Shown: in pieces, positions 1-56,477 of the stretch | How the letters are laid out: the number at the start of each line of letters is the position of its first letter | Numbering within the stretch: the stretch's first letter is position 1 | Assembly: GCA_045531285.1 (NCBI GenBank) | Contig: JAZSDT010000043.1 | Location: forward strand, 1-56,477 | Length of the DNA: 56,477 nucleotides | Direction of reading: 5' to 3' | Source: Eubacteriales bacterium | GTDB taxonomy: Bacteria > Bacillota > Clostridia > Oscillospirales > SIG627 | The notes under the pieces: model-generated | The model's input: only the letters and a program-made list of their open reading frames with translations | Told to the model about the DNA's origin: nothing | Databases searched by the model: none | Program-made: the position numbers and the translations under genes

Positions 1-106
1 CCAGTATATAAAAAAGCGGAGAGCCTCCGCGGGCAATGCTCGCCTATCGTAATCTTTGAGTATACCCATACAAAGCAAAACGGCGAGGTTGGTTTAATGC
101 AATTTA
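1..106 (+). repeat. intergenic structured repeat, copy 1 (sense = A-run/hairpin end first)
   Basis: AAAAAAGCGGAGAGCCTCCGCgGGCAATGCTCGCCTATC...AAACGGCGAGGTTgGTTTAATGCAATTT. Tandem with copy 2 at a 106-nt period. The array may continue left of the window. Confidence 0.9.
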
Positions 107-224
107 CCAGTATATAAAAAAGCGGAGAGCCTCCGCAGGCAATGCTCGCCTATCCCCATCTTTGAGTATACCCATACAAAGCAAAACGGCGAGGTTGCTC
201 CAATGCAATTTTTGGTATATAAAA
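107..224 (+). repeat. intergenic structured repeat, copy 2
   Basis: Near-identical to copy 1. Differences cluster after CTATC and in GGTT/GCTC. Confidence 0.9.
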
Positions 225-228
225 CACA

Positions 229-260
229 GTGGGACTGTAAAAAGCTTTTTACAGTCCCAC
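229..260. terminator. intrinsic terminator (perfect 16-bp palindrome)
   Basis: GTGGGACTGTAAAAAG/CTTTTTACAGTCCCAC lies 3 nt after the minus-strand stop. A U-rich tract follows on the minus strand. Confidence 0.75.
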
Positions 261-263
261 TTA

Positions 264-1625
264 TTAATTGTAACTATTACTTCGCCGTTTGGCATAGTAT
301 ATTCTTCTTTTTGTTCCCTTGGGCAGTCTTATTGTCCAGCTTTGAAGTCTGTTTCGGTTAGATACGTATTTATCAGGGAAGTCGTCTGCGTGCACCCATG
401 AGCCTGTAAAGCACAGGTCACGGAGACGGGGAAATTCGTTCAGATCTATTTGCCACTTGTCGGGTACTACGGTTGCACTTTCATTGCCCGAGAGTATAAT
501 GAGTGCGGCTCTAAGCCAGTCTGCCGTTCCCAGCTTCTTGTTACCCACGGTTATTTCGGTGGGTAAGAAGGTATTGTCGGGGATCTGTGAAGCAGAAGCA
601 CGCATTTCCTCGGCACTCACGCGCACAGGGTGAGGTATTGAATAGGGAATGTCAAGGAAGCCGTAAACCCTTTTACACTGATGTTCTGTCTTGCCCAGCA
701 GAAAATCTCGGCAGGCAAGGAGTATATCCGACAGACAGTAAGAATCGGGAAGCGTGACAGGGAAGAAATCCTCGTCAAGAGCCTTTTTAAGCTCGGAAAT
801 TTGAGAGGGAAGTATTACTCTGCTGCTTCTGTATTTGTCGGCAATTGCTCCGTAGGTTGTCGCATTAAAGCGCTTGTCGTTTTTGAGCTTATTGAGGAAG
901 TAAGCAAGGTTTTCTTCAAACAGCTTTACGTTCTCTTCGGGCACAAGGTCGCTGAGTATCCAATCGCCTTCAACGTTCTTACCCTTGTGGAAGTTCTGCA
1001 AATCACAGAAGGTTGTGACGGTGTTCTTCTGAGGGTGATGGTAGAAGATACAAATTTCAAGCTCTGCCATCTTGTCCATAAGGTCGTCTATCTGCTCTTT
1101 GGTGTAATAGGTAAATACGTCGAAGGAGTACATATACATCAGGGTGAGCATATTGCAAAAGCCTACGGGACGTCCCTTTACCTCGTCTCTGGTGAGACCT
1201 CCGTCGTAAATTTCAATACCCATATCCGAATATCCGTACTTTGCCACGTATGACACCGAGTCACCGGGAGGGCATGCGGCAGTAAAGCGTTCGTTATTGA
1301 GAATGCTCTGAGTTATTTTTATCGCTTCGTCCTCTTCCTTGCGAAAGAGCTTCATTGCCTGATTAAAATCTTCAAGGTCGGTATATTCATTGATCGTGGG
1401 ATGATAGGAGTGCTTGAGAGAGTGTGTGGTTATCTCGCATTTTCTTAATTCGTCAATTACGTCCTGTCTGCCCCATTTTACAAGTGATTGTGCAAGCCAT
1501 GCCACAACGTTGTGACAGGGAGTGTAGCCTGCCTCGCGAATCATTTTTGATGCTCTGAGTATGCCGTCGGCGCCCTTTGGATTTACGTAATCCTCTGTGT
1601 CAAAGCTGAAAATAAGGTCTGTCAT
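264..1625 (-). CDS. hypothetical protein; N-terminal glycoside-hydrolase/deacetylase-like barrel suspected
   Basis: 453-aa ORF with a GGAGAA RBS upstream of ATG 1625. The N-terminus FSFDTEDY resembles NodB/GH57-type folds. No signal peptide. Family not firmly recognised. Confidence 0.5.
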   Translation of the reverse strand: MTDLIFSFDTEDYVNPKGADGILRASKMIREAGYTPCHNVVAWLAQSLVKWGRQDVIDELRKCEITTHSLKHSYHPTINEYTDLEDFNQAMKLFRKEEDEAIKITQSILNNERFTAACPPGDSVSYVAKYGYSDMGIEIYDGGLTRDEVKGRPVGFCNMLTLMYMYSFDVFTYYTKEQIDDLMDKMAELEICIFYHHPQKNTVTTFCDLQNFHKGKNVEGDWILSDLVPEENVKLFEENLAYFLNKLKNDKRFNATTYGAIADKYRSSRVILPSQISELKKALDEDFFPVTLPDSYCLSDILLACRDFLLGKTEHQCKRVYGFLDIPYSIPHPVRVSAEEMRASASQIPDNTFLPTEITVGNKKLGTADWLRAALIILSGNESATVVPDKWQIDLNEFPRLRDLCFTGSWVHADDFPDKYVSNRNRLQSWTIRLPKGTKRRIYYAKRRSNSYN

Positions 1626-1638
1626 AGTATTCTCCGTA

Positions 1639-2010
1639 TCAGTTGAGGGGTATTGCGGGAGTCTCGTTTTCTTCGGGTACTATCTGAAGGATGGGAAGCT
1701 CCTTGTCATCAAGTGCAGGACCTTCGGTTTCTGTGGGAGTTGGATCCTCGGAAGGAAGGGGAGTTACTTCCTCGGGAATCTCCTGGTCGTCCATAAGCTC
1801 GGGAGGTATTATGGGAGTTTCAACGGGACCGTCTGCCCAAGGAAGCTCAGGAAGCTCGCCTTCGTCTATATCAGAAGGAGTTGCGGTTTCATCGGTCTGT
1901 TCTGTTTCGGTTTTTACGTCGTCTATTTTCTCTTCGTCAACCTTTGTTGCTATACAGGAAGCAAGAGAAAGAGAGAGCGCGAGAATAAGTAATACTGTAA
2001 TCTTTTTCAT
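1639..2010 (-). CDS. acidic Pro/Glu/Thr-rich lipoprotein
   Basis: The N-terminus MKKITVLLILALSLSLASC is a signal peptide with a lipobox Cys. The rest is low-complexity and acidic. AAAGGA RBS. The gene lies 13 nt upstream of the next gene. Confidence 0.7.
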   Translation of the reverse strand: MKKITVLLILALSLSLASCIATKVDEEKIDDVKTETEQTDETATPSDIDEGELPELPWADGPVETPIIPPELMDDQEIPEEVTPLPSEDPTPTETEGPALDDKELPILQIVPEENETPAIPLN

Positions 2011-2109
2011 TTTTTTAGTTCCTTTCGGTTTTTTGTAATTTTACCATAGTTTAAGTATTTTGTAAAGTACAATTTATGCATATTCCAATAACTTTTTATC
2101 CAATTTCCA

Positions 2110-2137
2110 TTGACAAGATAAGAATTAATGATATAAA
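2110..2137 (+). promoter_or_regulatory. sigma-A promoter of the GH20-like gene
   Basis: TTGACA (2110-2115), 16-nt spacer, TGaTATAAA. Confidence 0.55.
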
Positions 2138-2169
2138 ATAAAAGAAAAAAGGAAAAGAGGTACAAAACA

Positions 2170-3162
2170 ATGATTTGGGCGCTTTACGCAACTTTGGGAA
2201 CAAATATGTGGACGGTTGAGAGACAGGAGCTTGACTTTACCGATACCGCATGGGAAAAGATAGTTAACGCAGCACATGAGGCTGAACTTAATATGATAGT
2301 GCTTGACATTGGAGAGGGCATTCACTGGGGTTCTCACCCCGAGCTTGCAAAGAAGGGCGCTTGGACAAGAACAAGAGTAAGACAGGAGGTAAAGCGTCTT
2401 CGTGAAATGGGCATTGCTCTTATTCCCAAGATGAATTTCTCCGCAACTCACGACCTTTGGCTTGGTGAATACAGAAAGATGATGTGCACACAGACTTATT
2501 ATAACGTTTGCCGCGACCTTATCAGCGAGGCATACGAGCTGTTTGACCATCCCGAATATATACATCTGGGTATGGACGAGGAGGCGAATCACGCTATTCT
2601 CAACGGTCACAGCGGTCTTATCCGTTTTAGAAAGGGCGAACAGCTTTGGCATGACCTGCAGTTCCTTATTGACTGCGTGAGAGATACGGGTGCTACTCCT
2701 TGGATATGGTCAGATAACTGCTTTGAGAATCCCGAGGAATTCCGCGCTCATATTCCTGCATCCGAGGATATTATGCTGTCTCCTTGGTATTACCTTGCAC
2801 TCAGAGAAGAAAACTACACCGTCATCAACGACGTTGAAATGTACCGTGAGTACTATTCAAAGCCTCCGTTTGACAAAATGGACCTTTATTACGTTGAGGA
2901 TGACCCCTTCTGCGTGCTCTTCCGTGAGCAAGCTATAAAGGCTGCAGCAGACGGCTACGGCGTTGTACCCTGCGGTTCAACCTACAATAAGATTGAATCC
3001 AATCACGATGATCTTCTTTACTATTTTAAGACTAATGCTCCCGAGTCATCTGTAAAGGGCTTTATGACTGCACCTTGGTTACATACGGTTGACGATAAGG
3101 TGGACGAAATAATCAGAGGTATCAAGAAGCTTGCAGACGCAAGAGCTAAGTACTACAACTAA
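2170..3162 (+). CDS. GH20-like TIM-barrel glycosidase-like protein
   Basis: 330 aa. The HLGMDEE motif resembles the H-x-G-G-D-E catalytic motif of GH20 hexosaminidase-type barrels. No signal peptide. Confidence 0.45.
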   Translation: MIWALYATLGTNMWTVERQELDFTDTAWEKIVNAAHEAELNMIVLDIGEGIHWGSHPELAKKGAWTRTRVRQEVKRLREMGIALIPKMNFSATHDLWLGEYRKMMCTQTYYNVCRDLISEAYELFDHPEYIHLGMDEEANHAILNGHSGLIRFRKGEQLWHDLQFLIDCVRDTGATPWIWSDNCFENPEEFRAHIPASEDIMLSPWYYLALREENYTVINDVEMYREYYSKPPFDKMDLYYVEDDPFCVLFREQAIKAAADGYGVVPCGSTYNKIESNHDDLLYYFKTNAPESSVKGFMTAPWLHTVDDKVDEIIRGIKKLADARAKYYN

Positions 3163-3189
3163 AACTGTTATCTTTTGGAGGGTGCTGTT

Positions 3190-5502
3190 ATGGAAGCCTA
3201 CAGAGAATTATACGTGTCGCCTGTCGGCAATGACGGAGCAGACGGCAGTGAAAAGTATCCTTTTGCCACGGTCGAGAGGGCAGTAGATGCCCTTGCAGAC
3301 GTGGAGGGAGACGTAAGAATAAATCTTTTGCCCGGAGTTTATGACCTTAAAAAAACGCTGGTGTTCAATCAGGTAAACAGCGGAAACAGAAAAATAGTTA
3401 TTAAAGGAAATAACAGCACTGTTTTCGGGGGCATCAGAGTTACGGGCTGGGAAAAGCACAGTGATAAAATTTACAAAGCACGTCTCGACGTTCCCGACGT
3501 GAGAAATCTTTACGTCAACACCTTTCCTGCGCAAAGGGCGAGAAGCAAGTATAAATACAATATTGACGCCCTTTATTCAAAGGATGACGAGCCTTGCGGT
3601 ATTCTTGTGGGTGAGAAAAATTTCCCCAAGAACTTCTACAAATGGCAGGATATTGAGATAGTCAACAACTATGAATGGGAGTCGCACAGATATCGTATAA
3701 CCGATTACAGATACCTTCCCGAAAGCCATCAGTACGTGTTTGAGCTTGATTTAAGCTCGGCGTATTTAAGAAGATTAGGAAGCTTTACGAAGAGCTTTTA
3801 TCTTGAAAACGACCTGTCTTTTTTAAAAAATCAGGGTGACTTCTACTACGACAAAGCAGAAAAGACCATATACTATTATCCCTATGACAGCGAGGATATG
3901 TCAACGGCACAGACCTACGTAGGCGGTAAGGAAATGTTTGTCCACATTCTCGGCACTTCTGAGGAAAAGGCGGGGAACATCACCTTTGACGGAATTCGTT
4001 TTTCGGGCGGTGCTTGCAACGTGCTTACACAAAAGGGCTACAGATGCCGACAGTCTGATGCTATGGATTCCGGATTCCCCGAGCTGACGGGCGAAACACC
4101 AGAGGAGGGCTGTTTTAGTATAAACACCTCCCAGTTCAGAATGAATTTTGCCCAAAACGTTGTAGTTAAAAACTGCGAATTCATCAATATGGGCTCTGCT
4201 GTTATGGCAATGCACGACAGTGTAAGTAACGTGCTTATTGAGGGAAATATTTTTAGAGACTCATCGGCAGTAGCCATACGAATAGGCAACGCGGACCACA
4301 AGGTAAAGCGTGAGGGTATTGAGGTTTGCTCTGACATTACTGTGAAGAACAACGTTATTGCAAGAATGTGCGGAGAGCTTTACAACAACTGCGCTATCAG
4401 TATTTATTACGAAAAGGATATCAGGATAATCAACAACCTTATTACCGATCAGCCCTACACCGGTGTATCTGTCAGCTGGGGCTGGAACGGTGCTCCGGGA
4501 TACGATTGCCGTAACATTGAAGTGGCAAACAATCACATTCGTCGTGTTATGGGTGTACTCAATGACGGAGGCTGTGTTTACACTCTTTGCGGTGTAAAGG
4601 GCGGAAGTATTCACGATAACTTCTTTGAGGACAGCCGTGACAGAGGCTTGTACAATGATGCGGGAAGTGCTCACATCAATTCCTACAACAACGTTATCGT
4701 GGGATGCAAGTACTTCATTCAGGTTCAGGAGCTGAAATACTCCACCAAGGACATTAAGGTGTACAACAATTTCGCAGATACTCTCAGAACTCTCGGCCCT
4801 AAAGACAAGGGTACTGTGGAGGTAAAGCGTCCTGTATTGGTTGATAGAAACAACCTTCCCCGTGAGGCAAGGGCTATCGTTGAAAAAGCAGGTCCTCAGG
4901 GAGAGTATGCGGTGCTTGAAGAAAGAGTGGCCATACCTCAATGGCACAGACTGAGAACGTGGGAAAGAGTTACAAACACCTTTGTCAGCAAGAGTGATGC
5001 ACAGATTGCAAAGCTGAAGAGAATAATCGAAGCCGAGGACTTTATGGAAGGTGGAGAGGGAGTGGGCTATCACAAGACTCTCAAGCCTGTAAAGAACAAC
5101 AATGCCTACCGTCCCGACGAGGTAAGAATGTATAACAATCCTGCTGTTATGAGCTACGTTATACAGATGGATGAGCCCGGCGAATGGCTGAACTACAAGT
5201 ATGACGTTCCCGAAACAGACGATTATTATATCGATATGATGGCGCGTCCTGCAAGACAAGAGGGAATTCTTGCAAAATGGTATATCGACGGAGAATTTCT
5301 CACCGACGTGCCCATTGTTTACAACGATCCCGAATATACTACGGTAACTGTAGGTCCCTTCCGTATTGAAAAGGGTGAGCACATATTTAAAATGGAATTT
5401 GCCATCCCCTTCTATTTTGACAAATTCAGAATCTACACAGGTAAGGAAGCTCCTGTCCCCGAAGAGCTTTATTATACCACTGACGAGGATTTTGATGAAT
5501 GA
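3190..5502 (+). CDS. right-handed parallel beta-helix protein with C-terminal CBM6/35-like carbohydrate-binding module
   Basis: The start was moved to ATG 3190 (GGAGGG RBS at 3177-3182); the track's TTG 3175 overlaps that RBS. The N-terminus YVSPVGNDGADGSEKYPFATV is DUF1565-like. Repeated NN-V/I-I motifs are present. The C-terminus IEAEDF...GEWLNYKYDV is CBM6-like. Confidence 0.7.
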   Translation: MEAYRELYVSPVGNDGADGSEKYPFATVERAVDALADVEGDVRINLLPGVYDLKKTLVFNQVNSGNRKIVIKGNNSTVFGGIRVTGWEKHSDKIYKARLDVPDVRNLYVNTFPAQRARSKYKYNIDALYSKDDEPCGILVGEKNFPKNFYKWQDIEIVNNYEWESHRYRITDYRYLPESHQYVFELDLSSAYLRRLGSFTKSFYLENDLSFLKNQGDFYYDKAEKTIYYYPYDSEDMSTAQTYVGGKEMFVHILGTSEEKAGNITFDGIRFSGGACNVLTQKGYRCRQSDAMDSGFPELTGETPEEGCFSINTSQFRMNFAQNVVVKNCEFINMGSAVMAMHDSVSNVLIEGNIFRDSSAVAIRIGNADHKVKREGIEVCSDITVKNNVIARMCGELYNNCAISIYYEKDIRIINNLITDQPYTGVSVSWGWNGAPGYDCRNIEVANNHIRRVMGVLNDGGCVYTLCGVKGGSIHDNFFEDSRDRGLYNDAGSAHINSYNNVIVGCKYFIQVQELKYSTKDIKVYNNFADTLRTLGPKDKGTVEVKRPVLVDRNNLPREARAIVEKAGPQGEYAVLEERVAIPQWHRLRTWERVTNTFVSKSDAQIAKLKRIIEAEDFMEGGEGVGYHKTLKPVKNNNAYRPDEVRMYNNPAVMSYVIQMDEPGEWLNYKYDVPETDDYYIDMMARPARQEGILAKWYIDGEFLTDVPIVYNDPEYTTVTVGPFRIEKGEHIFKMEFAIPFYFDKFRIYTGKEAPVPEELYYTTDEDFDE

Positions 5503-5511
5503 GGTAACAAA

Positions 5512-6702
5512 ATGAAAATAACAGTGCTTGGCGATATGATGTGTGAGCCTCCTATATTGAAGGCGTCAAAAACAAAAGACGGCTATGACTTTGGCGGAGT
5601 ATTTGCTAAAATCAAGCCTATGTTTGACGAATCTGATTACGTCATAACTAATCTTGAATTTCCCATGGCAGGCGAGGAGGCAGGATATACCGACAGATTC
5701 TATGCTTTCAATGCTCCCGATTCCTACGCAACAGCCGTAAAGGAGGCAGGAGTTGACCTTGTTTCCACAGTGAACAATCACACCTTTGACAGGGGTGCCA
5801 AGGGTATGCTTCGCACAATTGAGGTTCTTGACCGTGTAGGTCTTGCACATACAGGCACATTTCCCCTTGGCAAGAGGGAGGAAGCGTATTATTTTGAGCT
5901 TGACGGCGTTAAGTTCGCTCTTGTTGCATATACTTATACCACAAACAAGGGTGTATATGGAGAGGATGCAAAATACCTAGAGTGTGTAAACTATCTCAAG
6001 CCTTTGAATATGAGGACCTATCTCCCCGAGGTATCCGCAAAAATGAAGACATGGGTAGATAAGCGCTTTCCCAAAATGAAGGAGGAGCACAGAGCAATAA
6101 TAAAAATGGCTGTAGGGTTGCCCAATACCATCGAAAGAGCCGACGATTATATTAACGAAGAGGAATCAGCACCCTACATTGCTCAATTTACCGAGGATAT
6201 TAAAAAGGCAAAGGAAAAGGCAGATATAGTTATTTGCTATCCTCACGTCGGCGGTCAGTTCAACCCCGTCCCCGGAAAGTTTTCCGAATATGTGGTAGCT
6301 CAGGCACTCAAGGCGGGAGCTGATACGGTTTTGGCAGGTCATTCCCATATGGTACAACCTGTAAAATACATTGACGGCGTGCTTTGCGCATATTCCCTGG
6401 GCAATTTCAGTATGTCACCGAACTCCACTATTATTGTAAAGAAAAATCTTCCCGAATACAGTCTTGCAATTCATCTTTACGTTGAATCGGGCAGAATTTC
6501 CAACGCTACGTTTTCAATACTTAAGGCGGTGGAAAAGAGAGGCAAACAGCTTGTGACCTACCCTGTGGACGTGCTTTACAGCGAGCTTAAGAGCGAGAAA
6601 GAAAAGGAGCTTTTGAAAAAGCACGTTGCCCAGGTGTACAAATATGCAACGGGCAAGGAGCTTACCGACGGCATACAAAAGGAATACGACTTAAAGGCAT
6701 AA
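5512..6702 (+). CDS. CapA-family metallophosphatase-like protein (poly-gamma-glutamate capsule synthesis family)
   Basis: The N-terminus ITVLGDMM...DYVITNLEFP...VDLVSTVNNHTFD is typical of the PGA_cap/CapA family. Confidence 0.7.
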   Translation: MKITVLGDMMCEPPILKASKTKDGYDFGGVFAKIKPMFDESDYVITNLEFPMAGEEAGYTDRFYAFNAPDSYATAVKEAGVDLVSTVNNHTFDRGAKGMLRTIEVLDRVGLAHTGTFPLGKREEAYYFELDGVKFALVAYTYTTNKGVYGEDAKYLECVNYLKPLNMRTYLPEVSAKMKTWVDKRFPKMKEEHRAIIKMAVGLPNTIERADDYINEEESAPYIAQFTEDIKKAKEKADIVICYPHVGGQFNPVPGKFSEYVVAQALKAGADTVLAGHSHMVQPVKYIDGVLCAYSLGNFSMSPNSTIIVKKNLPEYSLAIHLYVESGRISNATFSILKAVEKRGKQLVTYPVDVLYSELKSEKEKELLKKHVAQVYKYATGKELTDGIQKEYDLKA

Positions 6703-6800
6703 AAAGCGGAGAGCCTTTGCTGGCAATTCTCGCCTATCGGTATGAATCAATAACTAATTGCAGAAAAACAGCGAGGTTGTGTTAAACACAATTTACGAGC
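6700..6800 (+). repeat. intergenic structured repeat, copy 3 (degenerate)
   Basis: AAAAAGCGGAGAGCCTTTGCTGGCAATTCTCGCCTATC...AACAGCGAGGTTGTGTTAAAC. It begins at the capA-like TAA stop. Confidence 0.75.
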
Positions 6801-6840
6801 AAAAAGCTTCCGTGTGCATTTTGCACACGGAAGCTTTTTA
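6801..6840. terminator. bidirectional intrinsic terminator between capA-like and putP
   Basis: AAGCTTCCGTGTGCA-ttt-TGCACACGGAAGCTT, flanked by an A-run and a T-run. Confidence 0.85.
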
Positions 6841-6885
6841 TATATTAGGAAATTGCATTAAACTAATCTCGCCGCCTTTTATGTG
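6838..6885 (-). repeat. intergenic structured repeat, copy 4 (half element)
   Basis: The plus strand reads TATATATTAGGAAATTGCATTAAACTAATCTCGCCGCC. Only the GGAAATTGCATT/CTCGCC arm is present. Confidence 0.7.
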
Positions 6886-6900
6886 ATAGTTGAAAACTGA

Positions 6901-8394
6901 TTATTCGGCAACGGGAGACGTTGCTTCGTCGAATATATCGGTAATTTCCTTCGAAGGTGCCTTGTCAAGAAGTGTAACAACAATTGATACTACCATGCTT
7001 ACGATAAATCCGGGGATAATTTCGTAAATACCTGTACCCGAAAGGAATGCAAGCCAAAGCACGTCCACAAGAGCTCCTGAGATAACGCCCGCAAGAGCAC
7101 CCTTGTAAGTAAACCTTCTCCAAAATACAGAGAGGATAACCACGGAGCCGAAAGCCGAGCCAAAGCCTGCCCACGCATTTTCAACAAGATTCATTATGGC
7201 TTGAGCGCCTTCGCCCTTACTGCTTGCGATGAAATAAGCCACAACCGCAACTGCAAGGACAACTACACGGCCAACCCAAAGTATTTCTTTATTTGAAGCG
7301 TTTTTTCTTATGATGGGCTTGTATATATCCGACGTGAATGAAGACGATGCAACAAGGAGCTGGCTGTCGGCCGTTGACATTGAAGCTGCGATAATAGCAG
7401 CGAGAAGCACACCTGAAACTGCAGCAGGGAAGAGGTTGCGTGAGAGCTGAACAAATACCATTTTTTGTTGACCGTTTGCAAGAAGCTCTTCACCTATAAG
7501 AATTCTTCCAAATACAGCGATGAAAATAACAGCAATAAGTGCAAGAATAACCCATGTGATAGCAACTACAGAGGACTTTTTCACCATTGAAGGCTTTTTG
7601 ATAGACATAAATCTAACAAGGATGTGGGGCATACCGAAGTAGCCGAGTCCCCAGGCAAGACCGCTTATTATTTCTTTTATCGGAGCACCGAAGAAGCTCT
7701 TTTCAAAGGCGTATACAGTGCCATCGTTAGCGGTAACGGCAACGTCCAAAGCAGATACATCAAGATTTTTTGTAAGTACAATGATAATCGGAACTGCAAG
7801 TACAGCTACCAGCATAAGAATTCCCTGGAAGAAGTCTGTCCAACAAACTGCCTTATAGCCGCCAAGGAAAGTATAGACAATAAGTATAGCGGCGAATATT
7901 ACCATTGCCACGCTTCTGTTAACGTTGGGGAAAAGAGCGGTGAAAACGTCCGTTCCTGCAACGAATGCCGAAGCAACATATACAGTAAAGCATACAAGGA
8001 AAACTACAGCACAAGTAATCTGAAGCCCCTTACCCTTAGTTACAAACCTGTTTGAAAGATACTGAGGAAGGGTGATAGAGTCACCTGCCGCTTGCGAGAA
8101 GCGTCTGAGACGTCGTGCAATAAGTATCCAGTTGAGAGCCGTACCTATGGCAAGACCGATGCCAATCCATGCCTGACCGAGACCAAAGGCCAGAATGCTT
8201 CCGGGCAAGCCCATAAGAAGCCAAGCACTCATGTCGGATGCTTGAGCACTCATAGCGGTTACCCAAGGGCCCATTGACTTTCCGCCAAGGAAGTAATCCT
8301 TGTCGGATGTACTTTTGCTGCGCAAGAAAAGAACAACACCGATTCCGAGCATAGCAACAAAATAAATTATAAGAACGATAAATTCCCAGTTCAA
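6901..8394 (-). CDS. putP: sodium:proline symporter (SSF family)
   Basis: 497 aa and multi-TM. DYFLGGKSMGPWVTAMSAQASDMSAWLLMGLPG is the PutP/SSF signature region. TTG start with a GAGAGG RBS. Confidence 0.85.
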   Translation of the reverse strand: MNWEFIVLIIYFVAMLGIGVVLFLRSKSTSDKDYFLGGKSMGPWVTAMSAQASDMSAWLLMGLPGSILAFGLGQAWIGIGLAIGTALNWILIARRLRRFSQAAGDSITLPQYLSNRFVTKGKGLQITCAVVFLVCFTVYVASAFVAGTDVFTALFPNVNRSVAMVIFAAILIVYTFLGGYKAVCWTDFFQGILMLVAVLAVPIIIVLTKNLDVSALDVAVTANDGTVYAFEKSFFGAPIKEIISGLAWGLGYFGMPHILVRFMSIKKPSMVKKSSVVAITWVILALIAVIFIAVFGRILIGEELLANGQQKMVFVQLSRNLFPAAVSGVLLAAIIAASMSTADSQLLVASSSFTSDIYKPIIRKNASNKEILWVGRVVVLAVAVVAYFIASSKGEGAQAIMNLVENAWAGFGSAFGSVVILSVFWRRFTYKGALAGVISGALVDVLWLAFLSGTGIYEIIPGFIVSMVVSIVVTLLDKAPSKEITDIFDEATSPVAE

Positions 8395-8554
8395 AATAAC
8401 AACCTCTCTTTCGAGTATAAATTAATGATTTATTTTATCACAAAACGAAGAATTTATCAAGCTTTTTCAAGTATTTTGGTAAATTTGTATAAATTTTGTG
8501 ACAAAGTATCCGTGTATACAATGGCAAATTTGTTTTAGTTGACAAAGTATTATG

Positions 8555-8583
8555 TTGACAAATCCTGTCCTGAGTGATAAAAT
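8555..8583 (+). promoter_or_regulatory. sigma-A promoter of the anion permease gene
   Basis: TTGACA (8555-8560), 17-nt spacer, TGaTAAAAT (8575-8583). Confidence 0.6.
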
Positions 8584-8611
8584 TTTAAAAAAAGATTAGA
8601 AAGCGAAGAAA

Positions 8612-9718
8612 ATGAACTCCTTTACGTACTTTGTTAAAAAAAACGCCGTTATGTGCATAGCGTTAATTGCGGCATTGATAACAAGTGTTATTGTGCCTCC
8701 GGACAGGGAATATCTTGGATATTTTGACCTGAGAACACTGACCTGTTTGTTCTGTGTTTTGGCTGTGGTTTGCGCTTTGAAGAACATTCGTTTTTTCTAT
8801 ATGCTTGCCAGAAAGGTAGTACAGCTTTTCAAGAATGCCAGAATGAGCATACTTGCCCTTGTGTACATAACCTTTATCGGTTCTATGCTCATTGCCAACG
8901 ATATGGCACTTATTACTTTTCTTCCCCTTGGCTATCTGGTACTGGACTCTACAGGGATGAAAAAGTATATGGCATTCACCTTCATTATGCAGAATATTGC
9001 CGCTAATCTGGGCGGAATGCTTACCCCCTTTGGCAATCCTCAGAATCTTTATTTGTATTCAAGCTACGGAATACCCACAATGGAATTTATGGGTATAATG
9101 CTTCCGCCTTTTCTTTTGGCAGTTGCTCTCATTACACTTTGCTGTATTGTTTTTGTAAAGCCCGAGGCACTGTCTCTGCCCGAGGAAAAAATGAAGCTAA
9201 ACCCACAGAAGACGGCTATATATCTGGTGCTTTTTGCTTTATCCATCGTAATAGTTTTCAGAGGCATTCCGTATTGGATAGGGCTTATTGTTATACCGCT
9301 GGCACTTATGCCCCTTGACAAAAGAGCATTGAAAATGGTGGATTATCCGTTAATTTTGACCTTTGTGTTCTTTTTTATATTCTCGGGTAATATGGCGAGG
9401 ATAGACGTTGTTCGTGACGTCTTTTCCGCACTTCTTCAAAAGAGCACCTTGCTTTTCAGTATTCTTTCCTGTCAGGTCATCAGCAACGTGCCCTCTGCCA
9501 TTCTGCTGTCACAGTTTACGGAAAACTATGCAGACTTGCTGGTGGGAGTCAATATCGGAGGTGTCGGTACGCTGATTTCCTCTCTTGCCAGTCTTATAAC
9601 CTTCAGAGATTACGTCAGACATAATCCCGGTAAGGCAGGAAGCTATATTTTGAAGTTTTCACTTTTTAATTTCGGCTTTTTGATTATTATGACAGCGTTT
9701 ATGTTGTTGATAAAATAG
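8612..9718 (+). CDS. ArsB/NhaD-superfamily (CitMHS/YbiR-like) anion permease
   Basis: 368 aa and polytopic. Carries a TPFGNPQNLYL motif typical of this permease superfamily. Confidence 0.55.
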   Translation: MNSFTYFVKKNAVMCIALIAALITSVIVPPDREYLGYFDLRTLTCLFCVLAVVCALKNIRFFYMLARKVVQLFKNARMSILALVYITFIGSMLIANDMALITFLPLGYLVLDSTGMKKYMAFTFIMQNIAANLGGMLTPFGNPQNLYLYSSYGIPTMEFMGIMLPPFLLAVALITLCCIVFVKPEALSLPEEKMKLNPQKTAIYLVLFALSIVIVFRGIPYWIGLIVIPLALMPLDKRALKMVDYPLILTFVFFFIFSGNMARIDVVRDVFSALLQKSTLLFSILSCQVISNVPSAILLSQFTENYADLLVGVNIGGVGTLISSLASLITFRDYVRHNPGKAGSYILKFSLFNFGFLIIMTAFMLLIK

Positions 9719-9725
9719 TGAAAAA

Positions 9726-9768
9726 GAGCTAAGATATCTTTTAAAAATTATCTTAGCTCATTCTTTAT
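9726..9768. terminator. bidirectional intrinsic terminator
   Basis: GAGCTAAGATA...TATCTTAGCTC, with AAAAA upstream and a T-rich tail. Confidence 0.7.
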
Positions 9769-9855
9769 ATGCTAGGAAATTGCATTAAATCAACCTCGCC
9801 GTTTTACGTTGTCAAAGGTTACAATAGGCGAGGATTGCCAGCGGCTCCATTCGGC
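9766..9855 (-). repeat. intergenic structured repeat, copy 5
   Basis: TATATGCTAGGAAATTGCATTAAATCAACCTCGCCG...ATAGGCGAGGATTGCCAGCGGCTCC. The hairpin end is degenerate and abuts the TAG stop of the oxidoreductase gene. Confidence 0.85.
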
Positions 9856-10886
9856 TATAACTTTCCCCCGTTGGTTTTGTATATCGCTTCTATTATCTGT
9901 TGGTCAATAATAGTATTTCTTCCGTTTACAGGGGGTACGGTATCACTTATTACGGCGTTGGAGAATGCCTCTATTTCCTTGGTGTACATATTGCCAAAGT
10001 CAACCTTTATTTCCACAGGCTTCGCGGGTGCTCTGTTCTGCAGTGCATCATAGCCTGCTCCGTCATCACAGGTGAGCACCTTGACAGTGCCTCCCTCCAC
10101 TTGACCCAGAGTGCCTACTGCAACAATACTTCCCTTTGTTCCGTAGAATTCCATAGGACAGCTTGCCGCATCGTCGGGAATGTTGAAGTTTGCATCTACC
10201 ATTGCAAGTGCACCGTTATTCATCTTTATCACAACGGCAGATGAATCATCTGCTGTATATCCGAAGGTTGCATTGTGAGCAAATCCTGTGCACTCAACGG
10301 GAGTGAGTCCAGAAAGATATATGAGAAGGTCAATACAGTGGATTCCCATATCCATAAGAGCACCGCCTCCCGACAGCTTTACGTCCTGTCTCCAGCAGTT
10401 TTCCATTTTGGGATACCAGCAGGTAAACTGAGCACGCATGGAAACTATTTCGCCGATAGTACCCTTTTCAATGAGCTCCTTTATTGCCTGATGATAGGCG
10501 TGGAAGCGCATCATAAAGCCTGCACCCAGCTTTACGCCTTCCTTTTCGCAGGCGTTGATTATCTCTTCTGTGTCTGCCAGAGTAATTCCCATGGGCTTTT
10601 CCAGAAGGATATGCTTTTTTGCTTTCGCCGCCGCCAAAGCCTGTTCCTTGTGGGCGAACACGGGAGACGCAATATAAACAGCCTCCACCTCGTCAAGTGC
10701 CAGAAGGTCCTCGTATTTGTCAAAGGCATATTTGGCACCGTATTTTTCTTTTACACCTTCTGCAGCCTGAAGATTTGCATCCATTACTGCATAAAGCTCA
10801 GCGTTTTCAGCAAGCATCATACCGGGAATAGTTCTGCGGTTGGCAATACCGCCGCATCCGATTACACCCCATTTTACTTTTTTCAT
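9855..10886 (-). CDS. Gfo/Idh/MocA family oxidoreductase
   Basis: KWGVIGCGGIANRR Rossmann N-terminus and an EKP motif (LLEKPMG). Its start overlaps the upstream ABC ATPase stop. Confidence 0.85.
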   Translation of the reverse strand: MKKVKWGVIGCGGIANRRTIPGMMLAENAELYAVMDANLQAAEGVKEKYGAKYAFDKYEDLLALDEVEAVYIASPVFAHKEQALAAAKAKKHILLEKPMGITLADTEEIINACEKEGVKLGAGFMMRFHAYHQAIKELIEKGTIGEIVSMRAQFTCWYPKMENCWRQDVKLSGGGALMDMGIHCIDLLIYLSGLTPVECTGFAHNATFGYTADDSSAVVIKMNNGALAMVDANFNIPDDAASCPMEFYGTKGSIVAVGTLGQVEGGTVKVLTCDDGAGYDALQNRAPAKPVEIKVDFGNMYTKEIEAFSNAVISDTVPPVNGRNTIIDQQIIEAIYKTNGGKL

Positions 10887-11638
10887 TTCAATTTCTCCTT
10901 TATTATATAACCTTGTTGGCTTTTTATTAAATCTGCTCCAAACAGCTCACTTACAATACCTGACCCGCACACCTTTTCGGGAGTGTCCTGCATAACGCAA
11001 ACACCGTTTGACATCACTGCTATTTCGTCAAAGCAGTCGAAGGCTGTGGGAATGTCGTGCATTACAGCAACGATTCCTTTTCTGCCGGATGCAAGCTCCT
11101 TTAAGAGCCTTATCAGTGTGAATTGATTTGCAATATCCAAGTACACCGCAGGCTCATCCAATAAAATATAGTCTGTATCCTGACACAGTGCCATGGCGAT
11201 ATACACACTTTGCTTCATTCCTCCTGACAGCTGAGACATATTTTTGTCAGCAAGATGTAAAATTCCGATTTTTTCCATTGCCTGTCTTGTAAGCTCTCGG
11301 TCCCTTTGCGTGTAGCGTCTGGGATAACTGAGGTGAGGAAATCTGCCGTGAAGCACCGTTTCCGCCACTGTCATATCGGGAACATTTTTTTCCTGCGGAA
11401 GATAGGCTATCTTTTTTGCTGCGTCTGTGGGCGAAGCCTTGCCTATTTGCGTGCCGTCTGCCACTACCGTTCCGGACGTTGTGGGCAATATTCCGGCAAT
11501 TACCTTCAAAAGTGTGCTTTTCCCCGAGCCGTTTGGCCCGATAATTGCCATTGTTTTTCCTTCGCAGGCTGTCAGTGATACGTTTTGCAGCACTGTCTTT
11601 TTGCCGTAGCCTGCCGTTACGTTTTTTATTTCAATCAT
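10883..11638 (-). CDS. ABC transporter ATP-binding protein (FecE/FepC/BtuD-like)
   Basis: Walker A GPNGSGKST, signature LSGGMKQ, Walker B ILLDEP. Confidence 0.9.
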   Translation of the reverse strand: MIEIKNVTAGYGKKTVLQNVSLTACEGKTMAIIGPNGSGKSTLLKVIAGILPTTSGTVVADGTQIGKASPTDAAKKIAYLPQEKNVPDMTVAETVLHGRFPHLSYPRRYTQRDRELTRQAMEKIGILHLADKNMSQLSGGMKQSVYIAMALCQDTDYILLDEPAVYLDIANQFTLIRLLKELASGRKGIVAVMHDIPTAFDCFDEIAVMSNGVCVMQDTPEKVCGSGIVSELFGADLIKSQQGYIIKEKLK

Positions 11639-11648
11639 TGGTTCAAAA

Positions 11649-12617
11649 TCAACCTCGCCGCTTTACAATCAAAAATAGGAAGAAGGGTACACCCAGGAAC
11701 GACATAATTATTCCAACGGGTATTTCGTATGGCGAAAAAACTGTCCGCGCGGCAGTGTCGCAAACAGCGACAAAGCCTGCACCGTATATGGCGCACAAGG
11801 GTAACAAGCGCGATGATCTGTTTCCTGTAAAAAATCTTACTGTGTGTGGCACAATCAAGCCCACAAAGGACAACAGCCCTGCCAGACTTACGGCACAGCC
11901 TGCCAGTGAGGCGGCAAGTATGAGAAAAACCGTGCGCATTGCCCTTGTATTTAATCCCAGACTGCGTGCACTGTCCTCTCCCAGTGAGAGAACGTCAAGC
12001 TCGTTTGTCAGGGTAAAAAGGATTATAAGACTTATTGCTATTGCTACTGCCGAGGGTATGAGCTTTCCGTAGGTAACGGAAGTGAATTCTCCAATCTTAA
12101 AGTTGTTGCTCATTACTCCAACGTCTGTATCAAAGGTTATTACTGTGTCAGAGATAGCATTCAGAAAACTGTTTAGAGCAACACCGATCAAAATCACGGC
12201 AGATTTGGAGGTACAGTATTTTTTTGAGATAACGCTGACGGCAAGTACTGTCCCGAATGCGCCGATAAACGAAAAAAACGAAAGCAGCCAACCGCCGTAT
12301 ATTCCAAAGGCAGTGCAAAGCGTTACAGCCAACCCCGCTCCCGAATTTACTCCTATAACACCGGGAGATGCCAGATTATTGGACAGTACTCCCTGTATTA
12401 CGGCACCTGCTACTCCAAGCGCGGCACCGCATAGGATACAGGCGACGGTACGGGGGAGGCGTACGTAAACAAGTATTGTCCGTGCTGTATCAAAGTCGCA
12501 AAGAGCAAGATTGGTACTTCCCAAAGATAGCCCCAGAACCACAGCTACTGCCAGAAGCAAAAAACCGAGAATATATAAAACATCGGCTCTAGCGCAATAT
12601 TTCAAAAAGTTGTTCAT
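11649..12617 (-). CDS. FecCD-family iron-chelate/cobalamin ABC permease
   Basis: 322 aa and polytopic. LRLPRT-like RLPRTVACILCGAALGVAGAVIQ motif typical of the FecCD/BtuC family. Confidence 0.9.
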   Translation of the reverse strand: MNNFLKYCARADVLYILGFLLLAVAVVLGLSLGSTNLALCDFDTARTILVYVRLPRTVACILCGAALGVAGAVIQGVLSNNLASPGVIGVNSGAGLAVTLCTAFGIYGGWLLSFFSFIGAFGTVLAVSVISKKYCTSKSAVILIGVALNSFLNAISDTVITFDTDVGVMSNNFKIGEFTSVTYGKLIPSAVAIAISLIILFTLTNELDVLSLGEDSARSLGLNTRAMRTVFLILAASLAGCAVSLAGLLSFVGLIVPHTVRFFTGNRSSRLLPLCAIYGAGFVAVCDTAARTVFSPYEIPVGIIMSFLGVPFFLFLIVKRRG

Positions 12618-13524
12618 AGCTTTGTGCCCAGCGACCGTTGGGCTTGAGATTAAACAGACGTCTGTCCATAAAATGCAATCTGCCTTCTCTCACAGCCTCA
12701 AGGGTGTTCCACGCAGGATCTTCCTCCAGCATTCGTGATATGTTTTTCTTTGCTTTTTCGGTGTCGTTACCCATTGTAACAACAAAGATTCGGTACGGCT
12801 CGTTTTGTATAATGCTTTCCACACTAAGCTCTTCAAGAAGTCCGGAGCTGCTGTCTGCAATATTAACAAGCCCTGCATCCTTCAGCATCTCCCCGAGCAC
12901 TGTTCCCTCACTGCCCTTTGCCTTAACCGCACCCGATGAGGCACGGAGCAGAAGTATTTTCTTTTGACTTTCGGGAATAAACGTATTTGATTTAATTTCT
13001 TCTATTTGTTTTTTTACGGTCACGCCGTTTTTTTCATAAAGGTCTTTTCTGCCTGTTATATCGGTACATATATCCAGCATTGCAAGATAGTCCTCGAAGC
13101 AGTCAACGTCGAAATAGGCGACCGTTGTGCCCACGTTTTCCAGCACGTTAAGTAATTCAACGTTGGAGGCTGTTGAAGCACTTGCTATCACAAGGTCACA
13201 AGACGCTGAAAGAAGCAGCTCAAGGTTCGGGGAATGTGCACCTCCAAGATTTACGGCGTCAAGTTCCAGCCCAAAATCCTCCCAGGCGTCCTCGGCTGTG
13301 GCACAGACCGTTCCGCCGGCAAGCTGCCAAACCTCAGCAAAGCTTCCAATGAGAGCGGCAACCCTTTCGGGATTCTTTTGTACGGTGACTTCTCTTTCCA
13401 GAGCGTCGGTGAAGGTAATGCTGTCGCTTGTGGGCTTTTCTTCCGTTGTACATCCAAGCAAAAACAGAGAGAAAAGCAATATCAGAAAAAAGAGATTATT
13501 TGCCCAAAAGCTTCTTTTCAACAT
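12589..13524 (-). CDS. ABC substrate-binding lipoprotein (Peripla_BP_2, FhuD/BtuF-like)
   Basis: The start was moved to ATG 13524 (MLKRSFW...). The lipobox LLGC is followed by the typical class-8 SBP layout. The track start 13557 would overlap the upstream gene by 62 nt. Confidence 0.8.
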   Translation of the reverse strand: MLKRSFWANNLFFLILLFSLFLLGCTTEEKPTSDSITFTDALEREVTVQKNPERVAALIGSFAEVWQLAGGTVCATAEDAWEDFGLELDAVNLGGAHSPNLELLLSASCDLVIASASTASNVELLNVLENVGTTVAYFDVDCFEDYLAMLDICTDITGRKDLYEKNGVTVKKQIEEIKSNTFIPESQKKILLLRASSGAVKAKGSEGTVLGEMLKDAGLVNIADSSSGLLEELSVESIIQNEPYRIFVVTMGNDTEKAKKNISRMLEEDPAWNTLEAVREGRLHFMDRRLFNLKPNGRWAQSYEQLFEILR

Positions 13525-14425
13525 AATCAAATCCGAGTCTTTCAATAGTGTCGGCAAAACGCTCTCCCTTGATTCCTTCGTCGCGGAAAAGAAGTATTGC
13601 TCTTTCCACGGTTGTCAGCACCTCTTCTTCGGAGCAAAATACTTTTGACAGCGGTTTTCCTTGGGCTGTCTTTTTGCCCCAGCGTCCGCCGATACATATC
13701 TTATAGCCCTTTACGGCAGAAGAAAATACACCGAAGGGACATTTTTCAAAACAGCGTCCGCACCTGTTGCATTTTTGGGTATCAAGATTTATTTTTTCGC
13801 CGTTCAGGGTAACGGCTTTCATAGGACAGGCAAGCTCGACGGCACATTTTTTACAGCCACGGCACTTGTCGGTAATGGGGATAAATACTCTCTGTCCGAT
13901 TATACCCACGTCATTTAAGTCGGGCTTCACGCAGTTATTCGGACATCCTCCCACAGCAATTTTAAACTTATGGGGAAGCACTACATCGTGATAACCTACG
14001 TAGAAGCGTTCGTGTATTTTTTGGCTCAGAGAAAAGGTATCTATGAGACCGAAAACACAGGTAGTTCCCTTGCAGGAAACAACGGGTCTTACCTTCGGTC
14101 CCGTTCCGCCTGTTTCCAGTCCTTTTTCTTTCAAAAAGAGAATGAGAGCGGGAATGTTATCGTATTTTACACCTTGAATCTCAACGGTCATACGGCTTGT
14201 CATTGCTACCTCAGACGAGCCGAAACGGTCGGCTGCTTCGGCTATTGCCCTTTGCTTGTCGGTGGTTATTTTGCCGTTTCCGGTTATTACTCTCACGTTG
14301 AAAACGTCATCGAAGCGTTTGTCTCTCAGGCATCCGAGTCCCTTTACTTTTGCAATTTGTTCGGCTGTGAGAACACCGTTTTTCTTTTCAAGTCCCAATA
14401 TTTCAAAAGCTTTTGAAGTGTTCAT
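13496..14425 (-). CDS. nitrite/sulfite-reductase-like siroheme/[4Fe-4S] protein with inserted 2x[4Fe-4S] ferredoxin domain (AsrC/Dsr-like)
   Basis: C-x5-C (SCKGTTC) and C-x3-C (GGCPNNC) siroheme-cluster cysteines. Two ferredoxin motifs, CRGCKKCAVELACP and CNRCGRCFEKCP. Confidence 0.7.
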   Translation of the reverse strand: MNTSKAFEILGLEKKNGVLTAEQIAKVKGLGCLRDKRFDDVFNVRVITGNGKITTDKQRAIAEAADRFGSSEVAMTSRMTVEIQGVKYDNIPALILFLKEKGLETGGTGPKVRPVVSCKGTTCVFGLIDTFSLSQKIHERFYVGYHDVVLPHKFKIAVGGCPNNCVKPDLNDVGIIGQRVFIPITDKCRGCKKCAVELACPMKAVTLNGEKINLDTQKCNRCGRCFEKCPFGVFSSAVKGYKICIGGRWGKKTAQGKPLSKVFCSEEEVLTTVERAILLFRDEGIKGERFADTIERLGFDYVEKKLLGK

Positions 14426-14516
14426 TTTACCTGCTCCTGTTGTGTAGAATTAGTATTGCTTGTAAAATAATGATATCATAACTTGATAAAGATGTCAATG
14501 ATTTTGGCTTTTGCAG

Positions 14517-14545
14517 TTGCATTTAAACAAATAGTGTGGTAAAAT
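14517..14545 (+). promoter_or_regulatory. sigma-A promoter of pncA-nadE
   Basis: TTGCAT, 17-nt spacer, TGgTAAAAT extended -10. Confidence 0.6.
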
Positions 14546-14564
14546 GAATCAAAAGGAGATTGTT

Positions 14565-15074
14565 ATGAAAATACTTATAGTTGTTGATATGCAAAAAGAC
14601 TTTATCGACGGTGCACTTGGCAGTGCCGAAGCGGTAAAAATAGTACCATACGTAAAGAAGCTTATCGAAGGCTTTGACGGAAAGGTGTTGTTTACAAGAG
14701 ACACACATTTTGAAAACTATCTTGACACGCAGGAGGGAAAAAATCTTCCTGTTCGGCACTGTATCAAGGGGACTGAGGGATGGCAGATATATCCCGAGCT
14801 TGAAGCCTTGAGAAAAACAGAGGCAGTGGACAAGCTGACCTTTGGTTCAAAGGAGCTTGTAGACGTGCTGAGTAAGGAAGAAAACGTTGAGGAGATAGTC
14901 TTTGCAGGACTTTGCACGGATATTTGCGTTATATCCAACGTGGCAGTCGTTAAGGCATTCTTTCCCGAGACACCTCTTGTCGTTGATGCAAGGGGCTGTG
15001 CCGGAGTAACACCCGAAAGTCACAAAACGGCACTTGATGCAATGAGAGCAATTCAGGTCAGAATCGAGGAGTAA
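14565..15074 (+). CDS. pncA: isochorismatase-family cysteine hydrolase, nicotinamidase-like
   Basis: The start was moved to ATG 14565 (GGAG RBS); the track's ATG 14544 lies inside the -10 box. VVDMQKDF, HCIKGTEGW and GLCTDICV match B. subtilis-type PncA. The gene is adjacent to nadE. Confidence 0.7.
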   Translation: MKILIVVDMQKDFIDGALGSAEAVKIVPYVKKLIEGFDGKVLFTRDTHFENYLDTQEGKNLPVRHCIKGTEGWQIYPELEALRKTEAVDKLTFGSKELVDVLSKEENVEEIVFAGLCTDICVISNVAVVKAFFPETPLVVDARGCAGVTPESHKTALDAMRAIQVRIEE

Positions 15075-15078
15075 GAAG

Positions 15079-15816
15079 ATGTTTAACGCAAAGAGAATTA
15101 AAGAGGCTTGCGTTCAGTGGATAAGAGAATTTTTTGAAAATAACGGCAAGGACTGTAATGCCGTTGTGGGAATATCCGGCGGTAAGGACAGCTCGGTGGT
15201 TGCCGCTTTATGCGTTGAGGCGCTGGGGCGTGACAGAGTAGTGGGTGTCCTGATGCCTTGCGGAGAACAGCACGATATAGACTGTGCTTATAAGCTGGTG
15301 GAACACCTTGGAATACGTCATTTTATTATAAATATAAAGGATGCTGTCGAAGGGCTTCGCAACGCTATGCCCCAAGGACTTGAGCTGACTGCACAGACTC
15401 TCACGAACATTCCGCCCAGAGTCAGAATGACAACTCTTTACGCGGTGTCTCAGAGTGTCAACGGTCGTGTGGCAAACACCTGTAATCTTTCTGAAGATTG
15501 GGTTGGCTATTCCACACGCTACGGTGATGCGGCGGGAGATTTCAGCCCTCTTTCAAGGCTTACCGTGGCAGAGGTAAAGGCGATAGGACATGAGCTTGGG
15601 CTTCCTGCAGACCTTGTAGAGAAAACACCTATAGACGGTCTTTGCGGAAGGACGGATGAGGACAATCTGGGATTCACCTACGCGGAGCTTGACCGTTATA
15701 TCAGAACGGGCAAAATTGATGATATGGAAAAGAAGGCTTCCATAGACAGAAAACACAAAATGAATCTGTTTAAGCTTCAGCTTATGCCTTCATTTGACCC
15801 GGGACAAATACAGTGA
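15079..15816 (+). CDS. nadE: ammonia-dependent NAD+ synthetase
   Basis: GISGGKDSSVVAALC PP-loop and a length of 245 aa. GAGGAG RBS. Confidence 0.85.
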   Translation: MFNAKRIKEACVQWIREFFENNGKDCNAVVGISGGKDSSVVAALCVEALGRDRVVGVLMPCGEQHDIDCAYKLVEHLGIRHFIINIKDAVEGLRNAMPQGLELTAQTLTNIPPRVRMTTLYAVSQSVNGRVANTCNLSEDWVGYSTRYGDAAGDFSPLSRLTVAEVKAIGHELGLPADLVEKTPIDGLCGRTDEDNLGFTYAELDRYIRTGKIDDMEKKASIDRKHKMNLFKLQLMPSFDPGQIQ

Positions 15817-15830
15817 GAGAGGAAAGAAAA

Positions 15831-17825
15831 ATGAAAAGATTTAGTGCTTTTTTACTTGCCATGATTATGAGCTTTTCGGCTTTGGCGCTGTGCATAAGTG
15901 CCACCGAGTTTCCTTTTAAGGACGTGGAGGAAGGCGAGTGGTATTACAGCAGTGTCAAGGAGGCATACGAGCTGGGACTTGTTAACGGAAAGGATAGTGT
16001 GGACACCTACAAGCCCAACGAAAATATGAGCTATGCCGAGGCAATCAAGCTTGCGGCTTGTATGCATCAGCGTTACACTACAGGCTCGGTTACACTTACA
16101 AACGGAGAGCCTTGGTATCAGAACTACGTTGATTATTGCAGAACAAACGGTATTATTTCAAAGGAATACTCCTATACCGCTTCGGCAACAAGAGTGGGAT
16201 ATATGGAGATATTTGCAAAGGCGCTTCCCGACGAGGCGTTGGAGGAGATAAATATTATTCCTAAAAATTCGATTCTCGACGTACCTTCGGATATGGCAGG
16301 TGCTGAGGGTATCTATAAGCTTTACAAGGCGGGAATACTTGCAGGCGCTGACGGATTGCATAATTGTAATCCCAATTCCAATATAAAGAGAAGCGAGGTT
16401 GCCGCTATACTTTCACGAATGATGGATGCTACAAAAAGAGTAAAATTCGACACTATAGCAACTGCACCTATAGAGGAGGTTCCTGTGGAAACGTTCACAT
16501 TACCGGAGAAAAATCAGTGGGAAAATTACACCTTTGGCAAGGAAGGTGACAAGACCGTTGCAGAACAGCGTCGGGAAATACTTGACGGTATGAACCTTGC
16601 AATCAATACTCAGACCAAATGGAAGGAAGTTCCAAGCTTCAATCCCACAGCCGAAAAGTACAATCACATTAAGGCTATCACCTACGACGGACTCGAGTAT
16701 AAGGGTGAAAAGACAAAGGTATTTGCTTTTGTGGGCTTCCCTGAGGGAGCTTCGGAGGATTCTCCCGTGCCTGCCGTTGTACTTGTGCACGGCGGCGGAG
16801 GACATGCTTACTATAAGTGGGTAGAGTTATGGAATCAGCGCGGATATGCGGCAATTGCCATGGATACTACAGGCTTCTTCCCCTCGGCAGTTGACGTAGG
16901 TGAGACCGAAGGCAAAGACCCTAAAGGCGAATGGGTATACGGACTTACAGAGGATTTTGCCGAGGAAGGCTACGTAAATGCACCTAACCGTCCTTATCAC
17001 ACCTCTTATACCGAGGTACAGGAGCAGTGGGCATACCACGGTCTCAGCCAGGTTATTCTTGCGGGAAATATTCTTCGCCAGGACAAGAGAGTTGATGCCA
17101 ACAATATTGGAATCACAGGTATTTCATGGGGTGGCACAATGGTTGCCCAGGTAATCGGATATGACAATCGCTTCTCCTTTGCAATACCCATTTACGGCAC
17201 AGCATATCTTGGAGACGAGATGCGTTCCTTCGCAGATTTTGCAAACCCTTACGTCGATGCACTGTGGGCGGCTGAAAGAAATCTTGACAACGCAAAAATG
17301 CCGATACTTTGGTTTGCATACAACGACGACAACAACTTTGGAATCAACTCCTACGTTGACTCCTTTAAGCATACACAGGGCTTTAACACTAAGACCTGTT
17401 TGACCATGCTTGGCAGCTGGGGACATTCACACGGCAGTGCATGGAGTAAGGAACACAGCTATTTATTTGCAGATTGGGTAACCTACGGCGAAAACGGACT
17501 TGTGAATTTTGCAACACAGCCAAAGGGACGAGAGGTAAACTGCCGTATCAGAATACCTGAAAACGTAACGGGCTCGGTAGTTGCATACGTACATTACATC
17601 ACTTCTCCCATGACCTATAGCAAGCACAACAAATTCGGCTGGGGCAATTACGTATTTTTAGACCAGAAGTGGCAGAAAACACGTTCATGGCTGAAGGTTG
17701 ACAAAACCACGGGAACTGTAAGCGGTACTATCCCCGAAGAAGCAAAGGGATATTACATAGAGCTGCAGTACAAGGTTTCAAAAAAGGTTTGTCAGACCAG
17801 CTCCGTATACGTTCCACTTGACTGA
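15831..17825 (+). CDS. secreted SLH-domain protein fused to an alpha/beta-hydrolase (acetyl-esterase/dienelactone-hydrolase-like)
   Basis: The start was moved to ATG 15831 (MKRFSAFLLAMIM signal peptide). Two SLH-like segments are present. VLVHGGGGH and the GISWGG nucleophile elbow mark the hydrolase domain. Confidence 0.65.
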   Translation: MKRFSAFLLAMIMSFSALALCISATEFPFKDVEEGEWYYSSVKEAYELGLVNGKDSVDTYKPNENMSYAEAIKLAACMHQRYTTGSVTLTNGEPWYQNYVDYCRTNGIISKEYSYTASATRVGYMEIFAKALPDEALEEINIIPKNSILDVPSDMAGAEGIYKLYKAGILAGADGLHNCNPNSNIKRSEVAAILSRMMDATKRVKFDTIATAPIEEVPVETFTLPEKNQWENYTFGKEGDKTVAEQRREILDGMNLAINTQTKWKEVPSFNPTAEKYNHIKAITYDGLEYKGEKTKVFAFVGFPEGASEDSPVPAVVLVHGGGGHAYYKWVELWNQRGYAAIAMDTTGFFPSAVDVGETEGKDPKGEWVYGLTEDFAEEGYVNAPNRPYHTSYTEVQEQWAYHGLSQVILAGNILRQDKRVDANNIGITGISWGGTMVAQVIGYDNRFSFAIPIYGTAYLGDEMRSFADFANPYVDALWAAERNLDNAKMPILWFAYNDDNNFGINSYVDSFKHTQGFNTKTCLTMLGSWGHSHGSAWSKEHSYLFADWVTYGENGLVNFATQPKGREVNCRIRIPENVTGSVVAYVHYITSPMTYSKHNKFGWGNYVFLDQKWQKTRSWLKVDKTTGTVSGTIPEEAKGYYIELQYKVSKKVCQTSSVYVPLD

Positions 17826-17841
17826 TCTTAAGACAAAAAGA

Positions 17842-17885
17842 AGCCGTTTAAAAACTCTAACAGAGTTTTTAAACGGCTTTTTTAT
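17842..17885 (+). terminator. intrinsic terminator of the SLH-esterase gene
   Basis: 17-bp stem AGCCGTTTAAAAACTCT/AGAGTTTTTAAACGGCT followed by a T-run. Confidence 0.85.
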
Positions 17886-17990
17886 ATACTAGGAAATTGT
17901 ATTAAATTAACCTCGCCGTTTTACCTTGTTGGAGTATACTCAAAGGTTACGATAGGCGAGCATTGCCAGCGGAGGCTCTCCGCTTATGTA
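17883..17990 (-). repeat. intergenic structured repeat, copy 6
   Basis: TATATACTAGGAAATTGTATTAAATTAACCTCGCCG...GATAGGCGAGCATTGCCAGCGGAGGCTCTCCGC. Confidence 0.9.
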
Positions 17991-18009
17991 TATTCCAACT
18001 ACATTTTAT

Positions 18010-18038
18010 TAATTTTCCATTGAAAAACCTACTTTTTT
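18010..18038 (+). promoter_or_regulatory. sigma-A promoter of the DUF4838-like gene
   Basis: TTGAAA (18010-18015), 17-nt spacer, TACAAT (18033-18038). Confidence 0.55.
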
Positions 18039-18068
18039 GTTATACAATTATAAAAAAGGAGGGATAAA

Positions 18069-19991
18069 ATGCTTAAGATAAATAAAATTACTTCAAATCA
18101 CACAATAGATTTTGCTTCAGAAGAGCTTAAAAAGTACCTCAGAATGATGATGCCTATGTGCGGAGAAATAGAAATAAACTATGCTCCCGATGCAAAGGAC
18201 GGCTTCAGGCTTGGAGTTATGTCGGATTTCGGACTTGACACCTCCGAGGCTGACGACCTGTATCTTGACGATATTATTCACATTGATTGCGACACGGAGG
18301 GCGGAATTATTGCGGGTAGCAATCCGCGAAGCGTACTTCTTGCCGTGTACAGATATCTGACGGAAAACGGATGCCGTTGGCTTTTTCCCGGTATTGACGG
18401 CGAGATGATTCCCGTAAAGGATATACAGTGCGTTAAGTATCACAAAATGGCATCCTGCCGTTACAGAGGACAGTGCAACGAGGGTGCAGAGGCACAGCAT
18501 CTTATGATGGATGCCATTGACTTCACTCCAAAGATAGGTATGAATATCTTTATGATGGAGTTTGACAATCCAAGGGTATACTATGACTCCTATTACAAGC
18601 ACACTCAGAACAGTACCCGAGAGCCTGAGCCTGTTACCAAACAGACTGTTTTGCAGTGGAAAAGACAGTGTGAGGCAGAGATATCAAAAAGAGGCTTACA
18701 GTTTCACGATATGGGACACGGTTGGACAGTGGCACCCTTTGGAATAGATTCGTCTGAAGCGTGGAACAGCCAAGAGCCTGAAAAGGTACCCGAAAAAGTT
18801 CGCAAATATATTGCTCAAACCGATGGTAAGCGCGATTTGTTTAAGGGTATATCTATCAATACCAACTTCTGTATGTCAAATTCCGAGGCAAGAGGAATCG
18901 TTGCAAGGTATATTGCCGACTACGCTCAGCGCGCAACAAACGTTGATTATCTTCACGTGTGGCTTGCGGACGGCTCGAACAATCATTGCGAATGTGACGA
19001 ATGCCGTAAGAAAATACCGTCCGATTGGTATATGATGCTGATGAACGATATCGACCAAGAGCTGACAGCCAGAGGACTTAATACAAGAATAGTGTTTATT
19101 TGCTACGTTGACACGACTTGGGCACCGGAAACGGTGACTGTTAAAAACCCCGACCGTTTTTCACTTTTGCTTGCCGCTATATCAAGAGATTATACCGAGC
19201 ACGTAAAAATGAATCTGGATACCTCGAAGATTGAGCTCAAGGAATTCAGTCTTAATAAAAACAAGCTTCCTGGAAGCGTAAACGAGTATATTGCTCATGC
19301 TAAGAGATGGCAGGAAAAATGCAAGGTAAAAACCTTTGTATACGAATACCACTACTGGAAGGCGCAGTACAGAGACCTTGGAGTTATTGATGCCGCGAGA
19401 ATAATATGCAACGATATTAAGGGGTATAAATCAAATGGCTGCGACGGCGTTGTTGAGGACGGCTCCCAGAGAAGCTATTTCCCCAACGGATTTTCATTCT
19501 ACACCTATGCTTCAACCTTGTTTGACACCTCTGTTGATTTTGACGAGCTGAAAAAAGACTATTTCAGCCACGCATACGGTGAGGATTGGGAAAGGGTAGT
19601 GGAGTTTTTCACCAATCTTGGTAAGCTTGCCGATTACAGATATTTCAACGGAAAGATGTCTGAGGAAAGCGGCAGACCGTATTACGCACCAAGCCTTACG
19701 GAAAATTTCAAAAAAGCAATTGCTCTCATTGAGGGCTTTAAAGACTTTGTAAAGGAGCATAGGGCAGCCCCTTACAGAGCACAGTCGGTTGCGTATAAGC
19801 TTCTGGGGTATTACCTTGAATACGCTGTGCTTGTGCTCAATGCCGCAATAGACAAGGCTGAGGGCAAAGACGAAAGTGCGCATCAGCGATTTGTGGAGCT
19901 AAAGGAAACCATTGGCAAATACGAGCCTGAAATAGAGCTGTGGTATGACCAATATATGATGCACGTATCACTTTGGCATCTGTTTGGATAA
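18069..19991 (+). CDS. DUF4838-like (GH20-related) putative glycoside hydrolase
   Basis: 640 aa with a GGAGGG RBS. IIAGSNPRSVLLAVYRYLTENGCRWLFPG and HVWLADGSNNHCECDEC are typical of DUF4838 proteins. Confidence 0.6.
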   Translation: MLKINKITSNHTIDFASEELKKYLRMMMPMCGEIEINYAPDAKDGFRLGVMSDFGLDTSEADDLYLDDIIHIDCDTEGGIIAGSNPRSVLLAVYRYLTENGCRWLFPGIDGEMIPVKDIQCVKYHKMASCRYRGQCNEGAEAQHLMMDAIDFTPKIGMNIFMMEFDNPRVYYDSYYKHTQNSTREPEPVTKQTVLQWKRQCEAEISKRGLQFHDMGHGWTVAPFGIDSSEAWNSQEPEKVPEKVRKYIAQTDGKRDLFKGISINTNFCMSNSEARGIVARYIADYAQRATNVDYLHVWLADGSNNHCECDECRKKIPSDWYMMLMNDIDQELTARGLNTRIVFICYVDTTWAPETVTVKNPDRFSLLLAAISRDYTEHVKMNLDTSKIELKEFSLNKNKLPGSVNEYIAHAKRWQEKCKVKTFVYEYHYWKAQYRDLGVIDAARIICNDIKGYKSNGCDGVVEDGSQRSYFPNGFSFYTYASTLFDTSVDFDELKKDYFSHAYGEDWERVVEFFTNLGKLADYRYFNGKMSEESGRPYYAPSLTENFKKAIALIEGFKDFVKEHRAAPYRAQSVAYKLLGYYLEYAVLVLNAAIDKAEGKDESAHQRFVELKETIGKYEPEIELWYDQYMMHVSLWHLFG

Positions 19992-20020
19992 ACGGCAAGG
20001 CTTTTTAAACGTAATTAAAA

Positions 20021-20050
20021 GGAAAGAGAATTTGTTCTCTTTCCTTTTTA
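20021..20050. terminator. bidirectional terminator between the DUF4838-like and LysR genes
   Basis: GGAAAGAGAA-tttg-TTCTCTTTCC, flanked by A and T runs. Confidence 0.8.
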
Positions 20051-20072
20051 CATTATATGGAATTTTCGCCAA

Positions 20073-20891
20073 CTACGTCGATAGGTGGGCAAAAAATTTG
20101 GAAAACTCTGTAATCAAGCGTGCCTTGGGCGAATGCTTTTTGTAGCTCAGACCCAGTGTACGTGTCAGCGGCGGCTGAATGGGAAGTATTTCCACTCCGT
20201 CGCTTTCGACTACCGACAGCCGTGGGAGAATTGCAACTCCCATTTCTGCCTTTACCATTTGAATGATTGAGCTGTCGTCGTGTGCATTTATTACCGTAGT
20301 GCCGTTAAAATTGTTTTTATTTACCAATTGCATTACGGTATATTCATCAGAAACTATAAAGGTTTCGGCGTATTTTTTGTCAAATCGGAATTCCTTATCA
20401 AAGGTGTGACCCTTTGGAAAAACCGCTTGGTATGGGTCGGTCATTACCTCTAACCAGACGTATTCTTTGGATTGCAAGCACGTGCCGAACAGTACGTCAA
20501 TATCCTTGTCAAGCAGCTGCGAGAGTGAGTTGACTACCGTGATATCCACCTGTACGTCGGGGTGTGCCTTGCGGTAGCTTTTTATTATACTTGGCAACAG
20601 GTATTTCGATACGCTGGAATAAGTACCCACTGACAAGCGCTTTTCGTTTTTTGCAAGGGATTGTATATAGTTCTTTGTTTCGCATATTTTTTGCAGTGCT
20701 TTCACTACCTCAACGTTGTCTGCCTCTATTCCGCTGTGAGTACGTTTTATGAATTTTATTCCGATTTCAGATTCCAGCGAAGTGGCTATATGAGAAAGTG
20801 CCGAGGGGGTATAAGAGTATTTTTCCGCCGCTTTTGAAAACGAACCCATTTTCAGTGCACAAAGTATAACTTCTATTTTGTTTATATCCAT
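20073..20891 (-). CDS. LysR-family transcriptional regulator
   Basis: The start was moved to ATG 20891 (GAGG RBS). The HTH region is FSKAAEKYSYTPSALSHIATSLE. It is divergent from the DMT transporter gene. Confidence 0.85.
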   Translation of the reverse strand: MDINKIEVILCALKMGSFSKAAEKYSYTPSALSHIATSLESEIGIKFIKRTHSGIEADNVEVVKALQKICETKNYIQSLAKNEKRLSVGTYSSVSKYLLPSIIKSYRKAHPDVQVDITVVNSLSQLLDKDIDVLFGTCLQSKEYVWLEVMTDPYQAVFPKGHTFDKEFRFDKKYAETFIVSDEYTVMQLVNKNNFNGTTVINAHDDSSIIQMVKAEMGVAILPRLSVVESDGVEILPIQPPLTRTLGLSYKKHSPKARLITEFSKFFAHLST

Positions 20892-20903
20892 AATTGCCTC
20901 GTG

Positions 20904-20932
20904 TTGAAAATTTTTCACATCCATATTATAAA
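20904..20932 (+). promoter_or_regulatory. sigma-A promoter of the DMT transporter gene, overlapping the LysR start region
   Basis: TTGAAA (20904-20909), 17-nt spacer, TATAAA (20927-20932). Confidence 0.5.
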
Positions 20933-20999
20933 GCTTATCTTCACAATTGTCAAGAAAAGTGATATTATATGTAACAGTGATTTTTTCGGAGGCGATATA

Positions 21000-21869
21000 A
21001 TGAAGAATAAAAAGCTTGCTTCGTATTTAGGACTGTTTTTCGTGGTGTTTGTATGGGGTCTGGCTCCGCTGGTTACCTACGAAATTCAAAAATATTACTC
21101 CCCAACCTTCAAAACGGCTTTTTCCGAGCTGATACTTATTATTGTATATTTGATGATGTCGGTGAAGCATTTTAAGGAATTCAGCTTCGATTATATCAAG
21201 GTAGGTGTTCCCACAGGTTTTTTTCTTGCACTTGCCAATATAAGTCAAAAAATCGGTCTTTTGTACACTACTCCCGCAAAATACGCATTTCTTGAGAACC
21301 TTTCTTGCGTTGCTGTTCCAATACTTATGTTTTTTCTGGTAAAGAAAAAAATAAAGTTCTTCACTGTTATTTCTTCCGTGCTGTGCCTTGCCGGTGTTTT
21401 TGTGCTCAACGGGGTCTCTTTTGACGGAGGCTGGGGGATAGGAGAGCTTTTGTGTGCTTTGTCGGGCATACTTTATGGCGTCAATATTGCCGGAACGGGT
21501 GCGTTTGCAAAGAAGTTTTACGTGCCGATGTATCTTGCGGTACAAAGTGTTGTGGGACTTATTTCCGGACTGTCCATTTCCTTTGTCCTCGATGCAACGG
21601 GAATAGAAAAAATAGTGTTCCCGATAACTCCAAAGCTTATCGGTGTCCTTATATTGATAGCGGTAGTGTCCTCCGCTTTGTGTTGGACTATAAGAACCAA
21701 TGCAATGAAGTACATTTCTCCTTCTACCGTTGCCGTTATAATGCCGTTTTCTGCCGTCATAACTACAGTGCTGTCCATATTGTGGGGTCTGGATTCGTTG
21801 ACTGTAGGTATAGCTGTCGGCGGTATTATGGTTGTTGCAGCTATAATAATTTCATCCTTTGATGATTAG
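21000..21869 (+). CDS. DMT-superfamily (EamA-like) transporter
   Basis: The start was moved to ATG 21000 (GGAGG RBS). About 10 TM segments. The track's N-terminal extension overlaps the LysR promoter and start. Confidence 0.8.
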   Translation: MKNKKLASYLGLFFVVFVWGLAPLVTYEIQKYYSPTFKTAFSELILIIVYLMMSVKHFKEFSFDYIKVGVPTGFFLALANISQKIGLLYTTPAKYAFLENLSCVAVPILMFFLVKKKIKFFTVISSVLCLAGVFVLNGVSFDGGWGIGELLCALSGILYGVNIAGTGAFAKKFYVPMYLAVQSVVGLISGLSISFVLDATGIEKIVFPITPKLIGVLILIAVVSSALCWTIRTNAMKYISPSTVAVIMPFSAVITTVLSILWGLDSLTVGIAVGGIMVVAAIIISSFDD

Positions 21870-21930
21870 CGGCTAGCAGCCGAGGCAAATCTCGCCTATC
21901 ACAACTGTATGCAATTTTAGACTATAACGA
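21867..21930 (+). repeat. intergenic structured repeat, copy 7 (short form)
   Basis: taGCGGCTAGCAGCCGaGGCAAATCTCGCCTATC...TGCAATTTTAGACTATA. It lacks the GGCGAGG arm and starts in the DMT gene stop codon. Confidence 0.7.
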
Positions 21931-21938
21931 ACAAAAAA

Positions 21939-21970
21939 ACGCAACGGATAAACCGTTGCGTTTTATTTCT
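21939..21970. terminator. bidirectional terminator between the DMT gene and tsf
   Basis: CGCAACGG-ataaa-CCGTTGCG, with A7 upstream and a T-run downstream. Confidence 0.75.
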
Positions 21971-22076
21971 TTATAGGAAATTTTTCGATTATTACGCCCT
22001 CGCCGTTTCACTTTTTTGAACATATGCAAAGTTTAGGATAGGCGAGCATTGCCAGCGGCTGCTAGCCGCTTTTTTT
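21971..22076 (-). repeat. intergenic structured repeat, copy 8 (arm subtype b)
   Basis: TATAGGAAATTTTTCGATTATTACGCCCTCGCCG...GATAGGCGAGCATTGCCAGCGGCTGCTAGCCGCTTTTTTT. Confidence 0.9.
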
Positions 22077-22181
22077 GTATACTAGGAAATTGCATTAAAT
22101 CAACCTCGCCGTTTCACTTTTTTGAACGTATGCAAAGCTTTGGATAGGCGAGCATTGCCAGCGGCTGCTAGCCGCTTTTTT
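22077..22181 (-). repeat. intergenic structured repeat, copy 9 (arm subtype a)
   Basis: TATACTAGGAAATTGCATTAAATCAACCTCGCCG...GATAGGCGAGCATTGCCAGCGGCTGCTAGCCGCTTTTTT. It ends 7 nt from the tsf stop. Confidence 0.9.
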
Positions 22182-22188
22182 GGAATTA

Positions 22189-23115
22189 TTAGTTGCCTGC
22201 GAGCTGCTTAGCAATCTCTTCTGCGAAGTTTTCTTCTCTCTTTTCGAGACCTTCGCCCTTTTCGTACATAAGGAATGCTTCTACCTTAACGTCAGCGCCA
22301 AGCTCCTTAGCTACGCTTGCAAGGTACTGTTCAACAGTGAACTTTTCTTCCTTAACGTACTCCTGAAGGAGAAGACAGTTGGTAGAATAGTACTTGCCAA
22401 TCTTACCCATTGCCATCTTTTCGATGATGTTGTCGGGCTTGTTAGCATTCTTTTCGTCGTTTTTGATCTGAGCCATGATGATTTCCATCTCAGCCTTGAT
22501 AACGTCAGCAGGAACTGAATCCTTGTCAAGATATGAGGGCTTCATAGCTGCAATCTGGAGAGCTACGTTCTTAGCAGCTTCCTTGAATTCAGCCTTGTCA
22601 GCAGCAGCGCTGTCTGCCATCTTAACCATAACACCGATAGTACCCTTACCATGAATGTAAGAAGCAATTACACCGTCGATTGTAACGAATCTTCTTATGT
22701 TGATGTTTTCACCGATCTCAAATACCTTGTTCTTGAGAGCTGTCTCAACGTTTTGCTCTGCATCGAAGGGAAGAGCAAGAAGAGCTGCAACGTCAGCGGG
22801 CTTCTTGTCAAGGATTATCTTAAGAAGATCCTTAACGAAGGTTCCGAATACTGCGTTTGAAGCAGCAAAGTCTGTTTCGATGTTTACTTCGATCATAGCG
22901 GCAGTCTTTGTAGCCTCGTCGTACATAATGTCAACGATACCCTCTGCTGCAATTCTTGATGACTTCTTGTCAGCAACTGCAAGTCCCTTCTCACGAAGGA
23001 TCTTTATTGCTTCTTCTTCGTTTCCGTCAGCCTCTGTGAGTGCCTTCTTGCACTCCATCATGCCAAGACCTGTCTTAGCTCTGAGGTCTGCAACCTGTTT
23101 AGCTGTAATAGGCAT
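22189..23115 (-). CDS. tsf: translation elongation factor Ts
   Basis: ITAKQVADLRAKTGLGMMECKKAL UBA-like N-terminus. Lies downstream of rpsB. Confidence 0.95.
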   Translation of the reverse strand: MPITAKQVADLRAKTGLGMMECKKALTEADGNEEEAIKILREKGLAVADKKSSRIAAEGIVDIMYDEATKTAAMIEVNIETDFAASNAVFGTFVKDLLKIILDKKPADVAALLALPFDAEQNVETALKNKVFEIGENINIRRFVTIDGVIASYIHGKGTIGVMVKMADSAAADKAEFKEAAKNVALQIAAMKPSYLDKDSVPADVIKAEMEIIMAQIKNDEKNANKPDNIIEKMAMGKIGKYYSTNCLLLQEYVKEEKFTVEQYLASVAKELGADVKVEAFLMYEKGEGLEKREENFAEEIAKQLAGN

Positions 23116-23163
23116 AAATTTATACCGTTTACCGCATTGCGGTAAAGTATCCTTTCTTTAAAA

Positions 23164-23907
23164 TTATTCTTCTGTTGTTTCCTCTTCGGAAGCTTCCTCA
23201 GCCTCTGCGGCAGCCTCTACCTGCTCGCCCTGATGTCCTTCGATAACAGCGTTAGCCATTACAGAAGAGATGAGCTTGATAGCGCGGATAGCGTCGTCGT
23301 TGCCGGGGATAACGTAGTCGATATCGTCGGGATCGCAGTTTGTATCAACAATAGCAACGATCGGAATACCGAGCTTCTTAGCTTCTGCTACAGCATTAGC
23401 TTCTTTGCGGGGGTCAACAATGAAAATAGCATCGGGGATACCGCCCATTTCCTTGATACCGCCAAGGTTCTTTTCAAGGGTTTCCATTTCCTTTGTGAGT
23501 GCAACAACTTCCTTCTTGGGAAGCTGTGCGAATGTGCCGTCCTCAGCAAACTTGTAAAGTGTGTTGAGTCTTGCGATACTTCTTCTGATTGTCTTGAAGT
23601 TTGTGAGCATACCGCCGGGCCAACGAGCGTTTACGTAGTACATACCTGCTCTGAGCGCCTCATCCTTGATAGCGTCCTGTGCCTGCTTCTTTGTACCTAC
23701 GAAAAGAATGTTACCGCCGTTTTCAGCGATCTCGCGAATGAACATGTACGCTTCTTCAACCTTCTTAACTGTCTTCTGAAGGTCGATGATGTAGATGCCG
23801 TTACGCTCTGTGAAGATGTACTCAGCCATCTTAGGGTTCCATCTTCTTGTCTGATGTCCAAAATGAACACCTGCTTCAAGAAGCTGCTTCATTGAAATTA
23901 CTGACAT
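23164..23907 (-). CDS. rpsB: 30S ribosomal protein S2
   Basis: [22 protein letters not shown] canonical S2 N-terminus, with an acidic C-terminal tail. Confidence 0.95.
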
Positions 23908-24016
23908 TTTAAATGTCCTCCTTAAAGTTTTTTACCACCACAGAAGCCTGTTTACGGGACACAGCCGAACTGCGAACTGCCGTATTTACACTACTGTGTG
24001 TGTATTTTTGCCGATA

Positions 24017-24045
24017 TAGTATAGCACACACCCTGTTTTTTTGCA
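24017..24045 (-). promoter_or_regulatory. sigma-A promoter of rpsB-tsf
   Basis: Minus strand: TTGCAA (24040-24045), 17-nt spacer, TATACT (24017-22). About 110 nt of 5' UTR. Confidence 0.6.
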
Positions 24046-24083
24046 AGAGTGTGTGCTTTAAAAATGCAATATTTACAAAATGT

Positions 24084-24815
24084 TCACATTTGCTCCAGCG
24101 AATCCAGACGCTTTTCGCAGAAATCGAGGAATTTACCAAATAGATTTGGGTCGATAAACTTGTTTTCACCTGTTTCTCGGAGTATTTTTCCCTTTGCCTC
24201 GGTGTCGTTGTTCCACACGTGGTTTCCGATAAACACGTCTACCTTTTCCTGTCTGAGTCTGTTCAGTGATGCTCTGTAACCCTCTCGGCATTTTTCATAG
24301 TCGAAGCATCCGTCCTTAAGAGTGTTGGCACCTGCTCCTCCGAACATTCCCACACGGTACGAGCCGGAATTAAAGAAGGGGGATATACAGCCCTCGGTGT
24401 GACCGGGAGTGTGCAGAATATCAATAACTGTGTTGCCAAGCGTCACCTTGTCGTTGTCCTTCAGCAATATATCGGGAGTAAAATACTTTGATACCTTCTT
24501 GGCATCGTACTCGCCAATGAGTGTTTTTGCTCCGCTTATTTTTACAAAGCCTGCAGTGGCTTCGGTGTGGTCTCCGTGCCAGTGGGTGTGGAGAATGTAT
24601 TTTACGTCGGTTGGCTTGAAGCCTAGCTTATATATGGAATCTACCAACAAAAACAGGTTGTCCGCATATCCGGTATCGATAAGAATGAGTCCGTCGCTTG
24701 TATCAATAAGGTGGGAAGAGGCTGAAAAGCATCCCACGAAGTATACGTTGTCGGTTATTGCAAAGGGTTCTATTGCCCCGTCATAATGATGCTCAAAGGT
24801 TTTTCTTTCAAACAT
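24084..24815 (-). CDS. MBL-fold metallo-hydrolase
   Basis: HTHWHGDH metal-binding motif. 243 aa. Confidence 0.8.
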   Translation of the reverse strand: MFERKTFEHHYDGAIEPFAITDNVYFVGCFSASSHLIDTSDGLILIDTGYADNLFLLVDSIYKLGFKPTDVKYILHTHWHGDHTEATAGFVKISGAKTLIGEYDAKKVSKYFTPDILLKDNDKVTLGNTVIDILHTPGHTEGCISPFFNSGSYRVGMFGGAGANTLKDGCFDYEKCREGYRASLNRLRQEKVDVFIGNHVWNNDTEAKGKILRETGENKFIDPNLFGKFLDFCEKRLDSLEQM

Positions 24816-24892
24816 TTTTGTTCATCTCCTGTTTTATTTGTATTTCTTCTTACAATTATACAGTTAAATGCTGTTTCTGTCAAGAAAAATGC

Positions 24893-24921
24893 TTTACAAA
24901 CCAAGTGTTTTGTGCTACAAT
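24893..24921 (+). promoter_or_regulatory. sigma-A promoter of the dehydrogenase/beta-helix operon
   Basis: TTTACA, 17-nt spacer, TGcTACAAT extended -10. Confidence 0.55.
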
Positions 24922-24955
24922 AAACTGATTAAATGTTTATTTTGGAGGATTTTAT

Positions 24956-26017
24956 ATGCTTACACATAAGATAGCGGTAATTGCAGGAGACGGAATAGGT
25001 CCCGAGGTAATCGGAGAAGGCGTTAAGGTGCTTGAAAAGGTTGCCGAGCTTGACGGCGGCTTTAAGTTTGAATTTATTTATTTCCCTTGGGGCTGTGAAT
25101 ATTATAAAGAGACAGGCAGAATGATGGCAGAGGGCGGAATCGATGAGCTGAAAAAGTACGATGCTGTGTTCCTCGGCGCAGTAGGTGCACCAGGTGTACC
25201 CGACCACATATCTCTTTGGGATCTGCTTCTGGTTATCAGAAAGAGCTTTGACCAGTATATCAATCTTCGTCCCGTAAAGCTTCTTAAGGGAGCGCCTTGT
25301 CCTCTGAAGGACGTATCTGTTGAAGACGTAAATATGACCTTTGTAAGAGAGAATACCGAGGGCGAGTATGCGGGAAGCGGAAGCTGGCTCTTCCGCGACA
25401 AGCCAAACGAAGTGGTTATTCAGGACGGTGTGTTCTCAAGAGTTGGCTGTGAGAGAGTTATCAGATATGCCTATGAGCTTGCTAAGAAGGAGGGCAAGAG
25501 CCTTACCAGTATTTCTAAGGCTAATGCGCTCAACTATTCAATGGTATTCTGGGATAAGATATTCGCCGAGGTAGGCAAGGAGTATCCCGAGGTTGAGACT
25601 CACTCTTACCTTGTAGATGCCGCAAGTATGTTTATGGTAAAGGACCCCAAGAGATTTGAGATAGTGGTTACCTCGAATCTGTTTGGCGATATTCTTACGG
25701 ACTTGGGTGCCGCAATTGCAGGCGGTATGGGACTTGCCGCAGGTGCAAACCTTAATCCCGAAAGAAAGTTCCCCTCAATGTTTGAGCCGATTCACGGCTC
25801 TGCGCCCGACATTGCAGGCAAGGGCATAGCAAATCCTCTTGCTACCGTGTGGTCGGCTTCGCAGCTGCTGGATTTCTTCGGACACGAGACTTGGGGCAAG
25901 AAGCTTATCGACCTTATAGAAGAATTGCTTGTTGAAGGAAAGACACTTACTCCGGACCTTGGCGGAAAAGCGTCTACCTCAGAGGTGGGAGACGAAATAG
26001 TAAGGAGACTCAAATGA
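24956..26017 (+). CDS. tartrate dehydrogenase / 3-isopropylmalate dehydrogenase family oxidative decarboxylase
   Basis: IAVIAGDGIGPEV N-terminus and NLFGDILTDLGAAIAGGMGLA motif. 353 aa, closest in look to TtuC/D-malate dehydrogenases. Confidence 0.8.
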   Translation: MLTHKIAVIAGDGIGPEVIGEGVKVLEKVAELDGGFKFEFIYFPWGCEYYKETGRMMAEGGIDELKKYDAVFLGAVGAPGVPDHISLWDLLLVIRKSFDQYINLRPVKLLKGAPCPLKDVSVEDVNMTFVRENTEGEYAGSGSWLFRDKPNEVVIQDGVFSRVGCERVIRYAYELAKKEGKSLTSISKANALNYSMVFWDKIFAEVGKEYPEVETHSYLVDAASMFMVKDPKRFEIVVTSNLFGDILTDLGAAIAGGMGLAAGANLNPERKFPSMFEPIHGSAPDIAGKGIANPLATVWSASQLLDFFGHETWGKKLIDLIEELLVEGKTLTPDLGGKASTSEVGDEIVRRLK

Positions 26018-27240
26018 ATTACATTACACCTAACGACGTCGGCATAATTGCCGATACAGATTCCCGCTCTGTGCAAAATGCTGTTGATGCGGCTCGTAAG
26101 CAGGGTTGTTCGGTTTTGATTCCAAGGTATAATCAAAGAAGCGGAGAATGCCTTTGGGTCTTTGATGAGGCTGTATTGCTTCCTTCGGATATTGAAGTTA
26201 TTCTTGACAGTTGTCATATAAGACTTGCTGACGGAATTTACGACAACGTTTTCAGAAATGAAAATATATATGACAGAGAGCGTAATTTTATAAATGTCGG
26301 CAGACAGCACAATATACATATCAGAGGTGTGGGAAATGCTGTTCTCGACGGTGGAAAGCATAACGGACTCCTTGAGCTTAATGCAAGGAAAAAGGGTATA
26401 AGGATGCAGTTTAACAACCTTATACTTCTTCACAACGTTGAAAATTTCACTATCGAAAACCTTGAGCTTATAGAACAGCGCCATTGGGCTGTCAATATAC
26501 TGTTTTGTTCTCACGGCAGAATTGCAGACATCCGCATATACGGAAGAAACAATATACCTAATCAGGATTGTATCGACATTCGTATGGGATGCAGTTACCT
26601 TGTTATAGAAAATATTACAGGTCAGTCGGGGGATGACCTTGTGGCAATAACCACGCAGAGCTCGTCCTTCCCCTACCTTCCTTCCGAGGATTGTGACATT
26701 GACGTGCATCACATTATAATAAGAAATATAGTCGGTACCTCGCGCGCCCAGTCGCTTGTGGCATTGCGCAACCATGACGGCTCAAAGCTGTATGACGTAG
26801 AGGTGAAAAACGTTATTGACACACGTAACGACGATATGAATTGCCATCCCTACGGTGTGCTTCGTGTGGGAGAAAATCTCTATTACAGAGACCGTCCCTC
26901 TCAAATGGGTGAGACGCGTAATATTCACGCCAAGAACGTATTCGCTCAGACTAACGAAACTGTGTGCGTAGGCGCTACCCTCAAGGATTGCACCTTTGAA
27001 AACATTTACATTTCTCATATGGCACACTGTGCTGTGTGTACAGACCACCAGCCTCATCAGGATGGCGGTGTAAAAATGGAAAACGTAACCTTTGACGGCA
27101 TATACGTTAACAGCGACAGAAAGAGCTTTGCTCTTACCAAGTTTGACACAATGAGAGAGGGCGACGGTTTTAAGGACGTAGTTATCAAAAACGTACACGG
27201 AGCCGCTCCTGTGGAAACGGAGGGGATTAAGTATGAATAA
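26014..27240 (+). CDS. pectate-lyase-fold (GH28-like) beta-helix protein, no signal peptide
   Basis: NQDCIDI and SGDDLVAIT resemble the GH28 NTDGID / GDDC-x-AIK catalytic motifs. The N-terminus is of the Pectate_lyase_3 type. ATGA overlap with the upstream gene. Confidence 0.6.
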   Translation: MNYITPNDVGIIADTDSRSVQNAVDAARKQGCSVLIPRYNQRSGECLWVFDEAVLLPSDIEVILDSCHIRLADGIYDNVFRNENIYDRERNFINVGRQHNIHIRGVGNAVLDGGKHNGLLELNARKKGIRMQFNNLILLHNVENFTIENLELIEQRHWAVNILFCSHGRIADIRIYGRNNIPNQDCIDIRMGCSYLVIENITGQSGDDLVAITTQSSSFPYLPSEDCDIDVHHIIIRNIVGTSRAQSLVALRNHDGSKLYDVEVKNVIDTRNDDMNCHPYGVLRVGENLYYRDRPSQMGETRNIHAKNVFAQTNETVCVGATLKDCTFENIYISHMAHCAVCTDHQPHQDGGVKMENVTFDGIYVNSDRKSFALTKFDTMREGDGFKDVVIKNVHGAAPVETEGIKYE

Positions 27241-27943
27241 TTATATAACGCCGGACAGAGCTCTTGGTGAAAAAGCCATTCAGGATGCCGTGACACGTGC
27301 AAAAGAGACAAGGCTTAACAAGGTGGTAATTCCCGCAGGAGAATGGCAGGTAAGTGAGCCTGTGCTTCTTCCCGGATTTATTCACGTTGTACTTGACGGA
27401 GCTGTTGTGACAGCCCCTGAGGTTGCCTTCCGCAACGAAAATCTGTATTCCACTTTTGGATGTATGAAAGAGGGTACACAGAGCAACATTGTAATAACAG
27501 GAGAAAATTCGGCAAAAATAAAGGGTGGAATACTGATACACAATGCCGAAAAGGTGAGAATTGACAACCTTGATTTCGAGGGGGACGGAGTAACGCTGTC
27601 CTTCTGCCACGACGTGAGAGTAAACGGTATTAGGGCAGACGGTGTTGCTTTGCACCTTATGAACGGATGCCATCAGATAATTGCAAAGGACCTTAGAGGT
27701 CAGACGGCATTACAGGCAATATCCAGAAGAGCCTCAGTAGGCGACTTTATGAGCTGGAACTATGATTATAATTTCGACGTGTTTGAGCATAGCCCCGAAA
27801 TATGCTTCGGTGTTTTTGAAGGTGTTTCCGGTAAAGTGACAATTTTCGCCGAGGGTCAGGTGTACGGTATTTGCGGTGAGGCTGAATGCACTGCCGAAAA
27901 CAAAGAAATTTTTAACATTTACAATATGGTAATCGAGAGGTAA
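27233..27943 (+). CDS. short beta-helix protein, paralogous N-terminus to the preceding gene
   Basis: MNNYITPDRALGEKAIQDAV... parallels MNYITPNDVG...SVQNAV of the upstream protein. 8-nt overlap with the upstream stop. Confidence 0.5.
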   Translation: MNNYITPDRALGEKAIQDAVTRAKETRLNKVVIPAGEWQVSEPVLLPGFIHVVLDGAVVTAPEVAFRNENLYSTFGCMKEGTQSNIVITGENSAKIKGGILIHNAEKVRIDNLDFEGDGVTLSFCHDVRVNGIRADGVALHLMNGCHQIIAKDLRGQTALQAISRRASVGDFMSWNYDYNFDVFEHSPEICFGVFEGVSGKVTIFAEGQVYGICGEAECTAENKEIFNIYNMVIER

Positions 27944-27945
27944 CT

Positions 27946-29241
27946 ATGCCAAAGACCAACATTTCACCGTCAAAGCTTTCCGACGGTGTAACACTCTATT
28001 ATATCGAGGACTCAAAGTACAAGACCAACTATACCAACGTCTATTTTTCGATGCCCTTGACACCCGATAACGCAACGAAAGCAAGTCTTGTGTCAAAGAT
28101 GCTCAAAAGAGGAAGCAAAAAGTATCCTTCAATGGCGGCTCTTAACAGTGCGCTTGATATGAACTATGCCTCCACTATAGGCTTTTCTTCCTTCAAGGAG
28201 GGGGAGAAGACGGTATTTTCTCTTTCTCTTGCCACTATGAAAAACCAATATGCCCCCAACGGTGAGGACATTTATTCGGCGGCACTGGAGATTGCCTTTG
28301 ATACTCTTCTTTGCCCGTTGACTGAGAATGGCGGCTTTGTTGAAGAGTTTTTTGAAAGCGAAAAAAGAAACCTTCACGACTCCATTTTATCCCAGATAAA
28401 TAATAAGAGCTCTTATTCACGCACACGCTTTATAAAGGCAATGTGTGATGGCGAAGCTTATGCCGTAAACGGAGAGGGCGACGTTGACGTGCTGGAGTCA
28501 CTTACCTCACGTGAGTTGTTTGAATTTTTACAGAATATGATAAAGACTGCCGTTTGCGATATATATTTTGTGGGAAGCGAAAAAGAGGACAGAGTAAAAA
28601 GCCTTGTGAAAGGATATATAGACAGGGTTGAAAGAAGGAGCGCACAGGGGGTAAAAACCTCCCTTGTCACTGCTGTAAAGGGCAAAGACGTGGTTGAAGC
28701 TCTGGACATTGCACAGGCACACTTATGGATAGGCTACAGAACTCCTGCAACCTATTCAAGCCCCGATTATCTTAAGTTTGTACTTTTCAATATGGTGCTT
28801 GGCGGAGACGTTTCAAGCAAAATGTTTATGAACATCCGTGAGAAGCTTTCTCTTTGCTACACCTGTTATTCCGGATTTGACGGTATGAAAGGCATTTTTA
28901 CAGCCTATGCCGGAATAGACCCCGAAAACAAGGAAAAGACCTTGACGGCGTTTTACGAAGAGCTTGACAACATCAGGGCGGGCAAAATCACACAGGATGA
29001 GCTGGAGGATGCCAAGAAGGCGTACATCAACAGAATGAAGGAGATTCAGGACAATCCCTCTCTTCTTCCTGCCTGGTTCCATATGAGACTGGAAAGCGAC
29101 ATTCCCCGTGACCCGTTTACCGATGCACAGCAGATAGAGAAGCTGACTCTTGACGACGTTGTGTGGGCATCAAAGCAGATAGAAAAGGACACTGTTTATT
29201 TCCTTACCAAAACCGAAAACGAGGATAAAGCCTCTGTATAA
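27946..29241 (+). CDS. M16-family peptidase-like protein, non-catalytic subunit
   Basis: 431 aa with M16 architecture but no HxxEH motif. Paired with a catalytic M16 gene (YmfF/YmfH-like pair). Confidence 0.7.
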   Translation: MPKTNISPSKLSDGVTLYYIEDSKYKTNYTNVYFSMPLTPDNATKASLVSKMLKRGSKKYPSMAALNSALDMNYASTIGFSSFKEGEKTVFSLSLATMKNQYAPNGEDIYSAALEIAFDTLLCPLTENGGFVEEFFESEKRNLHDSILSQINNKSSYSRTRFIKAMCDGEAYAVNGEGDVDVLESLTSRELFEFLQNMIKTAVCDIYFVGSEKEDRVKSLVKGYIDRVERRSAQGVKTSLVTAVKGKDVVEALDIAQAHLWIGYRTPATYSSPDYLKFVLFNMVLGGDVSSKMFMNIREKLSLCYTCYSGFDGMKGIFTAYAGIDPENKEKTLTAFYEELDNIRAGKITQDELEDAKKAYINRMKEIQDNPSLLPAWFHMRLESDIPRDPFTDAQQIEKLTLDDVVWASKQIEKDTVYFLTKTENEDKASV

Positions 29242-29251
29242 TGGAGAGAAT

Positions 29252-30562
29252 ATGAAATTCACAAAACACAGCAACAAGCTTTTGAACGAGCTGTACTATA
29301 AGGGTGTGCACAAAAGCGGACTTGAGGTAATAATCATTCCCAAGGACCAGATGACGCTTTACGCCACCTTTGCAACACGTTACGGCTCTATGGATAATAC
29401 GTTTAAGACCGACAGAGATAACAGCTATATTACAGTGCCCGACGGAATAGCACATTTTTTGGAGCATAAGCTTTTTGAAAGTGATGACGGAACAGATACG
29501 TTTTCGCGCTTTACGGCACTGGGCGCTTCGGCAAATGCATATACCTCCAACGAGGTTACCTCGTATCTTTTCTCGGCTACCGAGAACTATTATGAGGCTC
29601 TGGAGGTGCTTCTTGATTTTGTGACCCATCCCTATTTTTCAAAGGAAAACGTTGACAAGGAAATGGGAATCATCGAGCAGGAGCTGAGAATGTACGAGGA
29701 CAATCCGTACAGATGGATGTATCAGGAGCTTTTGAGAGGACTTTATCAGAAGAATACCGTCAACATTCCCGTAGGCGGTACGGTGGAATCCATTCACAAG
29801 ATAACTCCAGAAATACTTTATGATTGCTACAACACCTTCTACAACCTTAACAATATGGTTTTGATAGTGTGCGGTAACGTTACCACCGAGGGCGTCGAGG
29901 CTGTAATGGATAAAGCGCTTGGAGAAAGTGGGGATATTACCATTGAAAAGAAGATTGCCGACGAGCCGAGAGAAGTAGCAAGGGCTTATGCCGAAAAGGC
30001 GTTTCCTGTGGCTTATCCCGTGTTCAATATAGGGCTCAAAGACACGGATACCGACTGTGACGGCAGAGGATATATTAAGAGAGAATTTGAGCATATGATA
30101 ATTGCCGAGCTTGTTTTCGGCAAAGCAACGGATTTTTACAACAAGCTGTATTCCGAGGGCTTGATAAATCAGAAATTCGGTACGGCTTACTATTCTTCAA
30201 AGACCTGGGCGTTCTTTATAGCCAGCGGTGAAAGCCGTGAGCCTAAGGCGGTTTTTGAAAGAATAAAGGAAGAGCTTGAGCGTTGGCGCAGAGGCGAGAG
30301 GGAAATTGATGCCCAAGCCTTTGAGAGAGCAAAGAGAGTGCTTTATTCCGCTTCGGTTCAGGCGTGGAACTCTACCTCGGATATTGCCGAGGGCTTCTTG
30401 GACTACTATCTGGCGGACGCGGATATGTTGGAGCTTCCCGAGGTGCTGTCGGGTATTACGGTTGAGGATATCAAGGCAAGATTGCGCAGGTCATATGATA
30501 CTGACTTGATGTCCATGGTTGTGGCAAAGCCCAACGAGCAGGAAGCTGATAAGAGGGGATAG
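29252..30562 (+). CDS. M16-family zinc peptidase (insulinase-like)
   Basis: HFLEH inverted zinc-binding motif (HxxEH). 436 aa. Confidence 0.8.
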   Translation: MKFTKHSNKLLNELYYKGVHKSGLEVIIIPKDQMTLYATFATRYGSMDNTFKTDRDNSYITVPDGIAHFLEHKLFESDDGTDTFSRFTALGASANAYTSNEVTSYLFSATENYYEALEVLLDFVTHPYFSKENVDKEMGIIEQELRMYEDNPYRWMYQELLRGLYQKNTVNIPVGGTVESIHKITPEILYDCYNTFYNLNNMVLIVCGNVTTEGVEAVMDKALGESGDITIEKKIADEPREVARAYAEKAFPVAYPVFNIGLKDTDTDCDGRGYIKREFEHMIIAELVFGKATDFYNKLYSEGLINQKFGTAYYSSKTWAFFIASGESREPKAVFERIKEELERWRRGEREIDAQAFERAKRVLYSASVQAWNSTSDIAEGFLDYYLADADMLELPEVLSGITVEDIKARLRRSYDTDLMSMVVAKPNEQEADKRG

Positions 30563-30568
30563 TGAGCT

Positions 30569-31411
30569 ATGAAACATTGGATATCCTTCCCCGGATTGGG
30601 AATCGATGCGTTTAAGGTGGACCCCGTTGCCTTTAATTTGTTTGGCAGGGACGTAATGTGGTACGGTGTTATAATATGTGTGGGAATGCTGCTGGCGGTG
30701 CTTTATGCATATTGGCGCTTCCGAAAAGAGAATTTTACAGAGGACGAGTTTTTCAACTACGCAATATTTCTTATACCCATATCGGTTGTCTGTGCAAGAC
30801 TCTATTACGTAATTTTTGACCCCACTCCCAACTACCACTCCTTTCTTGACGTCATTGCCATATGGCGAGGCGGTATAGGAATATACGGAGGCATAATCGG
30901 CGGTGCAATAGTGTCCGTGATTTATGCCAAGGTTATAAAGAAGCCTATTCTCAGAGTGCTTGACTGTGTAGCACCTGCGGTTATGATAGGTCAAATGATA
31001 GGCAGATGGGGAAATTTCGTCAACGCCGAAGCACACGGAGGCATTACTAATCTCCCTTGGCGTATGGGAATAGCTCCGTACTATGACAGTTTGCCCTACA
31101 GCGACGAATATTCGGTGTACTATCACCCAACTTTTCTTTATGAATCGCTGTGGAATTTGCTGGGCTTTATTATCGTACATTTTATAATCACAAAGAGAAA
31201 GAAATTTGACGGACAGATAGCATATTTTTACCTTGCGTGGTACGGTTTTGGCAGAGGCTTTATTGAGCTTCTCAGAACCGATAGCCTTGAATTGTTTGGT
31301 ATGAAGGTGTCGGCACTTGTTGGATTTGGCTGTGCTTTGATCTTTGGTATAATATATGCTGCAAAAACGTACAATGCGCGACGCACGGCTAATAAAGAAG
31401 CATCAGAATAA
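30569..31411 (+). CDS. lgt: prolipoprotein diacylglyceryl transferase
   Basis: 280 aa and polytopic. GRWGNFVNAEAHG is the Lgt signature. Confidence 0.85.
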   Translation: MKHWISFPGLGIDAFKVDPVAFNLFGRDVMWYGVIICVGMLLAVLYAYWRFRKENFTEDEFFNYAIFLIPISVVCARLYYVIFDPTPNYHSFLDVIAIWRGGIGIYGGIIGGAIVSVIYAKVIKKPILRVLDCVAPAVMIGQMIGRWGNFVNAEAHGGITNLPWRMGIAPYYDSLPYSDEYSVYYHPTFLYESLWNLLGFIIVHFIITKRKKFDGQIAYFYLAWYGFGRGFIELLRTDSLELFGMKVSALVGFGCALIFGIIYAAKTYNARRTANKEASE

Positions 31412-31511
31412 AAATTGAGTATCAAAATAAAAAGTATCTCTAAAAAATGCTTTTCGGGGGTTCGGGGGTGCTTTTTGCTAAAAAGCACCCCCGACAAAAA
31501 AGGAGAAAAAA

Positions 31512-32363
31512 ATGGCGGTAATTCTTGACGGTAAGCTTACCTCTCAGAAGGTAAGAGAAAAAATAAGAGCAGAGGTCGATACGATTCCCGAAGGCATAAG
31601 ACATCCGGGTCTTGCCGTTATAATCGTGGGAGACGACCCTGCATCACACGTTTATGTCAGAAATAAGAAAAAAGGCTGTGAAGAGGTAGGTTTTGTTTCC
31701 AGAGAATATGCCCTTCCCGAAAGCACAACCGAGGATGAGCTCATTTCGCTTGTGAAAGAGCTTAACAGCGATTCCGAAATTGACGGCATACTCGTACAGC
31801 TTCCTTTGCCGCGGCATCTTGATGACAAAAAAGTAATCGAAGCAATAGATCCTTCAAAGGATGTGGATGCCTTTTCTTATCATAACGTTGGAAGAATAAC
31901 AGTGGGCGACTACGATTTTCTGCCCTGTACTCCCGCAGGCGTAATGGAGCTCCTTGACGCTTACGGAATTGACCCCTCGGGCAAAAACGCCGTTGTGGTG
32001 GGAAGAAGTAACATAGTTGGCAAGCCTCAGGCACTTCTGCTCCTTCAAGCAAACGCAACGGTTACGGTAGCTCATTCCAAAACGCGTAACTTGGCTGACG
32101 TAACCCGAGGCGCAGATATTCTTGTAGTGGCTATCGGCAGAGCAAAGTTTGTGGGTGCGGATATGGTAAAGGACGGCGCTGTTGTTATCGACGTGGGAAT
32201 GGATAGAGATGAAAACGGTAAGCTCTGCGGAGACGTGGATTTTGAAGCTGTTAAGGAAAAGGCTTCGTATATCACTCCCGTGCCTGGCGGTGTTGGTCCT
32301 ATGACCATAACCGAGCTTTTGAAAAATACTCTTACTGCGTATAAGAGACATATAAAGGAATAA
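31512..32363 (+). CDS. folD: bifunctional 5,10-methylene-THF dehydrogenase/cyclohydrolase
   Basis: ILDGK...VGDDPASHVYVRNKKK...GILVQLPLP...TPVPGGVGPMT. Confidence 0.9.
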   Translation: MAVILDGKLTSQKVREKIRAEVDTIPEGIRHPGLAVIIVGDDPASHVYVRNKKKGCEEVGFVSREYALPESTTEDELISLVKELNSDSEIDGILVQLPLPRHLDDKKVIEAIDPSKDVDAFSYHNVGRITVGDYDFLPCTPAGVMELLDAYGIDPSGKNAVVVGRSNIVGKPQALLLLQANATVTVAHSKTRNLADVTRGADILVVAIGRAKFVGADMVKDGAVVIDVGMDRDENGKLCGDVDFEAVKEKASYITPVPGGVGPMTITELLKNTLTAYKRHIKE

Positions 32364-32366
32364 TAA

Positions 32367-33230
32367 ATGCATATATTACACATTTTACTTCACGCTCTTG
32401 AGCATTCCATTCTGGACGCTCTGAAGCTTTTGCCCTTCCTTTTCCTTACATATCTTTTGATGGAGATTATGGAGCATACGGCAGGGGATAAGGCAACGGC
32501 TATAATTTCACGCTCGGGCAAGGTAGGACCTCTTGCGGGAGCACTGCTTGGAGCAGTGCCGCAGTGTGGCTTTTCTGCATCGGGAGCCAGTCTTTATTCA
32601 GGCAGAGTTATAACTCTTGGTACTCTTTTTGCCATATTCCTGTCCACCTCGGATGAGATGATACCCGTTATGATATCAAATCAAGTTCATGCCCTGACTC
32701 TTTTGAAGGTTCTAGGAACCAAGGTGCTTATAGGTGCGGTTGTAGGCTTCGTTGTAGATTTTCTGTTTGGAAAAAAAGACGACGTAAAAATCGGCAATCT
32801 TTGTGAGGAAGAAGGCTGTCACTGCGAAAAAGGAGTTTTTCGTTCTGCACTTTATCATTCGTTGAGCGTATTCTTTTTTGTGTTTGCCGTTGGATTTATA
32901 TTGGAGGCGGTTATAGGACTTGTGGGCGAGGACGTAATAGCAGGTATTATGTCGGGTGTTCCGGTAGTTTCAAACGTCATTGCGGCAAGCGTCGGACTCA
33001 TTCCCAACTGTGCGGCATCGGTGGTAATTACCGAGCTGTGGCTGGAGGGCGTTGTGTCTGCAGGTGCTATGATATCGGGGCTTCTCACAGGTGCGGGAGT
33101 GGGCACTTTGGTGCTTTTCAGAACAAATAAAAGCCAGAAGGAAAACGTTTGTATTGTGTTTGCACTGTGGCTTGTGGGAATTGCTTTGGGACTTATACTT
33201 GATTTAGTGAATTTTGGTGCGTTATTATGA
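32367..33230 (+). CDS. 10-TM putative metal (Mn/As-type) transporter, ArsP_2-like
   Basis: Polytopic 287 aa with an His-rich N-terminus (HILHILLHALEH). VPQCGFS and IPNCAAS pseudo-repeat motifs. The family assignment is from memory only. Confidence 0.45.
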   Translation: MHILHILLHALEHSILDALKLLPFLFLTYLLMEIMEHTAGDKATAIISRSGKVGPLAGALLGAVPQCGFSASGASLYSGRVITLGTLFAIFLSTSDEMIPVMISNQVHALTLLKVLGTKVLIGAVVGFVVDFLFGKKDDVKIGNLCEEEGCHCEKGVFRSALYHSLSVFFFVFAVGFILEAVIGLVGEDVIAGIMSGVPVVSNVIAASVGLIPNCAASVVITELWLEGVVSAGAMISGLLTGAGVGTLVLFRTNKSQKENVCIVFALWLVGIALGLILDLVNFGALL

Positions 33231-34060
33231 AAAATCCTGTAAAAAAAGTTATTGCGGTACATGACCTGTCGGGCTTTGGCAGATGCTCCTTTTCGGTAAT
33301 AATACCAACCCTTTCGGCGCTTGGTGTTCAGGTGTGCCCTCTGCCTACGGCAGTGCTTTCAACCCACACGGGCGGATATACGGGCTTTACCTTCCGTGAT
33401 CTGACCGAGGACGTTGTAGGATATTTCGACCACCTTATGTCCTTGGGCAGCGATTTTCACGCTTTTTATAGCGGATTTCTCGGAAACGAGGAGCAAATCG
33501 AACAGGTCGAATATATGATAAACTGCGTGAAAGACACAATGACTGTCCTTGTTGACCCCGTAATGGGGGAGGACGGTGAGCTTTACTCTACATACAATAA
33601 AGAAATGATGTACGGCATGAAGCGTCTTGTAAGGGATGCCCACATAATCACCCCGAACGTAACGGAAGCCTGCTTCCTTATTGACGAAGAACCAAAAAGC
33701 GAGTACACCCGTGAGGACGTGGAAAGAATGGTGAGAAGCCTGTGCAAAATAACAAACGGCAACGTGGTGATCACAGGTATAGAGGGCGATAGAAGTGTAA
33801 ACTGTGCCTTTTCCGAGGACGGAGGAGCGACGGTTGGCTTTACCTCAAATAAAAGAGTGGGCAGACAGTACCCGGGCACAGGTGATATTTTCGCATCCGT
33901 GCTTCTGGGAAGACTTTTGCAGGGCAGAAGCCTGGAGGAGTCCATAAACAGCTCTTCTGCTTTTGTGAGAAGTGTTATGGAATATTCCGTACAGTTTGAC
34001 TATCCCGAAAGAGAAGGCGTATTGCTTGAAGCAAAATTGCACGAATTATTTAAAAACTAA
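33227..34060 (+). CDS. pdxK: pyridoxal/pyridoxamine kinase (ribokinase superfamily)
   Basis: VIAVHDLSGFGRCS...LPTAVLSTHTGGY and a C-terminal GTGDIFASV anion-hole motif. Confidence 0.75.
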   Translation: MKNPVKKVIAVHDLSGFGRCSFSVIIPTLSALGVQVCPLPTAVLSTHTGGYTGFTFRDLTEDVVGYFDHLMSLGSDFHAFYSGFLGNEEQIEQVEYMINCVKDTMTVLVDPVMGEDGELYSTYNKEMMYGMKRLVRDAHIITPNVTEACFLIDEEPKSEYTREDVERMVRSLCKITNGNVVITGIEGDRSVNCAFSEDGGATVGFTSNKRVGRQYPGTGDIFASVLLGRLLQGRSLEESINSSSAFVRSVMEYSVQFDYPEREGVLLEAKLHELFKN

Positions 34061-34090
34061 TGAATAGACTTCTAAAAAGGAGGTGTTTAT

Positions 34091-34555
34091 ATGGTTGATT
34101 TTGACCCGTTCAAGAAAATAGGCGAACAGTGGGCGCTGTACGGAGTATCGGCAGACGGAGAAAGCAACGCTATGACGGTCAGCTGGGGAGAAGCAGGAGT
34201 GCTTTGGAACAAGCCTATATTTACAGTGTTTATTCGTCCCACAAGACATACTTATGCTCTTTCCGAAAAAACCGATATTGCCACTCTTTCGTTCTTTCCC
34301 GAGGAATATAAAAAGACCCTTTCGTATTTCGGAAGAGTCAGCGGCAGGGATGAAAATAAATTGGCAAAGCTGAGCCATAAGGTAAAAAACGGCATACTTA
34401 CCTTTGACAGCGCAAGTCTTACGTTGGTAGGCAAAAAGCTGTACTATACGGATATTGACCCGGAAAATTTTATCGACAGGTCTCTTGATTCAAATTATGA
34501 CAACGACTACCACAGAGTATACGTTTATGAAATAACAGACGTTATAAATAATTAA
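34091..34555 (+). CDS. flavin-reductase-like (FMN-binding split-barrel) protein
   Basis: NAMTVSWG...FTVFIRPTRHTY...SGRDENKL pattern of the Flavin_Reduct domain. Confidence 0.6.
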   Translation: MVDFDPFKKIGEQWALYGVSADGESNAMTVSWGEAGVLWNKPIFTVFIRPTRHTYALSEKTDIATLSFFPEEYKKTLSYFGRVSGRDENKLAKLSHKVKNGILTFDSASLTLVGKKLYYTDIDPENFIDRSLDSNYDNDYHRVYVYEITDVINN

Positions 34556-34567
34556 AGGAGAAGAAAA

Positions 34568-35278
34568 ATGATAAACGTTACAGTGTACAATGAATTCTAT
34601 CACGAAAAGGTAAACGAGAAGGTTGCAGCTATCTACCCCAACGGTATACATAAGGCGATAGGCGAGCTGCTGTCCTCGGATTCTGAATTTTGTGTAAGAT
34701 ACGCCACTCTTGACGATATTAACGAAACGCTCACAGACGAAATCCTTGACAACACCGACGTGCTTTTCTGGTGGGGACACGTAAAGCATCACGAAGTACC
34801 TGATGCAATAGTGGAAAAGGTTTGCCAGAGAGTATATGACGGTATGGGCTTCATACCTGTACATTCGGGACATTTTTCCAAGCCCTTCAAAAAGCTGATG
34901 GGTATGTCCTGTAACCTAAAATGGCGTGAGACAGAGGACAAGGAAAGAATATGGTCTATCGAGCCCTACCACCCTATTGCATACGGCGTGCCCGAGTATT
35001 TTGACATACCTCACGAGGAGACCTACGGCGAACGTTTTGACATTCCCACTCCCGAGGACGTTATATTTATCGGCAATTTCTCAGGCGGTGAGGTTTTCAG
35101 AAGCGGTATTACGTACCACAGAGGCTTGGGCAAGATATTCTACTTCCAGCCCGGCCATGAAACCTATCCCATATACCATATGCCCGTTGTCGGAACGATC
35201 CTTCGCAACGCTGCACATTGGTGCTATACCCCCAAAACAGCTACTCCTTATACTCTCGGATTCTGGGAGAAGAGATAG
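34568..35278 (+). CDS. ThuA-domain protein
   Basis: INVTVYNEFYHE...DVLFWWGHVKHHEVPD...IPVHSGHFSKPF is typical of ThuA-like class-I glutaminase-fold proteins. Confidence 0.7.
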   Translation: MINVTVYNEFYHEKVNEKVAAIYPNGIHKAIGELLSSDSEFCVRYATLDDINETLTDEILDNTDVLFWWGHVKHHEVPDAIVEKVCQRVYDGMGFIPVHSGHFSKPFKKLMGMSCNLKWRETEDKERIWSIEPYHPIAYGVPEYFDIPHEETYGERFDIPTPEDVIFIGNFSGGEVFRSGITYHRGLGKIFYFQPGHETYPIYHMPVVGTILRNAAHWCYTPKTATPYTLGFWEKR

Positions 35279-35291
35279 TATACAAAAAAAC

Positions 35292-35330
35292 GTGGCAAGA
35301 GTCAGACTCTTGCCACAGTTTTTTGCTTTT
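35292..35330. terminator. bidirectional terminator between ThuA and the asparaginase gene
   Basis: GTGGCAAGAG-tcaga-CTCTTGCCAC, with A7 upstream and TTTTTTGCTTTTT downstream. Confidence 0.8.
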
Positions 35331-35432
35331 TAGGAAATTTCTAGATTATTACGCCTTCGCCGTTTCACTTTTTTGAACATATGCAAAGCTTTGGATAGGC
35401 GAGATTTGCCAGAGGCTGCTAGCCGCTTTTTT
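35331..35432 (-). repeat. intergenic structured repeat, copy 10 (subtype b)
   Basis: TAGGAAATTTCTAGATTATTACGCCTTCGCCG...GATAGGCGAGATTTGCCAGAGGCTGCTAGCCGCTTTTTT. There is one uncompensated stem change. Confidence 0.9.
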
Positions 35433-35458
35433 ATTTTGCACCGTTTGGGTGATTGAGT

Positions 35459-36457
35459 TTACTGACAAACTGTTTCGCTGTTGAAATCTGTTAAAACAAA
35501 ATCCTTTACTTCGTTACCGTGAAGTCCTACCGACAGGGCGATGGATAGCTTTACGTAAAGCATTTCCAAGGTCATGGAAGCAGGAGTCAGGTCACATTCC
35601 TTTAAGGCTTCATACACCGACTCATACTGTTGTTCTCCCAAGGTACAGGGAGCAACGAACAGCGGAATACCGTGCTCTTTGCAACGGTGCGCAAGGCTCA
35701 CCAAGGAGTACTTGCCGTCGTTGGTACAAAAGGTACCCGAGTGATAGCTTCCGTGCGCGACTGCCGTTATGCCGTCAAGGTCGATTCTCGAATAGTCGAG
35801 ATTTACATAGGGCTGTATCATCAGCACCGAAGGCTCAAGGTGCTTTATCGAAAAGGGAAGGGGCTTTCTGTTTTTTGAAACACTGTCAAGCTCATCTAAA
35901 GCATAGTGTTTTGCACTGTAAAAATCCGAAGAAAAGCTTGGGGATTGCATAAGAAGCGAGGCAAGGTGCAGTATCATTTCTCCGTTTGAATTACGGTATG
36001 GCACGTATACGTTGGGGGCGATGCCCGAAAGAAGTAGCTCAACTGCCTTTGCAAAATTATCGTTGGCATTGCTGCTTGGCATATCGGGAGGAGCATCACC
36101 GGACACCAGCATTATGGGCGTGGGGGTGTCGGAACAAACCATTGCAAGAAGCGATGCTGTGTATGCCAAGGTGTCAGTACCGTGAAGGATTACGATTCCC
36201 GAATATTTACACAGCTCGATACCTCGGATGTGCTCTATAAGTCCTTCGAGCTTTTGAAACGTCATATTTTCGCTGAGTGTTTTCTGTAAAAAGCCCGAAT
36301 TTTCAAATATGCCTCCCGAAAGAGAGGCATATTTTGAGTTATTATAAAAGTTTTTTACAACGGTAGATTCCGATACGTCAGGGGCAAGCCTTCTGCAACC
36401 GTCGATGAGACGCGAGCAGATCGTGCCGCCGGTTGATATTATCAGAATTTTTTTCAT
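35459..36457 (-). CDS. L-asparaginase/glutaminase family protein (type I AnsA/GatD-core-like)
   Basis: ILIISTGGTICS (nucleophile Thr motif TGGTI) and ILHGTDTLAYT (HGTDT motif) are both intact. The ATG overlaps the gatB TGA as ATGA. Confidence 0.8.
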   Translation of the reverse strand: MKKILIISTGGTICSRLIDGCRRLAPDVSESTVVKNFYNNSKYASLSGGIFENSGFLQKTLSENMTFQKLEGLIEHIRGIELCKYSGIVILHGTDTLAYTASLLAMVCSDTPTPIMLVSGDAPPDMPSSNANDNFAKAVELLLSGIAPNVYVPYRNSNGEMILHLASLLMQSPSFSSDFYSAKHYALDELDSVSKNRKPLPFSIKHLEPSVLMIQPYVNLDYSRIDLDGITAVAHGSYHSGTFCTNDGKYSLVSLAHRCKEHGIPLFVAPCTLGEQQYESVYEALKECDLTPASMTLEMLYVKLSIALSVGLHGNEVKDFVLTDFNSETVCQ

Positions 36458-37890
36458 TGCTTGTTTACCGCATCAATAAGCATTTCACGAAGAGTCTGAG
36501 GGTCACAGTTGCCCTTAAGCTCCTTCATACACTTTCCAAAGAGTGCCATAAGAGCCTTTTCCTTACCGCCCTTGAAGTCTGCAACAGCCTTGGGGTCGGC
36601 GGCAATAGCGGCATTGATAACCTCTTCTATCTTGCCTGTGTCGTTTGATACGATAAAGCCTTCCTTCTCGGCATATTCACCGGGGTTTACACCCTCGTCA
36701 AACATAGCCGCAAGTATCTTCTTTGCATTGGGACGGCTTACCTTACCTTCGGTTACAAGGTTGATAAGCTCTCCAAGAGCTTTGCCGTCAAGCGTGAGCA
36801 TATCCACTGTCATCTGCTTCTTGTTAAGAAGATTCATACAGTCTGAAATAAGGTAGTTTGCCGCTTCCTTTGCATTTCCGCATACAGCGTAAGCCGCTTC
36901 AAAGCAATCGCAGAAGGCACGGCTTTCGGTAAGCTGGTCGGCATCGTATTCACCAAGTCCAAGCTCTTCGATATATTTAGCACGCTTGATTTCGGGGAAT
37001 TCGGGAAGTGATGCCTTTATGCTGTCATACCATTCGTCATCAATAACAACAGGCATTACGTTGGGGTCGGGGAAGTAACGGTAATCACCTGCGGTTTCCT
37101 TGTTTCTCATGGCGTAGCTCTTACCCTTTACGTCGTCCCAACGGCGCGTTTCCTGAACAAGCTCCTCTGTGCCGTTTTCAATAGCGTCGATGTGACGTGC
37201 CACTTCGTACTCAATTGCACGGGTGATGGCGGTGAGCGAGTTCATATTCTTCATTTCGGTTCTTACACCAAGCTTGTCGCTTCCCTCGGGACGAACCGAG
37301 AGGTTAACGTCGCAACGCATAGAGCCCTGCTCCATACGGCAATCCGATACCTTTGCAAAGCGAAGAAGGGAGCGAAGTCTTTCAAGATAAGCGATAACCT
37401 CTTCGGCGCTTGAAAGGTCGGGCTGGCTTACTATTTCAATAAGGGGAACGCTGGTTCTGTTGAAGTCAACAAGGGTAGTGTTTGTCCAATCGTCATGGAC
37501 AAGCTTACCTGCATCCTCCTCCATGTGTATCTGCTTGATACGCACGTTCTTTTTACCCTTTGACGTCTCTATTTCCACAGTGCCGTTTACAGCAACAGGT
37601 GCAAACCACTGTGTAGTCTGATATGCATTGGGAAGGTCGGGATAGTAGTAGCTCTTCTTGTCAAAGGTGGTTGTGCGGTTGATGTCACAGCCCAGCATCA
37701 TACCTGCTGTCATACCAAGGTCAACTACCTTCTTATTAACAATGGGAAGCATACCGGGCATACCGCAGCATGCAGGGCAAACGTGATCGTTCTGCTCTCC
37801 GCCGAACTTTGCGGAGCATGAACAGAATATTTTCGATTCGGTAGCAAGCTCAACGTGAACCTCAAGACCGATGACTGTTTCAAATTTCAT
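36454..37890 (-). CDS. gatB: aspartyl/glutamyl-tRNA(Asn/Gln) amidotransferase subunit B
   Basis: MKFETVIGLEVHVEL...CPACCGMPG...; 478 aa with a YqeY-like tail. Confidence 0.95.
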   Translation of the reverse strand: MKFETVIGLEVHVELATESKIFCSCSAKFGGEQNDHVCPACCGMPGMLPIVNKKVVDLGMTAGMMLGCDINRTTTFDKKSYYYPDLPNAYQTTQWFAPVAVNGTVEIETSKGKKNVRIKQIHMEEDAGKLVHDDWTNTTLVDFNRTSVPLIEIVSQPDLSSAEEVIAYLERLRSLLRFAKVSDCRMEQGSMRCDVNLSVRPEGSDKLGVRTEMKNMNSLTAITRAIEYEVARHIDAIENGTEELVQETRRWDDVKGKSYAMRNKETAGDYRYFPDPNVMPVVIDDEWYDSIKASLPEFPEIKRAKYIEELGLGEYDADQLTESRAFCDCFEAAYAVCGNAKEAANYLISDCMNLLNKKQMTVDMLTLDGKALGELINLVTEGKVSRPNAKKILAAMFDEGVNPGEYAEKEGFIVSNDTGKIEEVINAAIAADPKAVADFKGGKEKALMALFGKCMKELKGNCDPQTLREMLIDAVNKQ

Positions 37891-37905
37891 CTCATTTACC
37901 CCCTA

Positions 37906-39069
37906 TTACATTTTTACAAGCTCTAAAAGAGCCTTTTCGGAGAATACTTTTCCTACAAGCTGAACACCCTTTGCAACCACTGCGGGAAGTCCCGTAATGC
38001 TTGCGGGGGCTGTATAAAGGTTTTCGTCGTATGAAATACCCTTTACAGCTTCTTCAGTGTATGCCTTTTTAGACGTTGCGGGCATAAGCACTGCATCAAC
38101 GCTGTCAAAAAGCGAATCAAAATAATCAACGGTAACTCGGCGTATTCTCATAGCCTTGTCATACATCTTCATATAGTTATCGTCCGAAAGAGTTTCTGAA
38201 CCAAAAAGAATAGCCTTCTTCAAAAGGTCACCGAACGCTTCGGTACGGCTGTTTGTGTAAAGCTCGTCAATAGTGGTATAATCTGCGGTTCTGTAGCCGT
38301 ATTTTACACCGTCATATTTTGAAACGTTGTTACAAAGCTCGGCTGACATAAGGATGTTCCAAGCGGTTTTTGCCGCAAGGAGTCCTGTGCCGTCCACAGT
38401 CTTTACCTCAATGCCCTTACCTTCAAGCTCCTTGACAAACGCATCTACGTCTGCTTTAACTTCGGCATCAACGCTGTCATCAAATGCAGTTACCACAGCC
38501 ACGCTCTTTATTTCGGATTCTTCTGCTATCATATCCTCGGGAAGACTTGTGCCGTCCTTTGCATCGTAGCCCGAAATAACGTCAAGCACTTCAAGGCAAG
38601 ACTCGGCATCCTTTGCCATAACTCCAACGCAATCGCCGGAGCAAGCAACGGGAACGATACCGTATCTTGATACAGTTCCGTAGGTGGGCTTTACGAAAAC
38701 AAGCCCGTTTGTAGCAGCGGCACGGCGAGGTGCTCCGTTAGCATCCAGCTGAATTGCAGCTTTTACGTTTTCATTTTTGAGTATTTCGGCTGACGCAAGT
38801 GAAAGGTTGCCCTTTTCATCCTTTACGGCACCGAAATAAGAGGTTTCGCCCATAACGTCGATTGCGAACTCTCCCACGTTTGCCTTGCCTGCAATTTCAT
38901 ATCCTGCAGACGCCAGCTTTTCAACAACTGTTGCTTCGAACAGACTCTTGTAGCCCTCAAGCATTTTTGAGCCTGCGGTTGTGGGCATATCCTTGGTGAG
39001 AATCATATCGTCAAGTACTACCGCCTTATCGGTCTTGACAGTGTTTTTTGTTATATACATTGACGACAC
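37906..39069 (-). CDS. gatA: GatA-like amidase-signature protein, truncated and apparently lacking the Ser nucleophile
   Basis: 387 aa versus about 485 for canonical GatA. TTAGSKMLEG and KPTYGTVSRYG are conserved. GGSSGG...GGSIR is replaced by GNLSLAS...NGAPR. The gene sits between gatC and gatB. Confidence 0.8.
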   Translation of the reverse strand: MSSMYITKNTVKTDKAVVLDDMILTKDMPTTAGSKMLEGYKSLFEATVVEKLASAGYEIAGKANVGEFAIDVMGETSYFGAVKDEKGNLSLASAEILKNENVKAAIQLDANGAPRRAAATNGLVFVKPTYGTVSRYGIVPVACSGDCVGVMAKDAESCLEVLDVISGYDAKDGTSLPEDMIAEESEIKSVAVVTAFDDSVDAEVKADVDAFVKELEGKGIEVKTVDGTGLLAAKTAWNILMSAELCNNVSKYDGVKYGYRTADYTTIDELYTNSRTEAFGDLLKKAILFGSETLSDDNYMKMYDKAMRIRRVTVDYFDSLFDSVDAVLMPATSKKAYTEEAVKGISYDENLYTAPASITGLPAVVAKGVQLVGKVFSEKALLELVKM

Positions 39070-39073
39070 CTCC

Positions 39074-39355
39074 TTATTCTACAAGACGGGGAACCTGCCA
39101 GTAACCGTCGTTTGTTTCGGGTGCTGACTGCTGAAGCTCGTCTCTTGTGAAATTCTTTATTTCCTTGTCCTCACGCACTACCGTCAAAACGGGCATTACG
39201 TGAACCATTCTTTCCACGTCCTCGGTGTTTATTTCCGAGAGTGCTTCGGTTTCCTTTTCCTGCTTTGCCCAAAACTCAAGGAACTCCGTTTCTTGCTCCT
39301 CGGTAAGAGAAAGCTGGTTAAGCTTTTCAAGTCTTTTGAGTATCTTTATATCCAT
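39074..39355 (-). CDS. gatC: aspartyl/glutamyl-tRNA amidotransferase subunit C
   Basis: 93 aa. LSLTEEQ...VHVMP...REDK pattern of GatC, at the operon position upstream of gatA. Confidence 0.85.
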   Translation of the reverse strand: MDIKILKRLEKLNQLSLTEEQETEFLEFWAKQEKETEALSEINTEDVERMVHVMPVLTVVREDKEIKNFTRDELQQSAPETNDGYWQVPRLVE

Positions 39356-39385
39356 ACTGTATCTTCCTTTCCCAAAAAGAATATA

Positions 39386-41116
39386 TCAGTCTCTGACCTT
39401 GATGTGTACTTCTCTGAGCTGCTGCTCTGTAACCTCACCGGGTGCTCCCATCATAAGATCCTGCGCATTTCCGTTCAAGGGGAACGCAATAACGTCACGG
39501 ATGGTCTCTTCTTCTGCGATGAGCATTATCATTCTGTCAACACCGGGTGCCATACCTGCGTGAGGAGGAGCACCGTAGGAGAATGCTGTGTAGAGAGCGC
39601 CGAACTTAGCCTTAACGTCCTCTTCACCGTATCCTGCGATTTCAAACGCCTTTCTCATTATTTCGGGGTTGTGGTTTCTTACAGCACCAGAGGAAAGCTC
39701 TACGCCGTTACATACGATGTCGTACTGATAAGCGAATATTTCAAGGGGATCCTTGTTAAGAAGAGCATCCATACCGCCCTGAGGCATTGAGAAGGGGTTG
39801 TGTGTAAAGTCTATCTTATTTGTTTCTGTGTTGAGCTCGTACATGGGGAAGTCAACGATAAAGCAGAACTCAAACTTATCCTTGTTTATAACGTCAAGCT
39901 CCTGACCGAGCCACGTTCTTATTTCGCCTGCTTCCTTGTTTACAACGTTGATAGCGTCGCAAATGAAGAATACCGTTTCGCCTTCCTTGATGCCTACTCT
40001 TGCAGTAAGGTCAGCCTTCTGCTCTTCGGAAAGGAACTTGGCAATGGGACCCTTGTACTCGTTGCCGTTGAGAGTAAGATAGCCAAGACCCTTCATACCG
40101 ATGCTCATAGCAAACTTAAGAGATTCTTCAAAGAATTTCTTTGACTTACCCGAACAGTCTGCAACAATACCTCTTACAGGTTTGCCCTTGAAAAGAGGGA
40201 AGTCAACGTTTGCAAAGAAGTCTGTCAGATCCTCAATGATGAGGGGGTTTCTCAGGTCAGGCTTGTCTGTACCGTACTTGAGCATTGATTCAGCGAAGGT
40301 AATTCTGCGGAAGGGAGGCTTTGAAACCTCCTTGTTGCTGAATTCCTTGAAGGTGTTGTATACAACTGTTTCAGCTACTCCAAATACGTCCTCCTGTGTT
40401 GCAAAGGACATTTCAAAGTCAAGCTGATAGAATTCTCCGGGTGAACGGTCCTGACGTGCATCCTCGTCTCTGAAGCAAGGAGCTATCTGGAAATAACGGT
40501 CAAAGCCCGATGCCATAAGAAGCTGCTTGAACTGCTGAGGAGCCTGAGGAAGAGCATAGAATTTGCCCTTGTGCTTACGGCTGGGAACAAGGTAGTCTCT
40601 TGCACCCTCGGGAGAAGAAGCTGTAAGTATGGGAGTCTGTATTTCAAGGAATCCCAGAGCTTCCATCTGTGAACGGAGATAGCTGAGTATCTTTGAACGA
40701 AGCACGATATTGTCGTGAATCTTTCTGTTTCTAAGGTCGAGGTAGCGATATTTAAGTCTTACTTCCTCTCTTGTCTGTACGGAAGAATCGATTTCAAAGG
40801 GAAGTCCCAACTGACAGGGACCAAGCACCTCAATTTTGTCTGCCTTAACTTCAACCGTACCTGTTGCAAGCTTGGGGTTGACTGTCTCGGCATCACGCTC
40901 GGTAACAGTACCCTCTACAAGTACAACGGTCTCCTTTGATATGCCTGCAAGCATCTTATCGTCTGAAAATACTATCTGTGTAATTCCGTAATGGTCACGA
41001 AGGTCTACGAAAAGTACTCCTCCATGGTCTCTTACTGTTTCGATCCAACCGGTGAGAGTCACCTTCTGACCGATATGTTCGTTGTTCAATTCGTTACAGT
41101 TATGTGTTCTTAACAT
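39386..41116 (-). CDS. aspS: aspartate--tRNA ligase (bacterial type; possibly non-discriminating)
   Basis: The start was moved to ATG 41116; the track's TTG 41131 is itself the GGAGG RBS. LRTHNCNEL...GWIETVRDHGGVLFVDLRDHYG, class II motifs and the GAPPHAG motif are present. Confidence 0.95.
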   Translation of the reverse strand: MLRTHNCNELNNEHIGQKVTLTGWIETVRDHGGVLFVDLRDHYGITQIVFSDDKMLAGISKETVVLVEGTVTERDAETVNPKLATGTVEVKADKIEVLGPCQLGLPFEIDSSVQTREEVRLKYRYLDLRNRKIHDNIVLRSKILSYLRSQMEALGFLEIQTPILTASSPEGARDYLVPSRKHKGKFYALPQAPQQFKQLLMASGFDRYFQIAPCFRDEDARQDRSPGEFYQLDFEMSFATQEDVFGVAETVVYNTFKEFSNKEVSKPPFRRITFAESMLKYGTDKPDLRNPLIIEDLTDFFANVDFPLFKGKPVRGIVADCSGKSKKFFEESLKFAMSIGMKGLGYLTLNGNEYKGPIAKFLSEEQKADLTARVGIKEGETVFFICDAINVVNKEAGEIRTWLGQELDVINKDKFEFCFIVDFPMYELNTETNKIDFTHNPFSMPQGGMDALLNKDPLEIFAYQYDIVCNGVELSSGAVRNHNPEIMRKAFEIAGYGEEDVKAKFGALYTAFSYGAPPHAGMAPGVDRMIMLIAEEETIRDVIAFPLNGNAQDLMMGAPGEVTEQQLREVHIKVRD

Positions 41117-41139
41117 TGGTTTTTCCTCCAATATATTAT

Positions 41140-41400
41140 TTACTTTAAAAATTAAAAATGCCCTTCGCCCCCAAATATGGGACGAAAGGCAACTTCCGCG
41201 ATACCACCCAAATTGACTTTGAAAACAAAGTCCTCTCTTGTCACATTCACGCAGTGTAACGTGCGGTTCTAATCACCCTGTGGGCTTTCTTCCGCCGGCT
41301 CCGAAGCGTTTTTCCCATAAGACTTGCTGCCGTTCTCACACCTGCAACGACTCTCTTTGAGCAGTAACTTACGGTACTCTCTTCATCACAACCATTTTGA
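41140..41400 (-). promoter_or_regulatory. T-box riboswitch leader of the aspS-gatCAB operon
   Basis: On the minus strand I read a GA/K-turn (GUGAUGAAG), AGAGAGUA, an AG bulge (AAAGAGAG) and a distal loop (GCAGGUGUGAG). The T-box sequence AAUUUGGGUGGUAUCGCGG lies at plus 41196-41214. A terminator hairpin at 41160-41190 is followed by a U-run. Confidence 0.85.
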
Positions 41401-41407
41401 CAGCGTA

Positions 41408-41436
41408 ATTTTATCACAAATTGTTTTCTCTGTCAA
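41408..41436 (-). promoter_or_regulatory. sigma-A promoter for the T-box/aspS operon
   Basis: Minus strand: TTGACA (41431-41436), 17-nt spacer, TGaTAAAAT extended -10 (41408-41413). Confidence 0.7.
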
Positions 41437-41459
41437 TAGTTTGTACAATATTTTTTATT

Positions 41460-42683
41460 TTATTTACAGAAGTTTATTACTTTGCCGCTTAGCTCGTCAT
41501 CCGACATTTTTACAATATCGTCGGCTATCAACCTGATTCCCATGTCGTCGGCACGGGCCTTCAGAATTTTTCCAAATCCCGCACTGACGTCGAGGGCTGA
41601 TGCTACAAGAAGCTTTTTGGCGTACTTGCCTCCGAAGCGTTGCGCTACGGTATTCAGTTTGTACAGCTCGTCTATGTCAACGTAGCCGTTTTTACAGGAA
41701 ACGAAAACGGGACACATACCGCGCATCATCATTACGTCTATTTCGTTTTCAGTGTCGGTTCCTGTTTTTTTGCCGTCCCAATCAATGCACACTCCTGTCA
41801 ACACGTCGTTAAAAACGGGAGTGCCGTCTTTTTCTGCGGCTCTTACGGCTGTGGCATATATTTTCATCTCAAGCGCCTGACCTGCCTTGGTAAGACATCT
41901 TTTTACGTTGGCGTTTTTGTATCTCAGCTTAAATTTTGAGCCGTTGAATTCCCAGCTCTTTATAAGCCCTTGATTCAAGAGCATATTCATGGTTTCATCA
42001 TCAAAGCTCTGCTTTGTGATAAGTCTTTCTGTGTAGGTAGTCAACAGATGAACGTTTGCGTTTGATTCAAGGCTGTTGTTTTCAGTGGATTTGTCAGCCG
42101 CCTCGAATACCGTAACAAGATTGTTCCAGCCCTTGACGTCTCTCTTGCAGACGTTCCATATTTTGTCTACGTCTTCAAAAAGCTCACGGCTGTTATCCCA
42201 TCTGCGTGTGGCACCCTCATCCCAAATCACTCTGCCACCGTATACAGCTACGTTTTCCTCTACGCTAAGGTTGGGAAAGGGAGAAAAATCGGGTTTGCCG
42301 TTATTGTCGCAGTCATAGACCTTATTTGAATTTATATTAAATCTTACAAGCTCGATGCTTTTTTCGGGGAACCTTTCAAAGATTATACCTGCTCCCACAA
42401 GATAAAGCTCATCACCGCCCGTAAGGTCAAATACACAGTTTTCGTAGCTGTTTACAATATTTCCAAAAAGCTCAACGATACCGTCCAGGTTGTTGCGGCT
42501 CAGGGCTTGTATAATAAATTGAGTTTTTTGGCCTCGGTTTGTCAGGATCTGCTTGTAATTTTCTACAAACCTCTCCATTTGTTTTCTGTCTTTGCCTACG
42601 AAAATCACTCTTTCGGGTGTTTTACAAAGACAGGCACAGATATTTTCAGTTGCCGTTTTATCGAAAAATTCTATATACGTCAT
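41460..42683 (-). CDS. Card1/Can2-like protein: CARF-like N-domain plus DUF1887 PD-(D/E)xK nuclease-like C-domain
   Basis: The N-terminal Rossmann-like region carries FDLTGGDE. The C-terminus carries ALEMKIY..., NEIDVMMMRGMCPVFVSCKNG and ELYKLNTVAQRFGGKYAKKLLVAS, resembling the DUF1887 E...(I/L)D...ECK...GG pattern. Recognition is by eye only. Confidence 0.55.
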   Translation of the reverse strand: MTYIEFFDKTATENICACLCKTPERVIFVGKDRKQMERFVENYKQILTNRGQKTQFIIQALSRNNLDGIVELFGNIVNSYENCVFDLTGGDELYLVGAGIIFERFPEKSIELVRFNINSNKVYDCDNNGKPDFSPFPNLSVEENVAVYGGRVIWDEGATRRWDNSRELFEDVDKIWNVCKRDVKGWNNLVTVFEAADKSTENNSLESNANVHLLTTYTERLITKQSFDDETMNMLLNQGLIKSWEFNGSKFKLRYKNANVKRCLTKAGQALEMKIYATAVRAAEKDGTPVFNDVLTGVCIDWDGKKTGTDTENEIDVMMMRGMCPVFVSCKNGYVDIDELYKLNTVAQRFGGKYAKKLLVASALDVSAGFGKILKARADDMGIRLIADDIVKMSDDELSGKVINFCK

Positions 42684-43672
42684 TATCCGAATACTCCTGC
42701 GAATTTAAGCAAAAAGGACGCAAGTCCTACTGAAAGTGCCGAAAAGACGGTGGTAAATACCACAAGCTGTCCCGCAAGCACTACGTCACTTTTCATTTCC
42801 TGAGCCATTGGCACACTGGATACAGCAACGGGAGTTGCAAAAAGCGCAACAAGAGATGCAAAGTGAGCACCTGTAAAGCTGTCCTTGAAAAGTATGTAAG
42901 CCACTCCCAAGCCAAGCAAGGGCACTACAAATACTCTGAGCGCCGTACCGTAGATTATCTCCTTTTTAAGTGAGGCTACAGCAGAAAATTCAAACTGTGC
43001 ACCCAGCACCAGAAGAGACAGAGGTGTTGCCGTGTCGGACAAATATCCCAGTGCTTTGTACAAGGGGGTTACGTCTCTCAGGCGGAATTCAATCCCCACC
43101 TTGACGAACACCACGCGGATAGCAAGAGCAAGACAGCCTGCAAGGACGCTTAAGATCAAAGGATTGGTTATTATATTGTGCAGTACGTATTTAACGCTTG
43201 TTTTCTTTCCTTCCTTGGAGAAAATAGAAAGGCTTATAACAGCTAAGGTGTTGAATATAGGAATTGTAACCGCGGACAACAGTGCCGCCACGGCTACGCC
43301 CTCCTGACCGAAAAGAGACTGAGCAAGAGGTATTCCGATAAGTGCGAAATTGGAACGAAAGGACGCCTGAAGCAAAGCTCCTCGGCTGCCTCCGTTTTTT
43401 GTTATTCTCATAACCAGAGGAATACTTACGGCAAAAATAAACAGCACCACAGCTACGGCATATACAATGTATCCGAAGCTGACCTGTCCGATATCTTCAA
43501 TTTTATATACGTTTAAGAAAAGCATTGCCGGCAAACAAATTCTGAAAACTATTGTGTTTGCCTTTTTTGAAAATTCAGGGGGCATAAAGCCCTTCTTTTT
43601 GAGGAAATACCCCAACACTACCATAAGCACTATTGGCATAACGGCATTTATTGCAAAGATTAATGATTCCAC
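42683..43672 (-). CDS. AEC-family (auxin efflux carrier-like) permease
   Basis: About 10 TM segments with N-terminus IFAINAVMPIVLMVVLGYFLKKKGF typical of the AEC/MleP family. GTG 43672 is preferred over GTG 43681 on RBS (GAAGG) spacing. Its stop overlaps the Card1-like ATG by 1 nt. Confidence 0.75.
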   Translation of the reverse strand: MESLIFAINAVMPIVLMVVLGYFLKKKGFMPPEFSKKANTIVFRICLPAMLFLNVYKIEDIGQVSFGYIVYAVAVVLFIFAVSIPLVMRITKNGGSRGALLQASFRSNFALIGIPLAQSLFGQEGVAVAALLSAVTIPIFNTLAVISLSIFSKEGKKTSVKYVLHNIITNPLILSVLAGCLALAIRVVFVKVGIEFRLRDVTPLYKALGYLSDTATPLSLLVLGAQFEFSAVASLKKEIIYGTALRVFVVPLLGLGVAYILFKDSFTGAHFASLVALFATPVAVSSVPMAQEMKSDVVLAGQLVVFTTVFSALSVGLASFLLKFAGVFG

Positions 43673-43690
43673 TCGGTGCACCTTCTTTTT

Positions 43691-43799
43691 ACTCTATAGG
43701 AAATTTCTCGATTATTACGCCCTCGCCGTTTTTCATTGCAGGGATATATTTAAAGGTTGCGATAGGCGAGCTTTGCCAGCGGCTGCTAGCCGCTTTTTT
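43691..43799 (-). repeat. intergenic structured repeat, copy 11 (subtype b)
   Basis: CTCTATAGGAAATTTCTCGATTATTACGCCCTCGCCG...GATAGGCGAGCTTTGCCAGCGGCTGCTAGCCGCTTTTTT. Confidence 0.9.
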
Positions 43800-43907
43800 A
43801 TATATGCTAGGAAATTGCATTAAATCAACCTCGCCGTTTTGCATTGTCGGGATATATTCAAAGGTTGGGATAGGCGAGCATTGCCAGCGGTCGCTGACCG
43901 CTTTTTT
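43800..43907 (-). repeat. intergenic structured repeat, copy 12 (subtype a)
   Basis: TATATGCTAGGAAATTGCATTAAATCAACCTCGCCG...GATAGGCGAGCATTGCCAGCGGTCGCTGACCGCTTTTTT. It carries a compensated stem variant. Confidence 0.9.
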
Positions 43908-43933
43908 ACTCTATAGGAAATATTTTATCACGC
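43908..43933 (-). repeat. intergenic structured repeat, copy 13 (5' fragment)
   Basis: ACTCTATAGGAAATATTTTATCAC. Only the first ~25 nt of a subtype b unit are present. Confidence 0.6.
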
Positions 43934-43950
43934 TTTTATTTAAATGTCAA

Positions 43951-44622
43951 TTACCCTTGAGTTACTCTTCCGTCGCCCTTTAAATCTATTGGCTTGCCAA
44001 GGTATTTGGGCTTTGGCTTGAAAACACACCACAGAAAATCCTTGTTTCTTGCTACAAGCTCTCTTGCGTCACGTCGTAGCTGTCCGTAATAGCTGTGAAG
44101 GTCGGATGCGACACCGTACGCCTCAAGCCCAAGAGCGTGAGCTATATAAAGGGCGCGGTACAAATGGTATTCTTGCGTTACGATTATTGCTTTTTTTGCA
44201 CCGAAAACCTCTTTTAGTCTATAGATACTGTCATAGGTGCAAAAGCCTGCGTGGTCCATAAAGACACGTTGGACGGGAACACCTTTATCTATTGCAAAAT
44301 CACGCATGGTATTGACCTCGTCGTACTCCTTGGTGCCGTGGTCTCCGCTCATCAGCAGTGTGTCGCTGACTCCCTTTTTCCAAAGGTCAACTCCGGTTGT
44401 CAGCCTGTCCTCCAGCATTCCGCTGGGTGTTCCGTCGGGTCTTACAAGACATCCGAGCACAATAATGCAGTCTACGTCAGTAAGTTGTTGGGATTGTTCC
44501 GGTGTAATTATTCTGTTTTTTACAGCTGTCTTAACGTATGCGTTTACTCCCAGTGCGTAAATGAGAGTAACGGCACAAAGACATAGTATGGCTAAAAGTA
44601 ATTTTTTGATTCTTTTTTTCAT
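43951..44622 (-). CDS. sanA: SanA/YdcF-family (DUF218) membrane-anchored protein
   Basis: N-terminal TM segment. DCIIVLGCLV...DGTPSGMLEDRL...LLMSGDHGTKEYDEVNTM is typical of SanA. Confidence 0.75.
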   Translation of the reverse strand: MKKRIKKLLLAILCLCAVTLIYALGVNAYVKTAVKNRIITPEQSQQLTDVDCIIVLGCLVRPDGTPSGMLEDRLTTGVDLWKKGVSDTLLMSGDHGTKEYDEVNTMRDFAIDKGVPVQRVFMDHAGFCTYDSIYRLKEVFGAKKAIIVTQEYHLYRALYIAHALGLEAYGVASDLHSYYGQLRRDARELVARNKDFLWCVFKPKPKYLGKPIDLKGDGRVTQG

Positions 44623-44635
44623 ATCCGCAATCTGT

Positions 44636-44669
44636 AAAACGGGGCTTTTGCTGTCAAAAGTCCCGTTTT
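44636..44669. terminator. terminator-like hairpin between the ltaS-like gene and sanA
   Basis: AAAACGGGGCTTTTG-ctgt-CAAAAGTCCCGTTTT, a 15-nt arm with one G-U pair. It lies only 14 nt upstream of the sanA ATG. Confidence 0.6.
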
Positions 44670-44696
44670 ATCAAAAGTTAAAGTATTTGAAATTTT

Positions 44697-44733
44697 GTGA
44701 TAGGCGAGAATTGCCCGTGGCTGCTAGCCACCA
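44697..44733 (-). repeat. intergenic structured repeat, copy 14 (hairpin-end fragment)
   Basis: GTGATAGGCGAGAATTGCCCGTGGCTGCTAGCCAC. Confidence 0.75.
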
Positions 44734-44757
44734 TAAGCGTGTGAAGCTTGATATAAA

Positions 44758-44833
44758 GAGCCCTCGCCGATTTGATTTGGTTGGCACGTATATAGATTTG
44801 GATAGGCGAGAATTGCCCGTGGCTGCTAGCCAC
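44758..44833 (-). repeat. intergenic structured repeat, copy 15
   Basis: GAGCCCTCGCCG...GGATAGGCGAGAATTGCCCGTGGCTGCTAGCCAC. The hairpin overlaps the last codons and the TAG stop of the ltaS-like gene. Confidence 0.85.
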
Positions 44834-46733
44834 CAAGACTGTATTTGTCGCCTACAGTTCTGTCGTAGGTGATTATCTTGTGAGCTTCAATAAGCTCCAG
44901 GAAAGGCACCTTGTTAATACTCCAAAGCCTTACGTTGTAGGCAGGATGTGCCTTAAAGTAGTCCTCAAGAAAATGCATATACTGCGTCCTGGGAGCATCT
45001 ATGAGAGTTGACAGAGCATTCATAAGGTTGTATGAGGCAATTTCGTTTCCATCGCCTTTTTTTAGCATATCACTGTCGTTGAGCTCAAAGTTTGCATACA
45101 CAAGGAAGGGCGTGGAGTAAAGATACTTGTTCATCTCGTGAGTCATACCGCTAAGCGTTATAGCTCCGCTTTGAGTATATGCACCGTAGTTCGCGCCAAG
45201 AGTTGGCAAGTGGTCTCCAAAATAAACCAGCACAGTCTCTTTTTCTCTGGAATCAATATAGTCAACCAGCTTTTTTAACGCCCGGTCCGCTTCGTAAATG
45301 CCTTGAGTGAAATTCCTTAGGTCGGCAAGTATGTTGGCATCAAGTGACGGGGAGGAAACCTCTACGTCAAAGCTGCTGAACTTGTTTGTGTACGGCTGAT
45401 GATTTTCCATACTTATACCAAGGACGAATGTGTCTTTAGTGCTTTGCTCCATATAGTATTTGATATAATCCACAAAGCTTGAATCGGATATCTGCTTACC
45501 CGAAATTGTCATGGGCACTTCTTTCAGAGGGTACATCGAATCTTCAAAGTACAGCTCGTCAATGCCAATAAGGGGATAGCCCTGCTTTCTGAGATAGAAG
45601 CTTGACGTGTAAGGGTGAATCGCCATGGTGCGATAGCCCAGGTCCTTGTACAGCGATACGTAACTTTCTGTTTTTTCGGTTACGTATTGCCAGGGCACAC
45701 TTCCGCTTGGAAGATAGTCAGTGGTTAGTCCGGTGAGTACCTCAAACTCAGGTCTGACAGTGCCACCGCCAAAGCCTGTGGTGTAGAATTTACCGCTGAT
45801 AGCTCCTTGTCGGGAGGCAATCTCTCTGAAGTTTGCCATAGGGTCAAGAGAAAATTCCACACCCGGTAACAGAGTGGGGTCCCAGAAGCTTTCGGAAAGA
45901 ATAAGAATAATATCGGGATTCTTAAAGTTATTGCCGGCAGGAGTGGTTTGGTAAAGGGAAAGAATATCGTTGACCGTCTTTTCCGAATAGTTTTCGGGTG
46001 TGGTAACTCCTGTGGACAGTATATTTACCGTAAAAGCACCTATAAAACCGTTGGCAGAATAGTTGGAGGTCTGCAACGCCATATCCTCAAAATAAAGAGA
46101 GTTTTTGTTAAGAACCTGATTTGCTTTTTCGGGCGTGTTTACTGCGTGTGAGCAGCCGAACACAATCATAATTATAAATGGCAAACGCATAAGGAAATTC
46201 AGCGGAAGCTCAACGTTTGATATTAACATCACCAATACCAAAAATGTCGCGCCTATATATAGCACGATTCCCCACCACGGGAAAGGAATCGTCAGAAAGC
46301 TTGACAGCTCTCCGAGATTTCCCAGCTGTTGCGCAATGTCCCACGGATACAGATAGTCGCCCACCTGTGCAAACTTGTAATAATTGGACATGGATATCAT
46401 TACTGTTGCAATTCCCAGAATTCCGCTTGCAATAAAACCTTTTTTAAATATGAGCAATAACAGGGCATACATAAGATATATCAGCGTAATGCCGAAAATC
46501 ACGGCAGCCTGTCTGTTTTGTAAAAAGGCAAAGAATTTTGTTATGCTGGAATAATGGACAAATTCGGCTGTAAGATAGCAGTAAAGAGGGAAGACCGCCA
46601 TTGACAAAAAGCCTATGATTCTGACAAAACACAGCAGCTTTCCTTTAAACAGCCTGTTGGACGGTTGTTTAGTAAAAATGCGTTTTAAAACCTCTTTTAA
46701 GGGGTCAAAAAACGCCTGGATGTTTTCTTTCAT
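44826..46733 (-). CDS. LTA-synthase-family sulfatase-domain membrane protein
   Basis: N-terminal polytopic region plus an extracellular sulfatase domain (ILILSESFWDP). ATG 46733 is preferred over the upstream TTG 46781. Confidence 0.8.
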   Translation of the reverse strand: MKENIQAFFDPLKEVLKRIFTKQPSNRLFKGKLLCFVRIIGFLSMAVFPLYCYLTAEFVHYSSITKFFAFLQNRQAAVIFGITLIYLMYALLLLIFKKGFIASGILGIATVMISMSNYYKFAQVGDYLYPWDIAQQLGNLGELSSFLTIPFPWWGIVLYIGATFLVLVMLISNVELPLNFLMRLPFIIMIVFGCSHAVNTPEKANQVLNKNSLYFEDMALQTSNYSANGFIGAFTVNILSTGVTTPENYSEKTVNDILSLYQTTPAGNNFKNPDIILILSESFWDPTLLPGVEFSLDPMANFREIASRQGAISGKFYTTGFGGGTVRPEFEVLTGLTTDYLPSGSVPWQYVTEKTESYVSLYKDLGYRTMAIHPYTSSFYLRKQGYPLIGIDELYFEDSMYPLKEVPMTISGKQISDSSFVDYIKYYMEQSTKDTFVLGISMENHQPYTNKFSSFDVEVSSPSLDANILADLRNFTQGIYEADRALKKLVDYIDSREKETVLVYFGDHLPTLGANYGAYTQSGAITLSGMTHEMNKYLYSTPFLVYANFELNDSDMLKKGDGNEIASYNLMNALSTLIDAPRTQYMHFLEDYFKAHPAYNVRLWSINKVPFLELIEAHKIITYDRTVGDKYSLGG

Positions 46734-46795
46734 AATATAATCTTTCTTTTGGGGGAAGCCTTTGGAAAAAGCATCCCCCAAAATTCTATCTCAAA

Positions 46796-48304
46796 TTACT
46801 TAATGACCTTGCTGGAGCTTTCCTTAAGAATAACGTCGTGAGCACCGCCCTCGATGATACTTGTGGAGGAAACCAGAGTGAGCTTTGCATTCTTCTGGAA
46901 TTCGGGAATAGAAAGGCTTCCGCAGTTACACATGGTTGACTTAACCTTGTTAAGAGTCATTGTAACGTTATCCTTGAGAGAGCCTGCATAGGGAACGTAG
47001 GAGTCAACGCCTTCCTCGAAGGAAAGCTTCTTGTCTCCGCCCATATCGTATCTCTGCCAGTTTCTTGCTCTGTTAGAGCCTTCACCCCAGTATTCCTTAA
47101 CGTAGCTGCCGTTGATGTTAAGCTTGTTTGTGGGGCTTTCGTCGAATCTTGCAAAGTATCTGCCAAGCATAACAAAGTCAGAACCCATAGCAAGAGCAAG
47201 GGTAATGTGATGGTCGTAAACTATACCGCCGTCGGAACAGATGGGAATATAGATACCTGTTTTTTCGTAGTATTCGTCTCTTGCGGCTGCAACCTCGATT
47301 ACCGCTGTAGCCTGTCCGCGTCCGATACCCTTCTGCTCTCTTGTAATACAGATAGAGCCACCGCCGATACCTACCTTAATGAAGTCTGCGCCTGCTTCTG
47401 CAAGGAACATAAAGCCGTCGCGGTCAACTACGTTTCCTGCGCCTACCTTTACTGTGTCGCCGTACTTTTCACGGATAAACGCAATTGTTCTCGATTGCCA
47501 TTCGGTAAAGCCCTCGGAGGAGTCGATACAGAGCACATCTGCACCTGCCTCAAGAAGTGCGGGAACTCTCTCTGCGTAGTCACGGGTATTGATACCTGCG
47601 CCTACCATGTAACGCTTGTTGGAGTCGATAAGCTCAAGAGAGTTCTCCTTATGTGTTGAATAGTCCTTGCGGAATACCATGTAAAGAAGCTTGCCGTCAT
47701 CGTCTATGATAGGAAGGGAGTTGAGCTTGTTATCCCATATAATGTCGTTGGCTGTCTTGAGGGTTGTGTCCTTGCCTGCTGTGATAAGCTTATCAAAGGG
47801 AGTCATAAACTCGGATACCTTTGTAGAAAAGTCCATTCTTGAAACTCTGTAATCTCTGCCTGTTACGATACCGAGAAGCTTGCCGTTTGCCGTGCCGTCA
47901 TCGGTAACTGCGATTGTGGAGTGTCCTGTCTTTGCTGTCAGTTCAACAACCTCCGCAAGTGTATCGTCGGGCTTGATGTTGGAGTCGCTTACAACAAAGC
48001 CTGCCTTGTAGTTCTTTACTCTTGCTACCATTGCCGCCTGGTCCTCAATTGTCTGTGAACCGTAGATGAAAGAAATTCCACCCTCCTTGGCAAGAGCGAT
48101 AGCCAACTTGTCATCGGATACCGCCTGCATGATAGCAGAGGTCATGGGAACGTTCAGGCTGATGGCAGGCTCTTCGCCTTTTTTGAATTTTACAAGGGGA
48201 GTCTTCAAGGAAACCTTGGATGCAATGCATTCAGCACTGGAGTATCCGGGAACAAGAAGGTATTCGTTAAATGTGTGTGAGCATTCGTTAAAATAGTAAG
48301 CCAT
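46796..48304 (-). CDS. guaB: IMP dehydrogenase
   Basis: CBS pair, the [11 protein letters not shown] catalytic Cys loop, and the [23 protein letters not shown] motif. 502 aa. Confidence 0.85.
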
Positions 48305-48359
48305 GTTTATTTCTCCTTTGGTTTTGTTTGTATTGTAAGATTTTTGTTTTCAGTTTTTA

Positions 48360-49670
48360 TTATAGTGCTTCTTCAGTGTCGTCGGGAGCACCGTCGGACA
48401 GTGCAAAGTACGTATCGGCACTTTCGCGAGGCATTTCGGTTATGTTTTTGAGCTTTCTGTTTATCTGTCTGGTCCTTGTACCGATAAGCTTTTCAAGCTC
48501 GTCGGAGGTTTGGGTAAGCTTCTTTTGAGTGGCGTTCAATACGCTTTCAAAGGTGCCGAATTCAGTCTTGACCGCAGAAAGTATATCCCATACCTCGCTT
48601 GACCTTTTTTGCATTGCAAGAGTCCTGAAGCCCATTTGAAGACTGTTGAGCAATGCCGCCATTGTGGTGGGACCTGCTACCGTAACCTTGTATTTTTCGT
48701 TAAGTATTTCTACCATCCCCAGCTTTACTACCTCGGCATAAAGCCCTTCTGTGGGAAGGAACATTATGGCGAATTCTGTTGTTGCGGGAGGAGAAACGTA
48801 TTTTTTGTGTATGTCGTCTGCAAATTTCTTGATTCGTGTAACCAGAACGTTTTTAGCAGATGCAACGGCTTCCGCATCACCTGACTCATACGCCTCGTTG
48901 AGAGCGTTGTAAGCATCCAACGGGAACTTGGAGTCTATGGGAAGGTATACGTGAGAGTCGTCGGTACTTCCGGGAAGCTTTATGGCAAATTCCACAGGGT
49001 CTCTTGAGCCTTCAACAGTCACAACGTTGGTTGCATACTGCTCGGGAGAGAGCATATCCTCAAGTATTGCGCCCAGCTGTATTTCTCCCAGAATACCTCT
49101 CGTCTTTACGTTGGACAGGGTTTTCTTAAGGTCACCTACGCTTGTAGCAATGGTCTGCATCTCGCCAAGTCCCTTGTAGACCTGCTCTAATCGATCGTTG
49201 ACCTCCTTGAAGCTTTGGCTTATTCGCTCGTTGAGTGTTGTTTGCAGCTTCTCGTCTACAACGTTTCTCATTTCATCCAGCTTCTTGGCGTTGGAGTCCT
49301 CCATTGCCTTTACTCTGGTTTCAAGGGTTGTTTTTATTTCTCCCAGCCTTTCGGAATACAGCTCCAAGGTGGAATTTATATGACGCTCGTTGGTTTTCAA
49401 CAGCTCGATAAGCTCGTTTCTGAATTGAGTCTCTCTGTCGGAGGATGCCTTCAACTCGGTTTTTATAACAGTTGACTGAAGCTCTGCCGAGGTTTTCAGG
49501 CTTTCTGAGAGTGTACCAACGGTTGATGACATTCCCGACATCAGCTCCATACGGTTGTTTCTCAACTCTTCGGAGACGTCCTGTTTTTCTTCTTTTTTAA
49601 ACGACCTTGCAAGAAGCAGGACAAGTAATATCAGATTGAGCACTGCGATTATTAAAAGTAAGGTTTCCAT
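48360..49670 (-). CDS. rmuC: DNA recombination protein RmuC
   Basis: N-terminal TM segment, a long coiled coil, and a C-terminal RmuC nuclease-like region (FAIMFLPTEGLYAE). Confidence 0.85.
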   Translation of the reverse strand: METLLLIIAVLNLILLVLLLARSFKKEEKQDVSEELRNNRMELMSGMSSTVGTLSESLKTSAELQSTVIKTELKASSDRETQFRNELIELLKTNERHINSTLELYSERLGEIKTTLETRVKAMEDSNAKKLDEMRNVVDEKLQTTLNERISQSFKEVNDRLEQVYKGLGEMQTIATSVGDLKKTLSNVKTRGILGEIQLGAILEDMLSPEQYATNVVTVEGSRDPVEFAIKLPGSTDDSHVYLPIDSKFPLDAYNALNEAYESGDAEAVASAKNVLVTRIKKFADDIHKKYVSPPATTEFAIMFLPTEGLYAEVVKLGMVEILNEKYKVTVAGPTTMAALLNSLQMGFRTLAMQKRSSEVWDILSAVKTEFGTFESVLNATQKKLTQTSDELEKLIGTRTRQINRKLKNITEMPRESADTYFALSDGAPDDTEEAL

Positions 49671-51007
49671 TATTCACCCTTTTCCGCTTCGGCACGGGCA
49701 ATGTTATTAATATGCTCTGCCTCGGTCTTTGCAAAGTAGTGATATCCGTTGGGCTTGGCAACCATATAATAGTAGGTGTGATTTATACCGCTTGAATCTG
49801 CGCCATTGGGGTAGAGTGCGGCAATAATGGCGTCAAGACTGGGGTTACAGATAGCCGACGGAGGCAATCCGTCATGGGAGTAGGTGCTGTAAGGACTGCT
49901 GCTTGCTTTCATTTCATCCAGAGTCAGCGAATCGCGTCTGTCAGGATAGATATACAGATAGGTGGAGTCGCACTGCAGTCTGGGGAATGACGAAGGATTG
50001 GCAAGTCTGTTATGATACAAGGAGGAAACAACAGGGTATTCACTGCTGTACTTGGTTTCCTTCTGGACGATTGCGGCGAGATTTATTACCTCGTCAACCG
50101 ACATATTCAGCTCTTGACAGCGTGCGTAGTACTCTTTTTCAAATCTTATATTAAAGGTTTTCAAAAGCTTTGCTATTGCATCTATCTCGGATGAATCCGT
50201 GTAGAACTGATAGGTGTCGGGATAGAGATATCCCTCAAGTGCATATTTTCTGCCGTCCTTGAAGCCTGCCTTTTCAAGCTCCTGAAGGTCGGTGAGGAAC
50301 TGATATTTCATATCGTATATAAGAGAGCTCTTTATTGCTTCCACAAAGCCTTCCCTTGTGCCTACTCCGTTTTCCACAAACAGCTCGATCATCTCATCGG
50401 CTGTAAGTCCCTCGGGGAAGGTAATGTCCACAACTCCTCTGACGGGAGCGGACTTTTCAAATTTGGCTATCAGCTCATCATAGTTAAGATTCGCTTCAAA
50501 CACGTAGGTGTCGGGAACAAACTCCTGTTCGGTCTTGGAATCTCTGTTTTTGAAGGAGTTATAAAGCTTGAACAGTGACGGATACTTTATTACACCCTTA
50601 TCGTGAAGCATGGACGCTATTTCCTTGATTCCGTCATCCTCGGTCAAAACGATTTCCACCGTGTCGTCATCCTTGACAAAGGCGAAAATGTCATTGCCAA
50701 TCGTTATTACGTAGTATGCCAGAATGATTGATACGGCAATAACGAAAACGAAGTAAAGCAGACCCTTTCCAAGCATTTCAAATATACTTTTAGTCATAGG
50801 CTCATCCTCCTCAAGTGCAGGTGTGTCATCGTACATAGGCTCGGTCTGACGAGGCGGCTTCTGAGGTTTTATATCCAATTGGCCCGTGGGGATATCGGTA
50901 CGGGTCTTATTATTTTCTTCTTTTATGTCTCTTTTGGCACGGCTGTATTTTTGCACGCCGCCGGAGTTATCTTTCTTTTTTTCGGGGAGATTGGTATTGT
51001 TTTCCAT
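49670..51007 (-). CDS. mltG: endolytic murein transglycosylase MltG (YceG-like)
   Basis: Disordered N-terminus, a single TM segment, and a YceG domain (LAAIVQKET...PSAICNPSLDAI). Confidence 0.85.
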   Translation of the reverse strand: MENNTNLPEKKKDNSGGVQKYSRAKRDIKEENNKTRTDIPTGQLDIKPQKPPRQTEPMYDDTPALEEDEPMTKSIFEMLGKGLLYFVFVIAVSIILAYYVITIGNDIFAFVKDDDTVEIVLTEDDGIKEIASMLHDKGVIKYPSLFKLYNSFKNRDSKTEQEFVPDTYVFEANLNYDELIAKFEKSAPVRGVVDITFPEGLTADEMIELFVENGVGTREGFVEAIKSSLIYDMKYQFLTDLQELEKAGFKDGRKYALEGYLYPDTYQFYTDSSEIDAIAKLLKTFNIRFEKEYYARCQELNMSVDEVINLAAIVQKETKYSSEYPVVSSLYHNRLANPSSFPRLQCDSTYLYIYPDRRDSLTLDEMKASSSPYSTYSHDGLPPSAICNPSLDAIIAALYPNGADSSGINHTYYYMVAKPNGYHYFAKTEAEHINNIARAEAEKGE

Positions 51008-51019
51008 CTGATTCTCCTT

Positions 51020-51964
51020 TTATATTATATCGAAGGTTATAAGTACAAACACAAGTACACTCAAAAAGAACGTGGGTGACAGGAATATTCCTACAGTCTT
51101 GCCAAGCTGCTTTTCCTCGCTGTCAAGCTTGCCTGCCTTTGCCAATCCGCTTAACGTCTGACGGCGGGAACCGGGAAGCTCTCCCAAATCATAGAGTATA
51201 CTTCTTTTTTCGTATATATTCTCCATGGTTGAGAGCATCATGGTAAAGGATGCCATAAAGGCGATGACCAGAATAAATACCAGAATTACCGAGGAAGAGG
51301 ATTCCTTGAGAAACTCCGCCATTCCTTTTCCTAAAAATACCACCAAAGCATTATTGATAAGATGAACCGTCATGGCGGGGAAGGATGACTGTGTGACGTA
51401 AGTCATGGTAGCCAGTATTATTCCGAGTATAAAATACATTGGGAACTGAATAAAAGAAAAATGAAGCATAGCAAAAAACAGTGCCGATGTTACAATTGCC
51501 AAAGGGCCTTTGAATTCACTGTAGTCGCTGAGAAGGATGCTTCTGAAGAACAGCTCCTCGGACACGGCGGGAACGATTACGTATGCAAGCGCAATGCCGA
51601 AGGGCTCTGTGGCACCCACTGCTGCAATAAGGGTATCCTCACCCGAAAAAGACAGCAGGTTGTATTCTATATATAAAAGTATTATTGCCGACAAAAAGTA
51701 AGTGAAAGCAGAAGCGGCAACAAAAGGTATGCTTGAAACAGGCACACGCGTAACCTTTGCGTGCTTCAAAAAGTCAATGCCGCGTATTTTACAGTAAAAA
51801 GCTGCCGGGAGTGCAAATATAAACAGCTGAACGGCGCTTATTGACAAAAGTAAATTGCTGTCGGTATCAACGGTTAAGCGCAAAAGCTTTTCGGACAGCG
51901 GTATCAAAAAGAGAATGACCGATACGAAAAGCGGTGCTGTAATAACGTTCTTTTTATCTTTCAC
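51020..51964 (-). CDS. CPBP-family intramembrane glutamic endopeptidase
   Basis: EELFFRS, FAMLHF and HLINN motifs in a polytopic protein. Confidence 0.8.
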   Translation of the reverse strand: MKDKKNVITAPLFVSVILFLIPLSEKLLRLTVDTDSNLLLSISAVQLFIFALPAAFYCKIRGIDFLKHAKVTRVPVSSIPFVAASAFTYFLSAIILLYIEYNLLSFSGEDTLIAAVGATEPFGIALAYVIVPAVSEELFFRSILLSDYSEFKGPLAIVTSALFFAMLHFSFIQFPMYFILGIILATMTYVTQSSFPAMTVHLINNALVVFLGKGMAEFLKESSSSVILVFILVIAFMASFTMMLSTMENIYEKRSILYDLGELPGSRRQTLSGLAKAGKLDSEEKQLGKTVGIFLSPTFFLSVLVFVLITFDII

Positions 51965-52535
51965 CCGTATTGAACACTCCCTTCTGAGTAATTACAAGGT
52001 CGCAGGCAATATCAAAGCGGCCTCTGGGAAGGGAGTCTACAAAAAGCTCGTGGTACGCAAAGCCCACCTTTACAATCGACGGGTCGGTAAGAAATCTGTC
52101 ATAGTAGCCTTTTCCGTAACCCAGACGGTAACCCTTTTTATCAAATGCAATTGCAGGTATAACGCAGATCGCATGGCGCGAAGAGATAAACTCTTCACAG
52201 CTGTCATTAGGCTCCGGGGCAGAGAAAAATCCCTTTGTAAGCTGAGATATATCGGTCAGGTATCTGAATACCATTTCGCCGTTATCACGGCAAACCGGGA
52301 GGGCAACCTTTTTGTCAGATGCTATCAGAGTGGCAATCAGCTCGGTGGTATCTACCTCTTGGTTTATAGAATGGTAAAGAAGAACCGTGTCCGCGTGGGC
52401 ATATGACATAGTGCCCAGAAAATTGTTACATATGGCTCTGGATTTTTCAAGTCTGTCGGGCAAGGATTGTCTTATGGCAGCGTACTTGTGCCTGAGTGCT
52501 CTTTTTTCGTCCCTTACTGTTAATTTCCTGAACAT
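51954..52535 (-). CDS. 5-formyltetrahydrofolate cyclo-ligase
   Basis: 193 aa. The GYRLGYGKGYYDRF motif is characteristic of the family. Confidence 0.8.
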   Translation of the reverse strand: MFRKLTVRDEKRALRHKYAAIRQSLPDRLEKSRAICNNFLGTMSYAHADTVLLYHSINQEVDTTELIATLIASDKKVALPVCRDNGEMVFRYLTDISQLTKGFFSAPEPNDSCEEFISSRHAICVIPAIAFDKKGYRLGYGKGYYDRFLTDPSIVKVGFAYHELFVDSLPRGRFDIACDLVITQKGVFNTGER

Positions 52536-52551
52536 TTTTTCTCCTAAAAAA

Positions 52552-53097
52552 CTAATATACCATTGCTATCCTTAGGTTGTCGGAATCGTTTTTAGACAAA
52601 AGCTTGTCTACGAGAGTGAAGGCGAATTCTCCGCTTGTTCCCGCTCCCATAGAGGTGATAAAGCGCTTGTCACATACCACCTTATCGTTTCTGTATTTTA
52701 CCTTGCAATCAAGCAAAACCGATGCAAGACTTGGGTAACAGGTGGCTTTGAGTCCTGTGAGCAGTCCCATCTTGGCAAGTATTGTGGGTGCGGCACATAT
52801 AGCGGCAACGTAAAGGCCTCGCTGGGTTGCCGACAAAATTATCTGTCTTACCTGTTGGCTTTCCTCAAGGTTTTTCGTTCCCTCGCTTCCGCCGGGAAGT
52901 ATTATCATTTCGGCACACTCTTCGTCATAGTCCGAAAGCATAAGGTCTGCCTTTACTTCTATTCCGTGTGCTCCCATAACCGTCAAAGAGTCACCGATGC
53001 TCACCGTCTTTACCTCTACCCCCGCACGTCTGAGCACGTCAACGGGTGTGAGCGCTTCAATTTCTTCAAATCCCTTTGCTAAAAAAAGATATACCAT
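52552..53097 (-). CDS. DJ-1/PfpI-family protein
   Basis: FEEIEALTPVDVLRRAG, and the AAICAAP nucleophile elbow Cys. Confidence 0.85.
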   Translation of the reverse strand: MVYLFLAKGFEEIEALTPVDVLRRAGVEVKTVSIGDSLTVMGAHGIEVKADLMLSDYDEECAEMIILPGGSEGTKNLEESQQVRQIILSATQRGLYVAAICAAPTILAKMGLLTGLKATCYPSLASVLLDCKVKYRNDKVVCDKRFITSMGAGTSGEFAFTLVDKLLSKNDSDNLRIAMVY

Positions 53098-53110
53098 TAT
53101 TCTTCTCCTT

Positions 53111-53815
53111 TCAGAAGGTGACTATACTGTTACCTATTTTGTAGATAGGCTCGTTCTTGATGTAATTCACAAGGTCGAAGGAATCACGCGGCAGCTCTCT
53201 TGTCAGCAATGCCGACAAAGCGCCCTGTCCGGTATGATGAAAATCCGTTCCGCAGATAAACGTCCCCTTTATTTCTTCGGCATACTTTGCCGCAAAGCCG
53301 ATTCTTGAATTGTGGTTGGGGTGAAGATTGTACACCTCTATTCCGTCAAGAAGCTCGGCTGGCATAAGCTTCATTCCGGTTCTGAACGGATGAGCCTGTA
53401 AAATCAAATTTTTATCGTTTTTTGCAACAGATACAAAGTCGCTGAGAGTTTTCATTTTCTGAGATATGGCGTTTCTGATAAAATCCTCGTCTATTCCGTA
53501 AACAAGGTAATCGTTTTCGTTTTCCTCAAAGCGTATTTCCATTCCCAGATAAACCTTGATTCCGTGTGCATCTCCCTTTTCGCACAGTGAATAGTACTCA
53601 TTGATATAGTTGTCAACGTATTTCTTGTAGGTGAGCTTAGATGGCTGCCAGGGATAGAAATGGTTTGTGACAGCCAGTCCCGAATAACCTTCGAATTTGT
53701 AGGTGGTTATCATTTCGGATGCCGATATCTGAGAGCATTTGCTCACGTTGGCAGTGTGGCAGTGCAGTTCAATTTTGTGAGGGTATTCTTTTATAATGTC
53801 CTTGTAAAAATTCAT
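53111..53815 (-). CDS. PHP-domain phosphoesterase
   Basis: IELHCHT N-terminal His motif, then NH, QAHPF and GTDFHH metal ligand motifs. Confidence 0.7.
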   Translation of the reverse strand: MNFYKDIIKEYPHKIELHCHTANVSKCSQISASEMITTYKFEGYSGLAVTNHFYPWQPSKLTYKKYVDNYINEYYSLCEKGDAHGIKVYLGMEIRFEENENDYLVYGIDEDFIRNAISQKMKTLSDFVSVAKNDKNLILQAHPFRTGMKLMPAELLDGIEVYNLHPNHNSRIGFAAKYAEEIKGTFICGTDFHHTGQGALSALLTRELPRDSFDLVNYIKNEPIYKIGNSIVTF

Positions 53816-53827
53816 TTGATTTTCCTT

Positions 53828-54589
53828 TTAGTTCAACAAATAGCTTAATTGCGGTTTTTGCTTTTCTGCAAGCTCGGGGTCAATTTTATCTGTCAGGTCA
53901 AGCAGCAATGCGCTTCTTTCGTAGTGCACCTGTTCCACAGGAGGAGATTCTCCGTTGGGACTCAGGGTCTCGTACAGCACGTATCCCTTGGGTGAGGGGG
54001 CAAACGCCAGATACGTGTCACCGTTTAAAAAGAACTTGTGCTCTTTTCTGCTTTCTTTAAACTGTACTTGTGTTTCGAGAAGCGAGATTCCCGTACGGGT
54101 ATGCTTGTGTATTTCTTTTTTGGCAAGCCATACGGAATCAATATCGGTTACTTCTGTTATATCCTGAGTCAGCAGCTTATATTCAAAGCGCTTGAACGAG
54201 ACGGTATATCCCATATCTTTGTAAAGGCTGAACAGCCCTTCGTTTGCCGGGATAACCACGACGGCTTCGTATTTTTTTGCTCTCAGCTCTTCGATAAGCT
54301 TGCTGTGAAGCGTTCTGAAATGCCCCTGTCTGCGTTCGCTGAGCTTTGTGGCAACACCGTACAGGTAGGCGCATTTTATTCTTTTTCCGAAGTACTTCAG
54401 ATTCACGTCCATATAGTAGAGCATACTTACCAGCTCCTTGTCTTCAAAGGCAAGAAACGCTCGGCTGGGTCTGTAAAAGCTTGCGAAAAACGTGTCGATA
54501 AATTCATCGCTGTCTTTGAACACTTCGCGCCACAGCTCTTTCATTTGTGCTATTCTTTTTTTAGAGCCATGCTTTACCGTAACGGGCAT
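53828..54589 (-). CDS. GNAT-family N-acetyltransferase
   Basis: The start was moved to ATG 54589 (AAGGAG RBS 8 nt upstream). VATKLSERRQGHFRTL is an acetyl-CoA motif-A-like segment. Confidence 0.65.
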   Translation of the reverse strand: MPVTVKHGSKKRIAQMKELWREVFKDSDEFIDTFFASFYRPSRAFLAFEDKELVSMLYYMDVNLKYFGKRIKCAYLYGVATKLSERRQGHFRTLHSKLIEELRAKKYEAVVVIPANEGLFSLYKDMGYTVSFKRFEYKLLTQDITEVTDIDSVWLAKKEIHKHTRTGISLLETQVQFKESRKEHKFFLNGDTYLAFAPSPKGYVLYETLSPNGESPPVEQVHYERSALLLDLTDKIDPELAEKQKPQLSYLLN

Positions 54590-54773
54590 AAAAAGCACTC
54601 CTTTCCGCAAAAACTATACAAAACCCCATATTAAATATATAATCATACATATTATATACTTTTTGTCCTTAGGTGTCAATTGGTATAAGCGTATTTTTTG
54701 AAACTTTTTGGATAATATGTCACCTGTTATTCATAATAGCATAAAATATTTTTTGAAAACTTTTTCAAAACTA

Positions 54774-54802
54774 TTGACAAAACCTTTTTTATAGTGTATA
54801 AT
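54774..54802 (+). promoter_or_regulatory. sigma-A promoter of rplJL
   Basis: TTGACA (54774-54779), 17-nt spacer, TATAAT (54797-54802). Both hexamers match the consensus. Confidence 0.8.
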
Positions 54803-54976
54803 CCACCTGTTGACCTAAGACAGTAGGTGACGCGAAAGCGTCGTAATATTCGCCTACCGAGGAAAACCTTGAATTTTAAAATCTGTACTTATGTATATTT
54901 TTGCGAATTTTCGGTTCTTTCATCGGTTGGTGAAGGAACCTTTTTTATTTCAAATTTACCCGGAGGTGAAACACGA
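54803..54976 (+). promoter_or_regulatory. ribosomal protein L10 leader with attenuator hairpin
   Basis: A long 5' UTR upstream of rplJ. Hairpin GGTTCTTTCA/TGAAGGAACC (54913-54940) is followed by TTTTTT, consistent with the Firmicute L10-leader attenuation mechanism. Confidence 0.65.
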
Positions 54977-55501
54977 ATGTCAAGTGCAAAGATTCTGGCT
55001 GCAAAGCAGTCGGCAGTAGCAGAGCTTACCGAGCAGTTGAAGGCATCACAGGCTGGCGTACTTGTAAACTACTACAAGACAACAGTTGAAGATGACACCA
55101 ACCTCAGAAAAGAGCTTACAAAGGCAGGCGTAACATACAAGGTAGTTAAGAACACACAGCTTAAGTTTGTTTTTGAAACCCTCGGTTACACAGACCTTAA
55201 CGCTCATCTCGAAGGTATGACAGCTATTGCATACTCTGAGACAGACCCCGTTGCTCCCGCCAAGATACTTTCCAAGTTCGCTAAGGAACATGAGGATTAT
55301 ACTATCAAGGCCGGCTACGTAGACGGCGGCGTCATCGATGCAGCAGGTGTTGAGAACCTTGCAAGCATTCCTTCAAAGGAAGGTCTTATTGCAAAGCTTC
55401 TCGGAAGTATCCAGAGCCCTCTTTACGGACTTGCTTATGTATTACAGGGCAAGATCGACAAGGAAGGCGGCGCAGCAGAGGAAGCTCCCGCTGCGGAATA
55501 A
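54977..55501 (+). CDS. rplJ: 50S ribosomal protein L10
   Basis: The start was moved to ATG 54977 (GGAGGTG RBS). The track's upstream 50 codons cover the L10 leader and contain its attenuator hairpin. Confidence 0.95.
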   Translation: MSSAKILAAKQSAVAELTEQLKASQAGVLVNYYKTTVEDDTNLRKELTKAGVTYKVVKNTQLKFVFETLGYTDLNAHLEGMTAIAYSETDPVAPAKILSKFAKEHEDYTIKAGYVDGGVIDAAGVENLASIPSKEGLIAKLLGSIQSPLYGLAYVLQGKIDKEGGAAEEAPAAE

Positions 55502-55566
55502 TCAATCAAAATATTTTAAATGCGGCATGACCGCATAACACTAATTAATTTCGGAGGTACATTAAA

Positions 55567-55944
55567 ATGGCAACAGAAAAGACAATGAACATTTTAGAAG
55601 AGATCAAGTCTCTCACTATCCTCGAGCTTGCAGATCTTGTTAAGGCTCTTGAAGAGGAATTTGGCGTATCAGCAGCTCCCGTAGCAGTAGCAGCAGCTCC
55701 TGCAGCAGGTGATGCTCCCGCAGCAGAAGAAAAGTCAGAGTTCGACGTAGTTCTCACAGCAGCTGGCGACGGCAAGCTTGCAGTTATCAAGGCAGTTCGT
55801 GAGATCACAGGTCTCGGTCTTAAGGAAGCTAAGGAACTCGTTGAGTCAGCTCCCAAGGAAATCAAGACAGGCGTTGCTAAGGCTGAAGCAGAAGAGATCA
55901 AGAATGCTCTTACCGCTGCAGGTGCAACTGTTGAGATCAAGTAA
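55567..55944 (+). CDS. rplL: 50S ribosomal protein L7/L12
   Basis: Ala/Pro-rich hinge and a C-terminal LKEAKELVE...AEEIK. Confidence 0.95.
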
Positions 55945-55969
55945 TTAAGGTTTTAAAGTCAACAAACAA

Positions 55970-56000
55970 AGCTCACCTTTCGGTGAGCTTTTGTTTTTTG
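55970..56000. terminator. bidirectional terminator after rplL and the convergent hydrolase gene
   Basis: AGCTCACC-tttc-GGTGAGCT followed by TTTTGTTTTTT. An A-rich tract lies upstream. Confidence 0.8.
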
Positions 56001-56477
56001 TCATATGATATTTATCTGGCACATCTTCATAGTTTCAAGGGCGGCATTGTGCGTTGCGGGGGTTACACCTGCCGAGCAGTCGGCAACGACGTATATTTCA
56101 TTTTCGGGGAAGTTTGCTTTGAGTATCAATGCGTTTGAAACCACGCAAATATCTGTGCAAAGTCCCATAAGAGTAATATCGAAATCCTCGTCCCTTGCGG
56201 CAATCTCAATGAGACGGGGAAGCTCCACCGAGCCGAAGGTCAGCTTCTCCACACTTGTGTATTTTTTATCCGAGAGGGCATTTGCAATATCAGCGTTAAG
56301 CTCCCACCCGTCCGTACCCTTGATGCAGTGGGGAACGGGGAGCTTTTTGCCCTCCGAGGTTTCCATATAATCCTCAAAATGTGTGTCAAAGGTCACATAT
56401 ATGTCACCTTCAAACTCATTTATTCTCTTTGTGCAATTTTTTATAATGTTCACGGCTTCCTTTGTACCCAAAGCACC
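56001..56477 (-). CDS. isochorismatase-family hydrolase, nicotinamidase-like paralogue (5' end outside the window)
   Basis: FDTHFEDYMETSEGKKLPVPHCIKGTDGW and GLCTDICV parallel the protein encoded at 14565-15074. The ORF is open to the window edge. Confidence 0.7.
   Translation of the reverse strand, partial: GALGTKEAVNIIKNCTKRINEFEGDIYVTFDTHFEDYMETSEGKKLPVPHCIKGTDGWELNADIANALSDKKYTSVEKLTFGSVELPRLIEIAARDEDFDITLMGLCTDICVVSNALILKANFPENEIYVVADCSAGVTPATHNAALETMKMCQINII

Follow-up and report, generated by a model that had tools for sequence, protein, structure and literature searches.

A small interspersed repeat of uncultured ruminant-gut Oscillospiraceae that probably imitates its own target, the transcription terminator

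Introduction

Small interspersed repeats that lack inverted ends, SPRITE and BOX among them, were first recognised decades ago, and to my knowledge how repeats of this type move is not understood. BOX, from S. pneumoniae, is modular, with the structure boxA-boxB(n)-boxC. MITEs, among them RUP (107 bp) and the Correia elements, are defined by their terminal inverted repeats. REPs are palindromes of 20-40 nt that typically come in inverted pairs and co-occur with a RAYT gene, and derivatives of IS200/IS605 (PATEs) carry similar hairpins at both ends and require a Y1 TnpA.

SPRITE, a small interspersed repeat of S. pneumoniae, is a stem-loop in which an 18-bp duplex is joined to a long U-rich tract; it is enriched 3' of coding sequences, has no similarity to IS inverted repeats and no known mobiliser, and is limited to close relatives (PMC3049150). 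The ends of BOX pair as inverted repeats, and BOX has been linked to ISSpn2 (PMC3049150). Group IIC introns typically lie just downstream of terminator motifs, an inverted repeat and then T's (Toor et al. 2006, PMC1702495).

The window considered here, the whole stretch of 56,477 nt that was analysed, carries part of a repeat family that is real, non-coding and uncatalogued. Its unit is about 107 nt, and there are about 370 copies in one uncultured ruminant-gut Oscillospiraceae genome. In general character the family looks like selfish mobile DNA of a familiar kind. A preliminary description of the window had thought of REP/BIME-like or MITE-like elements or of a small RNA in preference to plain drift, and repeat or mobile DNA, not drift, is borne out. 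I propose, with somewhat more belief than doubt, that the family is specific to one genus and consists of small mobile DNA elements, non-coding and non-autonomous, which imitate their own target. On the best reading the element is strand-specific and resembles pneumococcal SPRITE, with a modularity like that of BOX. It is an unusually clean case: the insertion point is exact (the T-tract of an intrinsic terminator), the orientation is strict, and the 3' end recreates the target.

Results

Copies in the window

The preliminary description had counted at least 15 copies or fragments in the window, intergenic and in several places tandem. A profile built from window copies gives 13 nhmmer matches at those positions, which with two arm fragments come to about 15 copies. 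All lie between real genes, and the ORFs that overlap them are spurious, made of repeat sequence. The copies and two of the adjoining host terminators are as follows (E is the nhmmer value).

9-117, minus strand: full unit, type-1 arm, hairpin GCGGAG/CTCCGC; first member of a tandem pair at the contig start (E 5.5e-30, model positions 2-109)
115-221, minus strand: full unit, second member of that pair, 93% identical to the first (repeat family D6); adjoins a host terminator at about 232-262 (E 4.2e-27)
6701-6805, minus strand: diverged full unit, hairpin GCAAAG/CTCCGC partly broken (E 3.7e-19)
6834-6892, plus strand: internally deleted unit, arm and CTCGCCG fused to CCTTTT at a GCCG microhomology (repeat comparison, family D5); the ortholog in sister species G008 is a full unit (C15:39214-39320)
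9765-9859, plus strand: unit with shortened core and degenerate terminal hairpin, directly 3' of a host terminator (E 5.9e-21)
17841-17879, unstranded: host two-way terminator hairpin; unit 17882-17989 is inserted at its T-tract (terminator scan, 18 pairs)
17882-17989, plus strand: solo full unit, type-1 arm, hairpin GCGGAG/CTCCGC (E 6.1e-29; hairpin 17968-17984 terminator-like)
21865-21905, minus strand: 3' fragment of an oppositely oriented unit, covering the stop codon of gene 20901-21869 (E 5.9e-6, model positions 65-106)
21936-21964, unstranded: host two-way terminator common to convergent genes, kept in species G012, where the site is empty (terminator scan; alignment with G012)
21969-22075, plus strand: full unit, type-2 arm (GGAAATTTTTCGATTATTACGCC), first member of a tandem pair (E 1.3e-27; hairpin 22054-22070 terminator-like)
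22076-22181, plus strand: full unit, type-1 arm, second member of that pair; its T-tract ends 8 nt from the stop codon of tsf on the opposite strand (E 5.8e-30; hairpin 22160-22176 terminator-like)
35327-35432, plus strand: solo full unit, type-2 arm, 3' of a host terminator (E 9.5e-25)
43693-43800, plus strand: full unit, type-2 arm, hairpin GCGGCT/AGCCGC, first member of a pair (E 3.3e-26)
43801-43907, plus strand: full unit, type-1 arm, hairpin GCGGTC/GACCGC (E 1.8e-29)
43908-43933, plus strand: arm-only fragment (sequence comparison)
44688-44734, plus strand: 3' part of an old degenerate unit, hairpin GTGGCT/AGCCAC, without T-tract (E 1.6e-8)
44742-44835, plus strand: degenerate unit, aberrant arm, hairpin GTGGCT/AGCCAC, without T-tract (E 4.4e-20)

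The arm-only fragment at 43908-43933, taken with the T-tract before it, is a copy of about 19-20 nt (TTTTTACTCTATAGGAAAT) found upstream of the same array, and its ACTCTATAGGAAAT variant has no other occurrence in the genome.

Architecture of the unit

Read on the T-tract strand, the unit (about 106-108 nt) consists of a variable 5' arm, CCTCGCCGTTTT, a variable core, GATAGGCGAGnATTGCC, a hairpin of 7 bp and T6; the consensus as first described is correct. The hairpin is G+C-rich with the loop GCT, and the T6 after it often continues AT. Two arm subtypes had been recognised. Both exist, together with a third, longer 5' module, and the three are interchangeable, with TAGGAAAT common to all. An internal module, about 93 nt long and bounded by copies of CCTCGCCGTTTTTT, is present one to four times. 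Arms and cores vary, whereas CCTCGCCG and GATAGGCGAG are about 99% conserved across species. The unit has no terminal inverted repeats, and the inner helix CTCGCC/GGCGAG, which encloses about 42 nt, is unrelated to the 3' hairpin.

For the T-tract strand RNAalifold gives a consensus of -19.2 kcal/mol, and for the opposite strand one of -4.6. The folding energy of the whole unit is no better than that of shuffled sequence (z -0.5 to -2), and there is only a single strong hairpin. An outward promoter seemed by eye to lie in the arm (TTGATT-N16/17-TATATA-like); a consensus scan gave no promoter-like site, and type-2 arms have no -35. An integron attC-like reading of the central inverted pair was also set aside, the R-box consensus being a misfit by eye and the units not linked to cassettes.

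The terminal hairpin

Among 234 near-full copies the hairpin reads GCGGCT/AGCCGC (63 copies), GCGGTC/GACCGC (53), GCGGAG/CTCCGC (36), GCGGAT/ATCCGC (8) or GTGGCT/AGCCAC (3), so the four pairing versions claimed for the window are real. Other species add GCGGCG/CGCCGC, GTGGCG/CGCCAC, GCGACG/CGTCGC and GTGGTG/CACCAC. The loop, described as an invariant AGC, is nearly so here (GCT on the T-tract strand) and is GCC in two other species.

In an alignment of 64 sequences from 12 species, 97.7% of the cells in the terminal helix are paired, against 90.7% when columns are shuffled (none of 500 shuffles equals the observed value), and pairing falls to 30-49% when the partners are slid. Both sides have changed at 6 of the 7 pairs, and a second set, of 150 sequences, gives the same picture. 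Covariation had been read as selection on a folded strand, which is right for the terminal hairpin but for nothing beyond it. The second element of that argument, CTCGCC/GGCGAG, is indeed a conserved inverted pair, but with 1 double change in the 64 sequences it is invariant and does not covary. To judge from these alignments, selection evidently maintains the pairing of the terminal hairpin within one strand.

Placement in the genome

The 369 nhmmer matches fall at 264 loci and make up 1.44% of the genome's DNA. Although about 89% of the genome consists of long ORFs, 329 of the 369 are intergenic. Where both neighbouring genes are called, 48% of loci lie in convergent-gene gaps, compared with 13% of all gaps, and the 5' neighbour is oriented into the element at 151 of 215 loci. 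Directly 3' of a host terminator, and in the same orientation as that terminator, are 77% of the loci. The 50 nt upstream fold at -15.3 kcal/mol and those downstream at -6.1; flanks at -10 kcal/mol or lower number 77% upstream and 16% downstream, and the final bases preceding the element are 69-92% T.

The element's own 3' end has the sequence features of an intrinsic terminator: a G+C-rich stem, a short loop and a T-tract. The mean hairpin energy is -8.8 kcal/mol, and in 68% of full copies at least 5 T's fall within the next 8 nt. A terminator scan of 17700-22300 scored three element hairpins, those marked above as terminator-like (7 pairs, 5 of them G-C, a loop of 3 and a T tail). Inserted copies probably terminate read-through transcription, as these features predict. 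A search of RNA runs found none that contains the array, and in runs retrieved through tsf that gene came from other organisms. Neither the terminator-like character of the hairpin, which a T-tract follows, nor the siting directly 3' of host terminators is part of the preliminary description.

Filled and empty sites

Another repeat of the same genome carries the element in some of its copies and lacks it in others. Seven copies of this host repeat are empty and read ATATCCTTTTTT followed directly by ATTGTTGAAAACC; three are filled and read TTTTTT, then a stretch from ATATACCAGG to GACCGCTTTTTT, then ATTGTTGAAAACC, with one unit in C37 and C168 and two units in C33. Sites that do not otherwise differ either have or lack whole units, the junction falling exactly between TTTTTT and AT. 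Species differ in the same manner. G012 has the tsf terminator without the 212-nt two-unit block of the window; the window is itself empty at 14426-14465, where G008 carries units, and the unit at 6834 is orthologous in both. Logan contigs (short and thin), pattern scans of metagenomes and exact-protein look-ups of the flanking genes yielded no empty allele from the same species, so the case for mobility rests on comparisons within the genome and between species.

Units of G012 always end on the right in T6+AT, and the host T-tract on their left varies from T5 to T7. TTTTTTAT stands on both flanks 3 times more often than in permuted pairs, and the filled and empty sites are compatible with a target duplication of 0 to 8 nt of T-tract. 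A few loci have long flanking duplications, 14-28 nt and variable in length, that start always at the T-tract; the one at locus C22 is a true duplication of 14 nt, in which a stop codon of the host and three codons are repeated. Such long duplications are not what a clean cut-and-join model would lead one to expect.

Arrays are double (75) or triple (15). Only 2 of these 90 multi-unit loci (out of 264 loci in total) mix strands, and in the rest the units follow one another head to tail every 106-108 nt, as in the tandem pairs that had been noticed in the window. Adjacent units are at least 95% identical in 10 of 55 pairs, compared with 0.9% of random pairs: arrays grow also by local duplication. 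Units decay through deletions at microhomologies (ATAGG, ATTGC, GCCG), and it is these that partial copies resemble, not 5' truncations.

Distribution

Within one genus 12 of 16 species carry the repeat, and 35 genomes from the 7 other genera gave no credible match; all the genomes are incomplete metagenome assemblies, 68-98% complete. Among sister species the number of copies runs from 0, as in the close relative G009, to several hundred. G011 and G012 have species-specific subfamilies whose near-identical copies indicate recent bursts.

Phage, plasmid and IMG/VR collections contain no match to the element, and an origin from phage, plasmid or virus was dropped. The search for a named RNA family that had been suggested ended similarly: a gathering run of Rfam 15 on the window returned only a T-box and an L10 leader, and permissive runs on the array and five other loci returned nothing relevant (the best array match had 24.8 bits against a threshold of 48). 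A ribozyme or satellite reading of the tandem units was dropped, Rfam giving no match to a ribozyme family, nor to a group II intron at E up to 10 on the array. Literature searches by sequence string and keyword turned up no description of the family.

Candidates for a parent or mobiliser

None of Y1_Tnp, RAYT-like, RVT_1 or Y2_Tnp (IS91) genes tracks the repeat across the 16 genomes of the genus; the assemblies being incomplete, the absence of a gene is weak evidence. As for an autonomous parent, no copy has its 5' and 3' parts split by coding DNA. Long multi-copy DNA was considered as a parent and rejected; it encodes paralogous enzymes or surface proteins, and large serine recombinases and one tyrosine recombinase in prophage-like contexts, and has no similarity to the repeat ends.

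Discussion

Comparison with described repeats

SPRITE and the present family have in common a stem-loop with a T/U-rich tract, strong enrichment just 3' of coding sequences, restriction to close relatives, and the lack both of IS-like inverted-repeat ends and of a known mobiliser. The features that would define a class of SPRITE-like terminator mimics (stem-loop and T-tract, gene 3' ends, no IS-like ends) are all found here, a likeness in form and placement. The differences are that here a 7-bp hairpin and T6 end a body of about 100 nt with conserved internal motifs, that insertion is exactly on host terminator T-tracts, and that there are head-to-tail arrays and compensatory hairpin variants. 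BOX is similar in its modularity, which here takes the form of interchangeable 5' arms and the iterated internal module, but this element has no terminal inverted repeats, another sequence and another target.

The MITE-like nature first suggested would suit the length of about 107 nt, the A+T-rich non-coding sequence, the high copy number, the intergenic position and the need for a trans-acting mobiliser. It fails on the lack of terminal inverted repeats and of any parent IS found, and on the orientation-specific insertion. The companion suggestion of REP/BIME fares no better. A hairpin under compensatory change, an intergenic position near gene ends and very high copy number are shared with REP, BIME and REPIN, but the units here are direct, about 107 nt long and head to tail, and a RAYT-like gene is found in 2 of 16 genomes, one of them repeat-free. 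PATEs likewise lack inverted terminal repeats and a clear duplication, insert in a strand-specific way 3' of a short motif and carry a subterminal hairpin near the right end; here there is only one such hairpin, and Y1 genes are uncorrelated with the repeat. Group IIC introns illustrate that hairpin plus T-tract can serve as a specific target of a mobile element, although the present element has no ribozyme and no intron-encoded protein and is about 20 times smaller.

A model of target mimicry

I propose that the element's 3' end copies its own target, hairpin and T-tract, and that each unit so inserted would present a fresh target for further insertion. A 3' end that recreates the target fits the occurrence of head-to-tail arrays with one shared T-tract. 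Insertion at gene ends would be harmless because the inserted copies would terminate read-through. Since every amplified subfamily keeps its pairing, the hairpin would be needed for propagation, and movement would be strand-specific, acting on a single strand. A trans-acting nuclease or strand-transferase of the HUH kind, cutting 3' of hairpin plus T-tract, is my best guess at the mobiliser, put forward tentatively; it may be encoded outside the incomplete assemblies. As routes of movement, template switching anchored in the T-tract is unlikely, and the copying of a terminator-ended RNA back into DNA rather more so. The mobile-element reading offers no explanation of the nearly invariant internal motifs.

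Alternative explanations

One alternative is that the repeat is REP/REPIN-like or derived from IS200/IS605, and that a Y1 HUH transposase (RAYT/TnpA) encoded in the genome recognises the GCGGnnGCTnnCCGC hairpin in single-stranded DNA. In favour are the orientation specificity of the element, its lack of inverted terminal repeats and of a clear target duplication, a subterminal hairpin whose pairing compensatory changes preserve, and, on the left flank, a short fixed motif that resembles the element's right end. There is also a weak bias in convergent gaps for the T-tract strand to be the leading-strand sequence (36:19, p = 0.03), confounded by gene orientation. G000 has two IS200-like genes, these too 3' of terminators, but their end hairpins are unrelated to the repeat, and the contigs of both have no repeat. 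G008 has a RAYT-like gene (NF047646, 64 bits, below the cut-off of 80), but the only other is in G013, which is repeat-free; a tblastn search of G000 gave none, nor did 13 other genomes yield one, all of them incomplete. Y1_Tnp (PF01797), present in 8 of 16 genomes, is unrelated to repeat load, being absent from repeat-rich G011, G015 and G006 and present in repeat-free G001 and G013. With no second similar hairpin at the 5' end, and with direct repeats in place of inverted REPIN pairs, I consider this explanation unlikely. It is very improbable that the units instead serve the host, as genes for small RNAs, cis-regulatory RNAs, or domesticated terminators or insulators. The strongly conserved internal motifs and covarying hairpin would suit such a role, as would placement at gene ends, where extra terminators could protect convergent genes, and G000 and G008 have both retained one unit, at an orthologous site, from before they split. 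Yet copy number falls to none among sister species, many copies are decayed or deleted, terminators are stacked up to three deep without evident purpose, the arms lack a promoter-like site, Rfam has no match, and the pattern of presence and absence fits insertion, not inheritance.

It is also conceivable that the unit spreads without a transposase, its end allowing it to be copied into terminators, either by template switching of the replisome or from RNA primed on the A-tract of a nicked terminator; this general idea I find quite doubtful. In the first form, a replisome or repair polymerase switches template at the TTTTTTAT that flanks every unit, copies the unit and returns, the hairpins perhaps favouring the stalling that would initiate the switch. 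The constant right end beside a variable left T-tract, the duplications of varied length that begin at the T-tract (most clearly at C22), the frequent local tandem duplication, the microhomology deletions, the internal module iterated between CCTCGCCGTTTTTT copies and the fact that searches found no transposase all agree with it. But I know of no precedent for template switching seeding hundreds of dispersed copies; the bursts of near-identical copies in G011 and G012 look efficient and catalysed, and the conservation of CCTCGCCG and GATAGGCGAG is left unaccounted for, so that little weight can be given to this form. In the second, a terminator-ended transcript would be reverse-transcribed much as a SINE is, with pairing between its U-tail and the A-tract of the nicked target. 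The unit ends 3' in hairpin plus T-tract and its target is a T-tract of like orientation, some duplications begin with that tract and vary in length, and G.T mismatches outnumber A.C by 43 to 19 on the T-tract strand of helix 1. This form is nevertheless improbable: reverse transcriptase genes are in 4 of 16 genomes and absent from G008, G011, G012 and G015, that of G000 is an ordinary group II intron protein, no promoter-like sequence lies upstream to set the sharp 5' end, constant right T6 with variable left T-tracts argues against simple target duplication, and partial copies do not look like 5' truncations. If true, the RNA-primed route would be a bacterial counterpart of SINE-type retroposition, and either route would explain why a mobiliser is absent in repeats of the terminator zone in Oscillospiraceae that lack terminal inverted repeats, and perhaps in SPRITE.

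Consequences

The occurrence of bursts in some species and of no copies in close relatives suggests that the mobiliser can be found, given closed genomes or isolates. At about 260 gene ends the family has probably added a terminator or a stack of them, a point of relevance to the prediction of operons and small RNAs in these uncultured ruminant-gut bacteria, and gene calling yields spurious ORFs from its copies. Of the 358 contig ends, 37 (about a tenth) fall in or beside a copy.

Copies of the repeat

The gap at 21867-22181 lies between two convergent genes and is laid out as follows.

ends 21869: membrane-protein gene, left neighbour of the gap
21865-21905, reverse orientation: 3' fragment of the repeat
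21936-21964: two-way terminator of the host
21969-22075: first of two head-to-tail units
22076-22181: second of the two units
ends 22189, strand opposite to the membrane-protein gene: tsf (elongation factor Ts)

The fragment runs over the stop and final codons of the gene at 20901-21869, whose reading frame may therefore end in repeat-derived sequence. A profile made from the window copies finds 13 matches in the window, and these, with two arm fragments, agree with the copies listed in the preliminary description. In the whole assembly of the genome containing the window (G000; 2.37 Mb, 179 contigs, 43% G+C) there are 369 matches, amounting to 1.44% of the DNA; 234 of them are almost complete, and their commonest length is 107 nt. 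The family is real, not a product of chance, and it is uncatalogued, though of a familiar bacterial kind. Rfam recognizes only two families in the window:

41175-41398, minus strand: T-box leader (117.7 bits)
54796-54954, plus strand: ribosomal protein L10 leader (71.5 bits)

The ORFs of 100-118 aa at 43467-43983 and 44561-44872 are made up of repeat units, artefacts that automatic callers could label hypothetical proteins.

Read on the strand that ends in T's, the unit has the consensus TTATATACTAGGAAATTGCATTAAATCAACCTCGCCGTTTTGCTTGTTTGGATATATTCAAAGGTTACGATAGGCGAGCATTGCCAGCGGCTGCTAGCCGCTTTTTT and no inverted ends. It is best conserved at CCTCGCCGTTTT, at GATAGGCGAG-ATTGCC and at the base of the terminal hairpin. 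The invariant motifs CCTCGCCG and GATAGGCGAG offer the most promising way to a binding partner. Two of the three versions of the 5' arm are short; the long one is a module of some 79-93 nt that has a hairpin of its own, GAGGGAGTGCTTTTTAGCAAAAAGCACTCCCTC, and can occur one to four times in a row between copies of CCTCGCCGTTTTTT:

G000: contig C7, 9238-9600; C8, 8638-8830; C113, 7716
G008 (another species of the genus): stretch L023, around C15, 51459-51700

Besides serving as an alternative arm, this module is found inserted or repeated, up to four times over, right after the unit's internal CCTCGCCGTTTTTT; its target seems, like that of the main unit, to be a T-tract behind a G+C-rich motif. 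Arm, core and hairpin types occur in all combinations, which makes the family modular and recombining. Most partial copies result from deletion at a microhomology (ATAGG, ATTGC or GCCG) or are interrupted by the long module.

Range was surveyed by DNA search and by a covariance model from a 64-sequence alignment, and the two agree that the family is present in 12 of 16 species of one genus, all represented by incomplete bins (68-98% complete). The model gave no credible match in 35 genomes from the seven other genera of the family (one was marginal, E 6e-4), and searches of phage, plasmid and IMG/VR collections did not find the element. Species differ in load, from no copies at all to over 200 candidates, the repeat-free ones including G001 and also G009, whose EF-Ts is 98% identical to that of G000. 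The assemblies that carry it are of uncultured Oscillospiraceae, Eubacteriales or Clostridia, and where an isolate name indicates a source, it points to the hindgut of goat, sheep, roe deer or water buffalo.

Which part of the unit is folded

RNAalifold predicts only two helices, both on the T-tract strand: CTCGCC/GGCGAG, with about 42 nt between its arms, and a terminal hairpin of 7 bp with a loop of 3 nt. The consensus folds to -19.2 kcal/mol on this strand, compared with -4.6 on the opposite one.

Pairing in a MAFFT alignment of 64 distinct units from 12 species
Cells pairing, given structure: 97.7%
Cells pairing after column shuffling: 90.7% (observed value reached in 0 of 500 shuffles)
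Cells pairing with partners slid: 30-49%
Terminal-helix pairs changed on both sides: 6 of 7

The double changes in the terminal helix are well populated (C-G in 42 units versus U-A in 16 at one pair, U-A in 38 versus G-C in 22 at another), and a set of 150 sequences gives the same picture, 95% paired against 79 +/- 0.7% when shuffled. The inner helix is nearly invariant, with a single double change, so covariation says nothing about it; nor is the folding of whole units better than that of shuffled sequences (z -0.5 to -2). The preliminary description's claim of covariation thus stands for the terminal hairpin and not for CTCGCC/GGCGAG. In the inner helix G.T mismatches exceed A.C by 43:19 on the T-tract strand (the terminal helix, at 25:17, shows no significant difference), a weak hint as to which strand folds that strand-biased mutation could also produce.

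Placement behind host terminators

Most copies are intergenic (329 of 369, in a genome of which about 89% lies in ORFs by a crude map). Two called neighbours are available for 215 loci. The flanking genes converge at 103 of these (convergent gaps are 13% of all gaps), and at 151 the gene on the 5' side is directed into the unit. Mean folding energy is -15.3 kcal/mol for the 50 nt upstream of a locus, -6.1 for those downstream and about -5 for shuffled sequence; a value of -10 kcal/mol or below is reached by 77% of upstream and 16% of downstream flanks. The bases just preceding the unit are 69-92% T. From this folding and these T's it follows that the unit starts on the T-tract of a host intrinsic terminator and has the same orientation as that terminator.

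The unit's 3' end is again a hairpin and a T-tract. Its hairpin averages -8.8 kcal/mol, and in 68% of copies the 8 nt behind it include 5 or more T; a terminator scan scores the hairpins at 17968-17984, 22054-22070 and 22160-22176. Loci are single (174), double (75) or triple (15), the units of an array being joined through a single T-tract.

Evidence of movement

Seven copies of another G000 repeat family read ..GGTGTTATATCCTTTTTT|ATTGTTGAAAACC.. and three read TTTTTT + ATATACCAGG...GACCGCTTTTTT + ATTGTTGAAAACC, with exactly one unit at that point in contigs C37 and C168 and two in C33. Related species also differ in occupancy. The tsf terminator is conserved in G012 without the 212-nt two-unit block. 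Over a 20-kb syntenic region of about 80% nucleotide identity, G008 has units where the window is empty (14426-14465), and the window unit at 6834-6892, orthologous to one in G008, has since had its middle deleted between two GCCG strings. Recent bursts are indicated by dozens of near-identical, species-specific variants in G011 and G012. Same-species empty alleles were not found in Logan contigs, metagenome scans or exact-protein look-ups; the metatranscriptomes retrieved through tsf held only the tsf of other organisms, and the array was in none of the RNA runs.

Because TTTTTTAT is present on both sides of the unit, the boundary may be placed anywhere inside it, and a target duplication of anywhere from 0 to 8 nt is compatible. 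In G012 the left T-tract ranges from T5 to T7 and the T6+AT on the right does not vary, which argues that the right tract belongs to the element. Longer flanking duplications occur at a minority of loci: a genuine one of 14 nt in C22, including a host stop codon and three codons, and repeats of about 18-28 nt of T-tract and arm, with locus-private variants, in C42, C99, C157 and the window array at 43693. Adjacent units are 84.5% identical, versus 72.2% for random pairs. Identity reaches 95% or more in 10 of 55 adjacent pairs, so local duplication also enlarges arrays.

A proposed model of propagation

The most economical reading is that the unit is a selfish, non-autonomous, strand-specific mobile element. 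I propose that it would target a hairpin followed by a T-tract(+AT) and end in the same motif. This reading would account together for the terminator-hugging placement, the fixed orientation, the tandem stacks and the tolerance of the host, to which a further terminator behind an existing one changes little. The hairpin is probably required for propagation, since every amplified subfamily keeps its pairing through different stem sequences, and what is recognized would probably be a folded single strand with conserved stem base, loop and T-tract.

Known systems offer partial likenesses. Nearest in function and placement is the pneumococcal SPRITE, a terminator-like repeat at 3' gene ends with neither IS-like ends nor a known mobiliser (PMC3049150); nearest in modularity is BOX. 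Terminator motifs are a bona fide mobile-element target for group IIC introns (PMC1702495), although the unit has no ribozyme. The REP/BIME-like or MITE-like membership first suggested fails: the unit lacks the inverted ends that define MITEs and the inverted pairs and RAYT that define REP/REPIN, as it does the paired hairpins and Y1 gene of IS200/IS605 derivatives.

What moves it? The likeliest single candidate, though at less than even odds, is an HUH-like or other single-strand nuclease/strand-transferase. No autonomous parent, with halves separated by a gene, was found. Y1 genes of the IS200 type occur in 8 of 16 genomes with no relation to repeat load, and G000's two are single-copy, with end hairpins unlike the unit's and no repeat nearby. 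IS91-type Y2 genes are absent. At 36 of 55 loci in convergent gaps the leading-strand sequence is that of the T-tract strand, a weak bias confounded by gene orientation. G008 has a RAYT-like gene directly behind rplJ-rplL (contig C20, L099:1324-1839, minus strand), encoding an HUH protein of 171 aa with the motif HIHLML whose best NCBIfam match, REP-associated tyrosine transposase, scores 64 bits, below the cut-off; it recurs only in G013, itself repeat-free, which speaks against a RAYT association. The corresponding place in G000 holds an isochorismatase-like gene (window 56001-56477). Template switching anchored in T-tracts is an unlikely alternative that would make use of the tracts at both ends. 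An RNA intermediate is less likely again: reverse transcriptases occur in only four genomes of the survey, and G000's is a group II intron protein. (It is a single reverse transcriptase/maturase of 598 aa with a C-terminal HNH-like domain, C70, L034:409-2205, minus strand.) The remaining probability goes to host-serving or other explanations. Multi-copy DNA and contig-end families yielded no mobiliser candidate; as the bins are incomplete, a mobiliser on an unbinned plasmid, phage or IS is possible. The exact target and the strong presence/absence contrasts between sister species make the mechanism tractable.

Other repeats

G000 has at least 15 copies of a second repeat, of about 130 nt, whose marker GAGTCTTATGTCGTGCGAACAC follows GGGTGTAAACCGAAAATGAAAGG:

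L011:8590-8800 (C33); also C14, C37, C38, C74, C85, C106, C123, C154 and C168

It has no Rfam match at E up to 0.01. Several copies, on the opposite strand, immediately precede a ribosome-binding site and start codon, which gives the repeat the look of a 5' leader common to many genes. Unrelated to the unit family is an element of about 270 bp, a classical MITE or IS end with true terminal inverted repeats (CTATAGCCGAAAAGAG...), which stands at six contig ends of G000:

C18 (left), C103, C136, C19, C48 and C74

Finally, AAGTCGGA...TCCGACTT bound a stretch of about 85 nt that is found repeatedly at contig ends:

G000: C115, C24, C30, C34 and C141 (start)
G012: L044:340-360

In one case it adjoins a prophage-like region with a large serine recombinase, and in G012 it interrupts a repeat unit within its arm; it may represent an attachment site or a further small element.

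Follow-up and report, generated by a model that had tools for sequence, protein, structure and literature searches.

A dedicated asparaginase-fold gene beside aspS-gatCAB operons with a catalytically dead GatA in gut and rumen Clostridia, and its possible role as an ammonia source

The window (the whole stretch of DNA that was analysed, 56,477 nucleotides) carries on its minus strand a single transcription unit with the order promoter, T-box with an Asn specifier (AAC), aspS, gatC, gatA', gatB, ans' and terminator. The gatA' gene encodes a shortened relative of the amidase subunit GatA, and ans' encodes a protein with the asparaginase fold, Ans'. The features of the unit are as follows.

41408-41436, minus strand: sigma-70-type promoter of the operon (TTGACA, 17 nt, TG-TAAAAT; 11 of 12 matches, extended -10), the best site of the region and directly upstream of the T-box
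41175-41398, minus strand: T-box leader with Asn (AAC) specifier (RF00230, 117.7 bits; gathering score 93)
41159-41191, minus strand: T-box terminator hairpin (13-bp stem, then a T-run) that overlaps the T-box match at its 3' end
39386-41131, minus strand: aspS, bacterial-type aspartyl-tRNA synthetase with GAD domain (NF001750, 787.6 bits)
39074-39355, minus strand: gatC (TIGR00135, 64.2 bits; cut-off 47.1)
37906-39069, minus strand: gatA', a shortened pseudo-amidase in which the GatA fold is retained and the catalytic Ser-cisSer is gone (TIGR00132, 268 bits; cut-off 481)
36454-37890, minus strand: gatB, canonical kinase/transamidase subunit (NF004012, 594.6 bits; cut-off 338; dN/dS 0.01-0.04)
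36454-36457, minus strand: ATGA shared by the gatB stop and the ans' start (caATGAaa), read as translational coupling
35459-36457, minus strand: ans', asparaginase-fold ORF of 332 aa with an ATG start, identified by Pfam match, fold and purifying selection
35291-35317, minus strand: intrinsic terminator closing the operon, a bidirectional hairpin with a 12-bp stem followed by TTTTTTTG

The initial annotation had described an asparaginase-family ORF whose ATG overlaps the gatB TGA, and this ORF is a real gene. Its dN/dS against three close relatives is 0.085-0.13, which indicates purifying selection. The 3' end of gatB reads ...AAC AAG CAA TGA; an identical four-base overlap occurs in loci L001 and L002, and in L007-L009 the gatB match runs directly into the ans' match at this position. 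The claim that no terminator separates the two genes was also borne out, as no minus-strand terminator-like sites were found between the T-box terminator (41191-41159) and the terminator at 35317-35291, and the promoter at 41436-41408 is the single strong one. The specifier loop of the T-box reads GAA-A-AAC-G, which corresponds to Asn, and the element combines a covariance-model score above the gathering score with a specifier codon and a terminator. The AAC specifier was also read in the T-boxes of seven related loci and of L014. At L036, a second T-box belongs to an unrelated gene, a candidate judged from its translation to be isopropylmalate-synthase-like. The operon AspRS is presumed, from the Asn T-box, to be non-discriminating. 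No asnS, asnA or asnB gene was found within the 56-kb window.

The GatA' protein is 387 aa long. In an alignment with Aquifex GatA, the segment PGGSSGGS...GSDTGGSIRQPA is replaced by KGNLSLAS...QLDANGAPRRAA in the window, so that the cis-Ser has become Leu, the nucleophile Ser has become Ala and the GGSSGGS loop is gone. The upstream GatA-like subunit had already been suspected of losing its nucleophile; this is correct, and the cis-Ser is lost as well, its position being occupied by L, I, Y or F in 49 of 49 GatA' homologues checked. Among the same 49 homologues, the nucleophile position drifts to A, S, Y, T or F and the Lys position to K, R, H, A, G or N. The AF2 model of GatA' (pLDDT 85.6) has GatA of GatCAB as its best fold match (TMq 0.86), and gatA' is under purifying selection (dN/dS about 0.10). 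GatA' is retained merely as a scaffold. Since the Ser-cisSer residues are absent, GatCA'B cannot free ammonia from glutamine by the usual route. Set against a canonical GatCAB, GatB and GatC reach their model cut-offs, while GatA' lacks the triad and falls below the TIGR00132 cut-off.

Ans' matches the Asparaginase N-terminal domain PF00710 over residues 3-156 (92.7 bits, E = 2.8e-26) and has no match to the Pfam C-terminal domain model PF17763. Its AF2 model (pLDDT 93.3) has the two-domain asparaginase fold and aligns along its entire length with archaeal type I asparaginases at Foldseek TM scores of 0.77-0.78. Active-site residues were compared in an alignment of 80 sequences at 30-85% identity, comprising 77 family members and three Pseudomonas outliers. 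No variation is seen at T12, S62 and H92-G-T94-D95-T96 across all 80 sequences, and E63 is kept too. The initial annotation had called the gene apparently intact. Both of its motifs are present (STGGTICS at residues 8-15, HGTDTLAY at residues 92-99), but two further catalytic positions are changed. First, Gln171 stands in place of the triad Lys (K162 in E. coli AnsB), which GatD and asparaginases use as part of their Thr-Lys-Asp set (PMC2330236). Gln is found in 73 of the 77 family members, and no conserved K or R is present in the family segment around the Lys column, where the register is uncertain by about two residues; the Pseudomonas outliers do carry the Lys. Secondly, the position of the flexible-loop Tyr (Y25 in E. 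coli AnsB) is R22 in Ans'. It is R in 45 of the 80 sequences and otherwise N, K, T, L or Q, with no conserved Tyr in the loop in this alignment. Ans' is thus a putative hydrolase. In addition, H239 and N130 are new invariant residues near the active site, and the motifs 'SN[AG]xxNF' and 'YHSGT' are specific to the family. As judged from the sequences, this pattern suggests that the active site has been rewired, as opposed to decayed.

Ans' belongs to a large, unnamed family of gut and rumen Clostridia. A HMMER search with the Ans' family profile returned 825 representatives at E <= 1e-30, and the best 150 of these contain no fusions to Gat subunits. P0163 is joined to a PfkB kinase, and N-terminal extensions without a significant Pfam match are present in P0207 and P0221. 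An aspS-gatC-gatA'-gatB cluster adjoins 60 of 78 related loci, equal to 60 of the 64 loci that could be judged. The 60 linked loci fall into four arrangements: ans' lies 3' of gatB in 19 (as also in the window) and 5' of aspS in 23, is divergent (c) in 13 and is convergent in 5. Conversely, ans' was found near none of 50 loci with a canonical GatA, which were taken as controls from unrelated taxa. The ans' genes occur almost solely beside dead-GatA operons. Four loci have a tRNA-Asn(GTT) gene no more than about 200 bp from ans' or gatB; these are four of the 15 tRNA genes found in the 60 loci.

The linkage is loose when viewed from the side of the operon. No ans' was found within 9 kb in seven of eight dead-GatA operons on long contigs (L166-L171 and L172, the last assessable downstream only), and the metagenome scan found none at that distance from the dead-GatA operons L086, L088, L098, L104 and L107. 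Taking the long contigs and the metagenome scan together, most dead-GatA operons with long enough flanks have no ans' within 8-9 kb. For example, L169 and L173 are syntenic relatives, and only L173 has ans'. The neighbourhood association that the initial annotation had asked to be checked holds from ans' towards the operon and is weak in the reverse direction. As dead-GatA operons exist without ans' nearby, GatCA'B seems viable without an adjacent partner, and the idea that Ans' is an obligatory amidotransferase subunit is weakened. Co-evolution was examined by the mirror-tree method in 43 loci. The correlations of ans' with gatA', gatB, gatC and aspS were r = 0.21-0.31 with partial r of about 0, compared to 0.71-0.93 among the other four genes, and the ans' figure may partly reflect saturation (mean distance 1.02).

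Control by the T-box is likewise not uniform. An Asn-specific T-box heads the operon of the window, as the initial annotation had supposed. However, in arrangements b and d the T-box separates ans' from aspS and ans' therefore escapes co-induction; among all linked loci, about half have ans' off the transcript headed by the T-box. In four of the divergent (c) loci, the search turned up no T-box. Universal T-box co-regulation of ans' is ruled out for arrangements b and d by the position of the T-box.

We favour, at roughly even odds, the reading that Ans' is an amide hydrolase, dedicated yet accessory, which provides a glutaminase-dead amidotransferase with ammonia and was recruited independently of archaeal GatD. 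On this reading, ans' is the translationally coupled last gene of an operon whose product is Asn-tRNA(Asn), formed by amidation of Asp-tRNA(Asn). GatA' persists as a scaffold without Ser-cisSer, leaving GatCA'B without the usual glutamine-derived ammonia. By analogy to GatD, Ans' would hydrolyse an amide donor, either Gln or Asn, and provide the ammonia required by GatB; with Asn as donor it would yield Asp as well. Ans' would then do in bacteria what GatD does in archaea, having been recruited separately. The one-sided linkage suggests an accessory and not an obligatory partner, and in ammonia-rich gut habitats GatCA'B probably runs on free ammonia too.

The GatD-like amide-donor role proposed in the initial annotation is partly supported, by the dead GatA, the Asn T-box and the dedicated family. 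It is weakened by the loss of the Lys, the weak reverse linkage, and the lack of a mirror-tree signal and of fusions. The initial annotation had also argued that co-inducing an asparaginase under Asn limitation would be counterproductive unless it served the amidotransferase. This argument fails if the organism is without AsnRS. A more specific proposal, which we put forward only tentatively, is that gut and rumen Clostridia have a third tRNA-dependent amidotransferase architecture. Here a separately encoded asparaginase-fold subunit (Thr/Thr/Asp, with Gln for Lys) would dock on the dead-scaffold GatC-GatA'-GatB and feed the old GatA-GatB tunnel, as a convergent counterpart of GatD dedicated to Asn-tRNA(Asn). 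No literature on a dead GatA or on an asparaginase-like bacterial partner was found.

Other explanations were weighed against an amide-donor role. One is that Ans' is a free-standing asparaginase which, in organisms without AsnRS, salvages free Asn into Asp for a non-discriminating AspRS, with ammonia as a by-product and no physical or functional tie to GatA'. This would suit the frequent location of ans' next to the side of the operon that carries aspS (arrangements b and c), and also L014, where the T-box(Asn) drives aspS-ans' alone and gatCA'B is absent from the 8 kb downstream. Loose linkage, no co-evolution signal and no fusions are what a soluble enzyme would give, and the size and fold of Ans' are those of a type I asparaginase. 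The family, however, lacks the Lys and Tyr that active asparaginases use for catalysis, and its place beside dead-GatA operons and at none of the 50 canonical GatA loci (again, controls from unrelated taxa) speaks against salvage. We regard this explanation as unlikely.

The second explanation, to which we give a similarly low probability, is that GatCA'B uses the free ammonia of the gut and rumen and that Ans' is a second pseudoenzyme. Its conserved pocket would bind Asn, Asp or Gln, and it would regulate or chaperone the AspRS/amidotransferase pathway, feedback sensing being one example. Two of five canonical catalytic residues are replaced (Lys by Gln171, and the Tyr position by Arg or others), and the residues that are kept, T12, S62, E63, T94 and D95, double as ligand-binding residues. 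In addition, most dead-GatA operons have no ans' nearby, hence their amidotransferase must function alone, and a GatFAB-type AdT takes NH4Cl as donor with its glutaminase bypassed (PMC4027206). Yet the nucleophile Thr and the entire HGTDT are invariant in 80 of 80 sequences, whereas the catalytic positions of GatA' drift freely, and the new invariant H239 and N130 near the site point to rewiring over decay. Lastly, an ordinary housekeeping cytoplasmic asparaginase (AnsA) that follows gatB by chance would agree with the public annotation of relatives as 'asparaginase' and with type I asparaginases as the nearest folds, but it is already very unlikely given a score of 75 bits against a cut-off of 260.5 on the type I asparaginase model in the N-terminal half only, a linkage that recurs in 60 of 64 judgeable loci and four arrangements, a start translationally coupled to gatB and a missing catalytic Lys.

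These results are of significance for several reasons. Operons of this type are widespread among Clostridia of the gut and rumen and are controlled by an Asn T-box, yet their GatA is unable to act as a glutaminase, which raises the question of the source of ammonia for Asn-tRNA(Asn), and a dedicated asparaginase-fold family attached to such operons is the obvious candidate. If Ans' is the donor enzyme, aminoacyl-tRNA amidation has drawn on the asparaginase fold on two independent occasions, and an asparaginase-type site can function without the canonical Lys. If it is not, the operon would encode an ammonia-dependent amidotransferase with two attached pseudoenzymes, which is equally unexpected. 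Either way, current annotation conceals the system: relatives of GatA', where named, are called 'hypothetical protein' and those of Ans' are called 'asparaginase'.

Two tRNA-dependent amidotransferases are recognised, GatCAB with an amidase-type glutaminase and GatDE with an asparaginase-type glutaminase, the latter being described as restricted to archaea (PMC2811023, PMC2330236). GatE receives its ammonia from GatD, a homologue of asparaginases (PMC2330236). GatD is complexed with the kinase subunit, and the mischarged tRNA activates its glutaminase; for Ans', the mirror-tree comparison lent a complex no support. Like GatD, Ans' has the asparaginase fold and is encoded with a GatB/GatE-type kinase/transamidase in a setting that lacks an active GatA amidase. 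The two share the TGGT Thr nucleophile, the Thr-Asp pair of HGTDT and a substrate-loop motif, 'SE[ND]M', and the role proposed for Ans' by analogy, the supply of ammonia from Gln or Asn, would match that of GatD. Several differences separate them. GatD has an extra N-terminal domain of about 90 aa, and the alignment with Ans' begins at GatD residue 94 (332 aa compared to 435-438 aa). The Lys of the GatD triad is Gln in Ans'. The partner of GatD is GatE, whereas the neighbours of Ans' are a bacterial GatB (164 on the GatE model, cut-off 456), GatC and a retained dead GatA. The pathway is that of Asn (T-box AAC) as opposed to Gln in GatDE, and the gene linkage of Ans' is facultative. Ans' scores 80.6 bits on the GatD model NF003217 (cut-off 310) and 71.9 on TIGR02153 (cut-off 324). 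A special kinship with GatD was rejected, as the profile gives 97.6 bits to GatD and 98.9 to an archaeal asparaginase, and the TM scores are 0.73-0.75 and 0.77-0.78, respectively. As Ans' lacks the N-terminal domain and archaeal type I asparaginases are at least as close to it as GatD is, any recruitment was independent of GatD, in agreement with the initial annotation, which had also noted the AnsA size.

With type I (cytoplasmic) L-asparaginases, such as those of Pyrococcus horikoshii and Thermococcus sibiricus and E. coli AnsA, Ans' has in common the two-domain fold, a length of about 330 aa and the TGGT and HGTDT motifs. Unlike them, Ans' has only about 23% identity and 75.2 bits on TIGR00519 (cut-off 260.5), matching residues 1-152 only; their Lys162 is Gln in Ans', conservation is lost at the Tyr25 position, and the gene context is dedicated to the aspS-gatCA'B operon. 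A T-box(Asn)-controlled aspS-gatCAB operon is described in Clostridium acetobutylicum (Saad et al. 2012, as cited in PMC4206432). The window operon shares with it the T-box-regulated, tRNA-dependent synthesis of Asn in Clostridia, a bacterial-type AspRS, GatC and GatB. Compared to bacterial GatCAB, GatA' of the window is about 100 aa shorter and has no Ser-cisSer, and the operon has an asparaginase-like gene attached. The yeast mitochondrial GatFAB is likewise a GatAB-type amidotransferase of non-canonical subunit composition; GatFAB keeps an active GatA and its variant subunit replaces GatC, whereas the window operon instead has a dead GatA'.

The operon occupies the minus strand of the window as one transcription unit, with the following features in order.

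41436-41408, minus strand: strong sigma-70-type promoter (11 of 12 matches, extended -10)
41398-41175, minus strand: T-box leader (117.7 bits; gathering score 93)
41191-41159, minus strand: T-box terminator
41131-39386, minus strand: aspS
39355-39074, minus strand: gatC, canonical
39069-37906, minus strand: gatA', a short gatA-like gene
37890-36454, minus strand: gatB, canonical
36457-35459, minus strand: ans', a 332-aa ORF whose ATG overlaps the gatB TGA as ATGA
35317-35291, minus strand: terminator closing the operon (12-bp stem)

The ans' gene, its overlap and its two asparaginase motifs were all found as the initial annotation had described them. Its statement that no terminator separates gatB from ans' also held, as no further terminator-like site was found on the minus strand between the T-box terminator and 35317-35291. 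The specifier loop of the T-box reads GAA-A-AAC-G, which contains an Asn codon. The operon is built for Asn-tRNA(Asn) synthesis through a presumably non-discriminating AspRS and GatB. Just upstream of its promoter (41460-42683, minus strand) is a gene whose 407-aa product weakly matches a Card1-like endonuclease domain (28.9 bits); together with an adjoining Mem_trans gene it holds the same place in the related loci L001 and L002. A ribosomal protein L10 leader (RF00557, 71.5 bits) at 54796-54954 on the plus strand has no relation to ans'.

The ans' gene is real. Its dN/dS against three close relatives is 0.085-0.13, the N-terminal half of its product matches the Pfam asparaginase domain (E = 2.8e-26), and the AlphaFold2 model is confident (pLDDT 93.3, 30 homologues used). 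Along its whole length the model fits archaeal type I asparaginases (TM 0.77-0.78), and its fit to GatD is a little poorer (0.73-0.75). The NCBIfam matches are confined to the N-terminal half and miss the cut-offs of all named families by far (GatD 80.6 against 310, type I 75.2 against 260.5, type II 26.8 against 314.3).

The catalytic motifs had been called intact. Both are present (STGGTICS at residues 8-15 and HGTDTLAY at 92-99), but the canonical five-residue set is broken. In an 80-sequence alignment T12, G10-G11, S62, H92-G-T94-D95-T96, N134, Y278 and K303 are invariant. The catalytic Lys position (K162 in E. coli AnsB) is Gln171 in 73 of 77 family members, and the loop Tyr aligns with R22, where Arg occurs in just 45 of 80 sequences. 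Of three profile alignments to solved structures, two put Q171 at the Lys and one puts L169 there; MAFFT with five reference enzymes has L169, two residues before Q171, in the Lys column. In either register this segment is devoid of conserved basic residues. Three canonical outliers from Pseudomonas in the alignment retain the Lys as well as the "SDA..NL" and "YGSGT" motifs. The Pseudomonas loci L083-L085, the most distant genome-scan matches at 27-28% identity, encode asparaginases that carry the canonical Lys and both of these motifs; neither aspS nor gat genes adjoin them, and they serve as an internal contrast for the Ans' substitutions. N130 and H239 are new family-specific invariant or near-invariant residues, which suggests a rewired site rather than decay. 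Thus Ans' has the fold and two motifs of the superfamily and departs from it at two catalytic residues, and by its residues it appears to be a rewired member rather than an ordinary asparaginase.

The upstream GatA-like subunit had been described as apparently lacking its nucleophile, and this was borne out: GatA' is a pseudo-amidase. Against the GatA equivalog model (cut-off 481) it reaches 268 bits. The match begins near profile position 60, and the protein falls short of GatA by roughly 100 residues. The canonical triad is Ser-cisSer-Lys with Ser178 as nucleophile (PMC2330236). Relative to Aquifex GatA, the "GGSSGGS" loop has become "GNLSLAS" and "DTGGSIR" has become "DANGAPR", so that the cis-Ser is Leu and the nucleophile is Ala. 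Among 49 distinct GatA' homologues encoded beside ans'-like genes, the cis-Ser position is L/I/Y/F in all 49, the nucleophile position A/S/Y/T/F and the Lys position K/R/H/A/G/N. This drift indicates relaxed constraint on catalysis, and with these residues GatA' is unable to hydrolyse glutamine by the amidase mechanism. The fold is retained in the model (in the PDB it is closest to the GatA subunit of GatCAB, TMq 0.86), and dN/dS for three close relatives is about 0.10 for gatA' and 0.01-0.04 for gatB. GatA' residues 247-273 (window about 38260-38340), around "SKYDGVKYGYRTADYTTIDELY", have pLDDT below 50 yet are highly conserved; this segment may become ordered only upon complex formation. Most GatA' relatives in public sources are unnamed and the few named ones are labelled "hypothetical protein" rather than GatA; thus standard annotation would score these genomes as lacking GatA in the operon.

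The Ans' family comprises 1424 clusters at 90% identity (E <= 0.001), and an exhaustive search gave 825 representatives at E <= 1e-30. Wherever a source is named, it is an uncultured member of the Clostridia from gut or rumen (Oscillospiraceae, Acutalibacteraceae, Ruminococcus and some Lachnospiraceae). For linkage, one genome per species was used and the flanks were searched with the window's four upstream proteins. In 60 of 78 related Clostridial loci, ans' adjoins at least one gene of the aspS-gatC-gatA'-gatB cluster; four of the other 18 are unlinked although each flank gives at least 6 kb of clean sequence, and 14 are too short to judge. The gene lies downstream of gatB in 19 loci and the window (arrangement a), upstream of aspS on the same strand in 23 (b), divergently in 13 (c) and convergently in 5 (d), so the linkage outlasts rearrangement. 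Sub-types judged by motifs tend to track different arrangements, and two loci have the order ans'-gatC-gatA'(-gatB). Unlinked genes include P0092 (137 member sequences), L028, L050, L063 and L075. In an abundant rumen Ruminococcus sp. (L014:1289-4442; P0095, 57 members), a T-box(AAC)-aspS is followed directly by ans', with no gatC, gatA' or gatB in the 8 kb downstream. Ans' is a dedicated asparaginase-fold family, with nucleophile and substrate pocket strictly conserved, attached to the dead-GatA operon type.

Of 15 tRNA genes detected across 60 related loci, four are tRNA-Asn(GTT) genes with U1-A72 that have ans' or gatB no more than about 200 bp away (L025:4123-4198, L029:6857-6932, L037:778-853 and L045:7714-7789). 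U1-A72 is common among bacterial tRNA(Asn), so these genes are consistent with the pathway but not diagnostic. The pair is the bacterial amidotransferase identity element (PMC1635274). A Gut-1 sRNA adjoins a tRNA-Gln gene at L040:2583-2657.

Co-induction of ans' by uncharged tRNA(Asn) had also been proposed. This is true of the window arrangement and the Ruminococcus locus, but not the family as a whole. The specifier is AAC in the window, seven further loci and L014. In arrangements b and d the T-box, where found, is positioned between ans' and aspS, so ans' is outside the T-box transcript there, and no T-box above threshold was detected in four divergent loci tested.

In the reverse direction, from operon to ans', the linkage is considerably weaker. 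With GatA' as the query, metagenome loci fell into two clean groups. One is of GatA' type, degenerate throughout, with 44-64% identity to the window GatA'. The other consists of 50 canonical GatA loci from unrelated taxa, which reach at most 36% identity and keep GGSSGGS and DTGGSIR intact; none of the 50 has ans' nearby. Where the flanks of a GatA' operon could be used, ans' is absent from L086, L088, L098, L104 and L107 and present in L099 and L100. Of eight GatA' operons on long contigs, six (L166-L171) lack any asparaginase gene within 9 kb to either side, L172 has none 9 kb downstream (its upstream side ends at the contig end), and L173 has ans'. In the two relatives L169 and L173 the flanks are syntenic (87% and 79.5% nucleotide identity), and the difference between them falls exactly at the ans'-bearing segment. 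The ans'-less operons L166-L169 retain both T-box and degenerate GatA'; thus Ans' depends far more on the operon type than the operon does on Ans'. In L168 a glycine riboswitch (11818-11916) lies directly 3' of gatB, ahead of a Na/Ala symporter gene. The high-GC metagenome contig L086 (4369-10645) carries a canonical gatA (TIGR00132, 567 bits; GGSSGGS and DTGGSIR intact) and gatB, followed directly by a dead-GatA-type gatC-gatA'-gatB' set with aspS and ans' absent nearby; a dead-GatA amidotransferase is thus able to coexist with a canonical one.

No fusion to GatA, GatB, GatC or AspS was found among the best 150 Ans' representatives. The distance matrices of aspS, gatC, gatA' and gatB intercorrelate (r = 0.71-0.93), and those of Ans' correlate with them at r = 0.21-0.31 (partial r controlling for aspS about 0), values to which saturated ans' distances may contribute. 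Together these results give no support for Ans' as a tightly co-evolving core subunit. Three members are unusual: P0163 (684 aa) is a C-terminal PfkB-type kinase fusion, and P0207 (577 aa) and P0221 (486 aa) are extended at the N-terminus by long repetitive stretches that match nothing significantly in Pfam.

Ans' very probably works with the Asn-tRNA(Asn) pathway in some manner. There is an even chance that it is the donor hydrolase for GatCA'B, in which case it would hydrolyse Gln or Asn and ammonia would pass to GatB, as GatD supplies ammonia to GatE (PMC2330236). That it does so as a subunit docked on the GatA' scaffold, using the old tunnel, is doubtful. The one-sided linkage suggests that Ans' is accessory. 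GatCA'B would presumably be able to use free ammonia as well, which is abundant in both gut and rumen. In vitro, an amidotransferase accepts free ammonia at 20 mM (PMC4027206). An Asn-to-Asp salvage enzyme in organisms without AsnRS is unlikely. It is likewise improbable that Ans' binds a ligand without hydrolysing it, as a partner of an amidotransferase that runs on ammonia. A housekeeping asparaginase that is a neighbour by chance is very hard to credit.

The initial interpretation, with the donor hydrolase as its centre, is partly supported. The window operon resembles the T-box(Asn) aspS-gatCAB operon described for C. acetobutylicum (cited in PMC4206432). Neither a dead GatA nor an asparaginase-like partner of a bacterial amidotransferase turned up in the literature search, and GatDE is described as exclusive to archaea (PMC2811023). 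A special kinship with GatD was rejected, as there is no such closeness in sequence or structure; the absence of the GatD N-terminal domain had been noted at the outset and was confirmed. Ans' also differs from GatD in having no GatE partner and no triad Lys, and in its score under the GatD cut-off. Ans' is proposed to work in the manner of GatD, yet it is not a GatD.

Follow-up and report, generated by a model that had tools for sequence, protein, structure and literature searches.

A conserved GatA homologue without a glutaminase site in T-box-controlled aspS-gatCAB-type operons of Clostridia

Introduction

How can a tRNA-dependent amidotransferase be supplied with nitrogen when its glutaminase subunit has lost the residues of the glutaminase site? 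In GatCAB, a textbook enzyme, the defining feature is an ammonia tunnel that connects a glutaminase, GatA, with GatB, a tRNA-dependent kinase-amidase. The question is raised by an operon in a 56,477-nucleotide stretch of DNA from a Eubacteriales bacterium (contig JAZSDT010000043.1), analysed as a whole and called the window below, where a first-pass annotation had read by eye a GatA devoid of its Ser nucleophile. We refer to this dead, N-terminally truncated GatA homologue as GatA*, and to the asparaginase-like protein encoded downstream as AnsX. We found no description of a dead, conserved GatA in an aspS-gatCAB-type operon in the searchable literature (open-access papers).

Results

The operon lies on the (-) strand and is preceded by a T-box leader upstream of aspS (41175..41398 (-), Rfam RF00230), which reached 117.7 bits (gathering score 93), so that the T-box read by eye is confirmed. 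The cmscan alignment sets the specifier-loop consensus 'GAAauucaCC' against 'GAAAAACGC', which puts AAC (Asn) at the codon position. The first gene, aspS (39386..41131 (-)), encodes an aspartyl-tRNA synthetase of bacterial type that contains a GAD domain (NF001750, 787.6 bits, cut-off 443; Pfam tRNA-synt_2, tRNA_anti-codon and GAD) and is presumed to be non-discriminating. It is followed by gatC (39074..39355 (-), 93 aa; TIGR00135 and Pfam GatC), by gatA*, by gatB (36454..37890 (-), 478 aa; NF004012, Pfam GatB_N and GatB_Yqey) and by the gene for AnsX (35459..36457 (-), 332 aa; Pfam Asparaginase). Both GatC (64.2 bits) and GatB (594.6 bits) score above their NCBIfam equivalog cut-offs, 47.1 and 338 respectively, in agreement with the earlier view that these two subunits are intact.

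The mechanical open reading frame 37906-39069 (-) sits between gatC and gatB, exactly where gatA had been placed. Two start codons are available: GTG 39069, which falls within an AAGGAGG ribosome-binding site, and ATG 39060, which is 7 nt past it. The ATG is probably the true start, giving gatA* at 37906..39060 (-) (Pfam Amidase) and a product of 384 aa, not the 387 aa first proposed; the estimate that the protein is some 100 residues shorter than GatA held (about 101 aa relative to S. aureus GatA), as did the absence of the N-terminal 60 residues or so (about 62 of the 101). The reading frame is intact, and the ribosome-binding site is as strong as had been described.

The fold of GatA is retained. 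GatA* scored 190.6 bits against Pfam Amidase PF01425, which places it in the amidase-signature family, and 268.4 bits against the gatA equivalog TIGR00132, below the cut-off of 481.1; these are the two profiles against which the first-pass annotation had proposed to align it. An AF2 model of the protein (pLDDT 90.4) found GatA chains as its best PDB matches (3h0l, 4wj3 and 2df4; TM 0.86-0.88, 32-34% identity).

The active site is another matter. Residue columns, given here in S. aureus GatA numbering, were taken from phmmer alignments to 3h0l, 4wj3 and 2df4 and from several MAFFT alignments, and the two kinds of alignment concur on the substitutions. That the register read by eye was in error, a doubt raised together with the original claim, is thereby rejected, since HMMER and MAFFT both put non-catalytic residues at the triad columns. 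The nucleophile is replaced by Ala (S178→A), as first reported, and the GGSSGG loop that carries the cis-Ser is indeed lost: it reads GNLSLAS, with four residues deleted and cis-S154→L. The first-pass annotation had recognised the triad Lys in TTAGSKMLEG, and in this it was mistaken; the true triad Lys belongs to an (I/V)KDN motif upstream of TTAGSKML, which reads VLDDM in GatA* (K79→D), so that all three triad residues are gone and not two. The Gln-binding columns are likewise substituted (Y309→W, R358→A and D425→N), with further changes at G130→D and T175→A. The roles of the triad and of the Gln-binding residues in GatA are documented (PMC2330236, PMC4027206), the latter including R334 and D418 in yeast (PMC4027206).

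The same pattern extends to the whole family. Across 120 homologue clusters the nucleophile column holds Ala (39), Ser (38), Thr (24), Tyr (15) or Met (4); as far as alignments can tell, this position is not under selection for a nucleophile. The K79 column is Asp in 27 of 27 species-level loci and, in the 120 clusters, Asp (119) or Glu (1), and the Gln-binding columns are non-canonical throughout. Other residues in and around the old active site, namely D68, N108, R112, R113, C140, S141 and W234, are invariant and specific to the family. These invariants could suggest that GatA* is a hydrolase with new catalytic residues, for instance Cys140 or an Asp or Arg of the remodelled pocket; however, the nucleophile column is free to vary, the oxyanion/cis-Ser loop is deleted, every Gln-binding residue is replaced and the protein evolves faster than its own GatB, the reverse of canonical GatA, so we judge such an enzyme very improbable. 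We know of no amidase-signature enzyme that functions without the triad. Lacking the triad, the residues for Gln binding and an N-terminal stretch of about 62 aa, GatA* cannot be the glutaminase that defines GatA, and the amidotransferase of the operon therefore needs another nitrogen source; this conclusion of the first-pass annotation is strengthened by the additional loss of the triad Lys and of Y309, R358 and D425.

A survey of relatives, as had been advised, recovered the dead GatA form in at least 27 species-level loci of gut, rumen and digester Clostridia, at 44-100% identity, and in more than 120 homologue protein clusters; the source records of the loci are all metagenome-assembled genomes from gut, rumen or anaerobic digester. 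All 27 species-level loci have the order aspS-gatC-gatA*-gatB, usually with an Asn (AAC) T-box in front, as in the window; the specifier 'GAAAAACAC' recurs in L001, L002-L004, L006, L014, L020 and L086-L088. Many relatives carry an AspRS-GatC fusion, and full-length dead GatAs exist too. Among the carriers of gatA* are the assemblies GCA_052834325.1, GCA_045652425.1 and GCA_017520825.1 and the 1.9-Mb contig JAXGMD010000001.1.

Selection on GatA* was assessed by comparison with GatB of the same operon. Among close relatives GatB is 77-93% identical and GatA* 55-82%; relative to the GatB of its own operon, the mean identity is 6.6 points higher for canonical GatA and 7.3 points lower for GatA*. 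By this measure of sequence identity the constraint on GatA* is relaxed but real, and it is evolving faster than its own GatB. The family nevertheless has 82 invariant columns. A decaying pseudogene or an assembly artefact might be suspected from a protein that is shorter than GatA and scores under the equivalog cut-off, but the intact frame, the strong ribosome-binding site and the confident fold prediction speak against it, and its conservation (at least 27 species-level loci, more than 120 clusters, 82 invariant columns) effectively refutes it. The earlier impression that this is not a decaying locus therefore stands, the same dead form being found under constraint in many species.

In one locus, L170, a gatC-gatA(dead)-gatB set is directly followed by gatC-gatA(canonical)-gatB, so that dead and live copies of gatA can coexist in one genome. 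This tandem, together with the fact that 56 kb of the genome is at hand and that no second amidase, asnS, glnS, asnA or asnB was found in it, leaves room for a reading in which the GatA* complex would be a specialised or regulatory paralogue, amidation being carried out by a canonical GatA encoded elsewhere, either in a separate GatCAB or swapped into this one. We think this improbable. The operon has its own intact and strongly conserved GatB and GatC plus AspRS, and it is putatively induced by uncharged tRNA-Asn; moreover, the AspRS-GatC fusion of many relatives fits a working transamidosome, not a decoy.

The neighbourhood of gatA* was searched for a source of ammonia. When all open reading frames around 23 GatA* loci were clustered, class I glutamine amidotransferases, glutaminases, Amt and asnA/asnB were not recurrent near gatA*, and Pfam comparisons of most of the large open reading frames of the window (40 outside the operon) revealed no nearby ammonia-source gene. 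The only recurrent neighbour was AnsX, present in 7 of the 23 loci.

AnsX scored 92.7 bits against Pfam Asparaginase, and its AF2 model (pLDDT 95.6) resembles type I asparaginases. Among NCBIfam models GatD fits it best, but the 80.6 bits fall far short of the cut-off of 310 (the GatD models gave 72-81 bits against cut-offs of 310-324), and in a Foldseek search with the model plain archaeal asparaginases outrank GatD (rank 22). The Thr nucleophile and the Thr-Asp pair are present, T12, T94 and D95 being invariant, and S62-E63 is conserved in a motif that reads S-E-N-M in AnsX and S-E-D-M in GatD. The triad-Lys column, which is Lys in canonical asparaginases and in GatD, holds Q171 here and Q, S, E or G in the AnsX clade. 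AnsX aligns solely to GatD residues 95-428 and thus has no counterpart of the GatD N-terminal domain, and its partner gene encodes an equivalog-level GatB and not GatE. That AnsX is a true GatD was ruled out, given the missing N-terminal domain, the missing triad Lys and the scores under the cut-offs.

A GatD-like function is a separate matter. AnsX could be a docked ammonia-producing subunit which hydrolyses Gln or Asn and feeds ammonia through GatA* into the GatB tunnel, giving a four-subunit hybrid of GatCAB and GatDE. The gene arrangement is consistent with such a role: in the window the AnsX start codon and the gatB stop overlap (ATGA), as the two also do in L085-L086, in L087-L088 the AnsX gene starts one base past that stop, and the same fifth-gene position is occupied in lineages whose AnsX proteins are only 46-69% identical. 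Elsewhere AnsX stands beside GatA* operons in other arrangements (upstream, convergent or divergent), L170 has an AnsX-type gene at a distance of 5 kb from its full-length dead GatA, and a genome scan found AnsX at 0 of 57 canonical gatA loci. The conserved T12, T94, D95 and S-E-N-M motif also argue for it, as does the precedent of archaeal GatD, which is homologous to type I asparaginases and fills this very role (PMC2330236). However, the active-site triad of GatD is Thr-Asp-Lys, Lys included (PMC2330236), and the title of a PDB entry describes the K188M mutant of guinea-pig asparaginase as crystallised with its substrate Asn still bound; with the triad Lys replaced, ammonia release by AnsX is uncertain. 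The missing GatD N-terminal domain weighs against the reading as well, for 16 of the 23 GatA* operons AnsX is not found within 10 kb, and Q-type AnsX accompanies fully canonical GatA, inside the operons L096, L103 and L138. On balance we regard this role as possible and rather doubtful. Of the asparaginase co-occurrence that the first-pass annotation had put forward for examination, what remains is the recurrence described above; AnsX is not always near gatA*, it is also found with canonical GatA, and it has no catalytic Lys. Around the E-type AnsX subfamily the neighbours are housekeeping genes, which are uninformative on function.

Discussion

Taking these results together, we consider it fairly likely that GatA* is catalytically dead and serves GatC and GatB as a structural partner within an amidotransferase dedicated to Asn, for which ammonia arises outside the GatA* site. 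We infer that GatA* would assemble with GatB and GatC into an active complex that works as follows. Uncharged tRNA-Asn would act on the AAC T-box to induce the operon, AspRS would make Asp-tRNA(Asn), and GatB would first phosphorylate and then amidate it, the ammonia coming from outside the GatA* amidase site, that is, as free ammonia, from AnsX, or from both. We lean towards free ammonia of the ammonia-rich gut, which would enter via the old glutaminase pocket, remodelled and opened; co-translated AnsX is probably a local ammonia generator or an accessory. Ammonia supplied from outside is an established donor for amidotransferases of this kind, and in yeast GatFAB stripping the protein that lies over the glutaminase site raised the NH4Cl-dependent activity (PMC4027206). 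The old pocket may not be an open hole, and the invariant D68, W234, N108, R112 and R113 may mean that it still binds something. By analogy with L170, a canonical gatCAB may also be encoded elsewhere in the genome, in which case the GatA* complex need not be the sole amidotransferase.

A closely similar arrangement is reportedly that of Clostridium acetobutylicum, for which Saad et al. (2012, J Biol Chem 287:20382) are said to have described a T-box(Asn)-controlled aspS-gatCAB operon with a working GatA. There, as in the window, a tRNA-Asn-responsive T-box precedes an AspRS and GatCAB set in a clostridial genome, whereas the operon of the window has a dead GatA and an appended asparaginase-like gene. 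Bacterial GatCAB in general (S. aureus 2DF4, A. aeolicus 3H0L and the P. aeruginosa transamidosome 4WJ3) shares with it the gatC-gatA-gatB order, equivalog-level GatB and GatC, and the GatA fold, but GatA* has neither the Ser-cisSer-Lys triad nor the residues that bind Gln, and about 62 residues are missing from its N terminus.

Archaeal GatDE (P. abyssi 1ZQ1, M. thermautotrophicus 2D6F) likewise has a homologue of type I asparaginases that is genetically coupled to a kinase-amidase of the GatB/GatE type, and a nucleophilic Thr, a Thr-Asp pair and the motif S-E-(D/N)-M are found in GatD and AnsX alike. The differences are that AnsX has neither the GatD N-terminal domain nor the triad Lys, that its partner is GatB and not GatE, and that the GatA* operon retains both GatC and a subunit with the GatA fold. 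Were AnsX to make the ammonia over a dead GatA scaffold, the operon would stand for an unrecognised class of bacterial tRNA-dependent amidotransferase and an extant intermediate that links GatCAB with archaeal GatDE, a proposal that we offer tentatively, the odds being against it. With Asn as the donor, the reaction would then be Asp-tRNA(Asn) + Asn -> Asn-tRNA(Asn) + Asp; since the by-product Asp is the substrate of AspRS, to which it would return, free exogenous Asn could be salvaged and loaded onto tRNA without AsnRS.

Other relatives of GatA have departed from the canonical enzyme in different ways. Yeast mitochondrial GatFAB (4N0H) is also a version of this enzyme with a non-canonical subunit and accepts NH4Cl (PMC4027206); its GatA triad is fully active (S154, cis-S130 and K52), however, and the variation lies in the GatC-like subunit. 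AtzE-AtzG (6C62) of s-triazine catabolism, derived from GatA and GatC and among the structural matches of GatA*, likewise shows GatA and GatC homologues that leave their canonical role and keep the small-subunit partnership; yet AtzE remains a working amidase that has acquired a new substrate, unlinked to GatB or tRNA, whereas GatA* has lost its chemistry and stays in a tRNA operon.

A conserved clade of many species, in which GatB, GatC and the fold of GatA persist and the whole glutaminase site has been erased, suggests that the coupling of glutaminase to GatB is dispensable in nature. It raises the questions of whether an amidotransferase runs on free ammonia in vivo, what the GatA fold contributes apart from chemistry, and whether bacteria, like archaea with GatD, have taken on an asparaginase-type partner.

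Public records annotate GatA* proteins as 'hypothetical protein', as 'amidase family protein' and sometimes even as 'GatA', and for this reason metabolic reconstructions of gut and rumen Clostridia may misjudge how these organisms make Asn-tRNA and asparagine.

Predicted Loss of the GatA Amidase Site

The operon lies on the minus strand and comprises a T-box leader (41175-41398; RF00230, 117.7 bits where the gathering score is 93), aspS (39386-41131; 581 aa; NF001750, 788 bits), gatC (39074-39355; 93 aa; TIGR00135, 64 bits against 47), gatA*, gatB (36454-37890; 478 aa; NF004012, 595 bits against 338) and the asparaginase-family gene AnsX (35459-36457; 332 aa), whose start overlaps the gatB stop as ATGA. 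The T-box and the intact GatB and GatC of the first-pass annotation were thus recovered by model searches. A mechanical ORF places gatA* at 37906-39069 with a GTG start; however, AAGGAGGTGTCGTCAATG follows the gatC stop, so that GTG 39069 falls within the gatA* ribosome-binding site and the true start is probably ATG 39060, giving a 384-aa product. This start is also called in a public protein collection.

In the profile comparisons that the first-pass annotation had proposed, GatA* matches Pfam Amidase with 190 bits, but on TIGR00132, the equivalog model for GatA, its 268 bits fall short of the cut-off of 481. Residue-by-residue comparison relied on phmmer alignments to the solved GatAs from A. 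aeolicus, P. aeruginosa and S. aureus (S. aureus numbering for canonical residues; 387-aa ORF numbering for D20, L89 and A113 of GatA*, minus 3 for the 384-aa protein). In these alignments K79 of 'IKDNI' faces D20 of 'VLDDMI', the 'GGSSGGS' loop faces 'GNLSLAS' with L89 at cis-S154, and 'GGSIR' faces 'NGAPR' with A113 at S178. The nucleophile and the Gly/Ser loop carrying the cis-Ser are therefore replaced, as first claimed, but the Lys of 'TTAGSKML', read at that stage as a retained triad Lys, is not the triad residue, the K79 position being D20. MAFFT alignment adds G130 to D and T175 to A, together with changes of the Gln-binding residues (Y309 to W, R358 to A, D425 to N). What the GatA triad, Ser178 and the Arg/Asp pair do has been described (PMC2330236, PMC4027206). 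About 62 N-terminal residues are absent, in agreement with the earlier estimate of some 60, and the gap between gatC and gatA* is too small to encode them. Judged from the alignments, all three triad residues are lost and the amidase site of GatA* is predicted to be dead.

Conservation and Fold of GatA*

A protein search for relatives of the short form returned more than 120 clusters of GatA* homologues (382-403 aa, 59-87% identity); where a name is given, it is 'hypothetical protein', and the source is a metagenome-assembled genome of Clostridia or Ruminococcaceae. Of 120 clusters, 119 have D in the K79 column; L or I fills the cis-Ser column, and the nucleophile column is free to vary (A in 39, S in 38, T in 24, Y in 15 and M in 4). 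That GatA* works by a new catalytic mechanism seems to us very improbable.

A scan of one genome per species gave 23 GatA* loci at 45-62% identity, separated by a clear gap from the canonical GatAs of the same scan, at 36% or less; with contig look-ups added, the dead pattern is common to 27 species-level loci. The order aspS-gatC-gatA*-gatB is kept in every locus with sufficient flank, and the loci come from the gut of buffalo, goat, deer, reindeer and humans and from an anaerobic bioreactor. With 82 invariant columns in the family, the first impression that the locus is not decaying stands, and decay of gatA* is, given such a conserved family, practically inconceivable.

At equal GatB divergence, canonical GatA averages 6.6 identity points more conserved than GatB, whereas GatA* averages 7.3 points less conserved than its GatB; this faster divergence is as expected for a subunit without chemistry but with a structural role. 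The AlphaFold2 model of GatA* (pLDDT 90.4, pTM 0.91) ranks GatA chains first in Foldseek (TM 0.86-0.88), and GatA* is thus predicted to retain the GatA fold. The most sequence-conserved block, NNVS..DGVKYGYR....ELYTNSRTEAFG (residues ~250-280 of the 384-aa protein), is conserved in canonical GatA too and is the sole low-confidence stretch of the model (pLDDT 55-57); it may be a surface ordered only in the complex.

Other Triad-Less GatAs and AspRS-GatC Fusions

When 1.84 billion representative proteins were searched with the GatA* family profile and the triad columns inspected, many more GatA-like proteins without the triad were found, some of them full length. In public records the triad-less GatAs are named 'hypothetical', 'amidase family' or, wrongly, 'GatA'. 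Locus L171 (aspS-gatC-gatA-gatB) encodes a 452-aa GatA with K to D, a loop deletion and S to E; its AspRS is 69% identical to that of the window. In L172 an AspRS-GatC fusion (7888-9987) precedes a 476-aa GatA in which K79 and S178 are gone and the loop has its full length, and a Peptococcaceae genome (L169) carries gatC-gatA-gatB with a dead GatA of 474 aa. In a Clostridiaceae metagenome-assembled genome (L170, 7681-14247), a gatC-gatA1-gatB1 set and a canonical gatC-gatA2-gatB2 set lie in tandem; the full-length GatA1 is triad-less (K to D, loop deleted, S to A) with its Gln-binding residues kept, and the two sets share 47% identity in GatA and 63% in GatB. A specialised paralogue dependent on a canonical GatA elsewhere is an unlikely account of the GatA* complex.

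Most dead GatAs have 'DD' for 'KD' and another residue at the nucleophile position, and they lack the same 4 residues of 'PGGSSGG'. A neighbour-joining tree, which has no support values and is open to long-branch attraction, places the dead forms in one clade, with full-length forms basal and N-terminally truncated ones nested. This pattern suggests one ancient loss with progressive reduction thereafter, and a few partial losses that arose separately.

In the more distant branch of the short dead-GatA clade (L007, L009, L010, L012, L013 at 7747-9951, L016-L019 and L021-L025), AspRS and GatC form one ORF of ~700 aa, an architecture with its own NCBIfam model (NF009460). Such a fusion would join synthetase and amidotransferase covalently.

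The Asparaginase-Like Neighbour AnsX

Members of the AnsX family are ~325-372 aa long and come from organisms of the kinds that carry GatA*. It is the fifth operon gene in the window and in lineages whose AnsX is only 46-69% identical; other placements near GatA* operons are upstream, convergent or divergent. With all flanking ORFs clustered, AnsX is the only recurrent neighbour (7 of 23 GatA* loci), it is found at none of the 57 canonical gatA loci of the same genome scan, and an AnsX-type gene lies 5 kb upstream of the L170 tandem (2075-3058, opposite strand). AnsX is clearly linked to the aspS-gat type of operon. These placements would suit an AnsX that is an obligate, docked GatD-like subunit of the complex, a reading we hold possible but doubtful: no AnsX lies within 10 kb of 16 of the 23 GatA* operons, Q-type AnsX also occurs in aspS-gat operons with a fully canonical GatA (L096, L103, L138), and profile and L-INS-i alignments put Q171 where the Thr-Asp-Lys triad has its Lys, all of which argues against AnsX replacing GatA. 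The association with GatA*, whose constancy the first reading proposed to test, holds in part: it recurs, but AnsX is not always nearby and also accompanies canonical GatA.

AnsX keeps the Thr nucleophile T12 and the Thr-Asp pair T94 and D95, and its S-E-N-M motif resembles S-E-D-M of GatD. Where GatD and canonical type I asparaginases have the triad Lys, the AnsX subfamilies have Q, S, E or G, and the whole clostridial asparaginase-like clade (window 35459-36457; L089-L152) lacks the Lys, its subtypes being defined by the replacing residue. The Q type mostly adjoins aspS-gat operons and the S, E and G types do not; contigs from the human gut commonly carry the E type, which lies there among alaS, comEC, holA and a radical-SAM gene.

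Assignment of AnsX to GatD fails on the absence of both the GatD N-terminal domain and the triad Lys. Structurally, its model is closest to archaeal type I asparaginases, with GatD only at rank 22.

Proposed Nitrogen Source

GatCAB, GatDE and GatFAB are all well described. Within the searchable open-access literature we found no description of a conserved triad-less GatA or of an asparaginase-like gene in bacterial gat operons; the former would surprise specialists in GatCAB and is directly testable.

AspRS, GatC and GatB of the operon appear intact in sequence, and we think it probable that GatA* serves as a dead scaffold and that the nitrogen is supplied from outside; free ammonia is the source we favour, whether or not AnsX assists as an accessory. 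GatA* would still assemble with GatC and GatB, and the complex would still amidate Asp-tRNA(Asn); with a dead GatA* site, the ammonia would then have to come from outside that site. Free ammonia is a plausible source, in part because GatA* carriers come from gut, rumen and anaerobic-digester habitats, which we take to be ammonia-rich. It is made plausible also by the acceptance of NH4Cl by these amidotransferases, with trimming around the glutaminase site having raised NH4Cl-dependent activity in GatFAB (PMC4027206), and by the N-terminal and loop deletions, which could open the former glutaminase pocket of GatA*. AnsX could contribute locally made ammonia.

Elsewhere in the window, a 245-aa NAD synthase (15079-15816), adjoining an isochorismatase-family gene (14544-15074), has no attached glutaminase domain and matches the ammonia-dependent form in size; this is in keeping with an ammonia-using lifestyle, though no proof of it.

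T-Box Leaders and Flanking Genes

A T-box(Asn)-aspS-gatCAB operon type was reportedly described in Clostridium acetobutylicum by Saad et al. in 2012. For the window T-box, cmscan aligned the specifier-loop consensus GAAauucaCC to GAAAAACGC, so that the codon position reads AAC (Asn), an assignment based on alignment to the covariance model. In another locus, L001, the Asn T-box (6946-7172) is unusually far from aspS, ~560 nt upstream of its start. The T-box core GGTGGCACCGCG is kept in fusion-clade operons (L013, 7633-7820; by motif, L007-L025); the L013 leader reaches 51.6 bits where the Rfam gathering score is 93, and its specifier region fails to align.

Two genes directly upstream of the window T-box encode a 407-aa protein (41460-42683), whose Card1-like endonuclease domain is weak, and a Mem_trans family transporter (42683-43681); L085 and L086 have this pair ahead of the operon as well. 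Otherwise the window contains ordinary housekeeping genes (rpsB, tsf, IMPDH, lgt, folD) and, near its end, a ribosomal protein L10 leader (54796-54954; RF00557, 71.5 bits).
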